Positions 1 to 64,000 of a stretch of 64,000 nt of DNA are shown here, one piece after another. The DNA comes from Marsupella aquatica (Eukaryota > Plantae > Marchantiophyta). The DNA lies in the NCBI GenBank assembly GCA_973895155.1, contig OZ316896.1, forward strand, positions 11,420,730 to 11,484,729, in the 5' to 3' direction. Numbering within the stretch: the first letter of the stretch is position 1; every line of letters starts with the position of its first letter. A program made the position numbers and the translations under genes. The notes under the pieces were generated by a model. That model did not search any database and was not told the origin of the DNA. It saw nothing but the letters and a program-made list of their open reading frames with translations.

Positions 1-114
1 TGGAAGTTCATCCTTAATAAGGTTAGTTGATTAAAATAGATGACAGCTCAGGTATAAAGTAACATTGGCATGCAAGCAAGTATCGTGTAATTTATCTCAA
101 ACAATCTAAATTCT

Positions 115-2367
115 CTAATTGAATGCAATATATCTCAGGGCACTTAGAAAAACGTACACACAGTCAAATATTTTGTAGATCTTCTCTTTGCTATGCTTCA
201 CTTTCTTTTGAAGCTTGTTAAATACTCTCCCTAGAGTAAAGCAAGCTTGCAAGAACTGGTGAGAACTGCCTTGACGACTAATGGGAAACATGGCAGCCAC
301 TTGAACCATCTTCAATGCGTGGTTGATCTCAAACTGCACGCCATCAGCCGCTCCGAGTAGTGTTCCTGCTGTGGCCTTCAATTGCTTCTCAAGCTTGGCA
401 TTTGCCCAATATATTGCTGCAGCAGCTGCTCTGCAGACATTCCAGTGAAACTCTTCAATTTCAGATCATGTGTGTAGCTTTCAACAATCCCATCCCAGTT
501 TCACAAATGAATGACATCATGGGCACCACTTTGACACAGTTCAATTCACAACAGCAACTTGGATTTCAAGGGATTTCATGGGCCGTAATCCTGCTGTGTG
601 GCACCTTTAGCTCGCTAAGATTGAAATGAGCTAATTAAGAAGATGGGAAACAGAAATCCCAACACCAACTATCTAACATTTGTCTAACAAATCCTGGATC
701 CAATCTAGGATATCAAATTCTGAACCATAACAAACTAGTAAAATGCAAAGGAAAAGGAGAGATGTAGAGTTCTTACATGGCAACCAGACTGAAGCAGATT
801 ATGCAAATTAGCGGGTAGAATCGGAAAGACCCTTTGTGATAACCAAAGCGTTCTGAAGTTGGTGTTTGACCACATCCCCAACAGAACAGAATACCATATG
901 ATATTGAAGATATCAAGGAAAAAATGGCCAACACATACCCCCAAAATCCTGTGTAGCTTGCAGACTGCCTGCCCAAACAACCAAGAAGATAATTAATTTA
1001 AGAGATTAACTCCATAGCAAAACAAAGGGCTTGTGATGCAGGAGATCCATTGAGTGACATACAGTTGATATAGCTGGGGCACATTTTTCCAAACTTCAAG
1101 AAATACGACGATCATCAAGTGATTGAAAAAATTTGCTGAATGATTTGCTTTTAGCTATTGCTCTATTCCTGATGAGAACTGTAGTGTAATGTTGATTCTC
1201 AAATGAATTGTTCCTCGAAATGGCTTTAAACAAAGGTGCAATCACTCATCTAAAAGAGATTGTCCATGCACTCGTGTGGATGGAGATACCTCGCCAGATT
1301 TTACAATCTAGAAGTCGATGGTCATCCCAATCTGGCAAAGTCATTAGAAGTTGTTGGTCGAGGGCCTAGGTTTACACGAGGGAGAAGTAAAGTATTGTCA
1401 ACAGAAAAACACGGCTAGGAGAGAAGGTACTAGGGTTTGGGAAGGAGCGCACACTCCAATAATGTACGTTTGTCACATTGAAACCATCTTTGTAGACCTT
1501 GAAGGATCGCAAAGGATCCTTGCGAGGAATCACTCCAGTCAAATTGGATAGCAGCAAAGTCCTTAGCCGTGGTGGAGGGCCTGATGTTGGATGAAATGGG
1601 TCAAATGGCTCGTCAGGTTCATCTTGATCATCAAAATCCTCCTACTCCCAATTCAGTATCACAAATTTAGAGAGGCAGAGTTAGTACACATTCAATAGTT
1701 CAGAAGCATCACAACATGTACCAACATTTCAACATTTCAACATTTCAAGATATTCAATTTCAAAAACATTCAGGAGTCAAGAAACCAACCTGCAGTAACA
1801 CTCGCTTGCTCTTGCATGATTCGTGGAAGAAACAATTACTGATCGAGGATGTCGTGCCAAAGTTGTGGCCATCAATAGTCTCTTCATAGATCTCGTAGTT
1901 AGATATGAAATCAAGTGCTTGTGTATCGACGTGAATCAGCCCAGCAATGAGACCAAAGAGGCCATTCAATATGTCACAAGCAATGCCCTTGGAATCACAT
2001 ACAAGAGCGGTTGACTCATTCCACCCCTGGAGCGCATCAAGAATATTTACATTTTTTACTCTGGCATTACCATCAAACAAGACGATTTGTCCATTGGTAG
2101 TAGATCCAGCAGATCCCTCTGCCAAGAAAGGTTGAAGAAAAATCCCCAGGATGAACATGCACTTGCACCATAGAAGTACTTGCGTCCTTTGTGTTGAGGC
2201 CATATCTTTCTTGTTGAATTCTCACCATGAGTCTTGTTAAACAAACATAGATTTCTTTGATATCTTGGATTCACCAAATTGGCTGAAATCCCAACAATTG
2301 ATCCATTTTGAGTGCAAATACGCATAGAATCTCCACTGATTGTGTGGAGATTCAGTTCCACACTCAA
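115..2367 (-). pseudogene. Degraded coding-like sequence of unknown identity, possibly a decayed transposon gene
   Basis: Several overlapping minus-strand protein-like segments in shifting frames (IVLFDGNARVK, an acidic EDFDDQDEPDE tract, RWFQCDK..LEC, LFCWGCGQTP), broken by stops and frameshifts. No family recognised. Confidence 0.2.
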
Positions 2368-3604
2368 GATTGACCTCCTCCATTAGTACTTTCGGTTTTA
2401 CAAGATTCCCTTATAGAAATTGGAGTGATATGATTGCTTGATGCAGCATTTCCATATTTGAGCAATTGTTTCGAGTTCCTCCTCTTCTTAATGTGTGAAC
2501 CAAAGAATATTGTGAGAAGCGTTCACTACAACTCTTTCTCCACTTGGAATTTAATTAAGCCTGCAAAGGCAGTGATTTCAATTTCTAGTGATTTAGATGT
2601 TCAAACTCAATTGACACAGCACATATATATATATCCTATTGGTGGACTAACTTTTTGTATTTCAAAGATGAAGAGAGGGTTTTCTTTAGTGAGCCTGTAT
2701 AGGTGAGAATGCTGCACACTAGGATTAGAGTTAGATCTAATTTACATTGCAAAGATATATATATTACCCACTAATCTGATGTAAAGACTGAAGACACGGG
2801 CTTCCCATGACTGTTCAGAATATTTGGATTTCTTTGGAGGAGTTCAGTTAAAATTCTGGACCTTTTGTGAACTTAGGAGGGTGAAAGACTTTTGAGGGTG
2901 GAACTGACGAGGGTGTATGGACTTATGGTGGAATAGGCATTTGGGGTTTGGTTTCCCTTCCTTTCAGTCATGAGTACAAAACAATATAATGTGCCGGAGT
3001 GCCTACCCTTACTCTGTTTGAAACTTGGGGGCAGAAGCCCCATCCAAACCCTGCAAAGTGACGAAAACCACCCAAACCAAGGGATCACAAGAGTCACGCA
3101 AGGCACCAGGGGAGGAGGCCTTGGGCCCTCCAACTAACCCTTCAACAACTAATCAGGCCATGAAACCTGGAAAAGCCACACCAGAGTGTGGCTGGCCTGA
3201 TTATCCAAAGGAGACAGCATGGTGGTGCCCCATGGTGCCTGCCCTAAGTTGGCTACCAGCACTTTTGTGAGTTAAACTATGTTAGGGCCAAATTTGCAGT
3301 AACTCAATTCTCTTACTAGTAATTTGTGATTGAAAGTTACACACACCTTATGGTCTAGAGTGAAGCCTCTAGACTGTGACTCTGGGGTGCCGGCAAGTTT
3401 TGTGGTGAGGCAACAGGTGCGGAAGACAACCATGGGCCTGAGCAAAGCTCAGGCATTAAGGCTAGGGACATGTAATAGCACAAGCCCTCCAACATTTGCA
3501 AAATAGGCCATCATACGCATTGGTTTCAAAAGTGGGCCCAAATGAAATGATAGTAGTCGTGATTCTAGAAAAGATTCCTACTCTAACATTTGGTACACCT
3601 ACCT

Positions 3605-4715
3605 GTTATTTCTCTCTGTAAAATACAATTACAACTGCTCACACTCAGTACACCAGTAAGGGCTGTTTGCTAGGCCAGGATTCAAGTTATGTGTTAAATT
3701 ACAAAGTGAATATGAAATGATGATTTCTCTCTCTTTCAGTCTCTCTCCTTCTCTGCCTTACAATTACAATTAAGATGGCTCAATCTCAGTACACCAAGTA
3801 ACGAACTGTTTCAGGAGTCAGGTGAATGGAATTCAAAAATATCTTTCAAGGTAAACAAAGGAGTCATGTGAATGGAATTCAAAAAGATATTTCAAGGCAA
3901 AAAAAAGGAGTCATGTGCTATGTGCAATTTACAAAATGAATATGAGAGCTAATGATCATGTCTCTTTTCTTTCCCTCTCTCCCTTCTCTTCAATACAGTT
4001 GCTTAAATCTCACCGTCCTCTGCACTACAATTACAATGGCTCAATCGCAGTACAGCAAGTAACGACTGTGTCGTAGGTCAGAAGTCAAGTTATCTGCAAA
4101 ATTTACGAGATGAATATGAATGAATGAGGAATTCTCTCTCCTTTTCTCTGTCCCCGTCTCTGCATTACAATGTCTCAATCTCACCCTTCTGTGCACTCGG
4201 GTGAGATGCATTGTCTCAATCTCACCCTTCTGTGCACTCGGGTGAGATGCAGACATTACAATTGCTTCTCTGCGTTGCAAGTACAGTGGCTCCATCTCAT
4301 TGCACCAGGTTACGACTATTCACGAGTCAGGAGTGATGATGATTTCCCTCTCTTTCTTTCGCCTCAATCTCACCCTTCGCCGCATTACAATTACAATGGC
4401 TCAATCTTAGTACATCAAGTAACTACTGTATCGTCAGAAGTCAAGCTATGTGCAAAATGTACAAGATGAATGACTGGATGATGATTTCTCTTTCTTCTTC
4501 TCTCCCCTCACCCTCCTCTGCACTACGATCACACTGGCTTCATGATGATTTCTCTCTGTGTGTCTTTCTCTGTCCCATTCTCTGGATTACAATGGCTTAA
4601 TCTCACCCTTCTCTGCACTAGAATTACAGTGGCTCAATCTCAGTACAAGTAACGACTGTTTTCTAGGCCAGGAGTCAAGTTCTGTGCAAAATTTACAAAA
4701 GGAATATGAACGATG
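3605..4715. repeat. Degenerate tandem array (about 6 units of 110-260 bp) directly 3' of MLO
   Basis: The motif ttacaatggctcaatctcagtaca(c)cagtaacgactg..aggagtcaagttatgtgcaaa.tttacaa recurs at about 3644, 3781, 4041, 4291, 4401 and 4633. It includes an exact 40-bp duplication at 4171-4251. Confidence 0.85.
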
Positions 4716-4723
4716 ACGATTGA

Positions 4724-6511
4724 CTAAAAGTGAGGAGCTGAAGTTCGAATCGTCTCGTCCGGCTGCAGCTGGACGCTTACGCTGCCACCTCCCAATGCAT
4801 TTGAGGACAATTGTTTATAGAATTTGTTGGAGATTGCCTGGGTGGGTGCCCTTATTTCACTGTTAGCCCGGGTGAAGCAAGGCATCTGGGGCGGAAACGC
4901 AGGGATTAAGAAAGGTTGGCAATCATTGTCGTTGCCTATCGAAATCTCTACAGTGGACTGGCGATCCTGTGGGTCCGACTTAGACTGCTCCACAAGCTCC
5001 AATCCATGACCTCCACTGATCAGCTGTAATCGAGGGTCTGAAGGGTCATTCCCGCTTGCAAGTATCGTTTCAAGTCCAAGCTCATCAGGCGAGTTGGAGT
5101 GGATGCTTGATTTGTTATGATGACTTGCAGTGGATCCGCCCTGTGTACCATTCCTTACCGTCCTCTTTGCACCCAATGTCCAATGACGAAGTTTGTCCCT
5201 GACGTGGTCTTGGAAGATAGCTTGCTTGTAGTCAGACCCCATGTGGCTCACAAGGGCATAGAGTGGGAGAGTGCTGTAGCTACACGTGATTTGTACAATC
5301 ACTCCGATTGCAATGCGAGTATAGACGTAGAGTTTGTTCCTCAGAAGGCATGAATTCAAACCGAACAGCCACGCGAATGAGAGGAACGTTGCCATCTCGA
5401 ATGCATTCTGAAACAAAATGTAGTGGACCACGGTGAGTATCAAGTCAGGCTTTTTGAACCAAAACAGTTCATCTCGGGGTCTGAATGTCGTTCCAGTGCG
5501 GGCATGAATCCCATTGCATCCTGCGCTCTCCAATGCCAGAGTTGCAATCACGCTCTGCAGCTTCGCTCCCACCAACAGAAGTAACACCGGAGGAACTATG
5601 GAAAGCCAGAAGAAGAGGTTCGTTCCCACCGCGTTGAAGAGCATGTAGAGGATGACAAAGAACCAGAGAGGGACGCTGATTCCTACCACCTTCTGGTACT
5701 CATCTTCAAGGGATCGGACAACATAGCTGTGAAAGTCGAAACTGCGACCCGTGTTGTGGTTTCTGATGAACCCTAGACGAAGAGCGAGATAGTCCGAACG
5801 GACCACCGACTTGCCGAATTGTCGGAAGAAGCAAACCATCCAACCAAAGAACCGGTTCCTGCTCCAAGGTTGGGACGTATGGTATTTGATGAACGTTGTT
5901 TGTCGATTCAACGACAGTGACTGGACCACCTCACCTAGATCATCGCCTTTACCCTGGTGTAACTTCTCTTCCCAGACTTTCCACCTATTCACCTTGGTGG
6001 AGGCTAGCAGCATTACAAATAAGCTGTAGATGACATGAACCACTGCCAAGGCGAAGATGACTGTATGCAGCTGATGAAGAGTCTCACTTGATACTATAGG
6101 GGAATGTCCAGACTCGCAAGCTTCCCTCGGATCACTTTGACTCCGGATCCGCCATTGGAAAACTTCGGTTCTTCCCTCTGTACGAGATGTTGGCGCATGA
6201 GGTCCTTTGTTCTCGTAGTGGCAGGGAGTCCAATCCTTCAGAACATTAGATTTGACGCATAAACTCAAGACGTGGTTTTTAAACATAGTCAGAAGTAGAG
6301 AGATGAATCCCATGAGCATTACTTCTTCTTTGATTCTGTGAAGAGCACGTACGAGAGGTTTACGGTGAGCATGTTCTAGATGACGCTCGATTTTCTCAAC
6401 TGCAGTCACGACTAGCAGTGAAATGGTGATGAAAATCGTGCACACAGTGGCCACAGCCCATGTTGGTGTATCCTCTAAACTCCAAACTTCTACATTGTCT
6501 TGAGCCTCCAT
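4724..6511 (-). CDS. MLO: MLO-family seven-transmembrane protein, single exon, 595 aa
   Basis: Uninterrupted ORF with MLO hallmarks: SLEDTPTWAVA, IKEEVMLMGFISLLL, FFRQF, FDFHSY, FWFKKP, FQNAFE, SYSTLPLYALVSHMGS, and the W-containing calmodulin-binding region (LRHWTLGAKR). First ATG is at 6511; the ORF track starts at an upstream TTG. Confidence 0.96.
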   Translation of the reverse strand: MEAQDNVEVWSLEDTPTWAVATVCTIFITISLLVVTAVEKIERHLEHAHRKPLVRALHRIKEEVMLMGFISLLLTMFKNHVLSLCVKSNVLKDWTPCHYENKGPHAPTSRTEGRTEVFQWRIRSQSDPREACESGHSPIVSSETLHQLHTVIFALAVVHVIYSLFVMLLASTKVNRWKVWEEKLHQGKGDDLGEVVQSLSLNRQTTFIKYHTSQPWSRNRFFGWMVCFFRQFGKSVVRSDYLALRLGFIRNHNTGRSFDFHSYVVRSLEDEYQKVVGISVPLWFFVILYMLFNAVGTNLFFWLSIVPPVLLLLVGAKLQSVIATLALESAGCNGIHARTGTTFRPRDELFWFKKPDLILTVVHYILFQNAFEMATFLSFAWLFGLNSCLLRNKLYVYTRIAIGVIVQITCSYSTLPLYALVSHMGSDYKQAIFQDHVRDKLRHWTLGAKRTVRNGTQGGSTASHHNKSSIHSNSPDELGLETILASGNDPSDPRLQLISGGHGLELVEQSKSDPQDRQSTVEISIGNDNDCQPFLIPAFPPQMPCFTRANSEIRAPTQAISNKFYKQLSSNALGGGSVSVQLQPDETIRTSAPHF

Positions 6512-9500
6512 CGACCTTTTCCTCCTGTCAACCGACTCTGTCAATTACTCAAACCAGTGCAGACTAGTCCAACCGAAGTCCCAGCTACCACTCGAGCTAT
6601 TACAGGTATTTTTCGAATACTTATGCAAACACCAAGTAAGCTCAACCGCAGCAATCAACTACACATTCATGAAAAGACCGTGTTCTATCCTCCACAAACG
6701 ATCTTCGTACCATTTGCTTTAGTTCCATAGATGATGTTCATCGACACGATGATAGTGCAATTTCCTGTTCTCGTTATGAACTATAAAACCTCGCTGACTG
6801 GAGACTTGTTACCCTTTGTTTTGCTGGTAGACTTCGACCTTGGAGATAAAACACATTCCCTGACAAATATGTGTACTTTCTTCTCTCCTCTATGGCTCCA
6901 CTACAAAAGTGGAACTAGTGTGGCACAATTCCAAACCAAAGAAATGTGTCTGTTCAGTTCGTCTGGCACCTTGGAGCTCCTCTCTCACTCTTCCTCCATC
7001 CTTCATGCTTTAAAACCTCACCTCATGAATCAGTAATGAAATCCACTCGTAAGAACCTCCCTGTCCTCTCATACCTTGCCAGCTACGCATTCATTTATTG
7101 ATTCGGTACTACTACAATCAATTGCCGTGAAGTTCGAGCGTTTGCAGAATGACCTACAACACGTCTTCTTTCGGAGTGAATTGAATTGATCATCAAATCT
7201 CCACTATTGTGGGAAGCAATTTATACCGTACTATCGATCTCGAGTTGAACCCATTACAGGTCTAGCTCATAGGTGCAGTATGAACCGCGTCTGGACCATG
7301 GTACGATATGAAGGCAACTTACCAGCCACTTGGCAGTTTCCATAATTGACTTCACAAAGCCAACCGACTCCCGCAGCCACTTGGATTTGTCTATAACTGA
7401 TTGGGTGTAGTGAATTCTTGTCTTTTTACTTACTTTGGAAGATGTTCTCGAGTTGAGTGAAGGTTCTTCCATTCAAGTATTCTCAGGGTTTTTTACACCT
7501 GGAAAGATGTTCTTGAGCCATGGACGGCTGGTTGAAAGGGGCCGTCCTCTGTTATCTTCGCCGTAATCTTTCGCCCTACTTGCCCGTGGTTTCTCTCGGA
7601 CAGATTTTGTTAGCATAGTTTTGCTTTCCTACAATGATTATTTGGTTCTCCTTTCCTCTTCAAATCTCTCTCCACCTCCAAACCAGCTCCAAAGCAGGTC
7701 ACTTTTCCAGTTATGTGATTGTCACCGAAGAGATGACGATCATTTGTCTTGCGCTTCTCTTTTAAAGATGTAAATGTTCTTTACATCTGTTCCCCAGATT
7801 TTTGTGCCTGTCTTAGTTGTGGATGGGTGGTTGTGTGAGAATCGCAATCGACATCAGTATTCTGAGGCCCTTAATAACGGTAAGCTCTGAATATTTTTTG
7901 ATATTTTATCGTCCTGTTGGGGTCACTGAACCCCAGGAGAAGGTGTTCTTGAACATTCAACACTGATCTTGCCCAAGCCTGCTATGTTTGATGTCAGGCC
8001 TAATGGTACGTCAGTTGCAACGAGAATCGCAACAACGGTTTCCTAGAACTAATTGATTCGGATTCATTTGGTGGAATTCGGCTTTGATTGCTGCAATGGA
8101 ATGTAATCTAGCCCTGTTCTTTACCGTTTGGCATGCAGTGGCAATTTAAAGAGATCGAAAAGTTTGTGGGTGTCAAAGTTCCTCACCACGATCTAATTTC
8201 AAGTAGTACGAGGTATTCATTATCAGGTAGCGATCAGCCTACGAACATCGTAATCATTATGGAACTTGGATAGGTATACGAAGTCAAACGAATGACAAAC
8301 CCGTTTCAATCAATGAGACCTTGAGGATACTAACTGAAGTGCTGATACCAAGAGGCGAGCATTGTATTCGAGATCCGAGCTCTGAAAGGTATACGATCTC
8401 TTTAGCCAATGCCTTTCCTGGGCCAATTGGAGCTGTTGAAGCTTCTCCATACGGAGCGTAGCTGTTGAGGACTTATCCTTCTTGACTTCATTGACCCCGG
8501 TCCATGACGATGTGAGTAACTGGCGGTGAAAACCAAAGCTATCGCTGCTGCTTCTTTATTGGTGCTCTTGTCCTTTCTGTATCCAAGAAAATATGTTGGC
8601 TAGAGGCTCGTGGATAGAAGTCATCCAAGGAAAGCACAAGGTGCTCGTCCGCAAAGGGTTCGGGGTTCAGGGTGTAATTATAAGTGGTTCCCGTCGGAAG
8701 GAGTGTCGAGCAAAACCGGGGTCCTATGTCAATCGAGGAACAGCTGAATACTCTTATGCATACGTGAGGGGGTTCAGAGTTCAGACAGTACTGTCGATGA
8801 CTGGTTTCTCCCATGGAAATAGTTTCTGATTAGAAGGTAACCTACGCATGTCGGATGTGACCTCGCTGTCAAGCTCCGTTCCAAACAGGCTACTCGGCAT
8901 CGTTGAAAGCCGGGACAGGGCATCTCCTACTGTCAAGCAGCACTTTGTTGGGAGAGACAGCAACAGAAAAGCATGAACATGTAACCACCATGCAGGGAAA
9001 GTGCGAAGCCATGTTGGAGCTCTTCTGCTGGGCTACTTAGTGCACTACCCTGCTGCAGATGTGTCTCGCAACAGGTGTTTTTATCTTTTCAATTTCGCTG
9101 CTCCGGGGTTGGGACTTCTCTCGACACAGACCCACCCTCGAAAAACCGAACTTCCATCAGCTACTCTTTTTGAAATCAAACGATAAACATGGACCGGATT
9201 ATTGCTCTTCAGATTTCTGCACTAAATCTAAAGATTTCATAAATATCAGTCGCGCTCTAAAATTGAGATCCGCTGATCGTTTCAACGGACTCTTCATATT
9301 CGGGGTTGAAATATGCGGTCAATGCGCCCAAAGTCTACGGATATTCCTTTGCTAACAACCTCCCTCATTTCTGGAAGAGAATGATGCATCGCACAATCAA
9401 TGGCAAAATGTGTGTCGGAGAAGTGGTCGTGCAGGAACTTCATCCCTGTTTTAGACATGAACAGAAATGTCTTGATCACTGTGGGCGACGTAACATCACT

Positions 9501-11392
9501 GTAGTCCGTTGGGCCCACAAACTGTTTGGGATGCTAGCTGACCTTGGGGTGCCACGCGCAGCGCATGTTTGCTAGAGAACCGCAGCAGCCCATGGTGTAA
9601 ACCTGAAATTGAATCCCACCAGGACGATAGCACATCACGGAATTAGCCAAATACGAGGCGGCAGTTGGGAACACGCAAGCGAAGCTAATTGCAGGGTAAT
9701 CCCGCCTTTAGCTAGCACGATGGAAAACCTTCCGAGCATTCTATCTAATGAGTATTGATTTGGTGAAGCCCTTTCCTCAAAGCAGAATATGGATATTTCC
9801 CCAAAGCATTTGAAATTGTTCTTTGATCCATCCATTTCGGCCCGCATACATACTGTTAATTATGCTGACTGATCGAGCTCAACGTGTCACATATTTGCTA
9901 CAAAGCCGTGGTCGATGTTGTGTGACCTTAGATGAGATCCAAAGTGAACTGTAGCAATGGACTGTGTTAGGAAAAGAGGCGGCAGTAAGTTGCATGCACC
10001 ATGCAATGAAGAGACTTTGCCGCTTTGTATGGTGCACGATGGAAAGCATTCCGTCTAACTGTTGGAAATCCTAATTTGCTGCAGCCATTCGGCTCGGAGG
10101 AGACTCTCAATAGGGATTACGCATGGGAATAGTTCTCTTCATGTTCCAATCAAACTAGGAGCTGTCAAGATTAGCGGTTCTTTTGACAAACAGTCAAGAT
10201 TACGAGCCTGAGATATTCTCTAACCTGTGCAGGCTGACGTTACTCCAAGGAGGTACGAGATTCAGTGGCTCTTGCCATTCTACCGTCTCTACCGGAAATC
10301 ACAATGTAATTACCAGTTCTCGTAACGGTGACATTGGATGATCTCGGTCACCACCTCTGTTTCCTTTGTACGAGGATACGAGATACAACCCGTGTCTAAC
10401 ATGTCAGACAGCTGGTGCTCATCTCATTCCTTTGGAGGAAGACTTCAAACAAAAGTGGGATTGGGCATCGCTTCCTATCAAATCGACACATTGATGCAGT
10501 CAGGACCGAAATTGAGAAGCTGGTGACAGGAATTAAAACCATGTCACTCCGATCCCAAATGAACATAATGATATCAATTGAAATCAAGAGACCGAATAAA
10601 CTACAGCACACGATCGACCCATACTTCGTGGGAGCAAGGGGCTCAAAATCTGGCGCACTTGTTAGTTCGGGGCACACTCCATTTAGATTTCTTGTTGCTG
10701 CATGAGTTGACATTTTCGCCTACGGTTTCCTTTCCTTTCGTGTCCATGTCCTTGTTTCTCAGCATCAATTCTTCTAGTTTCGCATCGTTCATTATTCGTC
10801 TTGGCTCAAGTCCAAAATACTGCCTCCCACTCGATCCACAGGACGAGAACTCTTGCCAGTGGATGCATATTGCAAGCAGAACATTGGAGGCTACGGGAAT
10901 CTAAAGACAAAGAGAAGGTCAGGTCAAGGCCAATTGGTGATGAATCCAGCTAGATCGATCGAGCAGCTTCTACAGCTTCTCCCCGATGATCACTGGCCAT
11001 CAAGTAAATTCGCTTATTCCTCGCATTTTAGAAGCTATATGGTGAATCCAACTCTCATGTTTTGTCTTATTCATATTTGTGTATCATGAATTTTTATTTG
11101 AATGTACCTTAACAAGGGGCATCCTTTGTATCACATAGACTTTTAATTCATTTTTGGACCCCTTTAAATTTGTGGTATTCTATAGTGTTTTGAATTTATT
11201 TTGGCAGCCCCCTTAATTTGTATAATTTGTAAAGTCCTAGAGAGAAACTAAGGGCTTCATTTTCTAGGGCTTTTAAGTATACTCATGAGTGAGAGGAATG
11301 ATTCTAAGAAATGTCAGCACATCCTCTCTTAAGCTCCCCTTGTGGCTTTCTTTCCTAAGTTTATGGTTTTTATTGAGATACACATTGAAATA

Positions 11393-11585
11393 TGTGCACA
11401 ACTCGTAGGATCTTTGTGTAATAAAATTGTACTTTCCATTGGTCACTATGTACTTTTATTGCATGTGCTTTATTTATATTATTTGATTTCATTGTGCACA
11501 ACTCGTAGCAATTTTGTTTATACTTTCCATTTGGTCACTATGTGCTTTTATTGAGTGTACTTTATTTATATTATTTGATTTCATT
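11393..11585. repeat. Tandem duplication of about 95-100 bp
   Basis: tgtgcacaactcgtag..actttccatt(t)ggtcactatgt..ttttattg..ctttatttatattatttgatttcatt occurs twice in tandem. Confidence 0.8.
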
Positions 11586-11724
11586 CACATTTAATATGTA
11601 TTCTAGTCTTACTCTTTAATTTTGTCCACTTAATATCACTACAAGACAAAAAGTAAAGCATGTTCCAGGATGAGCATGCTATATGCACGACTGTCACTTG
11701 GATCCTCCCATTTTAGAATTAGTA

Positions 11725-11972
11725 CAGTAAAGTCCTGTTTAGAGGGCATTACGGGATATAATGCCCCCCAAAACAAGAGGTTAAGCTAGAGTATCGAAGG
11801 GCTATTATTGCCCATAATGCTCCTGAAACAGGACTGTCACTGGGATCCTCCCAATTTAGAATTAGTAAAGTCATGTTTAGAGGGTATTATGGGATGTAAT
11901 GCCGCAGAGTTTCAGCTAGAGTTATGAAGGGCTATTATTGCCCATAATGCTCAGGAAACACAGACTTTACTA
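11725..11972. mobile_element. Two tandem MITE-like foldback units with CAGT termini (Tc1/mariner-pogo-like)
   Basis: Unit 1 (11725-11842) starts TA|CAGTAAAGTCCTGTTTAGAGGGCATTACGGG, inverted against CCCATAATGCTCCTGAAACAGGACTGTCACTG. Unit 2 (about 11864-11972) is a diverged copy ending GACTTTACTA. Confidence 0.6.
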
Positions 11973-12392
11973 CATTTCAATGCCTGAAGATTTTTATTAT
12001 TCTCATTTTTAGTAAATGGAGAGGGGAATCTTCCTAAAGAGATGATCCAGATATTGACAGGGAATTATGCTCCTAGAGTGTCCTGAAAAATACAAACGGT
12101 AAAATTGCAAAGGGCATTAAACTCTACTAACAACATAAGTCAGGATCCTTGTGAAACATCCAAAGAACTTTGTCACTTAAATCTTAAACCGCCACTAGCC
12201 ATATAAATACAGCTAGCGCCAAGTAACGGTCAGCTCATTTTCGACAGAGGTGCCCAGCAAAGGCTCAGCTCCAACCTCCCAGCCAGAGCCCGTAGCCCCC
12301 AGCCAGGCTCCGCAATACAAGCTGGGTCAGTGGTCCGCCACAAAGCACGTTGGGTTTAGCCATCAGTGAGTTTGTTCGCGTGACCTATTGCT

Positions 12393-12503
12393 TAGCCATG
12401 GTTCGTTAGTGTGGTGGGCTGCTGCCATAGCCATGGAGGTTCAAACGTTCGTTAGTGTGCTGGGCTGCTGCCATAGCCATGGAGGTTCGTGAGTGTGCTG
12501 GGC
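12393..12503. repeat. Short tandem repeat, about 3 copies
   Basis: tagccatgg(ag)gttcgttagtgtg(c/g)tgggctgctgcca is repeated. Confidence 0.75.
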
Positions 12504-15500
12504 TTGAAAAGCGGTTGTAATCGACATGGGGAAATCTGCTTGCGCTGGGCTGAATGAATAATCGCCATGTTCTGAAAAACCTAACGCGACCAAAATCATG
12601 TCATCCTGCTCTGCTGCGATCTTCCATATGTACAGACACTTGGAAAAGCGAAGTCTCCCATTTTCATTCACAGTAACATCTATGTGAACAAGAGCAATGG
12701 CTGATGCCAATAGCACTATAACCGGAAGATGAAGGATGAACTACGGCTATGGAGTGTCGCCTAAAGCTCTCCACGATTATCCAAACTTTGCATTTACTTT
12801 GCTTCAATGAAATCTCAATATGTAACCGAGGTCGTCGACACGGATTGAAAGATCACAGCAAGTCATAAACAATCATATGCAACAAAGAATGAAGCCTGCA
12901 ATGGAGGTTGGTAACTATCGATCCTGCCGGCGTTTGACTTTGCAGACTACGCCAATTTTTACAACTAAAAACTGAGCCTCAAATAGATGTCGGGCAACTA
13001 ATCACTGTTGATTTCGTAGCAAGCATGGGGTGAAATTCCGGCACAGACGTCCTTTGCAAAATTCCTTGCATAGTCTACATATAACAGAGGTGTATTTTGG
13101 TTGTTCACCATATCTCTTGAGCACCGCGTCTAGTGGCTGGATAATGCACTTTGGTCCAGGAGTAGCAAAAGCAACAACGGAAAGGTGAGAGCTATTCCGA
13201 TTTACCAGCACTCTGTGGAGAACACTGTGTGATCTCCCATTGCTCATTATCTGCAGGCATCGGTATAGCAGAAACAAAGATTAATACCCCTCACCTTCAA
13301 GAATGGCAAAGATAGCAATAGACTGGCCAGCGAAAATGACAACCCGTTATAACACAGACCCAAAATCGTGCAGCAACTTCAACGAGGTCATATTTAATCT
13401 CGAAGTTCTCATCTGTTTAGACTATTATATTCTTACCACGTTTACAAACAACAACAAGTTCAACAGAACATCATGTACAGTGATGAGGAAACACGTGATC
13501 CCAGAATGAACAACCAGGTAAGGATTAGCAAAGAGAGAGAAAGGTCATGGGGGAAGTGTAGGTAACCTGTCCTCAAGAACTCATAAATAACCTTCAATAC
13601 TTGGAGTGCGAAGCTGGGACTGCGAGCCATAAGAATTAGACAAGGTCGCTTTAGAGTGTTCAGGACAAGCTCTTTCCTAGATCCTCCAACCCTGTCCCCG
13701 AACTGAGCAAAGAGACAATCCAAAATCACAAATATGGAGCCCTCTGTCGTGCACAATCTGTGAATTCTGCACCACCTGGGGAATGCAGCTTGTGCAGGAG
13801 CTGTGGACCATCATTTATGTGGAACCTACAGTATAAGGATCCACTTTTCAGATCTTTCCGAGCCTGCTGCACAGTAAGCACTTTATTCCCATTCCCTCGA
13901 GCTGGATTCAGACATTCAGTTCTGTCCCCTAAAAATCCCCTCAAACTCGTGCAGATTGACAAGAAACATTCTTCTGCTCTGATCCTTAGCAGAAGTCCTA
14001 TAAATTGATCAACGCAAATTACCCCACATGGCCAGGCTCCTGTCTGTACAGAAACTGTGCAAATTGTCAGCTGATCGATCTCCACCTCGTTGTGGGCACC
14101 TAGACAACGTCAGTTCCTCTGTAGCAAGACTCTCTTCCTGCACATTGCGGTCGAGCATCATCATCTTTGCAGGTAGAGGTCATATGCCAGAGGTGGCGCC
14201 ATATTCTAGCCAACCATTGGTACTACTGAGGGAGGGAAACAAAAAATAAGATTCTTGCCAAGAAGAAGTTCACATTGGGAACAATCTTACTTCAAAGCTC
14301 AACACATGACCGTGACGGTGGTTCGTGCTTACTGCCGAGAGGATAAAAGAATTCCAGAATGCATCATGAAGTAAAGCGAGAGTACCTCAGCAATAGTTGC
14401 AAGGAAATTTGCAGAAGATTTCCGAAGCTCATCTGAAAATTTAACTTTGTGACTGAGAACGGCCACCGCTCTGAACAAACCATGCACAGCGCATAGAGGT
14501 GGTTGATTTTCCGGACAAGTGAAAACGACGTCAATTCGAAATCCCAGCTCGAAATCCCCTATTCTTCATCAATACTTGATACATCCAAGGCATAAATCCA
14601 AGAGACACAACTAATGACGCTCACAGCAATAAAGCATTTCTTCTGTAAAATCGTTACGATGCTCTAAACTGTACTCTAAATGAAGGATGAGAAATACTCA
14701 CAAGCGCCGCCTTCATAGAAGGACCGAGAAGAGATATAGCCCAATATTTCCATCGCCAACTTGTGCCAGACATGCACATACAACACCGGTGATAGCACCA
14801 TGCCTTGCCGAATCTTTAGTTCCAGATCCTCGTCATAATGGCATGCGCATCTGTATCTTTGAGAGAAATGGCAAAAAAAGACCAGCATAGCGCAACTGCT
14901 ACTGTATGAACGACCGATTTTATGGATTGCTCTATTATAAGCTGTGATTGCATAGTCGAGCTGTCACACTCTGGAGTCTCTACTGGCAGATTGTGCTTGA
15001 TTTACGTCTCTGCTCATTGTCGATGACCAATGATGTTTGCACATTGCTGAGCAGAAGATATGACTAGCTTAGCAGGACCGCAACATTGTGCTTCATTAAT
15101 TTTGAACATTCATCTAAAACCACATGATGTCCGTGAGCACAATAGCCCCATGAGTTATATCACCGATACTTAGCATCCTACCTATGCGACGAGCTCTACG
15201 ATAGGGGAAAACATTCTGCTTCACGGAACCTAACTTTTCCCGACCTTCTCTATCCATCCTGTAACCATTTCCACAATGTTTGTGAGTATAGTGAATCGGC
15301 GATGCTTCTCCTTCCTTTGGCCATGCACTTCAAGTTAGTCGTAGATGAGCTGGTCAAAGATGAGTCAGGTAGTTCCCAGGTGTAGTGATCATTTTACACA
15401 TAATGACACGATAGGGTCAACATGGTTTACACTAAACGGGAGCCGGCTAGACGGATAGTGCATTTCTCGGTTTACACCGAACGTACAGGGTCGGGGCAAG

Positions 15501-15955
15501 ATGGCATGATTTACACACAATGTACACGGTAGCGGCAAGATATGTTGGACAAATCCATTGATGTCACAATTGAGAACGAGACATGGGCATGGAAAGGGAA
15601 GTAGCCTCGACTTGTCCCAGAAGGTGATAGTCTCACAGCTTTGATTTTAGAAGCTGCCAACAATGAGGGCACTTGCGTGGGTGAAAGGTAGATTCAGTGA
15701 GAGAGACCACCCACTTTTTTTTGCGACTTTCCGTCTAGTAAGGCATATGTTTTCGGACTTGCCATGTAGCAAGGCACTGACTTGGGTCAAATACAAGGCA
15801 TTTGCATTTGTTGCGAGGGACGGTATGAACCTACTAACTAAACTCTTGCATCTTTTTCCATAAGTGCAATTATTTGACCATGGTACTAAGCAAATATAAG
15901 GACTTCTATATTCATTTGTTGCTGTTGTATTGTTTTGGTTGCCAGAGTAGGAGAA

Positions 15956-18900
15956 ATGGTCCGTCAACCACAGAGGATTGATTATCATCGAGTTGGGGCC
16001 AATATTACTGTAAGTCATATACGTACATACCATGACTTACAGGGTGCCCTCAACATGTCCCATGGGAGGGTGTTGGCTTGGCTGATGGATGGTATGTCCA
16101 TGCAAATCATTGCTGCTATTAGCGCTCATCGTAGACGGGATGAAGAGGAACTAACAGCATTTGAGGGTCCCAAGGACTTTGGATGGATAAATGATGAACA
16201 CCTTGCTAATGAAGAGGACTTGGGAACATTTGGGATCATTGCCGAGGTACTTTTTTCATTCTACTTTCAAGATTACTTTCTTTCACTAATCCTTGTTTTT
16301 CTATGTTCTCATTTGAGTACACCTATTCTAGCATCTTTTGTTCTGTATTTAAAAAATTGGGGTTATCCAAAATGTAGAGGTTTTGTCTCTGGTATTGTTG
16401 TTGACACATGTTTTTATTTTTTTCTTGCAGCCATCTTGTGGTGCACTGTCATCCATTCCAAATGGTGATGAGTCCATTCCTAACGAGGCATCTCCTTCAA
16501 ATGAAGAGCACGATAGTTCAGACTTGAACACTACTGCATTTGACCACATCGAGTCTGGGGAGGAGGATGCAGACCACATTCCGGATTCCAACATACACGT
16601 GGACATTGGTTCTATGATATCCAATTCCCAGGTAACTTTTTTTAGGGTTTTTAATCCATTTGCTTTGTGTTACATTTGTTCCATAAATAGACAAGTCATG
16701 CAAATGAGAAACTTTACTTTACATAAAAAATGCATTCATTTTATGTAAACCTTAGTGCCTTCAACTAAGAAACAAATATTGCATCCTAAACTCTTAACAG
16801 ATGTCAAATGAGGATAGAGCCATTCGTTTGCTGGAAGTGGCTGATCCAACTACATTTGGATTAGACAATATGGTTTTCATGGATTGTGGATTTGAAGAGA
16901 ATCACACTCAGGTATTGTATTTTTTAAATTCACAATGTTGTCCTTGAATGTCATTTGCATCAATTCATAGTTATAATTATATCTTTTCTATTGTGATAAT
17001 TCTTTACATAGTTAACTAATTATTGTGTGCTTTTCTAGGCATCTACTTCTTCGGAGCAAGTAGAAGTTGACTCTAGTTTGGATTTTGAGTACGAGCCATC
17101 ATCTCAAGAGAATACAAACGAGTCAGACCCGGAGAGTCAGATAGTGGAGTATGCTTTTTGGCAAAAAAGCAAGGTCCATGAATTTTTCCAGGAATTTTGT
17201 GTGCATTGCCGTGTTGAAGGTTGTGTTGGTAAGTATTCGGTTCAGGACATTGTGACCCACCATCAGTTATGGATATTGAAGTTAAAGTGCCCAACAGGGC
17301 ATACACAATCTTTCATGACTGGAGAGAATGAACTTCATAGAGGTATGTCATCTGCTCAAATTAATACTATTGTTTTACTTTTGAACCAATCTTTTTTAAT
17401 ATTATGTGTTTCCTTTTTAAAAGTTTATAAAACCTTGTTTTATTGCTGAATATAGGTGTACCTGCAATCACTGGACTAATTTACCACTCCGCTCTCTCTG
17501 CTGGTCTAACACACAACATCATATGTGAACTATTCTCTCACATTCAAATCCATGTTCCAAGAAACACCCATTGGTTTCGATTTCAAAATGGAGCCCGAAG
17601 AGATATTGGATGGATTGCAGCAGTATTGCAAGTCTGGAATGATAAGAAACAAAGGTTGCAACAAAGCCTAGCAGAAAGAGATGGTAAGTCGATCTTCTCT
17701 ATAGTGCAGCATTTGTTAGTTAGCGAGATTGATTGATGAATTTATGAATTTAGTATATATACTAGGTTATTAGAGCATGCATGTACATGTTGGTTTCTAA
17801 ATATTATTTTGTGGAATTGTGATAATTGTAGGTTCCACTCCAATTATTTTATATGTGGATTGTCGTTGGGACTCATCACGTTCTGGATATCATGGCACTG
17901 TTCCTGTGATAGACGTGGCAACCAGTAAGGTAGTAGAGCTTGTAACAATTGATCGAGTTGAGGCTGGGAATTCAGGCGCTATTGAGGCAATTGGTGTTCG
18001 TCGTGCCTTGCAACATCTTCAGGATGTTGGAGTTACAATTAGTGAGGTTGTTCACGATGATAACAACACAGTTGATGCTATTCTTCGTGAGCTCAATGTT
18101 GATAACTAGAAGGATCTATGGCACAAATGTAAGAATCTTCTGAAGCAGTTTAACAAAGAGCTAGCAAATGTGAAAGAAACAGCACCTGCTGGTGGGATTG
18201 ATGGTGCAATATCCTTGCAAGAATTGAGCAGATTCACTGTTCAAGTGTTGTCAAATTGGTGCAAAACCCAAAATTTGAGGCATACAGGTAATAAGACAGA
18301 GTTGGTGCAGCGCATTGGAAGACATAGAGGGCTTCCAGAGGAGGATATCACATTGCACACCAGGAGGCAATTGAAGTATCCAGAACTCACAGAGAAACAA
18401 CTTGGTGATAAGTTGAAGAGTTGGTTCTACTATTGTTGCTGCAATGCAAAAGAAAGGTACTAGGATGACAACTACAGTATCATGATTGCATTGAAATTAG
18501 CATGAGCAATGAACTATTTACTTATTTGAACTAAGCTAACTCTCAAATTATATTGTGATGACTACTTACTATCAGGGGAAATGATGATGCTACCATGTTG
18601 GCTAGGGAGATCATCACAGCAGCTGATCATTGGGCCGGTAACCATGAACCTTGCAAACACTTTCTTCCTCGCAAGTGTTGTGAGGAAGGTGCAACTTATA
18701 TGCCATACTATGCCACAGGTACTGTGTATTGATTATTAAATTTGGTTGTAACTTGTGTATTTATGAGATGAATAATGTGTTAGGATTATTAGCTAATCTT
18801 TTGCAATTTCTAATATTGTCAAATATATGTATTGTTGTGGATTTTGCAGAGGGTGCTACGCATAGAGCTTTGAAGCAATGGTTGCATAAGAACGTTACTG

Positions 18901-19211
18901 CAGTCAACGTTCGCTTCTACACTAGAGCCCGAGCTAACTTTTTTAGTGAAACATTTCATGGCAACATCAACAAATATGCTATGAAGAGGATTCACTTTTC
19001 CATGACTCATGAAGCCCGCATGGCATGTGCTGCAATGTGCTGGAATGAAAACATTGGCCGAGAGGTGATACGAGTTCGAACACGGCAGCCTAGTAATACT
19101 TGTACCCGTCAACGTACATCGAGGGTTCGTGACCTTGTTCCTAGAAGCATCAAGTGGAAGAAAGACGTGGGCCATATCATATTTGGAAGAGGTGTAGACT
19201 ATGATTTTTGA
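15956..19211 (+). pseudogene. Kolobok/Mutator-like DDE transposase, 8 exons, about 754 aa, one premature stop
   Basis: In-phase GT-AG exons: 15956-16246, 16431-16631, 16801-16911, 17039-17342, 17456-17683, 17832-18456, 18576-18718, 18850-19211. Motifs: Zn ribbon CVHC..CPTGH; YVDCRWDSS (D1); VVHDDN (D2); DLWH; HWAGNH..C; SETFH (E); KYAMKRIHF..ARMACAAMCWNEN. One in-frame TAG at 18107-18109. Confidence 0.85.
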
Positions 19212-19629
19212 TTTTTTATACATTTATTTTGGTTGAAAACTTCCACCCTTGTTGTGCATTTGACATTTAGGACATATGTAAGTTGTAAGTTTTACTATAT
19301 TCATTTGTCATATTTTGAGTCTCATATATTACCTGGCTTGCCATTTTTATATTTTTGGCAATAGAATATATATTTGTAGGATGTGAAAGTTCGGGCTTAG
19401 CACCATCAATGAAAGTTATTAGTTATGTCACCGTATTTAAACGTTGGGGAATGGCCATGGACCAAGTGTTCCTTAATTACTTGCCCTGCCTATGATATAA
19501 GAGTAACATGTAGCATGGCATTTCATTGCAAAAAAAACTTAGTGGATACATTGCAAATACTTTTAATAATTTAACAATACTCCAAAGGGGAATTGAACCC
19601 CTCATGCTGCCATCCAGTAGGAGTTCCAA

Positions 19630-20030
19630 CCCAAAGGAGGGGAAGGAGGCACAAGCCAAACAAACACAAAAAACAAGTAGCACAAAGAACCCACACAATG
19701 ATAATACTAGGAATAAACAAATATATATATTAAAAATCAGAACCTCAAAAAACCAAATGCGGAAACCACGATGGTGTTTGCCTCACAAATCCCAAGGATT
19801 TAGCAGTGCAATTGGGAGAAAGAAGGAGGCACATGCCAAACAAAGAAAATGAAATAGTATAGTAGAACAAACAAAACTTGGGACAATAAGTAAGCATGGA
19901 TGAAAACATAACTACAAAGCCTTAGAGCACTAAAGGCATACACCAACATGGTGTTTGCTTAGCAACTCCCAAGTTATTTACACTTGCAGTTGGGAAAGGA
20001 AAGGAGGCACATGTGAAACAAACATGAAAA
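19630..20030. repeat. Degenerate repeat of about 180 bp, 3 copies, between the two convergent transposon genes
   Basis: aaggaggcaca(a/t)g..aaacaaac at about 19643, 19823 and 20001; atggtgtttgc..cccaag.atttag at about 19771 and 19948. Confidence 0.65.
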
Positions 20031-20117
20031 AAACTGGTGAAAAAAAAACACATGAAAAATTAACTCAAGTGATGAAAGAACGATGATGAAATGATAAAAA
20101 AAACACAACTAAGAAAC

Positions 20118-20919
20118 CTAAAATCGGAAACCCACATGTTGTTCGCCCAGTAGTTCCCACGTGGACTGCACTGCAGCTGTGACAGCTGCTGGGAAGGGTG
20201 TTCTCTCCGCAAAACTAGCAACACATGCTAGTTTGCGATACACAACATACCTTTGTCGACGAGGAACAGTTTCAGTGTATGCCCATGCGGCACACATATG
20301 AAACGCTTCAGCCGTCACAAGGGAAAGAACCTGGGCAGAGTTGAGGTCGTGAAGGTTATCGTCTATTGCTGTGCAAAAAACCGGGAACCTAGCAACTATG
20401 TCAGCATGCCTCAACAATCGGAATTTCCGACGTCCCGGTGGAGGAACAGGCCATGATAAGTGATATATGTCATCTCCATAGGAGATCAACTCCGCCGGTC
20501 TCTTCTGATGCTGGGCACTCCTACAAAACATAGGAAATTGAACACATGTAGTTAGTATCCCTAGAAAAGTAAGCCAGGTAATTGTTGTTAGATGGAAGTT
20601 ATATTGTACACCAAATTGAGCAACAACAAGCAAGGTTTATGCGTGCATGAAGGAAAGTCAATTATAAACAAATTCACATATTTTGCCAAGGTAAGCAAAC
20701 TATATGGATGCAAACTGGCCACACGGAAATGCAAACATGACCAAAGAAGAATATGAAGGATAAGTAGCAAGTTTTATGCATGCATAATTAATTGAGGGCC
20801 TTCGGTCAGTTGGAAGAGAAATTTAAAATTGTAGGCATGCTTGCTTGAATGTACCTTGAATTATTCATGCCGATTGCAAGGTGATAGATAACCCCTTCAA
20901 TAACTGGGGTAAGTCTACT
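20118..20919 (-). CDS. KolX-like protein (P2X7 C-terminal ballast-like domain); last two exons
   Basis: Exons 20919-20855 and 20520-20118 join in phase (AG|G). The C-terminus RYVVYRKL..ERTPFPAAVTAAVQSTWELLGEQHVGFRF fits the R..AYR..R..LP.C...IR..FP...G.Y.GF pattern. Possible further, partly decayed 5' exons lie around 21380-21880. Confidence 0.6.
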
Positions 20920-21316
20920 CTGAAGGGATGAGAACAACAGAACGGCAGATCGAAGAACCAAATGAGCGAACGACCAAGGAACAGAGCAAATGAGGCCGAT
21001 CGAAGAACAAAATGAGCGAACGACCAAGGAACAGAGAAAATGAGCTACGTGAGTAGTTCGTGAGTAGTTCGTGAGTAGTTCAAGCATGCCCTTCTTCCTC
21101 TTCTTCCTGGAGTGTCCTAAGTAAACACAAGGACTAGGCTAGCGCACGACCAAGTTTAGCTAGTGTACTCGAAGCATGCCCGCCCTTCTTACTGGAGTCG
21201 CAAAGTGTTGAAAACAGTGAGAAGCGCGCAGTACAACCAACTACACAATTTTGGTCGTAAACCCAAAAAGCTAGAACCGATTATGGAAGTATAGAGCTGT
21301 GAACAAGCACAATAAT

Positions 21317-21370
21317 TAGGCATGGGAACAAGCACAGTAGGCATGGGAACAAGCACAGTAGGCATGGGCA
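21317..21370. repeat. 21-bp tandem repeat, about 2.5 copies
   Basis: taggcatgggaacaagcacag is repeated. Confidence 0.8.
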
Positions 21371-23239
21371 AGGCGTTACTATGAGCGTCACTGGCCACAG
21401 TAGCGCAAATTGTTTGTTAATAGGATACTTGAATTGACACAGAGGATGGGCGCCCGGATGAGAGGCCAAGTAATTGAGTGTGATTGGCCATAGAAAGATT
21501 TGTAGCAGCATTCCGGATTTGCGTGTGGTTGATGCACTCGTCCACAGGTATACAAAGACCTGTGCAGAGAGTGTATTGGATAGATGTTGCCCAAGTAGTG
21601 GATTGACAGAATGGGAAAACTTGATGTTCACTTCCTATTATAACGAAGCGCAGGGGGCAATTGAGTTGAAGATCCTAAAATGAGCCAAACTAGTTATACT
21701 TTTCGGCTGGCAAGGTTGGTACACCATTTTGCAGAGTGAATGGTAATTAGAGCTTCAATGTAGAATTCCTGAAAGTTGATCACAGGCACTGTCGTTACCT
21801 CGAGAGGGATTGAGAATTTTGACGCACTCTCTATTGGGCTAGTTGTGAGTCCCAGTAGCAGCATATCGTGGTGGTCCATCCATTCAATTTCGGAGGGTTA
21901 TAATCACAAGAGATCGAGCTTACTTGGTTGACTTAGTGTTATATGTCCTATTGTTTCAATAATCTCTATTGCGGTAGTCAATTCCTGCGGATTATAATCA
22001 TGAAAGGGCTACTTTGACAGGATCAATGCTCTTATGAACAAAGAGGAGTGCGAAGGATCAATGCTCATACGATTTTGATCCTGTCGATGTTATCCGCAGA
22101 AGTCGCCACAAATAACAAATCCGTCCGAGGGAGAGAGGCGGGCGCTGGAAGGTTGCCTGTTGACGCACAGCATGGGGATGGCGGAGACCGCTCTCCTCTG
22201 ATAGAATGACGAGATTCAATTAGAAGTGTTCGCCATGGTGGAAGCGCTTGCGCACATGGCAGTGATGGTGGACATGTGGTGTCACTGGTGATTCATGTCA
22301 AGTGAATCTCTCGGCCAGGGATTTGGACCAGAAGCGGAGCGAGAAAGAGGGTTCTTCCGCAGTCGTTCTTGGCAGATCGATCAAGGTTGTGGTTGTTCAT
22401 CAAGATCGGGGAGTTTGAGTGAGGTCTCACAGTCTTTCACCTTCGATCTCTGGCCTTTGCGGCGACGACAGAAGAGGTACTTTAGAAGGGAGGGAGGGAA
22501 TGCAAGAGTGTAAACGCGTTACATAGTAGTTGTTAGTTGCCCAAGCTGCTCATCAGTGAGAATTCACGCCATGTTTGTGCTGTGGTGTGTAACTCAACTA
22601 TTGCAACCTGCAATTACGGTGTGAACATATACTTACGTTTAGGGTCCTGAGCTCCCAAAGAGTCATTTCCGTTCCTATTGACGTTCTTGTGTATCTCAAT
22701 AGAAAGGTTCTCTACTTGCATTGAACGAAATGGACAGACGTGCTTGATCTTTTATGTCCTATTTTGAGTGCTCCTGCGCCAAATGAGTGCCCACTCCCAC
22801 TGCCGACTATCATCACAAGAGATGCCGTGAAGGGACTCCACAATTCCTGCTCTAAGGCATCGAGCTCCGTTTGTGAAATCTGGTCACCTCACAATCATTT
22901 GAATCTGTAAAGTTGAGGTCGATGTGTGACATCGCTGATCAACTATGCTCTACACACACACGCAGCATGGGAGGAGTAAAGCATCTCTGCTCTGGACACT
23001 GGCCTAGGTGGGCGAGAGGGCTTGCCCACCTAGGCTTCTGAAAACTTGCACCCTCCGTAAAACGAGTAGACTCTGTGACAGGTGTAGAGGTGACCATACC
23101 AAAAAGTGACCCCGCCAAAAAGAATCGGGAATGCCCGGAGCTGAAAATTTGTCTATATTAAGAAACCTGGTATAACCAGGTTTTTGTAGTGGACCCGAAC
23201 ATTATTTTTTATAGGGGTTAAAAAATATTGTAGTGGACC

Positions 23240-23423
23240 CGAACATTAGGGTCTAAAAATTGGATTAAAAAGACCCTAATGTTCTTATAAGTCTCAAAAT
23301 TGAATTTAAAAGACCCTATTGTTCTTCTACAAAAATTCTTAAGTCTTCCCTTAGAACCAATAAAATGACCATATCCTTCGTCGCACGTGATATGCCATTT
23401 TTGTGGAAGTGAAACCCCCAAGG
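23240..23423 (-). repeat. Dispersed repeat; inverted copy of 44077-44250, a probable transposon terminus
   Basis: The reverse complement reads ccttgggggtttcacttccacaaaaatggcatatcacgtgcgacgaa..aacaatagggtcttttaaattc, closely matching 44076 onward. Homology stops at CCTTGGGGG in both copies. Confidence 0.8.
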
Positions 23424-26400
23424 ACAGTGGCGGTTTAAATCACAACTGCCTCCATATATGAAGGGAAGTGTCCATGACTTGTCCCTTTTTCACATTCCAT
23501 TCACTTCTCTCCTCTAAGGTGCGCCACTCTTTTGGGAATATTTTACAGTTAAGAGTGAATTTTTGACCCTGTGGATAACCCATCGCTCTTGAAGGGCAAC
23601 TGTAGTATAAAAAAATATTCTAAGCATCCTGGTGTAAACACTGACTTTTCAGTATATGCATTATTTTAAAATAGAAACAGGAGAACAGATCTAGCTCCAA
23701 TCTAATACTCCTCTAACTAATAAAGAGCAATGAAAAGCTATTTCCTGGCCCTACTATACACATAATTGACCACGACTTTACCTCAGGACATAACTGAAAG
23801 TGTTTAGTGGGTTCATCTCTATTTATGTTCAGGTAATCAAGTCAGTTTGATCTGAGTTGGATAATACTGATGAGTCCACAAGTTATGTACTGTAGCGTTC
23901 ATAACTATCCATACGAGAATTGGATTGAGGCCTCCCTGATTCCATTGAAGTCAAGGGATGGGATTCCATTGAAGTCAAGGTAAAAGGCATAAAAAAATTA
24001 AAGAAACCTGATGGTGGATCATGATGTTGACTTTGAGTTGAAATTTTCAGTCACCATTGATTTCATGCACTGGAACCTCTGTTTCTTTAACTACTCTTTT
24101 GAGTTTTGAAAGCTGTTTGATGTACGTGTAAATTGCTCCACCAGGTATGACCTCTAGGGGAACTTTAGAAGAAGTCCACTGCAAGCGGACTCAATTTAAT
24201 CAGGGTTACAAGTCCACCCAGGTTTTCTTGTATGACTAGTCCTCTAGGCCTCACCAATGCACGAAAACCAAAATAGTGGGGCTGACTTCTTCTATAGAGG
24301 GGACTGCCTGGGGACTTCCCACCTTAGTGGCTTGAAACAAGGGGCCTGTGGGAGCTCATTGTGGGCACTGATCAAGCACGACATTAATCAGCAGCCAATG
24401 CACCTACTGGGAATATCAACTTCAGGACACCCACCACACAGAATGACGAAAAACAGGGGGGACAAACCACATCAGCAGAAAACTCCCTGGAATTGGTTGC
24501 CATGTAGGTTCAGTCGTTCCAAGAACAAAAGTTGCAGTGACACTTTCTAAAGCAAACTTAGCCCAGATCAGTGTGAACCAACAGTGTGAACCAACAGTGG
24601 AGATTCATTTCATGGGAGAAAAAAGATGCATAAACTGTTGCGGAAATCTTCTAAAATGCCCTGGTTATTTTTCTTGAGCAATTGGAAGTCTTTGGAATTA
24701 TCCACTCAACTAAAGTCCCAACAGTAGACATGAGGCTCACATCATGACCAGCAGATGAATGTCATCATTCTGTGGCATCCGAGTAATCTCTATATGAGAT
24801 AAGTTAATTATCTTGTACCAACCATATGAATATTCTAATAACCAATAGTCTAGTAGTTTATCCCCTTTCTGTATTGTATCATCCAGTACTGGAAGCTTTA
24901 CAATTGCTGCGGGCTCCCCTATCAGATTGACAGAATATGGCAAAACAATCAAAGTGAGATAAATTTGGTGCATAGTCAGATATGTCATTCCCAAGTCGGA
25001 ATTGGGAACAAAGTTTGGGATGGTGTATCTGCCTAAGTATAGCAATCACTAAATCAAAATGACAAAATGTTTTCAGTTGCTCGCGGGTGAGCTTTTATAT
25101 AATCAATAAAGTAGATAGTTTACCACCATCTATAGTGGGAGAAACTACGATTGGCTTCAGCAAGCTTCTTTCTTCTCTCCTGTTTCATTCGCATCGCAAA
25201 TGAAGGCCGAAAGGGAGGAAAGGGTCCGATGAAATAAAACAAACAAAAAATATTTCTTACAAGTAAATGTAATGAGCGGGCAGTGTTCTGTTAGATGAAC
25301 TCAGCTGAAAGCCAAAGCAAAACATATAGTATTCAGATTAAAAACCACACCTAAAGGTTATCCATCTCACTCCTGAGGACTTATAGCTCAGGTTCTGCAC
25401 CTTGAATCCAGCCACACACATCATGTAACACGTTTGCCCCTCTTCTATGGGAGTCCAAAATTCGTATTTCTTAGAGTTGTTTTAGTAAAGCGGTTGGGTT
25501 TTGAGAAATTACAGGAAATTACCTTGACACTGTTTGCCCTACTTTATAATTTTCTTTAGAGCCTAATGAACATGGGAAAAGAAGTGGGCTAATAGTCCAA
25601 AAGTTTTATTATTCTTTGGAAATGAGTGGTCTGGGATTTCATATGGCAAATTATACAATTGCATAATTATCACTAAAGCCAATCCGATAGAAGATAACAA
25701 TAGAAGTTACAATTGAGGAAACTGGTTTGGTGATGTAATTGAAACGGGCTACAAACAATAAGGAGTTAGTTTAGAGCTCACATTTCAGTCAAGCAATAAG
25801 GAGATAGTTTAGAGCTCACATTTCAGTCAAAAATGTAAATAGTCCGGGCTTTAGTTTCAGGTTTTAAACCGGGTCCTAGGATCGTGAATTAATGAAATGA
25901 CACTAGTATTCAAAAATTCACTCAAAGAAATGATATCCTTACTCATATTATATTGTATTCTATTCTATCTATCCATGTGCAATGAATACTAAATTAAACA
26001 AGAATTATCAAAAATATGATTATTATGCTCTTTGGTGTATGATCGTGGACTCTATTCGAACTCAATACTTTAACACATCACAAAAATAATCTAACAAGCG
26101 ATAACCTTTCCTGTATAATATTGTGCTGTCGCTACATGGGAATCCGTGATCTGTATATGAATTCCTTCGTCGAACTGCGAGATTTCGGCTATGTCGTGCG
26201 ACACATTTCCTCAGAAAACCTGCCTTTCGCACCTCCCAAGTTCTCGCCATCCATGCAGGACGGTGCCAGCTCTTCCTTCCATAGAACTTTCGCTCATCAG
26301 TCACTCGTCTCCTCATCTCCCCATCTCATCACCACCCTCGGCGGCTCGAATGGTGTCTCTGATATTCGAGCAGTGAGTTGCTTTGAGCAATGGCCGCCGA

Positions 26401-27152
26401 CATTGTCGTTCCTGAAGCGAAGCACTGAAGCAGGTGCTGTACTTCCTGGAAAGGACAGGGATCGATGATGAATATGGAATCTGTCTGGGTCAGGCCAGGA
26501 TGCTTCGTGTTGCGGCAATTGCTCCTCACTACTGGTGCCTTGCTGCTGCTGCTTGCCTGCAAATCAATCTCAAACCACCACCATAACTCCGCTTGTCAGG
26601 GTCGAGAAGAACCCGACCGATGAAGTTGTCGTTCCGGTATCATCAGTAGCTAGTCTGCCGGAGTCAGAGGACAAAACTCCGCTTTACATTATTAGAGTGC
26701 CACCAGTGACAAATGATTTTGAGACAACTTTTCCATCGTCATGAGGACGTTCAGGCTGCCTCGCGGTTGATGTTATTAGTCGAGTAGCTAGTCAACTATT
26801 AAGACTCTGGACCCACGTAGCTGGTCGATTGATTCATTCAATCGATTGATTCATTCAATCAATGCTGGGCACAGAATGCACTCGATCTGTAGCTGGACCT
26901 TTCCTTATTCCAGCCGTGGACAATCTGACTCAAGGAGTCGTTTGCAATAACGAAAAGCCACTCGATTGTTGTGACAACCTGATGACACGCCGCTCATTCT
27001 CGAGGAACATATCTGCTGGCCATTCACTGGAGATCGACTTCATTTGCAGAAATCGTCAAGGTTGACTCGAAATTTTGTAGGACGGTGGAAAAGAATTAAG
27101 ATTTATCAACCGGCAAAGATCTTCGGTGGATTCTCTTATGTAATATCGAGTA

Positions 27153-28649
27153 ATGGAGGCTGTGTCACGGCGATGTTCAGTCTGGATGTCTACATCTGGC
27201 CATGGGCGTGTTGTCGAGGTGATCTGCTTATGCATTGTCACATTGCTGTTGCAATTGACGATTTCGGCAGCGAGTCATGTTGGTTCTGGTACTAGCATGA
27301 AGGCCGAGCTCTTCCACCGAGATCATCCGTCTTCTCGCCTGCAATCAACGATATCTCTCAGCTACGCAGAAAAGCTGGAAAATGATATTAAACGATCAGC
27401 TGACCGCGCGAGAGCTCTCGTTAATAAGAGAAGGGTTCTCGCCAGTCAACCTAGTTTTGCGGCTGCGAATGGATCCACCACTTTGCAGATGACCTTAAAT
27501 GATGCTGCAGTCGCGGAGTACGTGATGAGCATCTCCATCGGAACACCGCCTCAAAATTTCGTGGCCGTCGCTGACACTGCCAGCGACCTGACTTGGTTGC
27601 AATGCAAACATTGCCGAAGTTGCTTCACGCAGCCAGATCCATTCTTCGATCCAGCTCGGTCCTCCACTTATCGACGTCTCAACTGCTCCTCCACGGGCTG
27701 CTCCTCGTTCATGTCGCAGTATGGATCGTCTGTCGAGACTTGCGCCTATAGTGGGGCGACGTGCAAGTATTCTTACTTTTACGGTGACATGTCCAACACA
27801 ACCGGTACTTTCTCGTCAGACACGCTCACTCTGCAGAGCACGAGTGGCGAGAATGTTTCTGTACCTCATTTCTGGTTCGGTTGCTCGTATGCAAGTTTCA
27901 GTCCCTCGGCTTTGTTTGATGCCACTGATGGAATGATAGGGCTGGGACAAGGATTAATCTCCTTCCCCTCTCAGCTCGGTGATGTCTTCGAGGATAAATT
28001 CTCGTACTGCTTGGTGAATAGATCCTTGGCCGCGGTCCAATCGAGCCCGCTCTTGTTCGGGACTGATGCTGTGCCGGACCTACATTTGCAGTATACACCC
28101 ATTCGATGCAATGAGCTTTACCCATACTACTACTATATCACCCTGGAGGGCATTTCCGTCGGAGGAGCTGAAGTGAATTGCAATTGGACTGCTATAGACA
28201 TTGATCCAGCCGGGTATGGGGGAACAATCATCGATTCAGGTACCACATACAGCTCTCTGGATCCTGTGGCCTTCACTCCCCTGTTGGAGACAATCGTGTC
28301 ACAATTCCCCTCAAGTTACGAGAGAGTCTTTCTCCCTGCGAGCCTTGCATACCTCGAGTTGTGCTACGATGTCACGGCGCAACCGAATTTTGGATACGAT
28401 TTGCCTCCTATTAGCCTCCGCTTGGCGAACCATACTAGCTGGAACCTAGCGCCGGAAAACGCATGGCTGCTCTTTCCAGACACTCCTGTGCTAGGGAATT
28501 TTACCATCTGCTTGTCCATTCTGAGAGGGTTGCCGGGGGCGTTCTCCATCATCGGCAGTACTCAGCAGCAGGACTTCCATGTGTTATACGATCGAGTTCA
28601 CCAAAGGATTGGATTTTCGAAGGCTGATTGCGGCTCCGTGTCGCCATAG
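27153..28649 (+). CDS. Secreted A1-family aspartic protease, nepenthesin-like
   Basis: Hydrophobic signal region, ELFHRDHPSS propeptide, EYVMSISIGTPPQ, catalytic DTAS and DSGT motifs, Cys-rich NAP insert, FSYCL, IIGSTQQQDFHVLYD. The start may be the ATG at 27186. Confidence 0.95.
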   Translation: MEAVSRRCSVWMSTSGHGRVVEVICLCIVTLLLQLTISAASHVGSGTSMKAELFHRDHPSSRLQSTISLSYAEKLENDIKRSADRARALVNKRRVLASQPSFAAANGSTTLQMTLNDAAVAEYVMSISIGTPPQNFVAVADTASDLTWLQCKHCRSCFTQPDPFFDPARSSTYRRLNCSSTGCSSFMSQYGSSVETCAYSGATCKYSYFYGDMSNTTGTFSSDTLTLQSTSGENVSVPHFWFGCSYASFSPSALFDATDGMIGLGQGLISFPSQLGDVFEDKFSYCLVNRSLAAVQSSPLLFGTDAVPDLHLQYTPIRCNELYPYYYYITLEGISVGGAEVNCNWTAIDIDPAGYGGTIIDSGTTYSSLDPVAFTPLLETIVSQFPSSYERVFLPASLAYLELCYDVTAQPNFGYDLPPISLRLANHTSWNLAPENAWLLFPDTPVLGNFTICLSILRGLPGAFSIIGSTQQQDFHVLYDRVHQRIGFSKADCGSVSP

Positions 28650-29002
28650 TTCAGTGCGTCAGACAGCAACGAGTTAGCTCGGTTATGGATCGACGCCGAT
28701 ATTAAGTCTTCAATCCGCATAGCTTTAATTAATTCTCGAAACACTAAATGCTGTAGCTAGCAATTAGTTGGACTCCACGGACTGAACTTTAGGTTCGTCC
28801 GGTCGTCCCACTGGTGTTTTGGATCTCCGTTGTTCGTCTCTCGTATGACGAAGGATCGAGAATGATCGATCTTCGAGAGTTATCTGCGCGTGACCCTTAG
28901 ACGGCCACGGTCGCCTTCGATCAGAACGAGCGAACGCCAATAGCTATGAACAAATTGAGCTAGCTAATGGACGTGGATAAATTACTTTCACAATATAGAA
29001 TC

Positions 29003-29079
29003 ATGGACTCTCAGGTATGTATGTTTTCAGGTGTCCAACTATGGACTCTCAAATATGTATGTTTTCAGGTGTCCAACTA
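29003..29079. repeat. 38-bp tandem duplication
   Basis: atggactctca(gg/aa)tatgtatgttttcaggtgtccaact occurs twice. Confidence 0.8.
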
Positions 29080-31607
29080 GAGTGATGGGTTGAAGATGAG
29101 AGTTCATTCTTGGTGCAAAATCTGGTCCAATAGATTTGTGTGATTCAAGTGTGAATATGTTAGGATCCATACTGAAGCAATATTGACTTGGTTTGGACCC
29201 GTGACTTGTAAGCTGATCATTGTGTCTTCAGTATGAGCAGTAAGTCTGTGATTGCCTTTCAAATGGGGAAAAACGGATTGAATGCCATCATCCGGATTTA
29301 CGGAAGGCGGAATCGGAATTAATGTGACTTTTGAATGGCTTGCAATCCGAGATAGATAATTACTGATTGCGCGTCAATTGTTTTCAAAGGGTGTGTAGTC
29401 AATCGAAACCACTACAATCGACTAAGTTGTGTCGAAGGAGTGATTGGATTGAGGGAACCGATCATGCATGTAAATGTGATGGAGAGGGCCGGGAAGACGT
29501 GGAGATCCCTGGACGCTCGCTGAATAGGTGACTCTAGCGCTGAGGAGCTACTGCAGGACGGGGACGGGTTCAATCAAACACTCATGATTGTTTCAATTCA
29601 CACGTTATGCATGCTGCATTATGAACATCATGGCAGCAGCTCCAACACGAACAAGACAGATCATGCGTCAAATCTACACTCAACTTATTGTCAGAACACT
29701 TGGCGTGCGTCTGTGTGGTTTTATCGCAAATACCTTGTCTTGGTTTGTTTTTTCTGGCGATAGGAAGGTCATGATTACGTGTAGATTTAACACCAGGTAC
29801 AAGAGAGTCTCGTGGACACTGACCGTTGACTACACATATTAGGAACCTGCCATGAACACCTGGGTGCTTTTGACCAATTCAATGTTCTGCGTTGTTGACA
29901 AAATTCTGACTCACAAAAGCTACTCTGTAGCCGTTGGAGCCGCAATCGTACGTCTGCTTTTGTCAGTCCAGTAGTTTTGAGTTTTCCTGAACACAGGACA
30001 CCACGCGAACACACGCATCCGGAAAGATTGTAGGTTGGCGTGGACATAAGCTCGTCGTTTGATGCTCCTCCAATCCATTTCGTGCTCGTCACCAAAATTT
30101 CCAATACTGTACCGTAGATCTAGTCCTTGGGCCTTGAGGCTTCAAGATACAAGTAAACACCGTACTGTAGTTATTATAATGCAATGCAATGGCCATATCC
30201 AAAGCGAGATCCAAAAATCTTTGAATCTTTCCGAAGTCGTACGTCCAGTTGCATGCCCAATTGCGCAACTCAATCTGCATGTCACCTACCCCATTGTACA
30301 TCCACTTCTTTAAACTTCTCATGCGGCCGTCAACTGACTTTTAGTCCTCGATCTCCTGACATGGTTTGACTTTGGCCACGTAGACTTTGGTCTCTCTCTT
30401 CCGTCTTAATAGTATGGGAGGACAAATCCTTTGAGGAGACCAGAGTGAATCATCGTGAGCTGTGATGTCTCGTGATGCAGGTTTTTCCCTTCAGATAAAC
30501 GAGATCCAAGGTCAATCCTAGAAACGGTGAACACAAACAACCACCACCGTCATCATTCTGGACACACACTGGCAGCTGGGACGATCGAGCCGAGTCCAGA
30601 CGACTTGACCCGCTGCTGTTCTGGAGCAACCTGAATTTATTTCGTTCCTCGCTTCTGTTCTAGAGCAACCTGAAATTATTACGTTTCTCACGTTGTCTAC
30701 TCTCACCGGATTTATACTTCTGTCACTTGACAGATCCGATTGTTGCAGCGAAGGCGTACTTCAAAAGCAAAAGAAAACGAAATACAATAAGTGTAAAATT
30801 TAGGCACATGGCAGTCATGGAACTTCTACTGTGACACTGGCAGATGTATGAGTATACAATTCTGTTGCACTGTGAGATAAGGTCTTGTCGAACAACTTTG
30901 ATTTTGATTGTAGCAGCGAAGGCGTACTTCAAGTTCAACTTCAAGTTTTGATTCACGAGACAAAATGTGCAGATTCGTATGGAAGCCGTGGTGATATTGT
31001 GACTCTTTCTGACTTGATATATCAGAAGTGGAGTACGTCGGTGCACGATTGTGCAATCGGGTCAACATAGCATTATTTATCTAGCTAGAGAGGGTCAGTT
31101 AAGGGTGGATTCCACGCGTTTTTCACTGGAAGTTTAAAAGCTACTCTGGTCACCGAACTCCATAACTTGGGAACCTCTAGAACCTCTACATTTTGGGTGT
31201 CTGTCTCAATTAATCAAGTGTTGGGAGAGACATCATTCTATCGTCCTGGGCTGCTATAGATCGATTGCTAACTTTTGTACTGGTCAAAAATTTGTTAGAT
31301 TCCACCTCTAGAAAAATCTTTGCCAATTTGGGGAAAAATTCCCTAGTTTTTCTGTCTTGCATTAGCGACAACATTAGCCACAAACCCCAGTAGCCAAATT
31401 GAATCTAACTGTCATCGTAAGTTTAGGGAGATCTGATGCTAAGAAATTAATCTAGGAAAAATGGATAATGAATATCTTAGCATCTTCTTTTCTTCTTCAC
31501 ACAAGGTGACATTAGTCACAATCACTAATGGAAAAGTAAAACCTTGAAAATTACGCTGTCACCGACAAGGAATTGGGTCTGCAAATTTGCACTAGGTTTA
31601 AGATTCT

Positions 31608-31646
31608 GGGGTTAGGGGTTAGGGGTTAGGTTTAAGATTTAGGGAT
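31608..31646. repeat. Short interstitial telomere-like tract
   Basis: GGGGTTA three times, followed by degenerate GGTTTAAGATTTAGGG. Confidence 0.5.
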
Positions 31647-32844
31647 TTTAAATTAGGCAGAGAGCATTAAACAAGGGTCATAATGCGCACAGCAGGAGAC
31701 CTAGGAATTCATAAATATTTCCACCACCCACACATATACTCGATCTACACCAGTGTGCACACAGAGGGGATTGAGCCTCAGACCTCTCAATTCAACCTCA
31801 TCCCCAGGCAAGCTGACCCTAAGGGTTGCATTACAGATGTCATAGACCCTTGTGCCTTTTTCTGTCGCCAAAACAAACTGGAGGGCCAATCTTGTTCTAA
31901 AGATAAACTCCAGGCCGAAACTCTCTTAAAATGAAGTTCAATAAATGCATAGTCCTAGTGTGAAGGAGCCAAAGTTTGGAAATTCTACCAGGCTTTCACG
32001 TAAGACTCATTTTGTTTTTTGGGGATGATATATTAAATAAGCAGTCCACGCCAGCATTTGCTTGTTGCCATCTAGAATTGGCAAAGGCTATACGTGACTG
32101 GGTCCCCGAGCTTTTGTGAGGCTGATAATTGCATCCATTTCCACCCAATATTTATATATGCTAGCCTGTATACCCCAGCTTTGCTCATACATAGATTGTA
32201 CATGCATACCATCATGTCCATTTCCAGTTTTACTCCCAGCTGCAAAAGATGTGCTGCAAAGTGGCAGTTAGAGGCTTTGTTTTAGACCACAGGCCTTTAC
32301 CCTAGCTTTCAATAGAATATGGTCTGCAAGCTTCACTCTATACTGCAGGCCATATTCTAGTTTTCGGTCACACTTTATTAAATAGATTGTTCATATTTAA
32401 TAATCTCAGACCCTCAGATTTAGGGTGCATGGGCTTTTCAACCTCTTATGTTCCTACACTCTCTCACCCCTCTGTATTCATGGACACTTGTCACCATTCC
32501 ACTTCGCCCCACCTGTCTGGCCTTGTTTGTAACAGAGTTTGTTTGTGGCCTTGTTAATCTAGCCAGTTCCCTCCCAGCCACAAGGTTAGCCCAATTAGAA
32601 TCTGACAGTTATCCTTAAAGCGCCATTGTCTATGACAAAACTTGGATCCACTAGGTTTCACCATTTTTAGCACCTATTTCTTGAAGTTGTGGAGCAAAGT
32701 CTCACCTTAGAGGAGAAAAATGTGAGAAAGTGAGAAATCTTGGACCCTGATACTTTTATATGGACAGTGGTGGTTTAAATCAAGATCTAGGGTTAACATT
32801 TATTACTTTGGAAAAATTAATGAAACAATATTCTTAGCATCTTC

Positions 32845-32918
32845 TCCTTCAATCCAGTTATCAATAACTGGATTGGCTATTGATAACTGGATTGGCTATA
32901 GATAACTGGATTGAAGGA
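32845..32918. repeat. 74-bp mini-foldback with perfect 18-bp terminal inverted repeats
   Basis: TCCTTCAATCCAGTTATC ... GATAACTGGATTGAAGGA, with internal direct copies of ataactggattggctat. Confidence 0.8.
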
Positions 32919-35201
32919 ATCATGATAGCCAACCATGTGGTTGGGTTGACCACACTCTAAACATTACAATATGCAATCTGGCTCTTTCTTTCTTGTGGTC
33001 TCTCTAAGAAATGTCATTATGACAAGAAGCTTCCCTGGCAGTTGGACTCTGGTGACTTTTTTTTCTAACCAGGAGATGGGCCTGAAGATACCATTCTGCA
33101 CCTTTTCCGCACCCCGCCCTCGTCCCCCAACTCACACACTCCTTTGAATGTAGTTCCCAAGCTGCCTCGCCGCCTGCCCTGGGGTCTTTGCTCTAGAAAG
33201 TTTTGATGACAGAAAATTATTTATAAGATGAAATGACCTTTAAACAAGGTTTATCATTGTATGAAATTATTACTAAGATGAAATGCCCTGCAGGTAATCA
33301 CACATCAAAATGTGGTTGCATTCATTGATTCAAAGAAAAAAACTAGGATTATCAAGGTATGCAAGGGTGCCATACATAATATATGTCATATTTTGATGTG
33401 CAATTACTTAAACCCGATGAAATGACCTTTAAACAAAACAAAATAATTAGGTTTATCCTTATATGAAGTGACATGGTACGCAGTCCATTACCACATTTTC
33501 ATGTGCAATTTACTTGGAGTGTACAATTTTGGACACTTGTCACCATTCCACCAGCCCCACCTGCCTGGCCTTGTTCCTAGTTTGTACCCCTGTCTCCTCC
33601 TCCGGCATGGAACACTGTTTCTCATTCCAAAGCCCCAGTGAACCACGTACGTACAGTACGCAGTAACACAACTATCGTACAGGTCCAATAAGGCATGTCA
33701 AAGCACAGATGTCACCGCTTAGGATATAAAACTCTGTTAGAATCAGGACAAAATCACTATGGGCATAATTACCTCATAAAGACTAGAAGTCCAAAGAAAT
33801 TAAGCCTAACTTTGGTTAACTTTCACACACCTTAGTACACTTGCGTCTTAATAACATTTATAACATTAATAACAGAGTACCATAGTAGCGGATGGCAATG
33901 TCGACTGCGCTGCTCTAATAAATGATGACCACAGTACATCAGAGTACTATGGAGCTGCTGACTATGAAGTGCGGCTCTGTGCAGACCTTTCGCTTTGCTT
34001 TGCATCTTTGCCTTTCGCTCTATCTACAGCCTGAACTGAAACTGGTGGTTCTCTCAGAGTCTTTACTCTAATGGTACACAAGTTTTACTTTGATAGAATA
34101 ATGGGATCCTCCGTCAAACCTAGATCTCTCTTCTTGATTCGGTCGCTGCATTTTCGCTCCACCCTGAGCTGAACCTGATACCTGATGGTTCTCTCATTCT
34201 CACAGTGTTGGGATATGAATTTTGGGTTGAAAGGATGAATCTTTCTTCGGACTCAGATCTCTCCTCCTGATTCTGGCACTGAATTTCTCTCCAATGTGAC
34301 TTGAACCTGACGATACTCTGATTGTTACCCTGTTCGTTGATCAATCTTGCGTTGATAGCTTGGGTCTTTCTTCCTGATTCTGTCGCTCATTTTTTCTGCC
34401 CTGCGTGAGCTGAAACTGATGGTTCGCTGATAATAGCAGCCTGTTAGTTTATACGAAGAATGGAGTGGAGAGGTTGGACCCTTCCTCACTGGGTATCTCT
34501 TCTTTATTCTGTAGCCAGACTGGTCTCTCCAGCGTGACCTGGACTTCATGGTTCTCTCATTCTTGCCGTGCTAGGATATGCATTTTGCTTTGAAAGGATG
34601 GAGAAAGGAAGCGAGACCTGATTCTGTCGCTCAATTGTCCGGGCCATAAGGAGACGAAGTGGAGCATCAGCAGAAACAGAGCCCGCGCATGCTCCTGAGT
34701 TGAAGCTACAGAACGGTAAGTGCAGGAGCGTTACCTCTCGCTGTGCTCTCTCCAATTCGTTTGAGTGGTCAATTCGTTCGTAACTGTAGTACATGGAACC
34801 ATTTTGTTAAAGCTCCGCAGAGCAATCTTACCTCAATTAACGAACACTCTGTCTCGTGCAAGTCATTCGCAACTAGGTCGAACCGTTTCCTCAAGCTCTT
34901 GCCAAGAAATCTTAGCTCTAGTAACACTTTGTCTCATTTTCGTTCAGCTACTTGGCAAAGCTTAGCACAGAAATGTTAGCTTTGTTTACAAGATTTCGGT
35001 CTGTGCACGTGGCTTTTCGAGCATTGAGTGATCTTTGAATTTGACGCACCACAAGTTCTGCAATGGTGGCTCCTGCAGTTGAGTTCGCTCGGGAATGTAG
35101 AACGCCGGTGTGAATTGGAGGAATTCGAAGCGTGAAGAGGACGAGGAAGAGAGAGGAGCTTACGAAAGGTAGGAGGGGTTTTGAGTGGTGGGCTTGCGAT
35201 C

Positions 35202-37502
35202 ATGGGGTATGTGATTTTGGCTGGACTCCTGCTCCTCAGCGCCATCCACATTGCTGCTGCGGGTGCCAGTCAGGGTGCAAATTATCTCGTGGGAGTGGGG
35301 AGCCATGACATGACTGGTCCAGCTGCCGATGCCAATTTGATGGGCTATGCAAACCCTGAGCAAACGGCGGGAGGAATACACATGCGTCTCCGAGCTAGGT
35401 CCTTCATAGTGGCAGACCCTGTGCAGACAGAGAACCGTGTGCTATTTGTCAACCTTGATGCCTGCATGGGCGCTCAGAGTGTGACTCTGCATGTGCTGGA
35501 CAGGCTGAAGAGCAGGTATGGCTCGCTCTACACCGAGAAGAATGTTCTAATCAGTGGCACTCACACCCACGCAGGACCGGGAGGGTACTTGCAGTATGTA
35601 CTATATCTTGTCACATCACTGGGGTTTGTTCGCCAGTCCTTTGATGCTCTCGTGGATGGGATAGAACTAAGTATCAAGCAAGCACATGAGACTCTGAGGC
35701 CCGGGTCAATGTATGTAAACGCAGGGGAGCTTCTGGATGCAAGTATCAATCGTAGTCCAAGTGCGTACCTTAACAATCCAGCAGAGGAGAGAGCAAGGTA
35801 TAATTATGATGTGGATAAAACAATGACGTTGCTAAAGTTTGCTGATGAGGAGTGGGGTGAAGTGGGAGCTTTCAGCTGGTTTGCAGTGCATGGCACCTCC
35901 ATGAACCGCACTAACAGTCTGATCAGCGGAGATAACAAGGGGGCAGCAGCACGCTTTATGGAGGATTGGTTCAGCCGCAGGTCTAGTCAGTATTCGGTTC
36001 TTGATGAGACCAAACAGCTGGAGTATGTATCAGATGGGGCTCATCCTGGATTCGCGCCTGTTGATAAAAACACATTTGCAACTGCAGCCATGTTGAAAAG
36101 CTCTGGAGGGAAGCCCAGTACAAAAATGTCCAGTGTCATGCATCGTGTCAGGAGTGCCATGAAGGACTCTCTGAAGCCTCCGTTTGTGGCTGCCTTTTGT
36201 CAGAGCAATGTGGGGGACACGACACCCAACATCTTGGGAGCATTCTGTACAGACACCGGTTTGCCCTGTGATTTCAACACCAGTACCTGCAACGGGAAGA
36301 ATGAGCTCTGCATTGGCCGGGGCCCAGCTTATCCAGATGACCACTTTGCGAGCACTAAAATTATTGGGGAACGGCAATTTAAGAAGGCAGCCGAATTGTT
36401 TGAATCGCCATCATCCCAGCAAATCGTTGGAAACGTTCAGTTTCGCCAGACATTCATTGATTTCAGCAATGTGAAGGTCACTCTGCAGAACAATGAAGTT
36501 ATTACGACATGTCCTGCTGCTGTAGGTTTTGGCTTTGCTGCGGGAACTACAGACGGTCCTGGAGCTTTCAATTTCGTACAGGGAGATAACCAGGGAAATC
36601 TGTTTTGGAAGCTTGTTGGGGGAGCGTTGAAGGTACCTTCAGCTCATCAAATTGAATGCCAAAAGCCAAAACCTGTTTTAATTGACACCGGAGAGATGAC
36701 TTTTCCTTATGCCTGGGCGCCGTCTGTACTTTCCATTTCGATATTTCAAATTGGTCAAATTATCATCCTAGGAGTGCCCGCCGAGTTTACTACTATGTCT
36801 GGCCGACGTCTCCGGGAAGCTGTGAAGACTACACTTATCCAGAATGGTGATGGAGAGTTCGGGGAGGATCTTGAAGTTGTCATCGCCGGTCTCAGCAATG
36901 GATACTCTCAGTATGTTGCGACTTTGGAGGAATTCGAGGCTCAGCGATATGAGGGTGCATCCACTTTGTATGGACCACATACTTTGAATGCTTATATCCA
37001 AGAGTTCAAGAAGCTGGCGACAGCTTTGGCAAAGGGTGACGAAGTTTCGCCAGGACCTGCTCCTCCAGACATGGTGGATCAACAACTGGGATTCCTGCCA
37101 GGTGTGGTAGCAGATGCCACTCCTTTGGGTGTTACGTTTGGTGACTTGAAAGAGGATGTGCCTACGAATGCGTCATACCATGCTGGGGACACAGTGGAGG
37201 TGACATTTTATACAGGTTGCCCTCGGAATGATCTTCTTACTGAAGGAACTTATGCCCTAGTGGAACTTCTGGATAAAAGTGGAAAATGGATCTCAGTCTA
37301 CGACGATGATGACTGGTCTTTACAATTCATCTGGTATCGACCTTCTACTTTCAGTACACACAGTTGTGCCACAATCAGTTGGGAAATCCCAGAGACTGCG
37401 CTGGCTGGTACTTACCGAATACGTCACTTTGGAGCGTATAAACACTTGTTTGGATCTGTAAAGCATTTCACTGGGACAACCAGCGCTTTCGTAGTCTATT
37501 AG
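35202..37502 (+). CDS. NCER: Neutral/alkaline non-lysosomal ceramidase, single coding exon, 766 aa
   Basis: Signal peptide, YLVGVGSHDMTGPAAD, GTHTHAGPGGY, FAVHGTSM, SGDNKG, NVGDTTPNI (variant of the GDVSPN amidase motif), GFAAGTTDGPG, RYEGASTLYGP, GTYRIRHFG. ATG at 35202; the track starts at TTG 35181. Confidence 0.96.
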   Translation: MGYVILAGLLLLSAIHIAAAGASQGANYLVGVGSHDMTGPAADANLMGYANPEQTAGGIHMRLRARSFIVADPVQTENRVLFVNLDACMGAQSVTLHVLDRLKSRYGSLYTEKNVLISGTHTHAGPGGYLQYVLYLVTSLGFVRQSFDALVDGIELSIKQAHETLRPGSMYVNAGELLDASINRSPSAYLNNPAEERARYNYDVDKTMTLLKFADEEWGEVGAFSWFAVHGTSMNRTNSLISGDNKGAAARFMEDWFSRRSSQYSVLDETKQLEYVSDGAHPGFAPVDKNTFATAAMLKSSGGKPSTKMSSVMHRVRSAMKDSLKPPFVAAFCQSNVGDTTPNILGAFCTDTGLPCDFNTSTCNGKNELCIGRGPAYPDDHFASTKIIGERQFKKAAELFESPSSQQIVGNVQFRQTFIDFSNVKVTLQNNEVITTCPAAVGFGFAAGTTDGPGAFNFVQGDNQGNLFWKLVGGALKVPSAHQIECQKPKPVLIDTGEMTFPYAWAPSVLSISIFQIGQIIILGVPAEFTTMSGRRLREAVKTTLIQNGDGEFGEDLEVVIAGLSNGYSQYVATLEEFEAQRYEGASTLYGPHTLNAYIQEFKKLATALAKGDEVSPGPAPPDMVDQQLGFLPGVVADATPLGVTFGDLKEDVPTNASYHAGDTVEVTFYTGCPRNDLLTEGTYALVELLDKSGKWISVYDDDDWSLQFIWYRPSTFSTHSCATISWEIPETALAGTYRIRHFGAYKHLFGSVKHFTGTTSAFVVY

Positions 37503-39024
37503 GGTAGTAGCACAACTATAAATCGTTGTCGTAGAACAACTATAACTGGACTGTTTTACTGCCTGGTCAAAGAAGTGAAAAACGATCAGGCTTGTTATCA
37601 TATTAGAACTTGTAAGTACATAAATAGGAAACTGCTGTTTATACATAGAAACCTATTATGAAATGAGAAGAGGTCCATCTGAGGAAGGACACATTGAGGC
37701 AATTTGTTGGACAACTTTGTACTGTTTTAGCTTCAAAGAAAGAGGATTTACGTTGTGGACACAAGTGTTTCCTTTCTTTGATACTCTTTTTGGTTTATAC
37801 CTAGTAGGAACTAATGTTACTTCGTAAGTTCACTTGTAGAGTCGATGAAATGCACCTCAATCACTGACTCTGGCTTGTGCGGTCTCCCTGTAGCAGTCCT
37901 TACGACCCCGTTGATGATGGATTCATCCAGTGCTCTTTAATTGTTTTAGAGAGATCATTATATTGCTCAGCCTGATCACTCAGTAAATGGCCAGAAAAGC
38001 GCTTTGCAACTAGTATGAGCAGTTTTGAGCAGTTGGTTTCAACAATATTAGTTACAAGTGTAGACCTGGACTGAAGAAAAGATTCTCTAAACTTGCCTGT
38101 TTGTTGAACCCAGCCAACTTCTACAATACAGACCCTCTTAGCAGATTTTTCTCCGAATCAGAAAGCAAGCAACGGAGAACATGAAGTAAAAGCGATTATA
38201 GTAGATCTGCCAATACGACCAATTAGAAAATGTTCTTCCCAGTAACCCACACCCCATTGGCATTCAAGTATGTTTAACCCACTGTCTGGGACGTCAAATG
38301 GAATATGCCAGATGCAGTGGTATCCATTCTATTTTCAGGGACACGGACCACTTTCCTGTGAAAGACCTAAGATATGTCAGAACTATTGGGACAATGCACA
38401 TGAATCAAAACAAACCAGGCCATGGTAATTTAGTTTTCCCCAAGCTGGAGATGAAAGAAATGTTTGCAAGGCCAAGTAGGAACTCATCACATCAATACTC
38501 GAATCAAATGAAAGTAGAGTGGGAACCCCAAAAGCCACCTGACCAAAGTTCATACTAGTTTTGTGTTGACATGTAACTTTGCATCAGAGCAAGCGATTTG
38601 AATAATATATACAAGGCGTATGAGCTCATGACCGCCTGTCAAACGGGTTGGGCAATGCTACATCTTTTTGTATCCTAGATTGAATATATGCACAGAAATC
38701 AGTTATATTGCTCGTCTTATAGCAAAGTTCTCAGACGTTTATCAGAGCGTTGGACCAGTGAAGCCAATAAACAGTTTTGAGAGTGCTCTGTTCAGACGAT
38801 GGCAAGATTGAAGTCTGGTCAACTGCTCGTAAGGCCGCTAGGTATCAATATATTGTATTTGTTGATACTAGTCCAGAGACCACAAATGATAACAACTGAA
38901 CCCTTACCTCAAACTCGGTGTTTGGTCATTTACACGACGAAATTCTACAATTGACAAAGGTCCATAGTTGAATCTAATAAAGAATTGGTGCTATCAACTA
39001 AATACTTTCAGATAAAATTGAGCA

Positions 39025-40833
39025 CTACAAAATGTTTAGCTGCAAATCCTTGTACCCATGCTCTGCTTTGTGCTTTTCAAAAAGCTCCTCCATGGCAGTG
39101 ATGAACTTTCCAAGTACCTCAGCGACCTCGTCTCGAGACGGCGTTAAATTCTTCGTCACCTCAAGGGGCTTTCCCACCACTATGTTGACTGGCTGGCGGT
39201 ATGGCAAAAAGGTTCCGTACATGCCCCAGAAGAACATTGGGGTGAACCCCAGTCTCCGAGAGAGGCTATGGTACCACTTTCCCGTGGGCTTTCTGTAATG
39301 GTAAACCTCACTCTGGCCAAAGCAAAATACAGGGACCAATGGAGTACCTGCCTCCATGGCACACCGTACAAATCCGAATCTTTCCCTCAAGAAAATTGTC
39401 TCTTGCCCTGGCTTCATATGTAAACATTCCTGAACTCCGCCTGTGCAACAAACGAAACAGCAGCCATCAATGAAAGAATTGGTTACTGCCTTTTGTTTCG
39501 GTTAATGTAGACGGATTAAAGCATCTGCTAGCTTCCTAAAAGCACTTCGAAGGCATTTTTCCTTTTGCTTGAGCAACTGAAGGGAAACGCTAGATTCGGC
39601 CACCCCTTCATTTGTGGAATGGGGAATAGCGACGAATGATATCAACAGGTAAACGCCTTACAAGCTCAATTTTCTGGCCATGGCCTGGATCCTTGGAGAA
39701 ACTGAACCGTACTCTGCTGATATGTTCTACAATTTAGTGGAAACGTTGAAAGAGTTGGGGCGAGAAAGTTTGCAACGATGTGTTTAAACGCACTCTATTT
39801 GCATCCTGGTACGGTTGCTCAATCCAGTAATACAGCTCGTGATATCGGTTCCCTTTGTTTAAGACCCTTCACGAAATAAATTGAACATGTCCTAGATAGA
39901 AAGGCAAGCCCAGTCACAACAGCTCTATGATGAAGCAAGACACTGCGAACACTAAATGTCGACGAGCGTCATTCCATTTCCACATCTTGCAAAAGGTTCA
40001 GCGCTACATGGCTAAGTGGAGTCCTTTGCTTGCCCCTCTGTCCCACGTTCGCAGAACACCATAACTATGTGGACTCATATGTGAAACAATCAGGTAAGCG
40101 GGGGAAAACCAGCAAGAGAGAACATAGAAAGGTCAGTTTGATTCCACAAAGATTTGCCTTGGGCTTAGAAGACTTGTATGTCACAATGGCTCTTGCTCAA
40201 ATCAGAGCTCTAAATTCGAGTGAAGGCCAGAATTCAGCACAAAACTAACTCAAAATGGAAGTCCTCAGAGCAATCCTCACCTGGAACAACCACCACAGTG
40301 GTCCCATCGTTGAGCAGCTTGGAAAAAAGCTTTCTGTTAGCAGGAATCAAACCCATCCACGTCCACAAATGGCGCACGATTGGAGTCCACAAAAGTATAG
40401 TGCTCCCAGCAAATTTAATCTTCTTCCAGGGCAAGACACCACTGTGGGTCGTCATTGATACAAGCCCCACAGGTAGCACGGAATGCGGCTCCACGGCAAG
40501 AAGATAGGGGCGCTCCGAGTCCAACGCAGCTATGTCCTCCACATGCACTTTGATGGGAAAGTGCGAAGGGACGGTCTTCCAGACCCATTCGGACACGGTT
40601 TTGGCGAACTGGGTGTCGGCGAAAATTGGGATAAACATCTGAGACATCCACACCGAAACTGCAGTCAAGGCCCACAATCTGGGCAGAAGGAGAAAGCAGA
40701 GGAAAATTACTGTGCTGCCTATATGGAACCCTCCCATCCATATCGCCAACGCTGCAATCTCCCCCGTTTGCTTCCTTAAGCGGGTAATAAACTTGCTCTC
40801 TCCATACGCCTTGCCACTGTCCATGATTGCCAT
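39025..40833 (-). CDS. DGAT2: Diacylglycerol O-acyltransferase 2, two exons (40833-40281 and 39440-39025), about 322 aa
   Basis: Plant DGAT2 motifs HFP, EPHSVLP, PG|GVQE restored across an 840-bp GT-AG intron, RFGFVRCAMEAG, LVPVFCFGQ, VVGKP. Confidence 0.93.
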
Positions 40834-41013
40834 GGAGAACAATGTAATCGTCTCCACGCGGAGGACACCTTCAACTAGAACCCTGCAAAACGTCTCTCTA
40901 CACCAGGAGATTTCTCCAATCTGTCCCTTGTCCAAATTGAGAATCCGTGCACTGTCGACTGACTGATTCCTCCACTGGCACTTAGCTGGGTAATCCTGTC
41001 GTCCCCTCGGACG

Positions 41014-41170
41014 AAGGTAGATGCTCAAATGTGTGCAGATCTCCTTTCTGGAATTCGGTTAAATGGACAAATCCAAAGGTAGATGATCAAATGACTGCAG
41101 ATTTCCTTTCTGGAATTTTGGCCACTGGATGCATCAAAGGTTGATGATCAAATGACTGTAGAAGTCCTTT
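41014..41170. repeat. Degenerate tandem repeat of about 60 bp, about 2.5 copies
   Basis: aaggt(a/t)gatg(c/a)tcaaatg..tg(c/t)aga..tcctttct at about 41014, 41076 and 41137. Confidence 0.7.
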
Positions 41171-44100
41171 CTATCATCGGACAAATCAACAGGTACGTGA
41201 TTAAACGAGTGCACATCCGATTTCTGCTGCTCAGTGAGTACATCAAATCTGTAGATCCTATCGTTCCTCGTCTTTGTGTTCCCCTTCAAACTTAGTGGCT
41301 GACAGAATGGCAGCCACAATGTGGGGAACTGGAATTGTAGTCCAGCCCACTAGCTCATCATCTTTGACAGGTGACACAGCTACAAACATTCCAAAGCTAC
41401 CCAATTCACTCACGAAACGCGCACCCATCCGTCCAATCGTGTCCACAGCATTCTCCAACACATCATGCTGCCGACCGAAATTCTGGGCAAACCGAAATAA
41501 AACTTCGCCGGCAGCATTGTTACTGGACTACTAGAGAGCCGACCAACCCCATCACGATCGGAGGAAGGCCCACTGCTGAGACGAAAAGACGGTCGGAATC
41601 CGATGTCCAATAATGGTCCACGGATGGACGCCGTGGGAGCTGCCGGAGTCTCCGGGGCGGACAAAATCTCCATCATTCTGTTTCTGGCAGCACAATTCTC
41701 CGAGTTGCGTGGAAATCCAGGTGGGGGGCCTGTCAGCTTGTGAATGGCGTGGGTCCTGTCAGCTTGTGAATGGCGTGGGTCCAACGAGAGACGAGATTCT
41801 GTTTCTTGCTTTGTTTCTTTCGTTCTTAAAGAATGATGGTTCCAATACCAGAATCATTTCACGCCATTTCATTCTGCCTCTGCTCTGCTCTGCTCTGCTC
41901 TGGAAGCTTCAGTCCATTTGAAACGCCATTGGAAAGGCCGAAGGCTTCTGATCTGAGGCTTGAGGAGCTCCGCAAAGTCGAGGCCGAATCATTGAATGTT
42001 GCTCCATGGGCAGGGACAATTTCTCGGTCCATCCGAGCTTCATTTTCCAGGCTTTTAGCTTCTTCGTTTTGGTAAATTGTTCCTTTTTCTGCTGCATTAT
42101 TACCAAGGGCTAAAAGGGGGGCTTTACAAGACTGTGAGGGCAGTTCAGTGTTTCTCCATCTAAAGCCAAAAAGGGGGAGCCAATTGCCAATTCCATACAC
42201 TACATTTAAGATGCCTGAGCCAAAATGTGTCAAGTATGAAGACAATAAATGCAATACCCTAAATAGAAAATAGAAGCGATGGCTTGCTCCATTCTTTTAG
42301 ACCCCCTCAAGAGGAGATCTAAGTTTTTGACCATCACGAGGTAATGGAAGTCTAACTTTGCTCCTTAGGAGGTATTGAAAGTCTAACTTTGCTCCTAGAG
42401 ACTTTTTGTTAAAAAGAAGGTCTATGAGAGTTGCATGGTTCACAGGCTCTATCTGTGGGACCATCATTTTCTGGTTTTCTCCCAGGATTTTTTCCTTTTT
42501 AATAGACCTATTTCAGATGAGATGCTCAGATGGACCCTCTGGTGAACTGTGTGACCCAGATGGACCAGGTCACTTTTGACCAATAATTCAGCCCTTGTAG
42601 GTAGGTAGCCAATAATTTAGGAAACGTACAATCTTTGTGATCTAACCAAAGAGAATGAGTTTGTGTGGGCATGTTCTCTACGTAAGTAAAGTTCAATAAC
42701 ATCACAAAAATGCTTTGCCAAATGGTCACACTGAAGATGAAAGAGTGAAGGTATGTGACATGTCACAAAGCACATTTGAAATGTGAAAGCTAGAATAAAT
42801 TACATCCATGAGTCTCATCTGTAGAGTATTGCACGACAAAAAAAGCTTAGCCATTGGAATTGAACGGTCATGGAAATTGAAATTTGCATCTATGCCTTAA
42901 GTATAAGTGTAGCAGCGAGATTGTTCTCAACACACTAAAGCCCTGCACACTACCACATCAAAAAGCCTGGAACAAGCAATGTTCTCATGCAATCGCCTAG
43001 ACTTTACGCTGCTCAAAATCATTTGAGATGGCATAATGTCAAAGGACACTGGTGTACAGAAGATGCTTTCAGCATTTCTAGAAACTAAGAATGTCTGCGG
43101 AGTTCAGTGCAAGAGCTACCGTTAGCCAGTTTCCAAAGTGAAGGAGGCATAGACCCAAAAGAAAACAGTTGCTTCCTGTTCGAAGCCAAGCTTGGTTGTT
43201 TTCAGAAGTTTCATAAGCAAGCCAGCAGTCTTCCAACACAAGTAAGCCTTCCCATAAAGTTTGCATGTCGAGTAGGGAGAAGCTGTCTCTACATCAAATT
43301 CACTCCTATTTAACTCTTCTCAAATCTTACTTACAATATTAACTTTTCAATGACTCATCATTACAAAGCACTCAAAATTCTCTATTTTTCCTTTGAAAAG
43401 TGGTTTTATATAAAAGTCACACATTATGCCAAAACAGGCCTCTGCGACAGGGTGCCTCATTTCAAAGTGAGGGGAAATGAAAGACAGTTGCAACCATCAA
43501 TGGTTCCCGGGGAAAAATCTACAGCCTCAAGTAAAGCACTCAAATATTCAAAGTCATTCAATACGATCATATTTACTAGCTTCATACAATCTTCCATCAT
43601 TTGTGATATCATCCAGGAAGTAGATGTCAATACTTGATGAACTGTATGCAGTGCAAGTTGGATTCTCTACTTCTGTCCCCAGTGCGAGCCCCAGTGAGAC
43701 TGATTATAAGCTCTCTGATCTCCATCTGATCACCGAGCTCCATATTCTCAAATCTTTCTCCAAAGACCAAAATCTGTCGTGTAACACTCACAAGAACGCT
43801 TGGGAAACTGCAAGTTGTAGAGAACAGTCGGACTGGCTCCATCAGGATACTAAAGGTGGTAGTAGCAGTCAGTGAAGGCTTTCCTGGTGGGAGTTCCATG
43901 GTGATTGACTGAAACAAGAGATAAAGAGATCTATAAAGATCAAAGGTAACACTAACTAAGTGCCCAGCTTGTTAATTGGCTGTCATGTTGTGGCTGGAAT
44001 TGTAACTGCCCACCACGTTGGACAAACAGTAACCTCCTTGGATTGGAAATCAAATACCCTACCTAAAACCTGGTGCCTTGGGGGTTTCATTTTGACAAAA

Positions 44101-44528
44101 ATGGCATATCACGTGCAACGAAAGATAGGGTCATTTTATTCATTTGGCTTGAAGGGAAAACTTAAGAAATTTCTCAGAATAACAATAGGGTCTTTTAAAT
44201 CCAAATTTAAGACTTATACAAACATTAGGGTACTCTAACCAAATTTTTGGAATATTCCAAGAATACTCCAACTTCATAGGGGTTGAATTTTTTTTAATTC
44301 TTATATTTTAGGGGGTCCAAGGCCTAAAAATGTGGCAGGTGATGGGGAGGCATCCATATAGTGAGACCCCCAAGAGTGTAGCAAATCCGAGAGCAAATCC
44401 CTACTGGACTTTGCACCGTTGGAGCATCAAACCAACCAACATTGAGACAATCCTCTCCATCCAAGCCTACTCAAATTCTGGTGCCCTTCTCTGCCTATCA
44501 TCATCAGTCTTCTCAACATCTGCTAAAC

Positions 44529-45894
44529 TCATTTGGATCTTGTGACTCCAAAAATATATATCCGAAGTAGATCTAGTAAGTTGAAAGCAAGGTTGAAAAC
44601 CACACCAAATCTACTTCCAGAAGTTATAGGAGATACTGACTATTGAAGTATATTAGATTGCATGAACACCACATCTCCAGGTCTTACATCAAATTGATAC
44701 CCTATCTATAGAATTTGTCGTAATCCTCCTTTGAAATCTCCAAACACCAGATTTGCTACCCAGCCACTCACCCAGCCATCTATGGCATCTGTTGAATCCC
44801 TATGCGGGCCCACACTGAAATCAGTTAACATGGCCAACCCCATAAAACAATTCCTGGTTGCAATGTGCATGAAAGATGTCGCCCCCATGTCTACGCAAGA
44901 CTGGAAAAGCCTTTGGTACCTAGCATAGTTTGTTCCATCCATACACTCATAAAAAGCCCCAACAACTTGTGTAACTGGTGTAAATTTTCTGAAAAGCTTG
45001 CAAACAATGTTCAATTTCTCCCCTGACACAATCATATCACTGGATACCTCACCAGGTGCATGATTGTGATCTATTCTATGCCAGAACGCCAAGTGATGAA
45101 TTCCATGGCCTGCATCATGTTTACTCCCCTTGTGCGTCTTATTTGTTCCTTTTGGAGCCAGAGGAGGATAAACCTTTACAATCTCCTGAAGGGCATCCAA
45201 CCCTTTTATAGTAGGATCCCTCAGTGTAAAAGGCATCTTAGAGAGTTTTTTAAAAAAATTGAAAACTAAGGGGTTTCTGATCAGGATCCTTTACTATCAA
45301 ATCACCACCTTCCCATATAGGTAAACCATCAGAGGAAAGATCTCATTCTTTTGTTTCATAAGAGTTTCCACAGTGAAATTACAAGTCTTTACCTCAAATG
45401 TTTTAGCTAACAGCCCAGTAAACCTACTCCAAAAACTTTTATTTTGCTCCCATTCGCATCATTCTAATAACTTCTGTGGATACCTCTGTTAGGAATTGAC
45501 TCCAGTTCCCGACATAGTTAGCTTGGACTTACTAGGGTTAGTTAACCCTAGATTACATTAGGATAAGATCCACTTAGTTTAGGCCCACTCATCTTGGCCC
45601 CCTTGGGGGGTATAGGCTGGAGGGAGAGCACTCTCTCTCTCATTCTTCACATGTACTCTCATTTGCTATGGAGCCTTCAGGAGTTTCTCCACTCGGGGTG
45701 TCTCGTCGGTGTAGCGTCTGAATGAGTCTCTCTCATGTTTCCGCATTGCTGTCTAGTTCGGAGCCGACGGTTTCTTACAACCTCGAGCCTTCTCCATGTT
45801 CTCTTTTCATCCTTTTGCTTTTCTCTTATTTCCCTCTCCCTGACTGTCCTTTGAAAACCTCTTGTTCTTCTATTATTTCCTTGTCTCCTTCCAT
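44529..45894 (-). pseudogene. TET/JBP-family 2OG-Fe(II) dioxygenase, decayed and interrupted by a solo LTR
   Basis: Reading through stops gives GIHHLAFWH..CFMGLAMLTDFSVGPHRDSTDAIDGW..VFGDFKGGLRQIL*IGYQFDVRPGDVVFMQSNILQ*SVSPITSGSRFGVVF. HxD is at 44804, the distal His position is a TAG at 44640-42, and the 2OG-binding Arg is retained. The frame from ATG 45894 continues across the excised LTR. Confidence 0.8.
45487..45779. mobile_element. Solo LTR, 293 bp
   Basis: TGTTAGGAA...TTTCTTACA termini with a perfect 5-bp TSD ACCTC at 45482-45486 and 45780-45784. Confidence 0.9.
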
Positions 45895-46989
45895 TTTCTA
45901 GCGTATATATATATCAACAGCATTTAACACCCAACTGGTGCTGCAACTCGGTCAGCTCGTATGCTTCATACAGATTGAATTTTGATAATACCGATCCTGA
46001 TTCATGTATCACCAATTCTGTGATAGCGAGAGTAGTGTCAGAGCACTCAATGATTGGTTCTCAAGTGATTAGCTTGAAATTCAAACTGCACATATCGGTC
46101 TCAAATATAGAAAATGTCCCCAAAATTCACCATTTGGACCCTGGTTTGGCACTGGTTTGGCACCCTAAGAACACTTGACACTGAAAAGGTACAAAAAACT
46201 ATGACATTTGCAGAAAAAATTGTGTTCTTATCTTGCTCTAAGCTTAATGTGTGCTCTCAATCGTTCAGTAAGTCGATCATGATCTTCAAGGATTTTCAAA
46301 TACAACCACAAAATCGCACAGAAATGTGAAGATGAAAGTCAGCATTATTCCCATTGACATAGTTATTTGCAAACCAACTGCAAACCCCGAGTGCTCACTT
46401 CATGTGTGACTCGGGCTGAGGCAACGTCAAACGCGAGGTATTGGAGCCCTCTCCGAGTACATTAGTCTGGATTCGAAGAAACGTGCATTGGGGATTTGTG
46501 AGTTGGGACTGGCAAGTGCAGAGGGTTTACGGTTTCCACTTGCTGCATCCTGCTACAGCAACAGTTGACTCTTAGAATCACCGGTCAGTCCCCTGCTAGC
46601 CCCTTCACCTCTGCCCACAGGTTCAAGAAGTGCTACGGAGTGTAACCCATCCCAAAGCAGGGGTAGTGAGGGGTAGTGGGATGCAGTCCTGGAGGGTGGT
46701 GAGCTGGAGAGTGTTTATAGCCCCTTATCCCCAAGTGGGAACCTATCCCAAAGAGAGGGTAATGGATGTAATCGCAGAGGGTGATGAGGGCTGTGAGTCG
46801 GAGGAGGGTTATAGCCCATTATCCCCAAGCGGGGATGAGCAACCGAATTAAAACTCAAGTCCATTTTGAACCATTCATTTCATTTTGACATTGCAAGAGT
46901 TTCATCTGTCACTGTTTGCCACCTGCCCTTTATTGTATCTTTCATTGAAATTTGTCTGCCACTTGCACTTTACTATATTTCTCGCCAAA

Positions 46990-47720
46990 TTTGAGAATCC
47001 CCAGGCCGGGCTGGCACAACGGGATCATGGCCTCATTGGGGGTAATGCCTCATAACCAATAGAAAGAAAAACATTCACAAGGGGTTTACATGTAGGGTAA
47101 CCCATGGCCCCAAGGGACTTATGGAATGTAATCCCCAAAGGAGTTGAGCCAGAGGGGGTTAGAGCCATTGCCCCTCAGTGGCAATGGACTAAGCAGCCTA
47201 AGCCCTCGGTGTGATTTGCTCTATTTTTTGACCTGAAAATGTATGCCGGAATTAACTTGGATAACCCTCCAGGCAACATAGGGGGCCTAAAGCTCATAAC
47301 CCCCAAACCAGGCTGGCATGGGGTAATGGCTTATAGCCATCCATAGAAAAATAAAGAGAAAAACCACACAAGGGGTTTAGGTGCAGTAGCATCCCAGAGG
47401 ATGGTTAAGTGGCTTTCAGCCTGTAGCTCCTGAAGAGGTCATGGATTATAGGGCAAGACGCAAGTGTAATTCTGCTCTACTAGCCCAAATACCCATGCGT
47501 ATGCACCAGAGGAGCCCCCATACCCAGAATCCCCATCTGTTCTTACTCACAAACATATTCTGGATATCAAAAACTTTGTTACTAGAGAAAATTTGGCCCA
47601 CATCTTCACTTTATGGAGGTCATGGACATAGACTCTGATTGCCAATTAGAGTTTTGATAGTCATTGGAATTTTTGCAGCATCTTATAACCCCCGGGTTAG
47701 GCTGGCTAGGGGGTGCCCAA
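46990..47720. repeat. Cluster of related palindrome-rich MITE-like repeats
   Basis: 47002-47110 resembles 47304-47400. The segment tgtagggtaacccatgg..ctctattttt.acctgaa..tatgcc at 47091-47248 recurs at 50994-51120. Confidence 0.5.
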
Positions 47721-49189
47721 GGTCTCGTACCTCTGTGCGCTAATTCAAAGGGCCAATTCGCATATCAGGGTCCTGCATCCTTCGGCATGTGTTCAGACAA
47801 ATAAAAGAAGCATCTCAAAAGAGACCCAATCTAGCAGCATAGGACAGTACTTTTGTGGATGTGACGTAAACTTTGCATTCGTGGAGAATGGTGGAAGAAA
47901 CATGAACAAGATCTTGCCTGCTTGTGAAGCCAGATAGTCATGTAAATTCGTAACTTCACGGTTACGAGAAGTAAGCTCCGATCAGGTCTGGTCTCTAAAA
48001 CATAGAAATTTGAGCACGACTGCAATGGATTGGAAAACTAACCGTCGACTTAGGGAGTTCGTTGACTACACAGATACAACGTCATAAATGCACTGGATTT
48101 GCATATGGCAAAGCCGAGAAGGCTGATGGTTTTGCACTAGCCCAAGAGCCTAAACATTAAGCTGACCATGGAATGCTCACTCGGTCAATCTATCATAATA
48201 TATGGCCAGAAGAAAAGGGTTCCAATTGAACTCTAAGATGCAATTCCCGTAAAATACATGTAAACGTATACCTAGTCCACTTAAAGGACCATATGGAAAT
48301 ACATCATGCTGCTTCGTTTAGATTCTCTTCATCCAACTGAAGGCATCGTAAGCCCATCATAGTGGAGTTAACTAAAGCAAACCGAATACAAACAACTGAG
48401 AGGAAGGCACTTCTCATGGAAGAGATCCTCCTCCTATGTTTGCTTGAAAATAAGTACATAGACTATGCAGATAATGGCGACGATTATGGCAAATGCATCG
48501 AACGCAAGGGCAGCCTGAGTCTGTTCACTAAGCTCCATATTTCGTCCTCCAAGAGTATCAACTGGGTTATCGATGAAGTCCCTGTCCGACTCCCATGCCT
48601 GGCCCACATGACAATATTGTCAAGTTAGACTATTTCAAGTATTCAAATTACAATGCCTGAGTGAATTCATCGTCAAACGAAGCTAACACGATTTGAGAGA
48701 GGTTGTCAAGCTCGATAGGCTCAGAGAAAATCACTACAGGTTGTTTCTCAAAGTACCCGGGGATAGGTTATATGTCAGAAAGGCCTAGGTACTAGGGTTG
48801 AGAGGGTAAAGAAATCTGTTCTAAATCTTGCCTTATCGTGTATCCGCAAATTCACCACACTTTTTTAAAGGACTAATGAAGTCTTCAATGGATTGTGGTC
48901 TTACTCAGTCCCCTTACTAGATAATGCCTTCCTGACTCGCTAAAAGTGCAATTCACTCTTAAAGATCATAATCTACCTAACCTAGTCCCTTTGCAACGGC
49001 TGGCCTTTTATCAGGTCAGAGCATAAACCAGTCTTCCTCACATTCGGCTCGGCACAAACTTTATGCCACGATGATGACGAAGAGTTAAACCTTCATGCAC
49101 TTGCAAGGCAATCAGATGAAGGTGAGGGAGGGATTGACCGTGCATATAGCCAGTAGCCAACCTCTTCCTTAATAAGTTAATAAAACAGA

Positions 49190-50594
49190 TCAGATGGCTA
49201 TCACCACGTAGAGGACGTAGGTGCCAAGGATCGCCCATGAGAACAAAAGAGTATGCTGTAAGGAGTTTACCTCCGCTATTCGAGTACCATCGTCTGCCAT
49301 AGTCTTGTCATACTCAGAAGGCATGGTATTCCAACTACCTTGCTGCGGAACGAATTTTTGGGCTAACTGCCAATCATAAACGCGTCTCTGTTCATCACTA
49401 CTGAGCACAGTGTAGGCCTCCTTCAGCCGAACGAATTTCTCAGCAGCTACATCCAAAGGCAACGAGGTGCTATCGGGATGATATGTCTTCGACAACCTCC
49501 GATATGCCGCCTTGATCTCCTCCGCCTCAGCATCTGGCGTCAGTTCAAGATACCTGGATCAAACGATTTCTGACAACGTGTATTTCAGTCTGGTAATCCG
49601 TTAGGGATGACGCTTAAGTCGCACAAATTCCTTACAACGAGCAGAAATCCTTATTGATTCGGTGATGGCCTATGCCAAGGCAAAAGCCCACCACACAAAT
49701 TGAAGTCCCAATTAACACATGGATGGTTATTTTCACCTAATTGTGCTCCCTCGCCCCAAGCTTGACAAAGGTTCATTGATGGAAGGTTCATTGATGGACT
49801 TTGCCGAAGCATATATCGAGGAATTCGCAACCAGCACATCTAGTACTAATTGTGCTCCCTGCACCAAGCTTAACAATGGCTCACTGATGGCTTGTGCCAA
49901 ACAGAAAACCAATCCATTCACTCAAACAGCATTTTTATGCTTTAAAATGATTCAGTGATAGCCTCTGCCAAGGCCAAATCCAATCTAACCGGAATGACAA
50001 CGAGTACCCTCCAAACAGCTTCTTCAAACGTATTCACCTACTTACACTAAGTCTATACCAGACTTGAATTCAGAATCTATACCAGGCATGAATTCAGCCT
50101 TCAAAAACAACCCCTGCAGCATTCCAATTCAAATCCTCCTAGCGTTGTCAATTATGGTTGCATCCTTGTCAAGCACATAAATTGTGATAGCAAAATGGGT
50201 GACTCAGCTGGGGGATTACGTACCGGTAGTGAGTATCAGAAGCTTGGACGAGAATTCCCAGCAGAGAATCACTCCGGCCAATTCGCCAGCTGCTCAGGAC
50301 CTCCTCCGTGGAAGACACATCGGGGCTCGGGGCATCTGCTTGCTGATTCCCGCCGAGCCACCCTTCGTCGGAGGATCCCCAGTGAATTCTCGTATCCTTG
50401 CTCGGATCCCGCGCGTTCTGCTGGGCGCCCGCAAAATTGCCACCCCCGGACTCATCTGCAGACGCACGGATTGACAACGAAGGTGTCGACCAGGAATTGA
50501 CCCAAAGCATTCGAGAGTGCTGCTGACTCAAGCCGATGGGGAACGTCAGCTGCTGTAGTGGGCGATGAGCCGGGATCCGCAATCCCGTCAACAT
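49190..50594 (-). CDS. NdhT: Chloroplast NDH complex subunit T (J-domain protein CRRJ), two exons (50594-50224 and 49553-49190), about 244 aa
   Basis: Transit-peptide-like N-terminus, DTRIHWGSSDEGWLGG, J-domain HYR|YLEL..EIKAAYRRLSKTYHPDSTSLPL..EKFVRLKEAYTVLS..RRVYDWQLAQ, C-terminal hydrophobic helix, in-phase GT-AG intron. Confidence 0.9.
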
Positions 50595-51090
50595 CGTCGA
50601 ACTCCTTCGGTGCCGCGCATACAAATTCCTGGCCTGTCGGAAGAAGAATCTCACTGGATTGGAGTGGAGTGATATGATTGCGATTCACAGAGCACGAAAT
50701 GGTTTTCCCGGTCTCAACTTCAACTCTTTCTCAAGAATGAATGAGCTCCAATGGCAGTGAATGAAGTGCAATGGAGATGGAAAGTAATGGCGGATAGAGT
50801 CTCACTCTCTCTCTCGAGCTCAAGAGTGAATGAGCTCCAACGACATTGAATGGAGCCCAATGGAGACGGAAAGCTATGGCGGACGAAGTGTATTGGATGC
50901 CACAAATCAACGAGACTTGTGCTCCGTTTGGATTGTCACAGCTGCTCACATCGCCACCCTTCATCCTTGACCCTTGGGGGCTTGGCAAGAACGTGTAGGG
51001 TAACCCATGGTCCCAGGGGGGTTATTGGAAGAGCCCACCATGGTCCCCTAGTGACCATGGATTAACCCCTGTAAGCCCCGAGGGTAGTTT

Positions 51091-51238
51091 TACTCTATTT
51101 TTTACCTGAATATTATGCCTTGAATTCTAGTCTATTTTTGAACTGAAAATTATGCCTAGAATTGTACTCTGTTTTTGAACTGAAAATTATGCCTAAAATT
51201 GTACTCTATTTTTTACCTGAAAATTATGCCTAAAATTG
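51091..51238. repeat. 37-bp tandem repeat, about 4 copies
   Basis: tactct(a/g)ttttt(t/g)a(c/a)ctgaaaattatgcct(a)gaatt is repeated. Confidence 0.85.
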
Positions 51239-51296
51239 GATATCTGAGTAGGCAGGCTAGCCAAGGGGGCCAAACAAATGATCCCATTGATCCAAG

Positions 51297-51570
51297 AATT
51301 TTGCTTTTAGGTTTCATCACCAGCTGTCATCCCAACTTAACTGTCCTGTTGATCTATTGTAGCATTTTGCTCTTAGATTTCATCCTAAAACTATTCTTCA
51401 CTTGTAACATTTGCTCTTAGATTTCATCATGAACTATTTGTCCCTTATAACGATTTGCTCATAGAAATCATCACAAAACCTAATTTTCGCTTGTAACATT
51501 TGATTTTAGATCTTATCACAGCCTCTCCATCACTTGTCACATTTTGCTCTTAGATTCATCACAACCATTC
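51297..51570. repeat. Degenerate tandem array of about 44 bp, with related units resuming after the copia element
   Basis: aacattttgctcttagatttcatcac occurs about 6 times; a related unit lies at 58370-58400. Confidence 0.75.
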
Positions 51571-53512
51571 CTCTCAAGCTACCTGTCCACTTTGGCCTTA
51601 CAGAAAATTGAGTATTAGGTTTCACCCATATGTTCGTGTTAGATATTGCTCTAGTCTTGTGACTCATGAGCTAACCACAATTAGTCTAACTCTGGTTAGG
51701 ACTTAGCTGGTGTGCATATAGCCAGGGCTGATGCTAGACCCTGGTGGAACTTAGGCTCATTGTTACGGAGCTAGTTGAGAGATAGGGAGAGCTTGTGCTG
51801 TGGATGCTTGGTATGGCCAGTCGGCCTAGAGTGCAGTAAAGCTCTTGTGTGTTCCCGTGGACGTAGCCTCATGTGGAGGTGAACCACATATCTCTCTGTG
51901 TCGACTATTGTGCGTTGGATGTTTCATGGGCTTACCGTTACGAATGTCGTCTATGTCAACAAGTGGTATCAGAGCATGCCTGGGAGGTGACGAGGTTTTT
52001 TTTCGTGACGGGTTTTCCAGCGTTCATTGTCGATGGTACATTCGGAGTTTCGTCGCATGAAACTCAAATGTGTGTGGCTGTGAGGATAGGTTAGTGAGAG
52101 GGCTTTCTAACGGTGGTTAGAACTCGCTGATCGGTATCCGTGGTGCGGAGAAATCGAAGTTTGCGTCGTTCAGGTTTTATTCGTGTTCGACGGCTTTTCG
52201 GGGGAGAGACCAGAGTTTGTGTTTTTCAACAGTGTGAGTTGTGCGGTGCAGGAGGGATCGCACATTATAGCTCAAGTTGAAGGTTGAAGCGAGCTGGTCA
52301 TTTCGGTAGCTGGATTGCTGCCGAGTTGTTACCGAGTGCGACGTGACGAGTGAAGGAGGCGTTCAGGTTTTTTCACAAGCTATGGAGCTTGTTCTCATCT
52401 GAACCGGGTTTCTCTTCGTGACATCCGACTCGGTGGAAGAAACGCAAAGTGCCACGGCTCAACGGTTTGATCGCAGCGAAGCGATCATTTTGAGCCCGGG
52501 TTTGGCACTTGACGCGGAGTGAGTGCGACGTGACGGAAAGTTTTTTCTCTGTTGAAACTGCAGACTGTGCCGGTGAAATTTAGAAACTTTTTCCGTCCGT
52601 AGTTGGCACTTTCTTTGTTTGAAACGACAGTGATTAAGGTGTGTAATCAGCAAATCTTGCTTTAGGGTTAATTTTTGCCTTTTTTGGGGGGGTTTAAGGG
52701 TCATTTTTTTTTGTGTGTATACACACCGGCCCCTTTTGGTACCCCCGTCGTTACCCCCCCTCCCACCGTGTATACAAGCCCTCCCGCTGCCCACGCCGGC
52801 CCTGCCCACCCCGTCCTCCTTCGCGTACCAGCCCACTCGCCGGCGCCCCTCCCCGACGCGAGGCGCACTCGCGCCTCCGACCCGAAACCTTTGTTTTTCT
52901 TTGTACTCGCCCGCCTAGACGCCCTGTACACCCCCTGGCCCGCCTCGCGTCGCGCATACGCGGATGCGTGTTTTTTACTCCGTATTTCAGTTAAGGGGCC
53001 TTAGCACCCCCTTTAGGGCACTTTCTTATTGCTTTTTTCCCTCTCCTTGGTTGTCCTGTGTGCCGGGACCTGCCGCCCTCCATTTTAACCGCTCCAACAC
53101 AGGGAACGGCCCCCTGTGAGACCTGTCGGACTATGCAGGACTATTCCCAAAAAAACAGAGAGCTGTTTTTTGGCCATCCGACAAAGATTTTATCCGCCAA
53201 ACGGTAACTTTTTTGGTTCTTTTTCGGTGAGGACGTTGCCCCTGGCGTTAGCAACGCGGCACACCAATCACATTGCGATTCCGACGACGGGTTGTACTGG
53301 GTATTTTGGTTATTCTCCGAGGTGGTCAAAACGGGGGAGTTTCCCAAGGTTTTACCCACCCCGACCAAAATTTGAATAACTTTTCCGTAGAATTTCGATT
53401 TTGATTTCGGCTTTCAGTATTGGACTCCTAGCTTCGTGGGCTACGCGGCGGTGTTGAGTTTTGAGTTTTATGAGAAGTTTCGAAAAAAGACGTTTTTTTG
53501 TGATTGTTTCAT

Positions 53513-54568
53513 ATGAGTGACTCGGAGGATACTGGAAGAATTGGCGTGGGTGGAGCTTCAGGATCGCGACGATCAGACGGTGAGTCTGAGGAGGAGCTGC
53601 TACCGTTTGAGGAGGAACTTGTGACACTGGTAAGATCACCGGTGTGGCGTGCAATGAAGGAAGCTGTACTACTACCAGAGCTGTTGGTAGTGGGGAAGAA
53701 GAGGGAGATGGCTAGATTTGGAGGAGTGAAGTTTGAGGTGGAGAAGTACGATGGTCGTACTGATTACTTGCTGTGGGAGAAGCAAGTGAAGGGTGTTCTA
53801 CGGGCCATGGGCTTAGCTCATCTGCTCTCTTCGCGAGAGCAGTATGATGGAGAGGAGGAGATTTCTGTGGGATAGTGGAGACAGGAGCAGGTGATTGCTG
53901 TCAATGCAATAATGCTATATCTCAAGCCGCACATCATCAAGCAGCTGGATGATTATGCGGATTGCGCGTCACTGTTCAAGGCTCTAAGAGAGAAGTACTA
54001 CCGGGAAGATGCGTTAGACCGGTTGTACAAGAAGTCTCTCTTGATGAGCCTCAGGCTCAAGGAACGGAGCAAGATGCAAGATCACCTAGATGAGTTTGAC
54101 AGTCTAGCGGTGGATCTGTCAAACCTGGGAAAAGAGGTTGAAGATGAGGATAAGGCCTTGCTTCTGCTAAGCTCCTTACCGTCATCTTATCAGGGCTTGA
54201 AACAAGTGCTCTTGTATAGAGATCTAAAATCCATTTCGTATAATGAGGTGGTGAGCTCTTTACTGTCTGATGATGCTCAGAAGAAGCTGGGTCAATCACA
54301 GACAACATCTTCTTCTGGCACTGCGCTCAATGTGAATAGGGGAAGAGCAGCGCAACGCTCGAATGGGCAGAACATGTTTAGATCTACATCACGGGGGAGA
54401 TCTAAATCCAGAGAGAAATCGCAAGAAAGGAAGTCTCTTGCATGTTGGAATTGTGGCAAGCCTGGCCACATGAAAAGGGATTGTCGAGTAAAGGTCCCTA
54501 CTGCCTCTGCTAACGCCGCATCAAGCTCGCATGAGGTAGATTTACTCAATGATGATGACATATTGTGA
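53513..54568 (+). pseudogene. gag: Copia gag
   Basis: FEVEKYDGRTDYLLWEKQVK, LLLLSSLPSSY and the zinc knuckle CWNCGKPGHMKRDC. In-frame TAG at 53873-53875. Confidence 0.9.
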
Positions 54569-57500
54569 TGTCAAGGTTATGCTCTCAATGTAGTGTCAAA
54601 TCCAGGTAGTGATGATTGGATTCTAGATAGTGCATGTACTTTTCACATTTGCTCTAGGAGAGATTGTTTTAGTTCTTATACAGTTTCCAACGGGTCAGTG
54701 TTGATGGGAAATGGAATCCCATGTCAAGTTGTTGGACTTGGATCTGTAAGATTTCAGATGTTTGATGGTGCTGTGAGAACATTGAGGAATGTGAGACATA
54801 TTCTCAGCATGATGAAAAATCTCATTTCACTTGGAGTTTTAGAAGCAAATGACCATCAGTGGAGTTCTGCTAATGGTGTCCTTCAGGTTTCAACTAGTAC
54901 TAAAGTTGTATTGAAGGGAAAGAGACATTGCAATCTATATATTTTGGAGGGCAGTGTAGTCTGTGATGAAGCCAATGTAACCTTATCTCATGAGGAGATG
55001 ACCCAGCTGTGGCAATTCCGTTTGGGCCACATGAGTGAAAAAGGTTTGGTTATTCTTCAGAAGAAAGGATTACTTTCTAATTTGCAATCTTGTAAGTTTG
55101 AATTTTGTGAGTACTGTGTGCTAGGGAAGCAGCACAGGAAACCCTTCGGAGTTGAAACTCACACCAGCAAGGAGGTACTTGAGTATGTACATAGTGATGT
55201 GTGGGGTCCAGCCCCTACTCCCTCACATTCTGGACGGTTATACTATGTCACGTTCATAGATGATTACTCAATATATGTGTGGATATACTTTCTACACAAT
55301 AAGTCTGATATTTTTGCCACTTTTGAGGAGTGGAAAGCCCAAGTTGAGAATCAGACTGGTAATAAGGTGAGATATCTTCGATCGGATAACGGCGGTGAAT
55401 ACAATTCCGGGGAATTTGGAACGTATTGTAAGGAGCAGGGGATTACCCGCCATCTCACAACAAGTTATACTCCTCAGTAGAATGGTATTTCTGAGAGACT
55501 CAACCAAACACTATTGGACCGCTCGAGGAGTATGTTGAGTCAATCATGCTTACCACATGAGTTTTGGGCTGAAGCTGTCAACACTTCAACTTATTTGGTA
55601 AATTTTTCTCCATCCAGTTCTATTGGATTCAAGACGCCATTTGAAATGAGGTACGGGCGTCCAACAGATTACTCACATCTGAGGATTTTTGGATGTGATG
55701 CTTATGTGCTTACACTTTCCCAACTTCGATCCAAGCTGGAGTCCAAGTCGAAGAAGTGCATTTTCCTTGGCTATCAGAAAGGTGTGAAGGGTTATAGGTT
55801 ATGGGATCCAATAACCTGTAAACTAATTGTCAGTAGAGATGTGTCATTTAATGAATCTAGATCATCAAAGGAGGGGGAGAGTTCTCAAGACTCCCACACT
55901 GACAAGGGGAAATCTCCCATCCCGGACTGGGTTGAGGGGGAGATTAGTCATGATGGAGAAGCTCCGGGCTTGGAGCTGGTTCCTGTGATGGAACAAGAGG
56001 AGCATATTGTTGCTAGGGTACCTCAAATTCAACCAGCAGCAGCAACAGATCAGCCTGAGTCATCTACTAGAAGAACTTCCAGTCGTTCTACTAGAGCTCC
56101 TACCAGGTATGGTCAATGGGCAGACTCATCTAAGCTAGATGATATTGACATTGCACCTGATGAAGATGATATGGCTTTGATCTTGGAAGAAGGAGAGCCT
56201 TTTTCGTATAGTGAGGCTTGTGCTTCAGAGCAGAAGCATGAGTGGAATGCAGCAATGCAGAGGGAGTTGCAATCTTTGAGTGACAACAAGACATGGGAGC
56301 TGGTGGAGCTTCCAAGAGGTCAGCAAGTGGTGGACAGCAAGTGGATTTACAAGTTGAACGATAGTCCTTTAGAGGGTGGAGACAAGATCTACAAGGCAAG
56401 GCTTGTTGCCAAGGGATTCACTCAGGAGAAAGGAGTGGATTACAATGAGGTCTTTTCACCGGTGGCTAAGTATTCCACAATTCGGATCTTGTGTCAGCTT
56501 GTTGTGTTTTTTGGTCTGGTGATGGATCAGATGGATGTTGTTACTGTTTTTCTCTGTGGCAACTTGGAAGAGATGATCTTCATGAGACAGCCACTAGGCT
56601 TTATGAAGAAGGGCCAAGAGAACTTAGTTTGCAGATTGCTCAAGTCCTTGTATGGATTGAAGCAGTCTCCTAGACAGTGGAACAAGCGGTTTGATGATTT
56701 CATGCTTGTTCAAGGTTTTACAAGGATTGTGTATGATCCTTGTGTGTATACAAAATCAATCAAGAATGAGGTATTTGGTTTCATCATTCTGGTGATCTAT
56801 GTGGATGACATGCTGATTGTGGCTAAAGATCAATCTGAGGTTGACAGTCTCAAGGCAAAATTGAGTGCTGAATTCAGGATGAAGGATCTTGGTAAGGCCA
56901 AGAGGATCTTAGGGATGGAGATTTTTAGGAACTCTGAGATTGGACAGTTGTGCTTGAGTCAAGGCCAATGCGAGGAAAGTACTTGCACGATTCAACATGG
57001 AGAACTGTAAGCCAGTCAGTATTCCTTTAGCTTCACATTTCAAGTTATCATCGGCTTTCTCTCCTACGGATGCTGTGGAGAAAGGTCTGATGGCTAAGAT
57101 TCCTTATGAGAGAGGCAGTAGGCAGTCTGATGTATTTGATGACTTGTACTAGGCCTGACTTGGCCCTAGCAATGGGCAAGGTTAGCAGATTCATGTCAAA
57201 TCCAGGAAAGGTACACTGGGAAGCTGTGAAATGGATTCTCAAGTATGTGAAGGGAACACGGGACTATGGATTACTATTTGATGCCAAATCAGATAGAACG
57301 TTAGTTGGCTATGTAGATTCTGACTATGGAGGCTGTCTGGATACAAGGAGGTCTACAACTGGGTTTGTATACACTCTTGGAGGAGGATGTATCAGTTGGA
57401 AATCTACCTTGCAGAAGTGCATATCTCAGTCTACTACAGAAACAGAGTATGTTGCAGCAACAGAAGCAACAAAGGAAGCAATTTGGTTGGACAAGTTGAT

Positions 57501-57765
57501 CGTGGAGATGGGTTTAGAGCATGGCAAAATGACTCTAAACAGTGATAGTCAGAGTGCTCTTCACTTGGCTGCTAACCAGGTGATGGATAGCAGGGTGAAG
57601 CACATTGACATCAGGTACCATTTTATCAGGCAAGCAGTGTCTGATAAAACTTTTGAGCTAGTCAAGGTTGATGGAAAGCTCAATCCCGCTGATGCTTTTA
57701 TCAAAGTGATTCTTTTGGAGAGTTTTTCAAGACACCGTGCTACTTTGCAGGTTTTGCAATTGTAG
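54569..57765 (+). pseudogene. pol: Copia pol (protease-integrase-RT-RNase H)
   Basis: WILDSAC (protease); HSDVWG, FIDDYS, RSDNGGEY and GYRLWDP (integrase); YKARLVAKG, SLYGLKQ and YVDDML (RT); GYVDSDY and KHIDIRYH (RNase H). Stop at 55478-80 and frameshifts near 56970-57110. Confidence 0.93.
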
Positions 57766-58958
57766 TGCAAATATAGTTATTTAGCAATGTGTGACTATTT
57801 GTATATGGATTACTCATTCCTGTTAGGCTACGGCTTAGTTCTAGTTAACCCTTAGCTAACCCTTGTGGTTTTTAGGGGAAGACTTGGTTTGGTGATTGTC
57901 TAGAACTTCCCATTGAGGATTCCATATGGTAGCATTTAGTCTAGTCCCCAAGACAAGAGTCAAGGGGGAGTTTGTTAGATATTGCTCTAGTTTTGTGACT
58001 CATGAGCTAACCACAGTTAGTCTAACTCTGGTTAGGACTTAGCTGGTGTGCATATAGCCAGGGCTGATGCTAGACCTTGGTGGAACTTAGGCTCGTTGTT
58101 ACGGAGCTAGTTGAGAGATAGGGAGAGCTTGTGCTGTGGATGCTTGGTATGGCCGGTCGGCCTAGAGTGCAGTAAAGCTCTTGTGTGTTCCCGTGGACGT
58201 AGCCTCATGTGGAGGTGAACCACGTATCTCTCTGTGTCGACTATTGTGCGTTGGATGTTTCATGGGCTTACCGTTACGAATGTCGTCTATGCTCAACAGT
58301 TCCAAGATTTTATTTTTACATTCATCACAACCTTTTATATCGAACCTACCCATCCTCTTTGTCACTTAAAACATTTTGCTCGTAGATTTCATCACAACCT
58401 TTCATCTCAAGGCACTGGTCCACTTTGGCTTTACATAAAATTGACCATTGGATTTCATCTGCTCATACAATGTGACCAGTCCACTTTGGCTGTATATGAA
58501 ATTATTTATTAGGTTTTGTGACATCTGGCCAGGAAGAACTGGACAGTTTCGGATGAAACTTGAAGCTAGTAACAAGTTAAAGGTAGTATACTTTGGTAAT
58601 ATATTAAAAATTCATCAAAACTGGGTTAGAAGTTTGTATTGAGTTCATTTGACAAAATCAGCGTGCATTGGACAAAGACAGTCTTAAAAAATAGTGGATT
58701 TGTTTCTTATGTATGCAATTATAATTTCTGTGGGTTTTCAGTTGGGTTTAGGATCTAAGTTATAAAAAACAAAGAATGTAACCAGAGGCCAATAAATCAG
58801 TTATCAAGAAAAGGGTGTATTGCACTGGCATTGCACTAGTTAATTATTAAGAATATAACCAGAGGCCAATATGTGTGGGATTTCTCACTGCTCCCCGAGC
58901 AATAATTCTCGTAGAGACCTTCCTCATCACGGCCATGGTGGCCAGCTGGTTTCTTTGA

Positions 58959-59721
58959 ATGGGAATATCATTCTATATCTTGGGAGGAGAAAACTGTCCA
59001 TTTGGTAATGATGCGAGTGACAAAGTGTTTGTTTATGATGTGGCTGGGTCAATGCAGTGGAAAAGGTGTGCGGGTATGTGTGAAGCACGACCACATTTTG
59101 GATGTGGTGTCATGCACGGCACGATTTATGTGTTTGGAGGTGTTAAGCTCAAACTGGCTGGTGTTAACAAATTCTGCGGATCAGAGGTGTATGACCCCGA
59201 GCGGGACCCCGAGAAAGATCTATGGTCTCGTATCAAGCCAATCAGTGAGAAATATGATTATTGAGTTGAAACTCTGGGAGAGTTGTTTTATGTGCACAGC
59301 AGGCGTGATCGATACAAGCAGATTGGAAATTTTCCCCATGCTTATTATTCACTGGATATTTATCATCCTGTCAAGGATGAATGGAGAGTCGTGAATACTT
59401 CTGGGAGGGACAGCAGCGACGTCTTGTTTGTTGCACGGGAAAAGCGCATTCAGTGAAATTGTCGGGTTGATTTCTACGATGCAGAGGAAGACTCTTGGAC
59501 AGAAATACTTGTTTCCTTTCTTTAGACCGGCTCTCCTCCTTGCAGATGTTCTAGTTGTGGATGACGAGCTACTAGTCAAGGTGCTGCTTAAAAAAAGCAG
59601 TCACATCCTCGATGTGTTCTGTGAAAAAAGTAAAGGGTTCGGTGGCGAGAGAAAGGAGATCGTGTGGGCGCAAGCCCCATCTGCATTGCGTGCCTATGAA
59701 GTAAGCACAATTCTGCTTTAA
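58959..59721 (+). pseudogene. Kelch-repeat protein fragment (F-box/Kelch-like), disrupted
   Basis: FYILGG..VFVYD...WKRCAGMCEARPHFGCGVMHGTIYVFGG..SEVYDPE..W Kelch pattern. Stop at 59262-64 and frameshifts downstream. No F-box is visible upstream. Confidence 0.75.
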
Positions 59722-60611
59722 GCAGACTACTGTTCGATGACTGACATTATCACGTAAAATAATCATATAGCGACATGCATGGCAAGTACCTGCACAAGGA
59801 TGTGCAATGCAGAATGAACTCAAATCTATAAGTAGTGGTGTAGGGCAAGCTAAAAAATGTGTGCTAGGTAGTCGTTGTCATACCAGACAATGATTACACT
59901 TACTGTGTGTCCATTTCATGAAATCAAATCGATGAGATTCTCACAATTTCCAATAAAGACATGCGTTTTTCTACCACCCAACGTACTAAGCACTATCCGG
60001 TCCTCTCTGTGCCACCTGCAAGAGCTATCTGCAATTGAACTGGCCATAATTCATCATGACCTATTCTTCTCAGCTGCTGCTAAAACGTCTTTTGGAGGTC
60101 ACCGCTCCCAATTGCACTACTCTGCTGTTGCTCTTCCGTCTGTGATGTTGCTGTTGCTGGATACTGATGTCATCTTGGATAGAGCTATAGCTTCTGCAGG
60201 GCTTAGCGTGAAAGATTACTTTAGCCATTGTTACTGTGAAGCGAAGGTGGCGAAGAAGCCGAGTTTCATAAGATGAGGGAAGACTCGGGGGAAAGAAAAT
60301 TGCTCACCGATATGGCGAGGAGGATATGGTGGAAGCCCATCGCCAAAGCTGCTTCACGTGTCACTTTTCATTGTAATGGCTCAAAAAAATTCATCGACTC
60401 AAAACTGATCTCTTCCAAATCTAACCCCTACTATCGCCCTCCAATTCACCCAATACTTCGGTGCCTGTGGCAAGTGGAACCCAGATTGTGATACCAATTC
60501 CATCTCCCTATTGTTTACACATTGTCTTAGTCCACTATCAATTAAGGAACCCGGCCCATGACCAGAGCTACCACAGAATGAGCGTGATGAAGCCGCCTAC
60601 GATGAGAGAGA

Positions 60612-61539
60612 CTAGACCCAAATGTGGGCTCTGAGTTCTCCACTTATGGGCATCCGACAAGTAGGACAAGTTCTACTTCGCTTACTGTGATCTTCCAAGC
60701 ACTGGAAACAAAAGTGCAGATGCAGACAAGGAAGAACGATGGTGTCTTTTCGGGATTCGAAACAAATCTGGCACAAACTGCTCTCTTGTCCCGCCACAAG
60801 AATACTCAGGGCAGTTTCATGCTCAATATCCAGTCGGCTCTTCTCATCTCGCACAGCGTTAAGCTGGGTTTCCAGGCCGATGACATCCAGCTTAGCTTTA
60901 CCAATCTCATTCGCATGTGTTTGTAATGTCTTTGTCATCTTTTTGTCAAACTGCATCTTTTGCTGGGCCAATGCAAGTACTGCGGTAGCCCTTTCCTGTT
61001 CGACCACAGACAATTTCTTTTCGACTTTGTGCTTCTCTAACAGCACAATCGCCACTTCTTGGTCACATCTGGTCTTCCCAAGCCTGATTGCACTCCGTGC
61101 AGCGTAAAGCCGATCTCGCAGACTTGCTTTCTCGACATTCCATTTGAGTACCTGGGCAGCCGCCTTCTTTTTATGCTCATCTAGTTCTGCTACACGGTCT
61201 CTTTTCATAGCCGGTCTTACAATTGCAATGATCTCAGCGGCGAGTTTCGGTGCAATTTCTTCAATCAAAAAAGATTTTAAGGTTGGTAGGACATCACTCG
61301 CATGCGGTATGCCATCTTGGGAACTGGAATGGAGTGCAATACTTCGCATTAGCTTCAAGAGTTGCAATTGATAATGAATCTGCTGAAAGGACCCAAAAGT
61401 GGTCTCGTCTATACCTTTGCGGATTGGTGTTTGCCATCGATTGTTGGCTTCCAACCTTGTCAACCTTGTTGTTTCTCACCAATTTGATCACCTCTCCGTT
61501 AAGGTCTTCCACGTCGTCAACCAATTTGCGCTTGGCCAT
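60612..61539 (-). CDS. Coiled-coil plus C-terminal RING-HC (C3HC4) protein, putative E3 ligase; two exons (61539-61415 and 61323-60612), about 278 aa
   Basis: RING motif CQICFESRKDTIVLPCLHLHFCFQC..TCPTCR. A 91-bp intron (GTATAG..CTAAT..TTCCAG) joins the ATG-61539 ORF to the RING ORF in phase. Confidence 0.8.
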
Positions 61540-62294
61540 CTTTGATCAAACAAGTTGGAGGTAATTTACGTAGTGTAGATTGAAAGAAAGTGGCCTAAAT
61601 TGCTCTGGGTATGAACTGTGTGAACTCTGGTTCTTCAGGAAATGGATAGACTGTTTGATGAGATTCAAATGTGCTAATAAGGCGGCAGTCTGGCAATGGC
61701 ACGAGCGTGCCTTATGGCCGTTCCCACTCATAAAGTTAAATCGAGTATAGGACCTTGTGACGGGGTTCCGTCACTGGAAATCATCCTCTATGATTGTGAA
61801 CTGGGGTGGTGCCATGTAACCATTGTAAATGCGCCCTTTTTTTTTTCTGGGAAGTTATTTCCGTCACTTATGAGGGATCGGATTTTATAAGTTGGGCCCT
61901 TAGAAATAGAATTTGACAGATGGCCCTACTTTGGGGGAATGAATTCCCCATTATTTTATGACCATTTCCGGGGACCCCAATAGCAAGGAATAGGGAGTGG
62001 AACTTTAAGTGTTAGGGAAAAAGGGTATATAAGGGGGTGTTTTGTTTTTTTTTGTTAAAAGGCCATGGTGCTACCGCGAGGGCTTGCATGGGGAAACGCG
62101 CTGCCAAGGAGCCCATAAGGGGCACCCCTGGGGCTTGACACGTGGAATCTTGGGGGCTAAGGAGGGAGCTCCGCGAGTAAGTAGGGGAAGCCGGGGCGTG
62201 AGCCAGGTCGAGGCGCGGCACGGGGGGTTTAAATTCCCCAAGAGGGGCGCAGCCGGGGGGGAGTCACATTATACCCTCCCAGGAGGGTACCAGG

Positions 62295-62492
62295 GCAGCC
62301 GGGGCGAGCCGAGGCGCAGCCGGGCCGCAGCCGGGGCGAGCCGAGGCGCAGCCGGGCCGCAGCCGGGGCGAGCCGAGGCGCAGCCGGGCCGCAGCCGGGG
62401 CGAGCCGAGGCGCAGCCGGGCCGCAGCCGGGGCGAGCCGAGGCGCAGCCGGGCCGCAGCCGGGGCGAGCCGAGGCGCAGCCGGGCCGCAGCC
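62295..62492. repeat. GC-rich 32-bp minisatellite, about 6 identical copies
   Basis: gcagccggggcgagccgaggcgcagccgggcc is repeated without visible mismatches. Confidence 0.95.
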
Positions 62493-63214
62493 GAAGAAAG
62501 GAGGAAGAGGTCGGGGGGAGTATTAACTCTCCCGTGAGTGGAGTTGGGGGGAGGAGGGAATTTAATTCCCCATACCAGGGGGAGCGCTACGGGAGGCGTA
62601 CCGGGAGCCGGGCCCCCAAAAGAGGGGCGAGTAAAGGTGGGGGGGTATTAAACCCTCCCGCGAGCCAAGAGGAGGGTGCAGGGTGCTGCCGGTACGCGAG
62701 GCGCTGCATAGGGCAGCGTGTAGCAAAAGGGGGGGAATTAAATCCCCTGGCCTCAGAGGTAACAGGGCGCAGTGCGAGCCCTGCATAGGGCCACGTGCTG
62801 CCGGGTGGCTCCCGCGAGCTGGTGAGAGGAGGGCGTAGGGCGGCGAGCCGGGGCACAAGGCAGCCGGGGCGCGTGGCGAGAAGGAGCCACGGGGTTTCCT
62901 TTTTTTTCCGTCCTATTTTCTCACTTCCTCTCTTTTGCAAGACCAACTCATTGCCGAAAGCAAAAACTTGGGCTCTCTCTCAACTCTTGCCGAAAGCTCG
63001 CTCCACATTTTGCAATTATTATGGAAGCTCTTTCTCATGGTCAATTGTTGAGGCTTGTTGGCATGATTCTTTCGGGCATTAGCGGCAGCAGCACGGAGTG
63101 GCTTCTGAGGGAATTGAGGGTAATTGATTGATGGGGGCCGTTTCGGGCCAGGGAATTGACATTGCTATGGGTGACGGGATTTGGTGATTGAGGATTTGAT
63201 TTCTGGATGCATGG

Positions 63215-64000
63215 ATGCTGGATCAACCGGAGTTTAGTGCGGCACGCATTCGGAGATACAAGGCTGCTTACCGTGACTACGTTGAGACTTTGATTGCAAG
63301 AGAGAGAGAAGAGAGAGAAGCTACGATGAGTACTGGACTGGCGGCAAGTTCCGCACCGGTGAGTAGGAGGGTTTTCCGTCGAATTTATCCCAAAACCTCC
63401 GCCAAGGTGATGGAGGATTGTAGGAATATTTTTCAAGCCACCGGGCTCACGGAGTTCATGAAGGTGGAGATTACAATCCCTTCGGGGAAGAGTTGGAACA
63501 TTGAGGCCGAGATGGAGTTACATACGGAAGGAATCTAGTTTGAATGTCTCCAACGGGCAGTGCCCCATGTGGAGTTAGCTAAGCTTCTGTTTCTGGAGAA
63601 CCAGCAATTCTCATTCACACCTCGGAACATAAGGGGAGAGCTCACGTTGACAATGGTGGCCGGGTGGGTGATTAATCCCACCTCCACTACTTCCATTCCT
63701 CTTTCCGCCATCAAGGATGCTGAGCACAAAGGATTTCTGGCCAAGGTTCATCAACGGGTCCTTGGTAACGTGCAATCCGGGGTGGTGAATGGAGAGCATT
63801 TCGTGGTAGCTATGGACATCAAGAACTATCCAGCCCATGTGTACGGATGGTGGTACTACGGGTTGAAGAAGCTATTGGACGCCGATCCCGGGAGTGTGAA
63901 ACCAGGTGGGGCTGTACATTTGATCGGGTCATTTTTGTTGGCCAGAGCAGAAGGGTGGATTGTTTCCCCGGGATAGGAGGACTCTGGATCATCCCTTACC
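63215..64000 (+). pseudogene. Probable transposon accessory ORF, running out of the window
   Basis: ORFs 63215-63538 and 63560-63976 share a frame and are separated only by TAG. The composition is globular-protein-like and the ORF follows a GC-rich repeat region. No domain identified. Confidence 0.35.

Follow-up and report, generated by a model that had tools for sequence, protein, structure and literature searches.

A dead TET/JBP-type dioxygenase gene in leafy liverwort DNA, likely of fungal origin

TET/JBP-type enzymes, which chemically modify methylated DNA, are said to be absent from land plants. Among the closest described systems, the residue at HxD+3 of NgTet1, D234, binds N4 of cytosine and sets the preference for 5mC, with F295 and H297 holding the base, as described in PMC4678852; this Asp is reported to block 6mA (PMC4678852, PMC11040006), and Gly331 at HxD+3 of CcTet to admit it (PMC11040006). 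For transposon-borne fungal enzymes, the type definitions given by Kojima 2025 (PMC12730594) are HxE for the PE type and Gly or Ser at HxD+3 for the AG type. The titles and abstracts searched, which the spelling 'TET/JBP' matches poorly and whose scope does not extend to the Iyer surveys or to tables of bryophyte horizontal gene transfer, did not mention a TET/JBP gene from any land plant. The window analysed here, a single stretch of 64 kb of liverwort DNA, contains the lethally damaged coding relic of such a gene. The occurrence is real and places a known family in a host lineage new for it, although the gene is dead.

The relic is a single-exon TET/JBP dioxygenase gene of about 353 codons on the minus strand (45894-44529). 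Its features are as follows; residue counts refer to the rows covering each column among the best 150 of 201 homologues.

45780..45894, minus strand: putative 5' coding segment, rich in K, R and E, with ATG at 45894 and one stop, placed by frame continuity into the core
45487..45779, no strand: solo LTR of 293 bp with TG...CA ends, a high-copy host repeat, with ACCTC at 45482-45486 and 45780-45784
45222..45486, minus strand: N-terminal part of the relic, with one stop and three frameshifts; pieces in three frames match homologues P0002, P0003 and P0094 in order
44529..45221, minus strand: catalytic double-stranded beta-helix region, ending in TGA at 44529-44531, placed by Pfam, homologues and fold
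44787..44804, minus strand: H-R-D-S-T-D, all intact, with HxD at 44802-44804 and 44796-44798 and the HxD+3 Asp, which matches D234 of NgTet1, at 44787-44789
44706..44708, minus strand: in-frame TAG, where a second copy has a Gln codon and the four closest homologues likewise have Gln
44640..44642, minus strand: TAG replacing the distal Fe-binding His (His in 115 of 122 homologues)
44610..44612, minus strand: 2-oxoglutarate-binding Arg, intact (Arg in 112 of 123 homologues)
45826-45828, 45459-45461, 44706-44708 and 44640-44642, minus strand: the in-frame stops of the coordinate reading
44076..44374, no strand: high-copy repeat of the host, bearing short inverted ends, 3' of the gene and outside it (summed depth 18,000-33,000 against 23 in run X1)

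An open reading frame of 194 codons (44706-45290, minus strand) reads on past two TAG codons to the TGA at 44529-44531. The coordinate reading of the whole gene, in which X stands at the breaks, yields 353 positions with four in-frame stops, in keeping with the product of about 355 aa that an earlier note had obtained from the letters by removing the LTR and reading through four stops. That note had counted at least one frameshift; the best reading has three, between about 45335 and about 45221, and allowing for them raises the bit score from 185 to 207 against P0002 and from 70 to 95 against P0094. No homology could be aligned to the first 37 codons (45894-45784), and we infer the gene start at ATG 45894, the only ties of these codons to the gene being the target duplication and the kept frame. 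The motifs of the double-stranded beta-helix lie in the order claimed for them, including the upstream GxxHxxxW: HHLAFW upstream, then HRD (44804-44796), GW, GDFKGG, PGDVVF, the TAG in place of the distal His, and GSR. In the numbering of the relic protein (P0001), H162 and D164 form the HxD and R226 is the 2-oxoglutarate Arg. Two further lesions are the loss of F-x-H at the last strand and a 12-bp duplication (GWVS-GWVA), the latter absent from 19 of 19 aligned homologues and from the contig of run X5. The TAG at 44640-44642 confirms that the distal His codon is a stop and that this copy is dead; it makes no active enzyme today and is a member of the family by descent.

Tet_JBP (PF12851) is the only Pfam match of the relic (E 4.2e-5), at 23.3 bits, below the curated cut-off of 34.9. 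A phmmer search of 1.84 billion representative proteins recovered the 201 homologues at E <=0.001, and the best of them, P0002, is 45% identical with an E value of 1.8e-48, which in a collection of this size shows that the homology is not due to chance. When the relic was aligned with its 19 top homologues, each of the 20 rows matched Tet_JBP (best 5e-17), and two of the 20 matched 2OG-FeII_Oxy_3 (E 0.001). In a profile search of the PDB, NgTet1 (7e-11) and CcTet (2e-10) were found and nothing else below 0.1; the only sequence matches of the relic by itself in the PDB are to NgTet1 (E 0.03). An AlphaFold model built from the 20-row alignment (pLDDT 79.6) aligns with CcTet at Z 17.9 (rmsd 3.0, 221 aligned; Foldseek E 1e-9), and NgTet1 (Z 15.7) and TET2 (14.0) rank above PHD2 (13.2) and FTO (12.9), with CMD1 placed below CcTet and NgTet1. 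Profile, structure matches and fold ranking agree with the family assignment first made from the letters, and TET profiles and structures rank ahead of AlkB, P4H and other 2-oxoglutarate oxygenases. An AlkB or prolyl hydroxylase identity was rejected, as both ranked below all TET structures by fold. NCBIfam gave no match for the relic and PHROGs a single weak one (E 0.024). Word-index protein searches, a method insensitive here, returned 178 candidates for the relic, none of which scored, and only six matches for alignment A1. Within the 64-kb window no second TET-like stretch was found, none of 145 tblastn matches lying outside the locus.

Among the same best 150 homologues, the HxD His is present in 131 of the 142 rows covering its column, the HxD Asp in 130 of 141 (Glu in one of the 141), and the HxD+3 Asp in 128 of 142. 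The relic has HRD and Asp at these positions, and its clade is neither of the PE nor of the AG type. Because the closest intact relatives keep both the HxD+3 Asp and F-x-H, 5mC oxidation is their predicted activity, the preference for 5mC being predicted from the D234-type Asp.

The solo LTR is bounded on both sides by the 5-bp target duplication ACCTC. With the LTR and one ACCTC taken out, the frame of ATG 45894 enters the frame of the conserved core, an agreement that coincidence would produce one time in three. Summed contig depth over the LTR reaches about 5,000-10,700 in run X1 against 23-27 on its flanks; in each of four runs its depth exceeds that of single-copy DNA hundreds-fold, which identifies the element as a host solo LTR. 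The repeat at 44076..44374 appears to be MITE-like. Just 3' of the relic, scraps at 42300-43970 (minus strand) resemble a decayed NB-LRR gene by eye, with no match in a six-frame Pfam search.

By Pfam, the genes of the window comprise MLO, a TAXi-type aspartyl protease, neutral ceramidase, DGAT2, DnaJ, Kelch and RING, of which four are placed as follows.

4724-6544: MLO
27144-28649: aspartyl protease
35136-37502: neutral ceramidase
39025-41058: DGAT2

The ceramidase (35.2-37.5 kb) shares 92% and 90% identity with two proteins of Calypogeia fissa and 75% with those of Marchantia and Riccia, identities which mark the host as a leafy liverwort (Jungermanniales) and bear out the land-plant host that had been proposed. 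Long-range contiguity of the relic with the plant genes rests on the assembly. MLO, the aspartyl protease and the ceramidase are intronless and DGAT2 apparently has one intron, an intron-poor set. Elsewhere in the window, a multi-exon gene or element at 15890-19211 (plus strand) has an inserted SAP domain (Pfam, 18110-18463) and in-frame stops; its frame motifs look to us like a Mutator-like transposase, for which Pfam and PHROGs gave no transposase match. A coding region in one frame with several stops at about 53500-57800 (plus strand) is presumably a Copia-like retrotransposon, judged by its motifs, and GC-rich tandem repeats at 62033-63976 are followed by two frames lacking a Pfam match.

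Copy counts refer to run contigs compared with the window at >=80% DNA identity. At this threshold the core is covered by one contig type in the runs of organism A, with a flat depth of 22.9 in X1. Organism B (runs X2 and X4) has a second copy of about 89% DNA identity (14 differences in 128 bases), which in X4 stands at nearly the same depth as the window type (38.2 vs 40.8); X5 holds the second type only, as one contig at depth 4. Compared over window positions 44478-45458 in X2, X4 and X5, the second copy has Gln at the window's first TAG (44706-44708) and several residues closer to the homologue consensus, but is itself interrupted by a separate stop at codon 210. At the His TAG no difference is among those listed for the second copy, whose contigs cover the site at 28-30 letters from the aligned end; in a second-copy contig, differences at 20-28 letters from the aligned end were among those listed, and 3 of 14 were unlisted. 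The His stop appears to be common to both copies, and the gene was probably dead before they separated. At least 16 codons differ in the second copy (19 bases), 14 of them amino-acid-changing and two silent, as expected under neutral decay. The relic has a CpG observed/expected ratio of 0.22, whereas five intact genes range over 0.56-0.92 and the Copia-like element has 0.33; the depletion in the relic would fit long-term methylation. The terminal branch of the relic (0.63, homologue median 0.65) is of ordinary length, which leaves room for a past period under selection and a function in the plant. The second copy may be a homeologue or a paralogue; allopolyploidy is known in Calypogeia according to PMC10205812. 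Both copies at similar depth in organism B, and the second type only in X5, form a possible allopolyploid pattern.

Species-named members occur in three of 30 homologue clusters checked (Pseudogymnoascus, Peltula and Watsoniomyces), and Xylographa makes up four of the six matches of the alignment-A1 search; neither set includes a plant, and all species-named homologues are Pezizomycotina fungi. An unrooted IQ-TREE tree of 35 hand-chosen rows (the relic's clade with named and nearby homologues) places the relic in a 21-row clade (support 100/98) in which none of the 20 other rows has a species name, the named fungi standing outside. Nearest to the relic stand two unnamed Logan fragments, P0005 and P0094 (support 94/86, not starred). 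They could represent copies from plants, and in that case the plant lineage would be wider and older. With FastTree (116 rows, 10 near-duplicates dropped) the relic falls in an open 7-row group.

The gene of the best homologue, P0002, was sought on metagenome contigs, where 59 pattern matches led to four loci, three of them this gene, in CpG-poor DNA. In a eukaryote-like contig the gene and a JmjC-like frame (a weak match, E 0.074) are arranged tail to tail; we take that frame to be fungal by its look.

L001 1770-2804; L003 1274-2298 and 2864-4267, minus strand: P0002-type gene and JmjC-like frame

None of the three metagenome copies is intact, L001 having a stop and L002 and L003 a frameshift each, although the database protein P0002 is open. 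Among other homologues, P0015 (KAI9882494.1) bears the source name 'vacuolar protein sorting-associated protein 45' but is a Tet_JBP protein, a likely misannotation, and P0146 (1632 residues) combines a Tet_JBP domain with a Ulp1-family protease, an architecture suggestive of a transposon. Searches by one or two short patterns, a weak method, gave 40 pattern matches in viral contigs and 29 in prokaryote genomes, with no relative confirmed in either. Ascomycete symbionts are given for six of the seven Calypogeia species tabulated in a review (PMC7062687), and fungus-to-bryophyte gene transfer is described as frequent in PMC12513842. Taken with the fungal identity of the named homologues, these reports make a fungal source likely. 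The possible acquisition from fungi suggested earlier is thus favoured by the names, but the named fungi lie outside the relic's clade and the tree is unrooted.

We consider it likely that the relic is a dead nuclear TET/JBP gene of a liverwort, an old acquisition probably from an ascomycete, whose ancestor is predicted to have oxidised 5mC. In this scenario the liverwort genome would have received an intronless ascomycete-type 5mC dioxygenase gene, whose source was probably an ascomycete living in cells or in soil. In the ancestral enzyme HxD...H would have bound Fe(II) and the Arg 2-oxoglutarate, while the HxD+3 Asp and F-x-H would have read a flipped 5mC as in NgTet1, leading to 5hmC, 5fC and 5caC. 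The transferred gene may then have been methylated and silenced, and the distal His codon would have turned into a stop before the two known copies parted, both decaying neutrally afterwards. A later LTR insertion in the window copy, followed by recombination, would have left the solo LTR.

Fungal contamination, or a misassembly joined into the plant scaffold, could be imagined because leafy liverwort samples contain fungi (as stated in PMC7062687), no run contig reaches from the relic into a plant gene, and the window may itself derive from the matching runs. We hold it to be extremely improbable, and the contamination check showed no sign of it: the LTR that splits the gene and the flanking repeat both stand hundreds-fold above single-copy DNA in four of four runs, a contig of 1171 bases in X1 joins the 3' repeat, core and LTR with zero differences, identical sequence occurs in runs from two studies, and the composition has drifted (GC 0.42 and GC3 0.37 in the relic, 0.51 and 0.56 in the gene of its closest homologue). 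A second possibility is that a TET-bearing DNA transposon (KDZ, Plavaka, Helitron or similar) carried the gene in, and that the gene acted briefly as an anti-silencing factor for this element and died with it. TET/JBP genes in eleven fungal DNA-transposon lineages (reported in PMC12730594), the CpG-poor, repeat-rich contigs with broken copies of the closest homologue, and the distant homologue fused to a Ulp1 protease would all suit such an origin. However, the relic exists in one or two copies and is not dispersed, it is without the PE-type HxE and the AG-type Gly/Ser at HxD+3, and the neighbour of the closest homologue is the weakly matched JmjC-like frame and not a transposase. Six-frame Pfam searches of the flanks, 1.8 kb and 3.3 kb either side (42300-44075 and 45900-49150), were empty and detected no transposase, although old remnants could lie below detection, and overall we regard this origin as rather unlikely.

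Vertical inheritance in the green lineage, or a non-fungal eukaryotic source, with loss in model plants, would accord with the lack of taxonomic names in the relic's clade and with TET homologues in green algae (CMD1). We judge it very unlikely, as CMD1 comes after CcTet and NgTet1 in the fold ranking and has no canonical 2-oxoglutarate site whereas the relic keeps the Arg, and as the species-named homologues are all ascomycetes. The earlier note had gone further and envisaged an acquired family whose intact paralogues could oxidise 5mC; the relic would then be one dead copy within a TET/JBP family still alive in liverworts, in which a more distant intact copy oxidises 5mC. Despite its lesions the relic still matches an intact homologue at 41.6% identity across 267 positions, and its branch is of ordinary length; its sister fragments P0005 and P0094 are unnamed; P0092, a 73-residue fragment 66% identical over 41 residues, keeps the distal His and F-T-H; and run contigs were compared only at >=80% identity. 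Against this, one contig type at flat depth covers the core in X1, no protein exceeds 45% identity over the core among the 1.84 billion representatives, the word-index search scored none although its collection holds Calypogeia fissa and Marchantia proteins, and P0005 has Asn for the HxD Asp. The sole other copy at >=80% identity is itself dead and drifting neutrally, and these searches yielded no close intact protein from a plant. An expanded family with intact paralogues thus found no support, and we consider a living family unlikely.

The relic shows that the nuclear genome of a land plant has at some time acquired a TET/JBP gene. No plant pathway is changed by this unless an intact copy is found, given that the gene is dead and that fungus-to-bryophyte transfers are common. 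The clade of the relic, uncharacterised and with an NgTet1-like active site, offers a precise probe for a living bryophyte copy. That leafy liverworts took up a fungal 5mC dioxygenase and that some of them keep an intact, expressed copy is an improbable prospect; if true, land plants would have a TET route to 5hmC, 5fC and 5caC separate from ROS1/DME.

Among known systems, the Pezizomycotina Tet_JBP proteins (Pseudogymnoascus KFY14075.1, Peltula KAI9794089.1, Watsoniomyces KAI9882494.1 and hypothetical proteins of Xylographa) resemble the relic in being a stand-alone domain of about 330-380 residues and share H-x-D-x-x-D-x(3)-G-W, G-x-F-x-G-G, P-G-D, H, R and the upstream H-x-x-x-W. They are 26-34% identical to the relic, intact and outside its clade, and the literature searched gave no biochemical characterisation of them. 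The transposon-borne fungal TET/JBP proteins (PU, AG and PE types; Kojima 2025, PMC12730594) belong, as far as that source describes them, to the same superfamily and represent a possible carrier route, but the PE type has HxE whereas the relic has HxD and no transposase detected alongside. CMD1 of Chlamydomonas brings a TET-family fold into the green lineage, with the canonical 2-oxoglutarate site absent; the relic, in contrast, is intronless, of fungal type and keeps the 2-oxoglutarate Arg. The best fold match is CcTet of Coprinopsis cinerea (PDB 7VPN, 7W5P and 8JKK; AG type), at 13-16% identity and with Gly331 at HxD+3 where the relic's family has Asp. NgTet1 of Naegleria (PDB 4LT5 and 5CG8), 15-18% identical, lies opposite a relic that is without the distal His and F-x-H, but has the HxDxxD and R-x(5)-F-x-H pattern in common with the relic's closest intact relatives.
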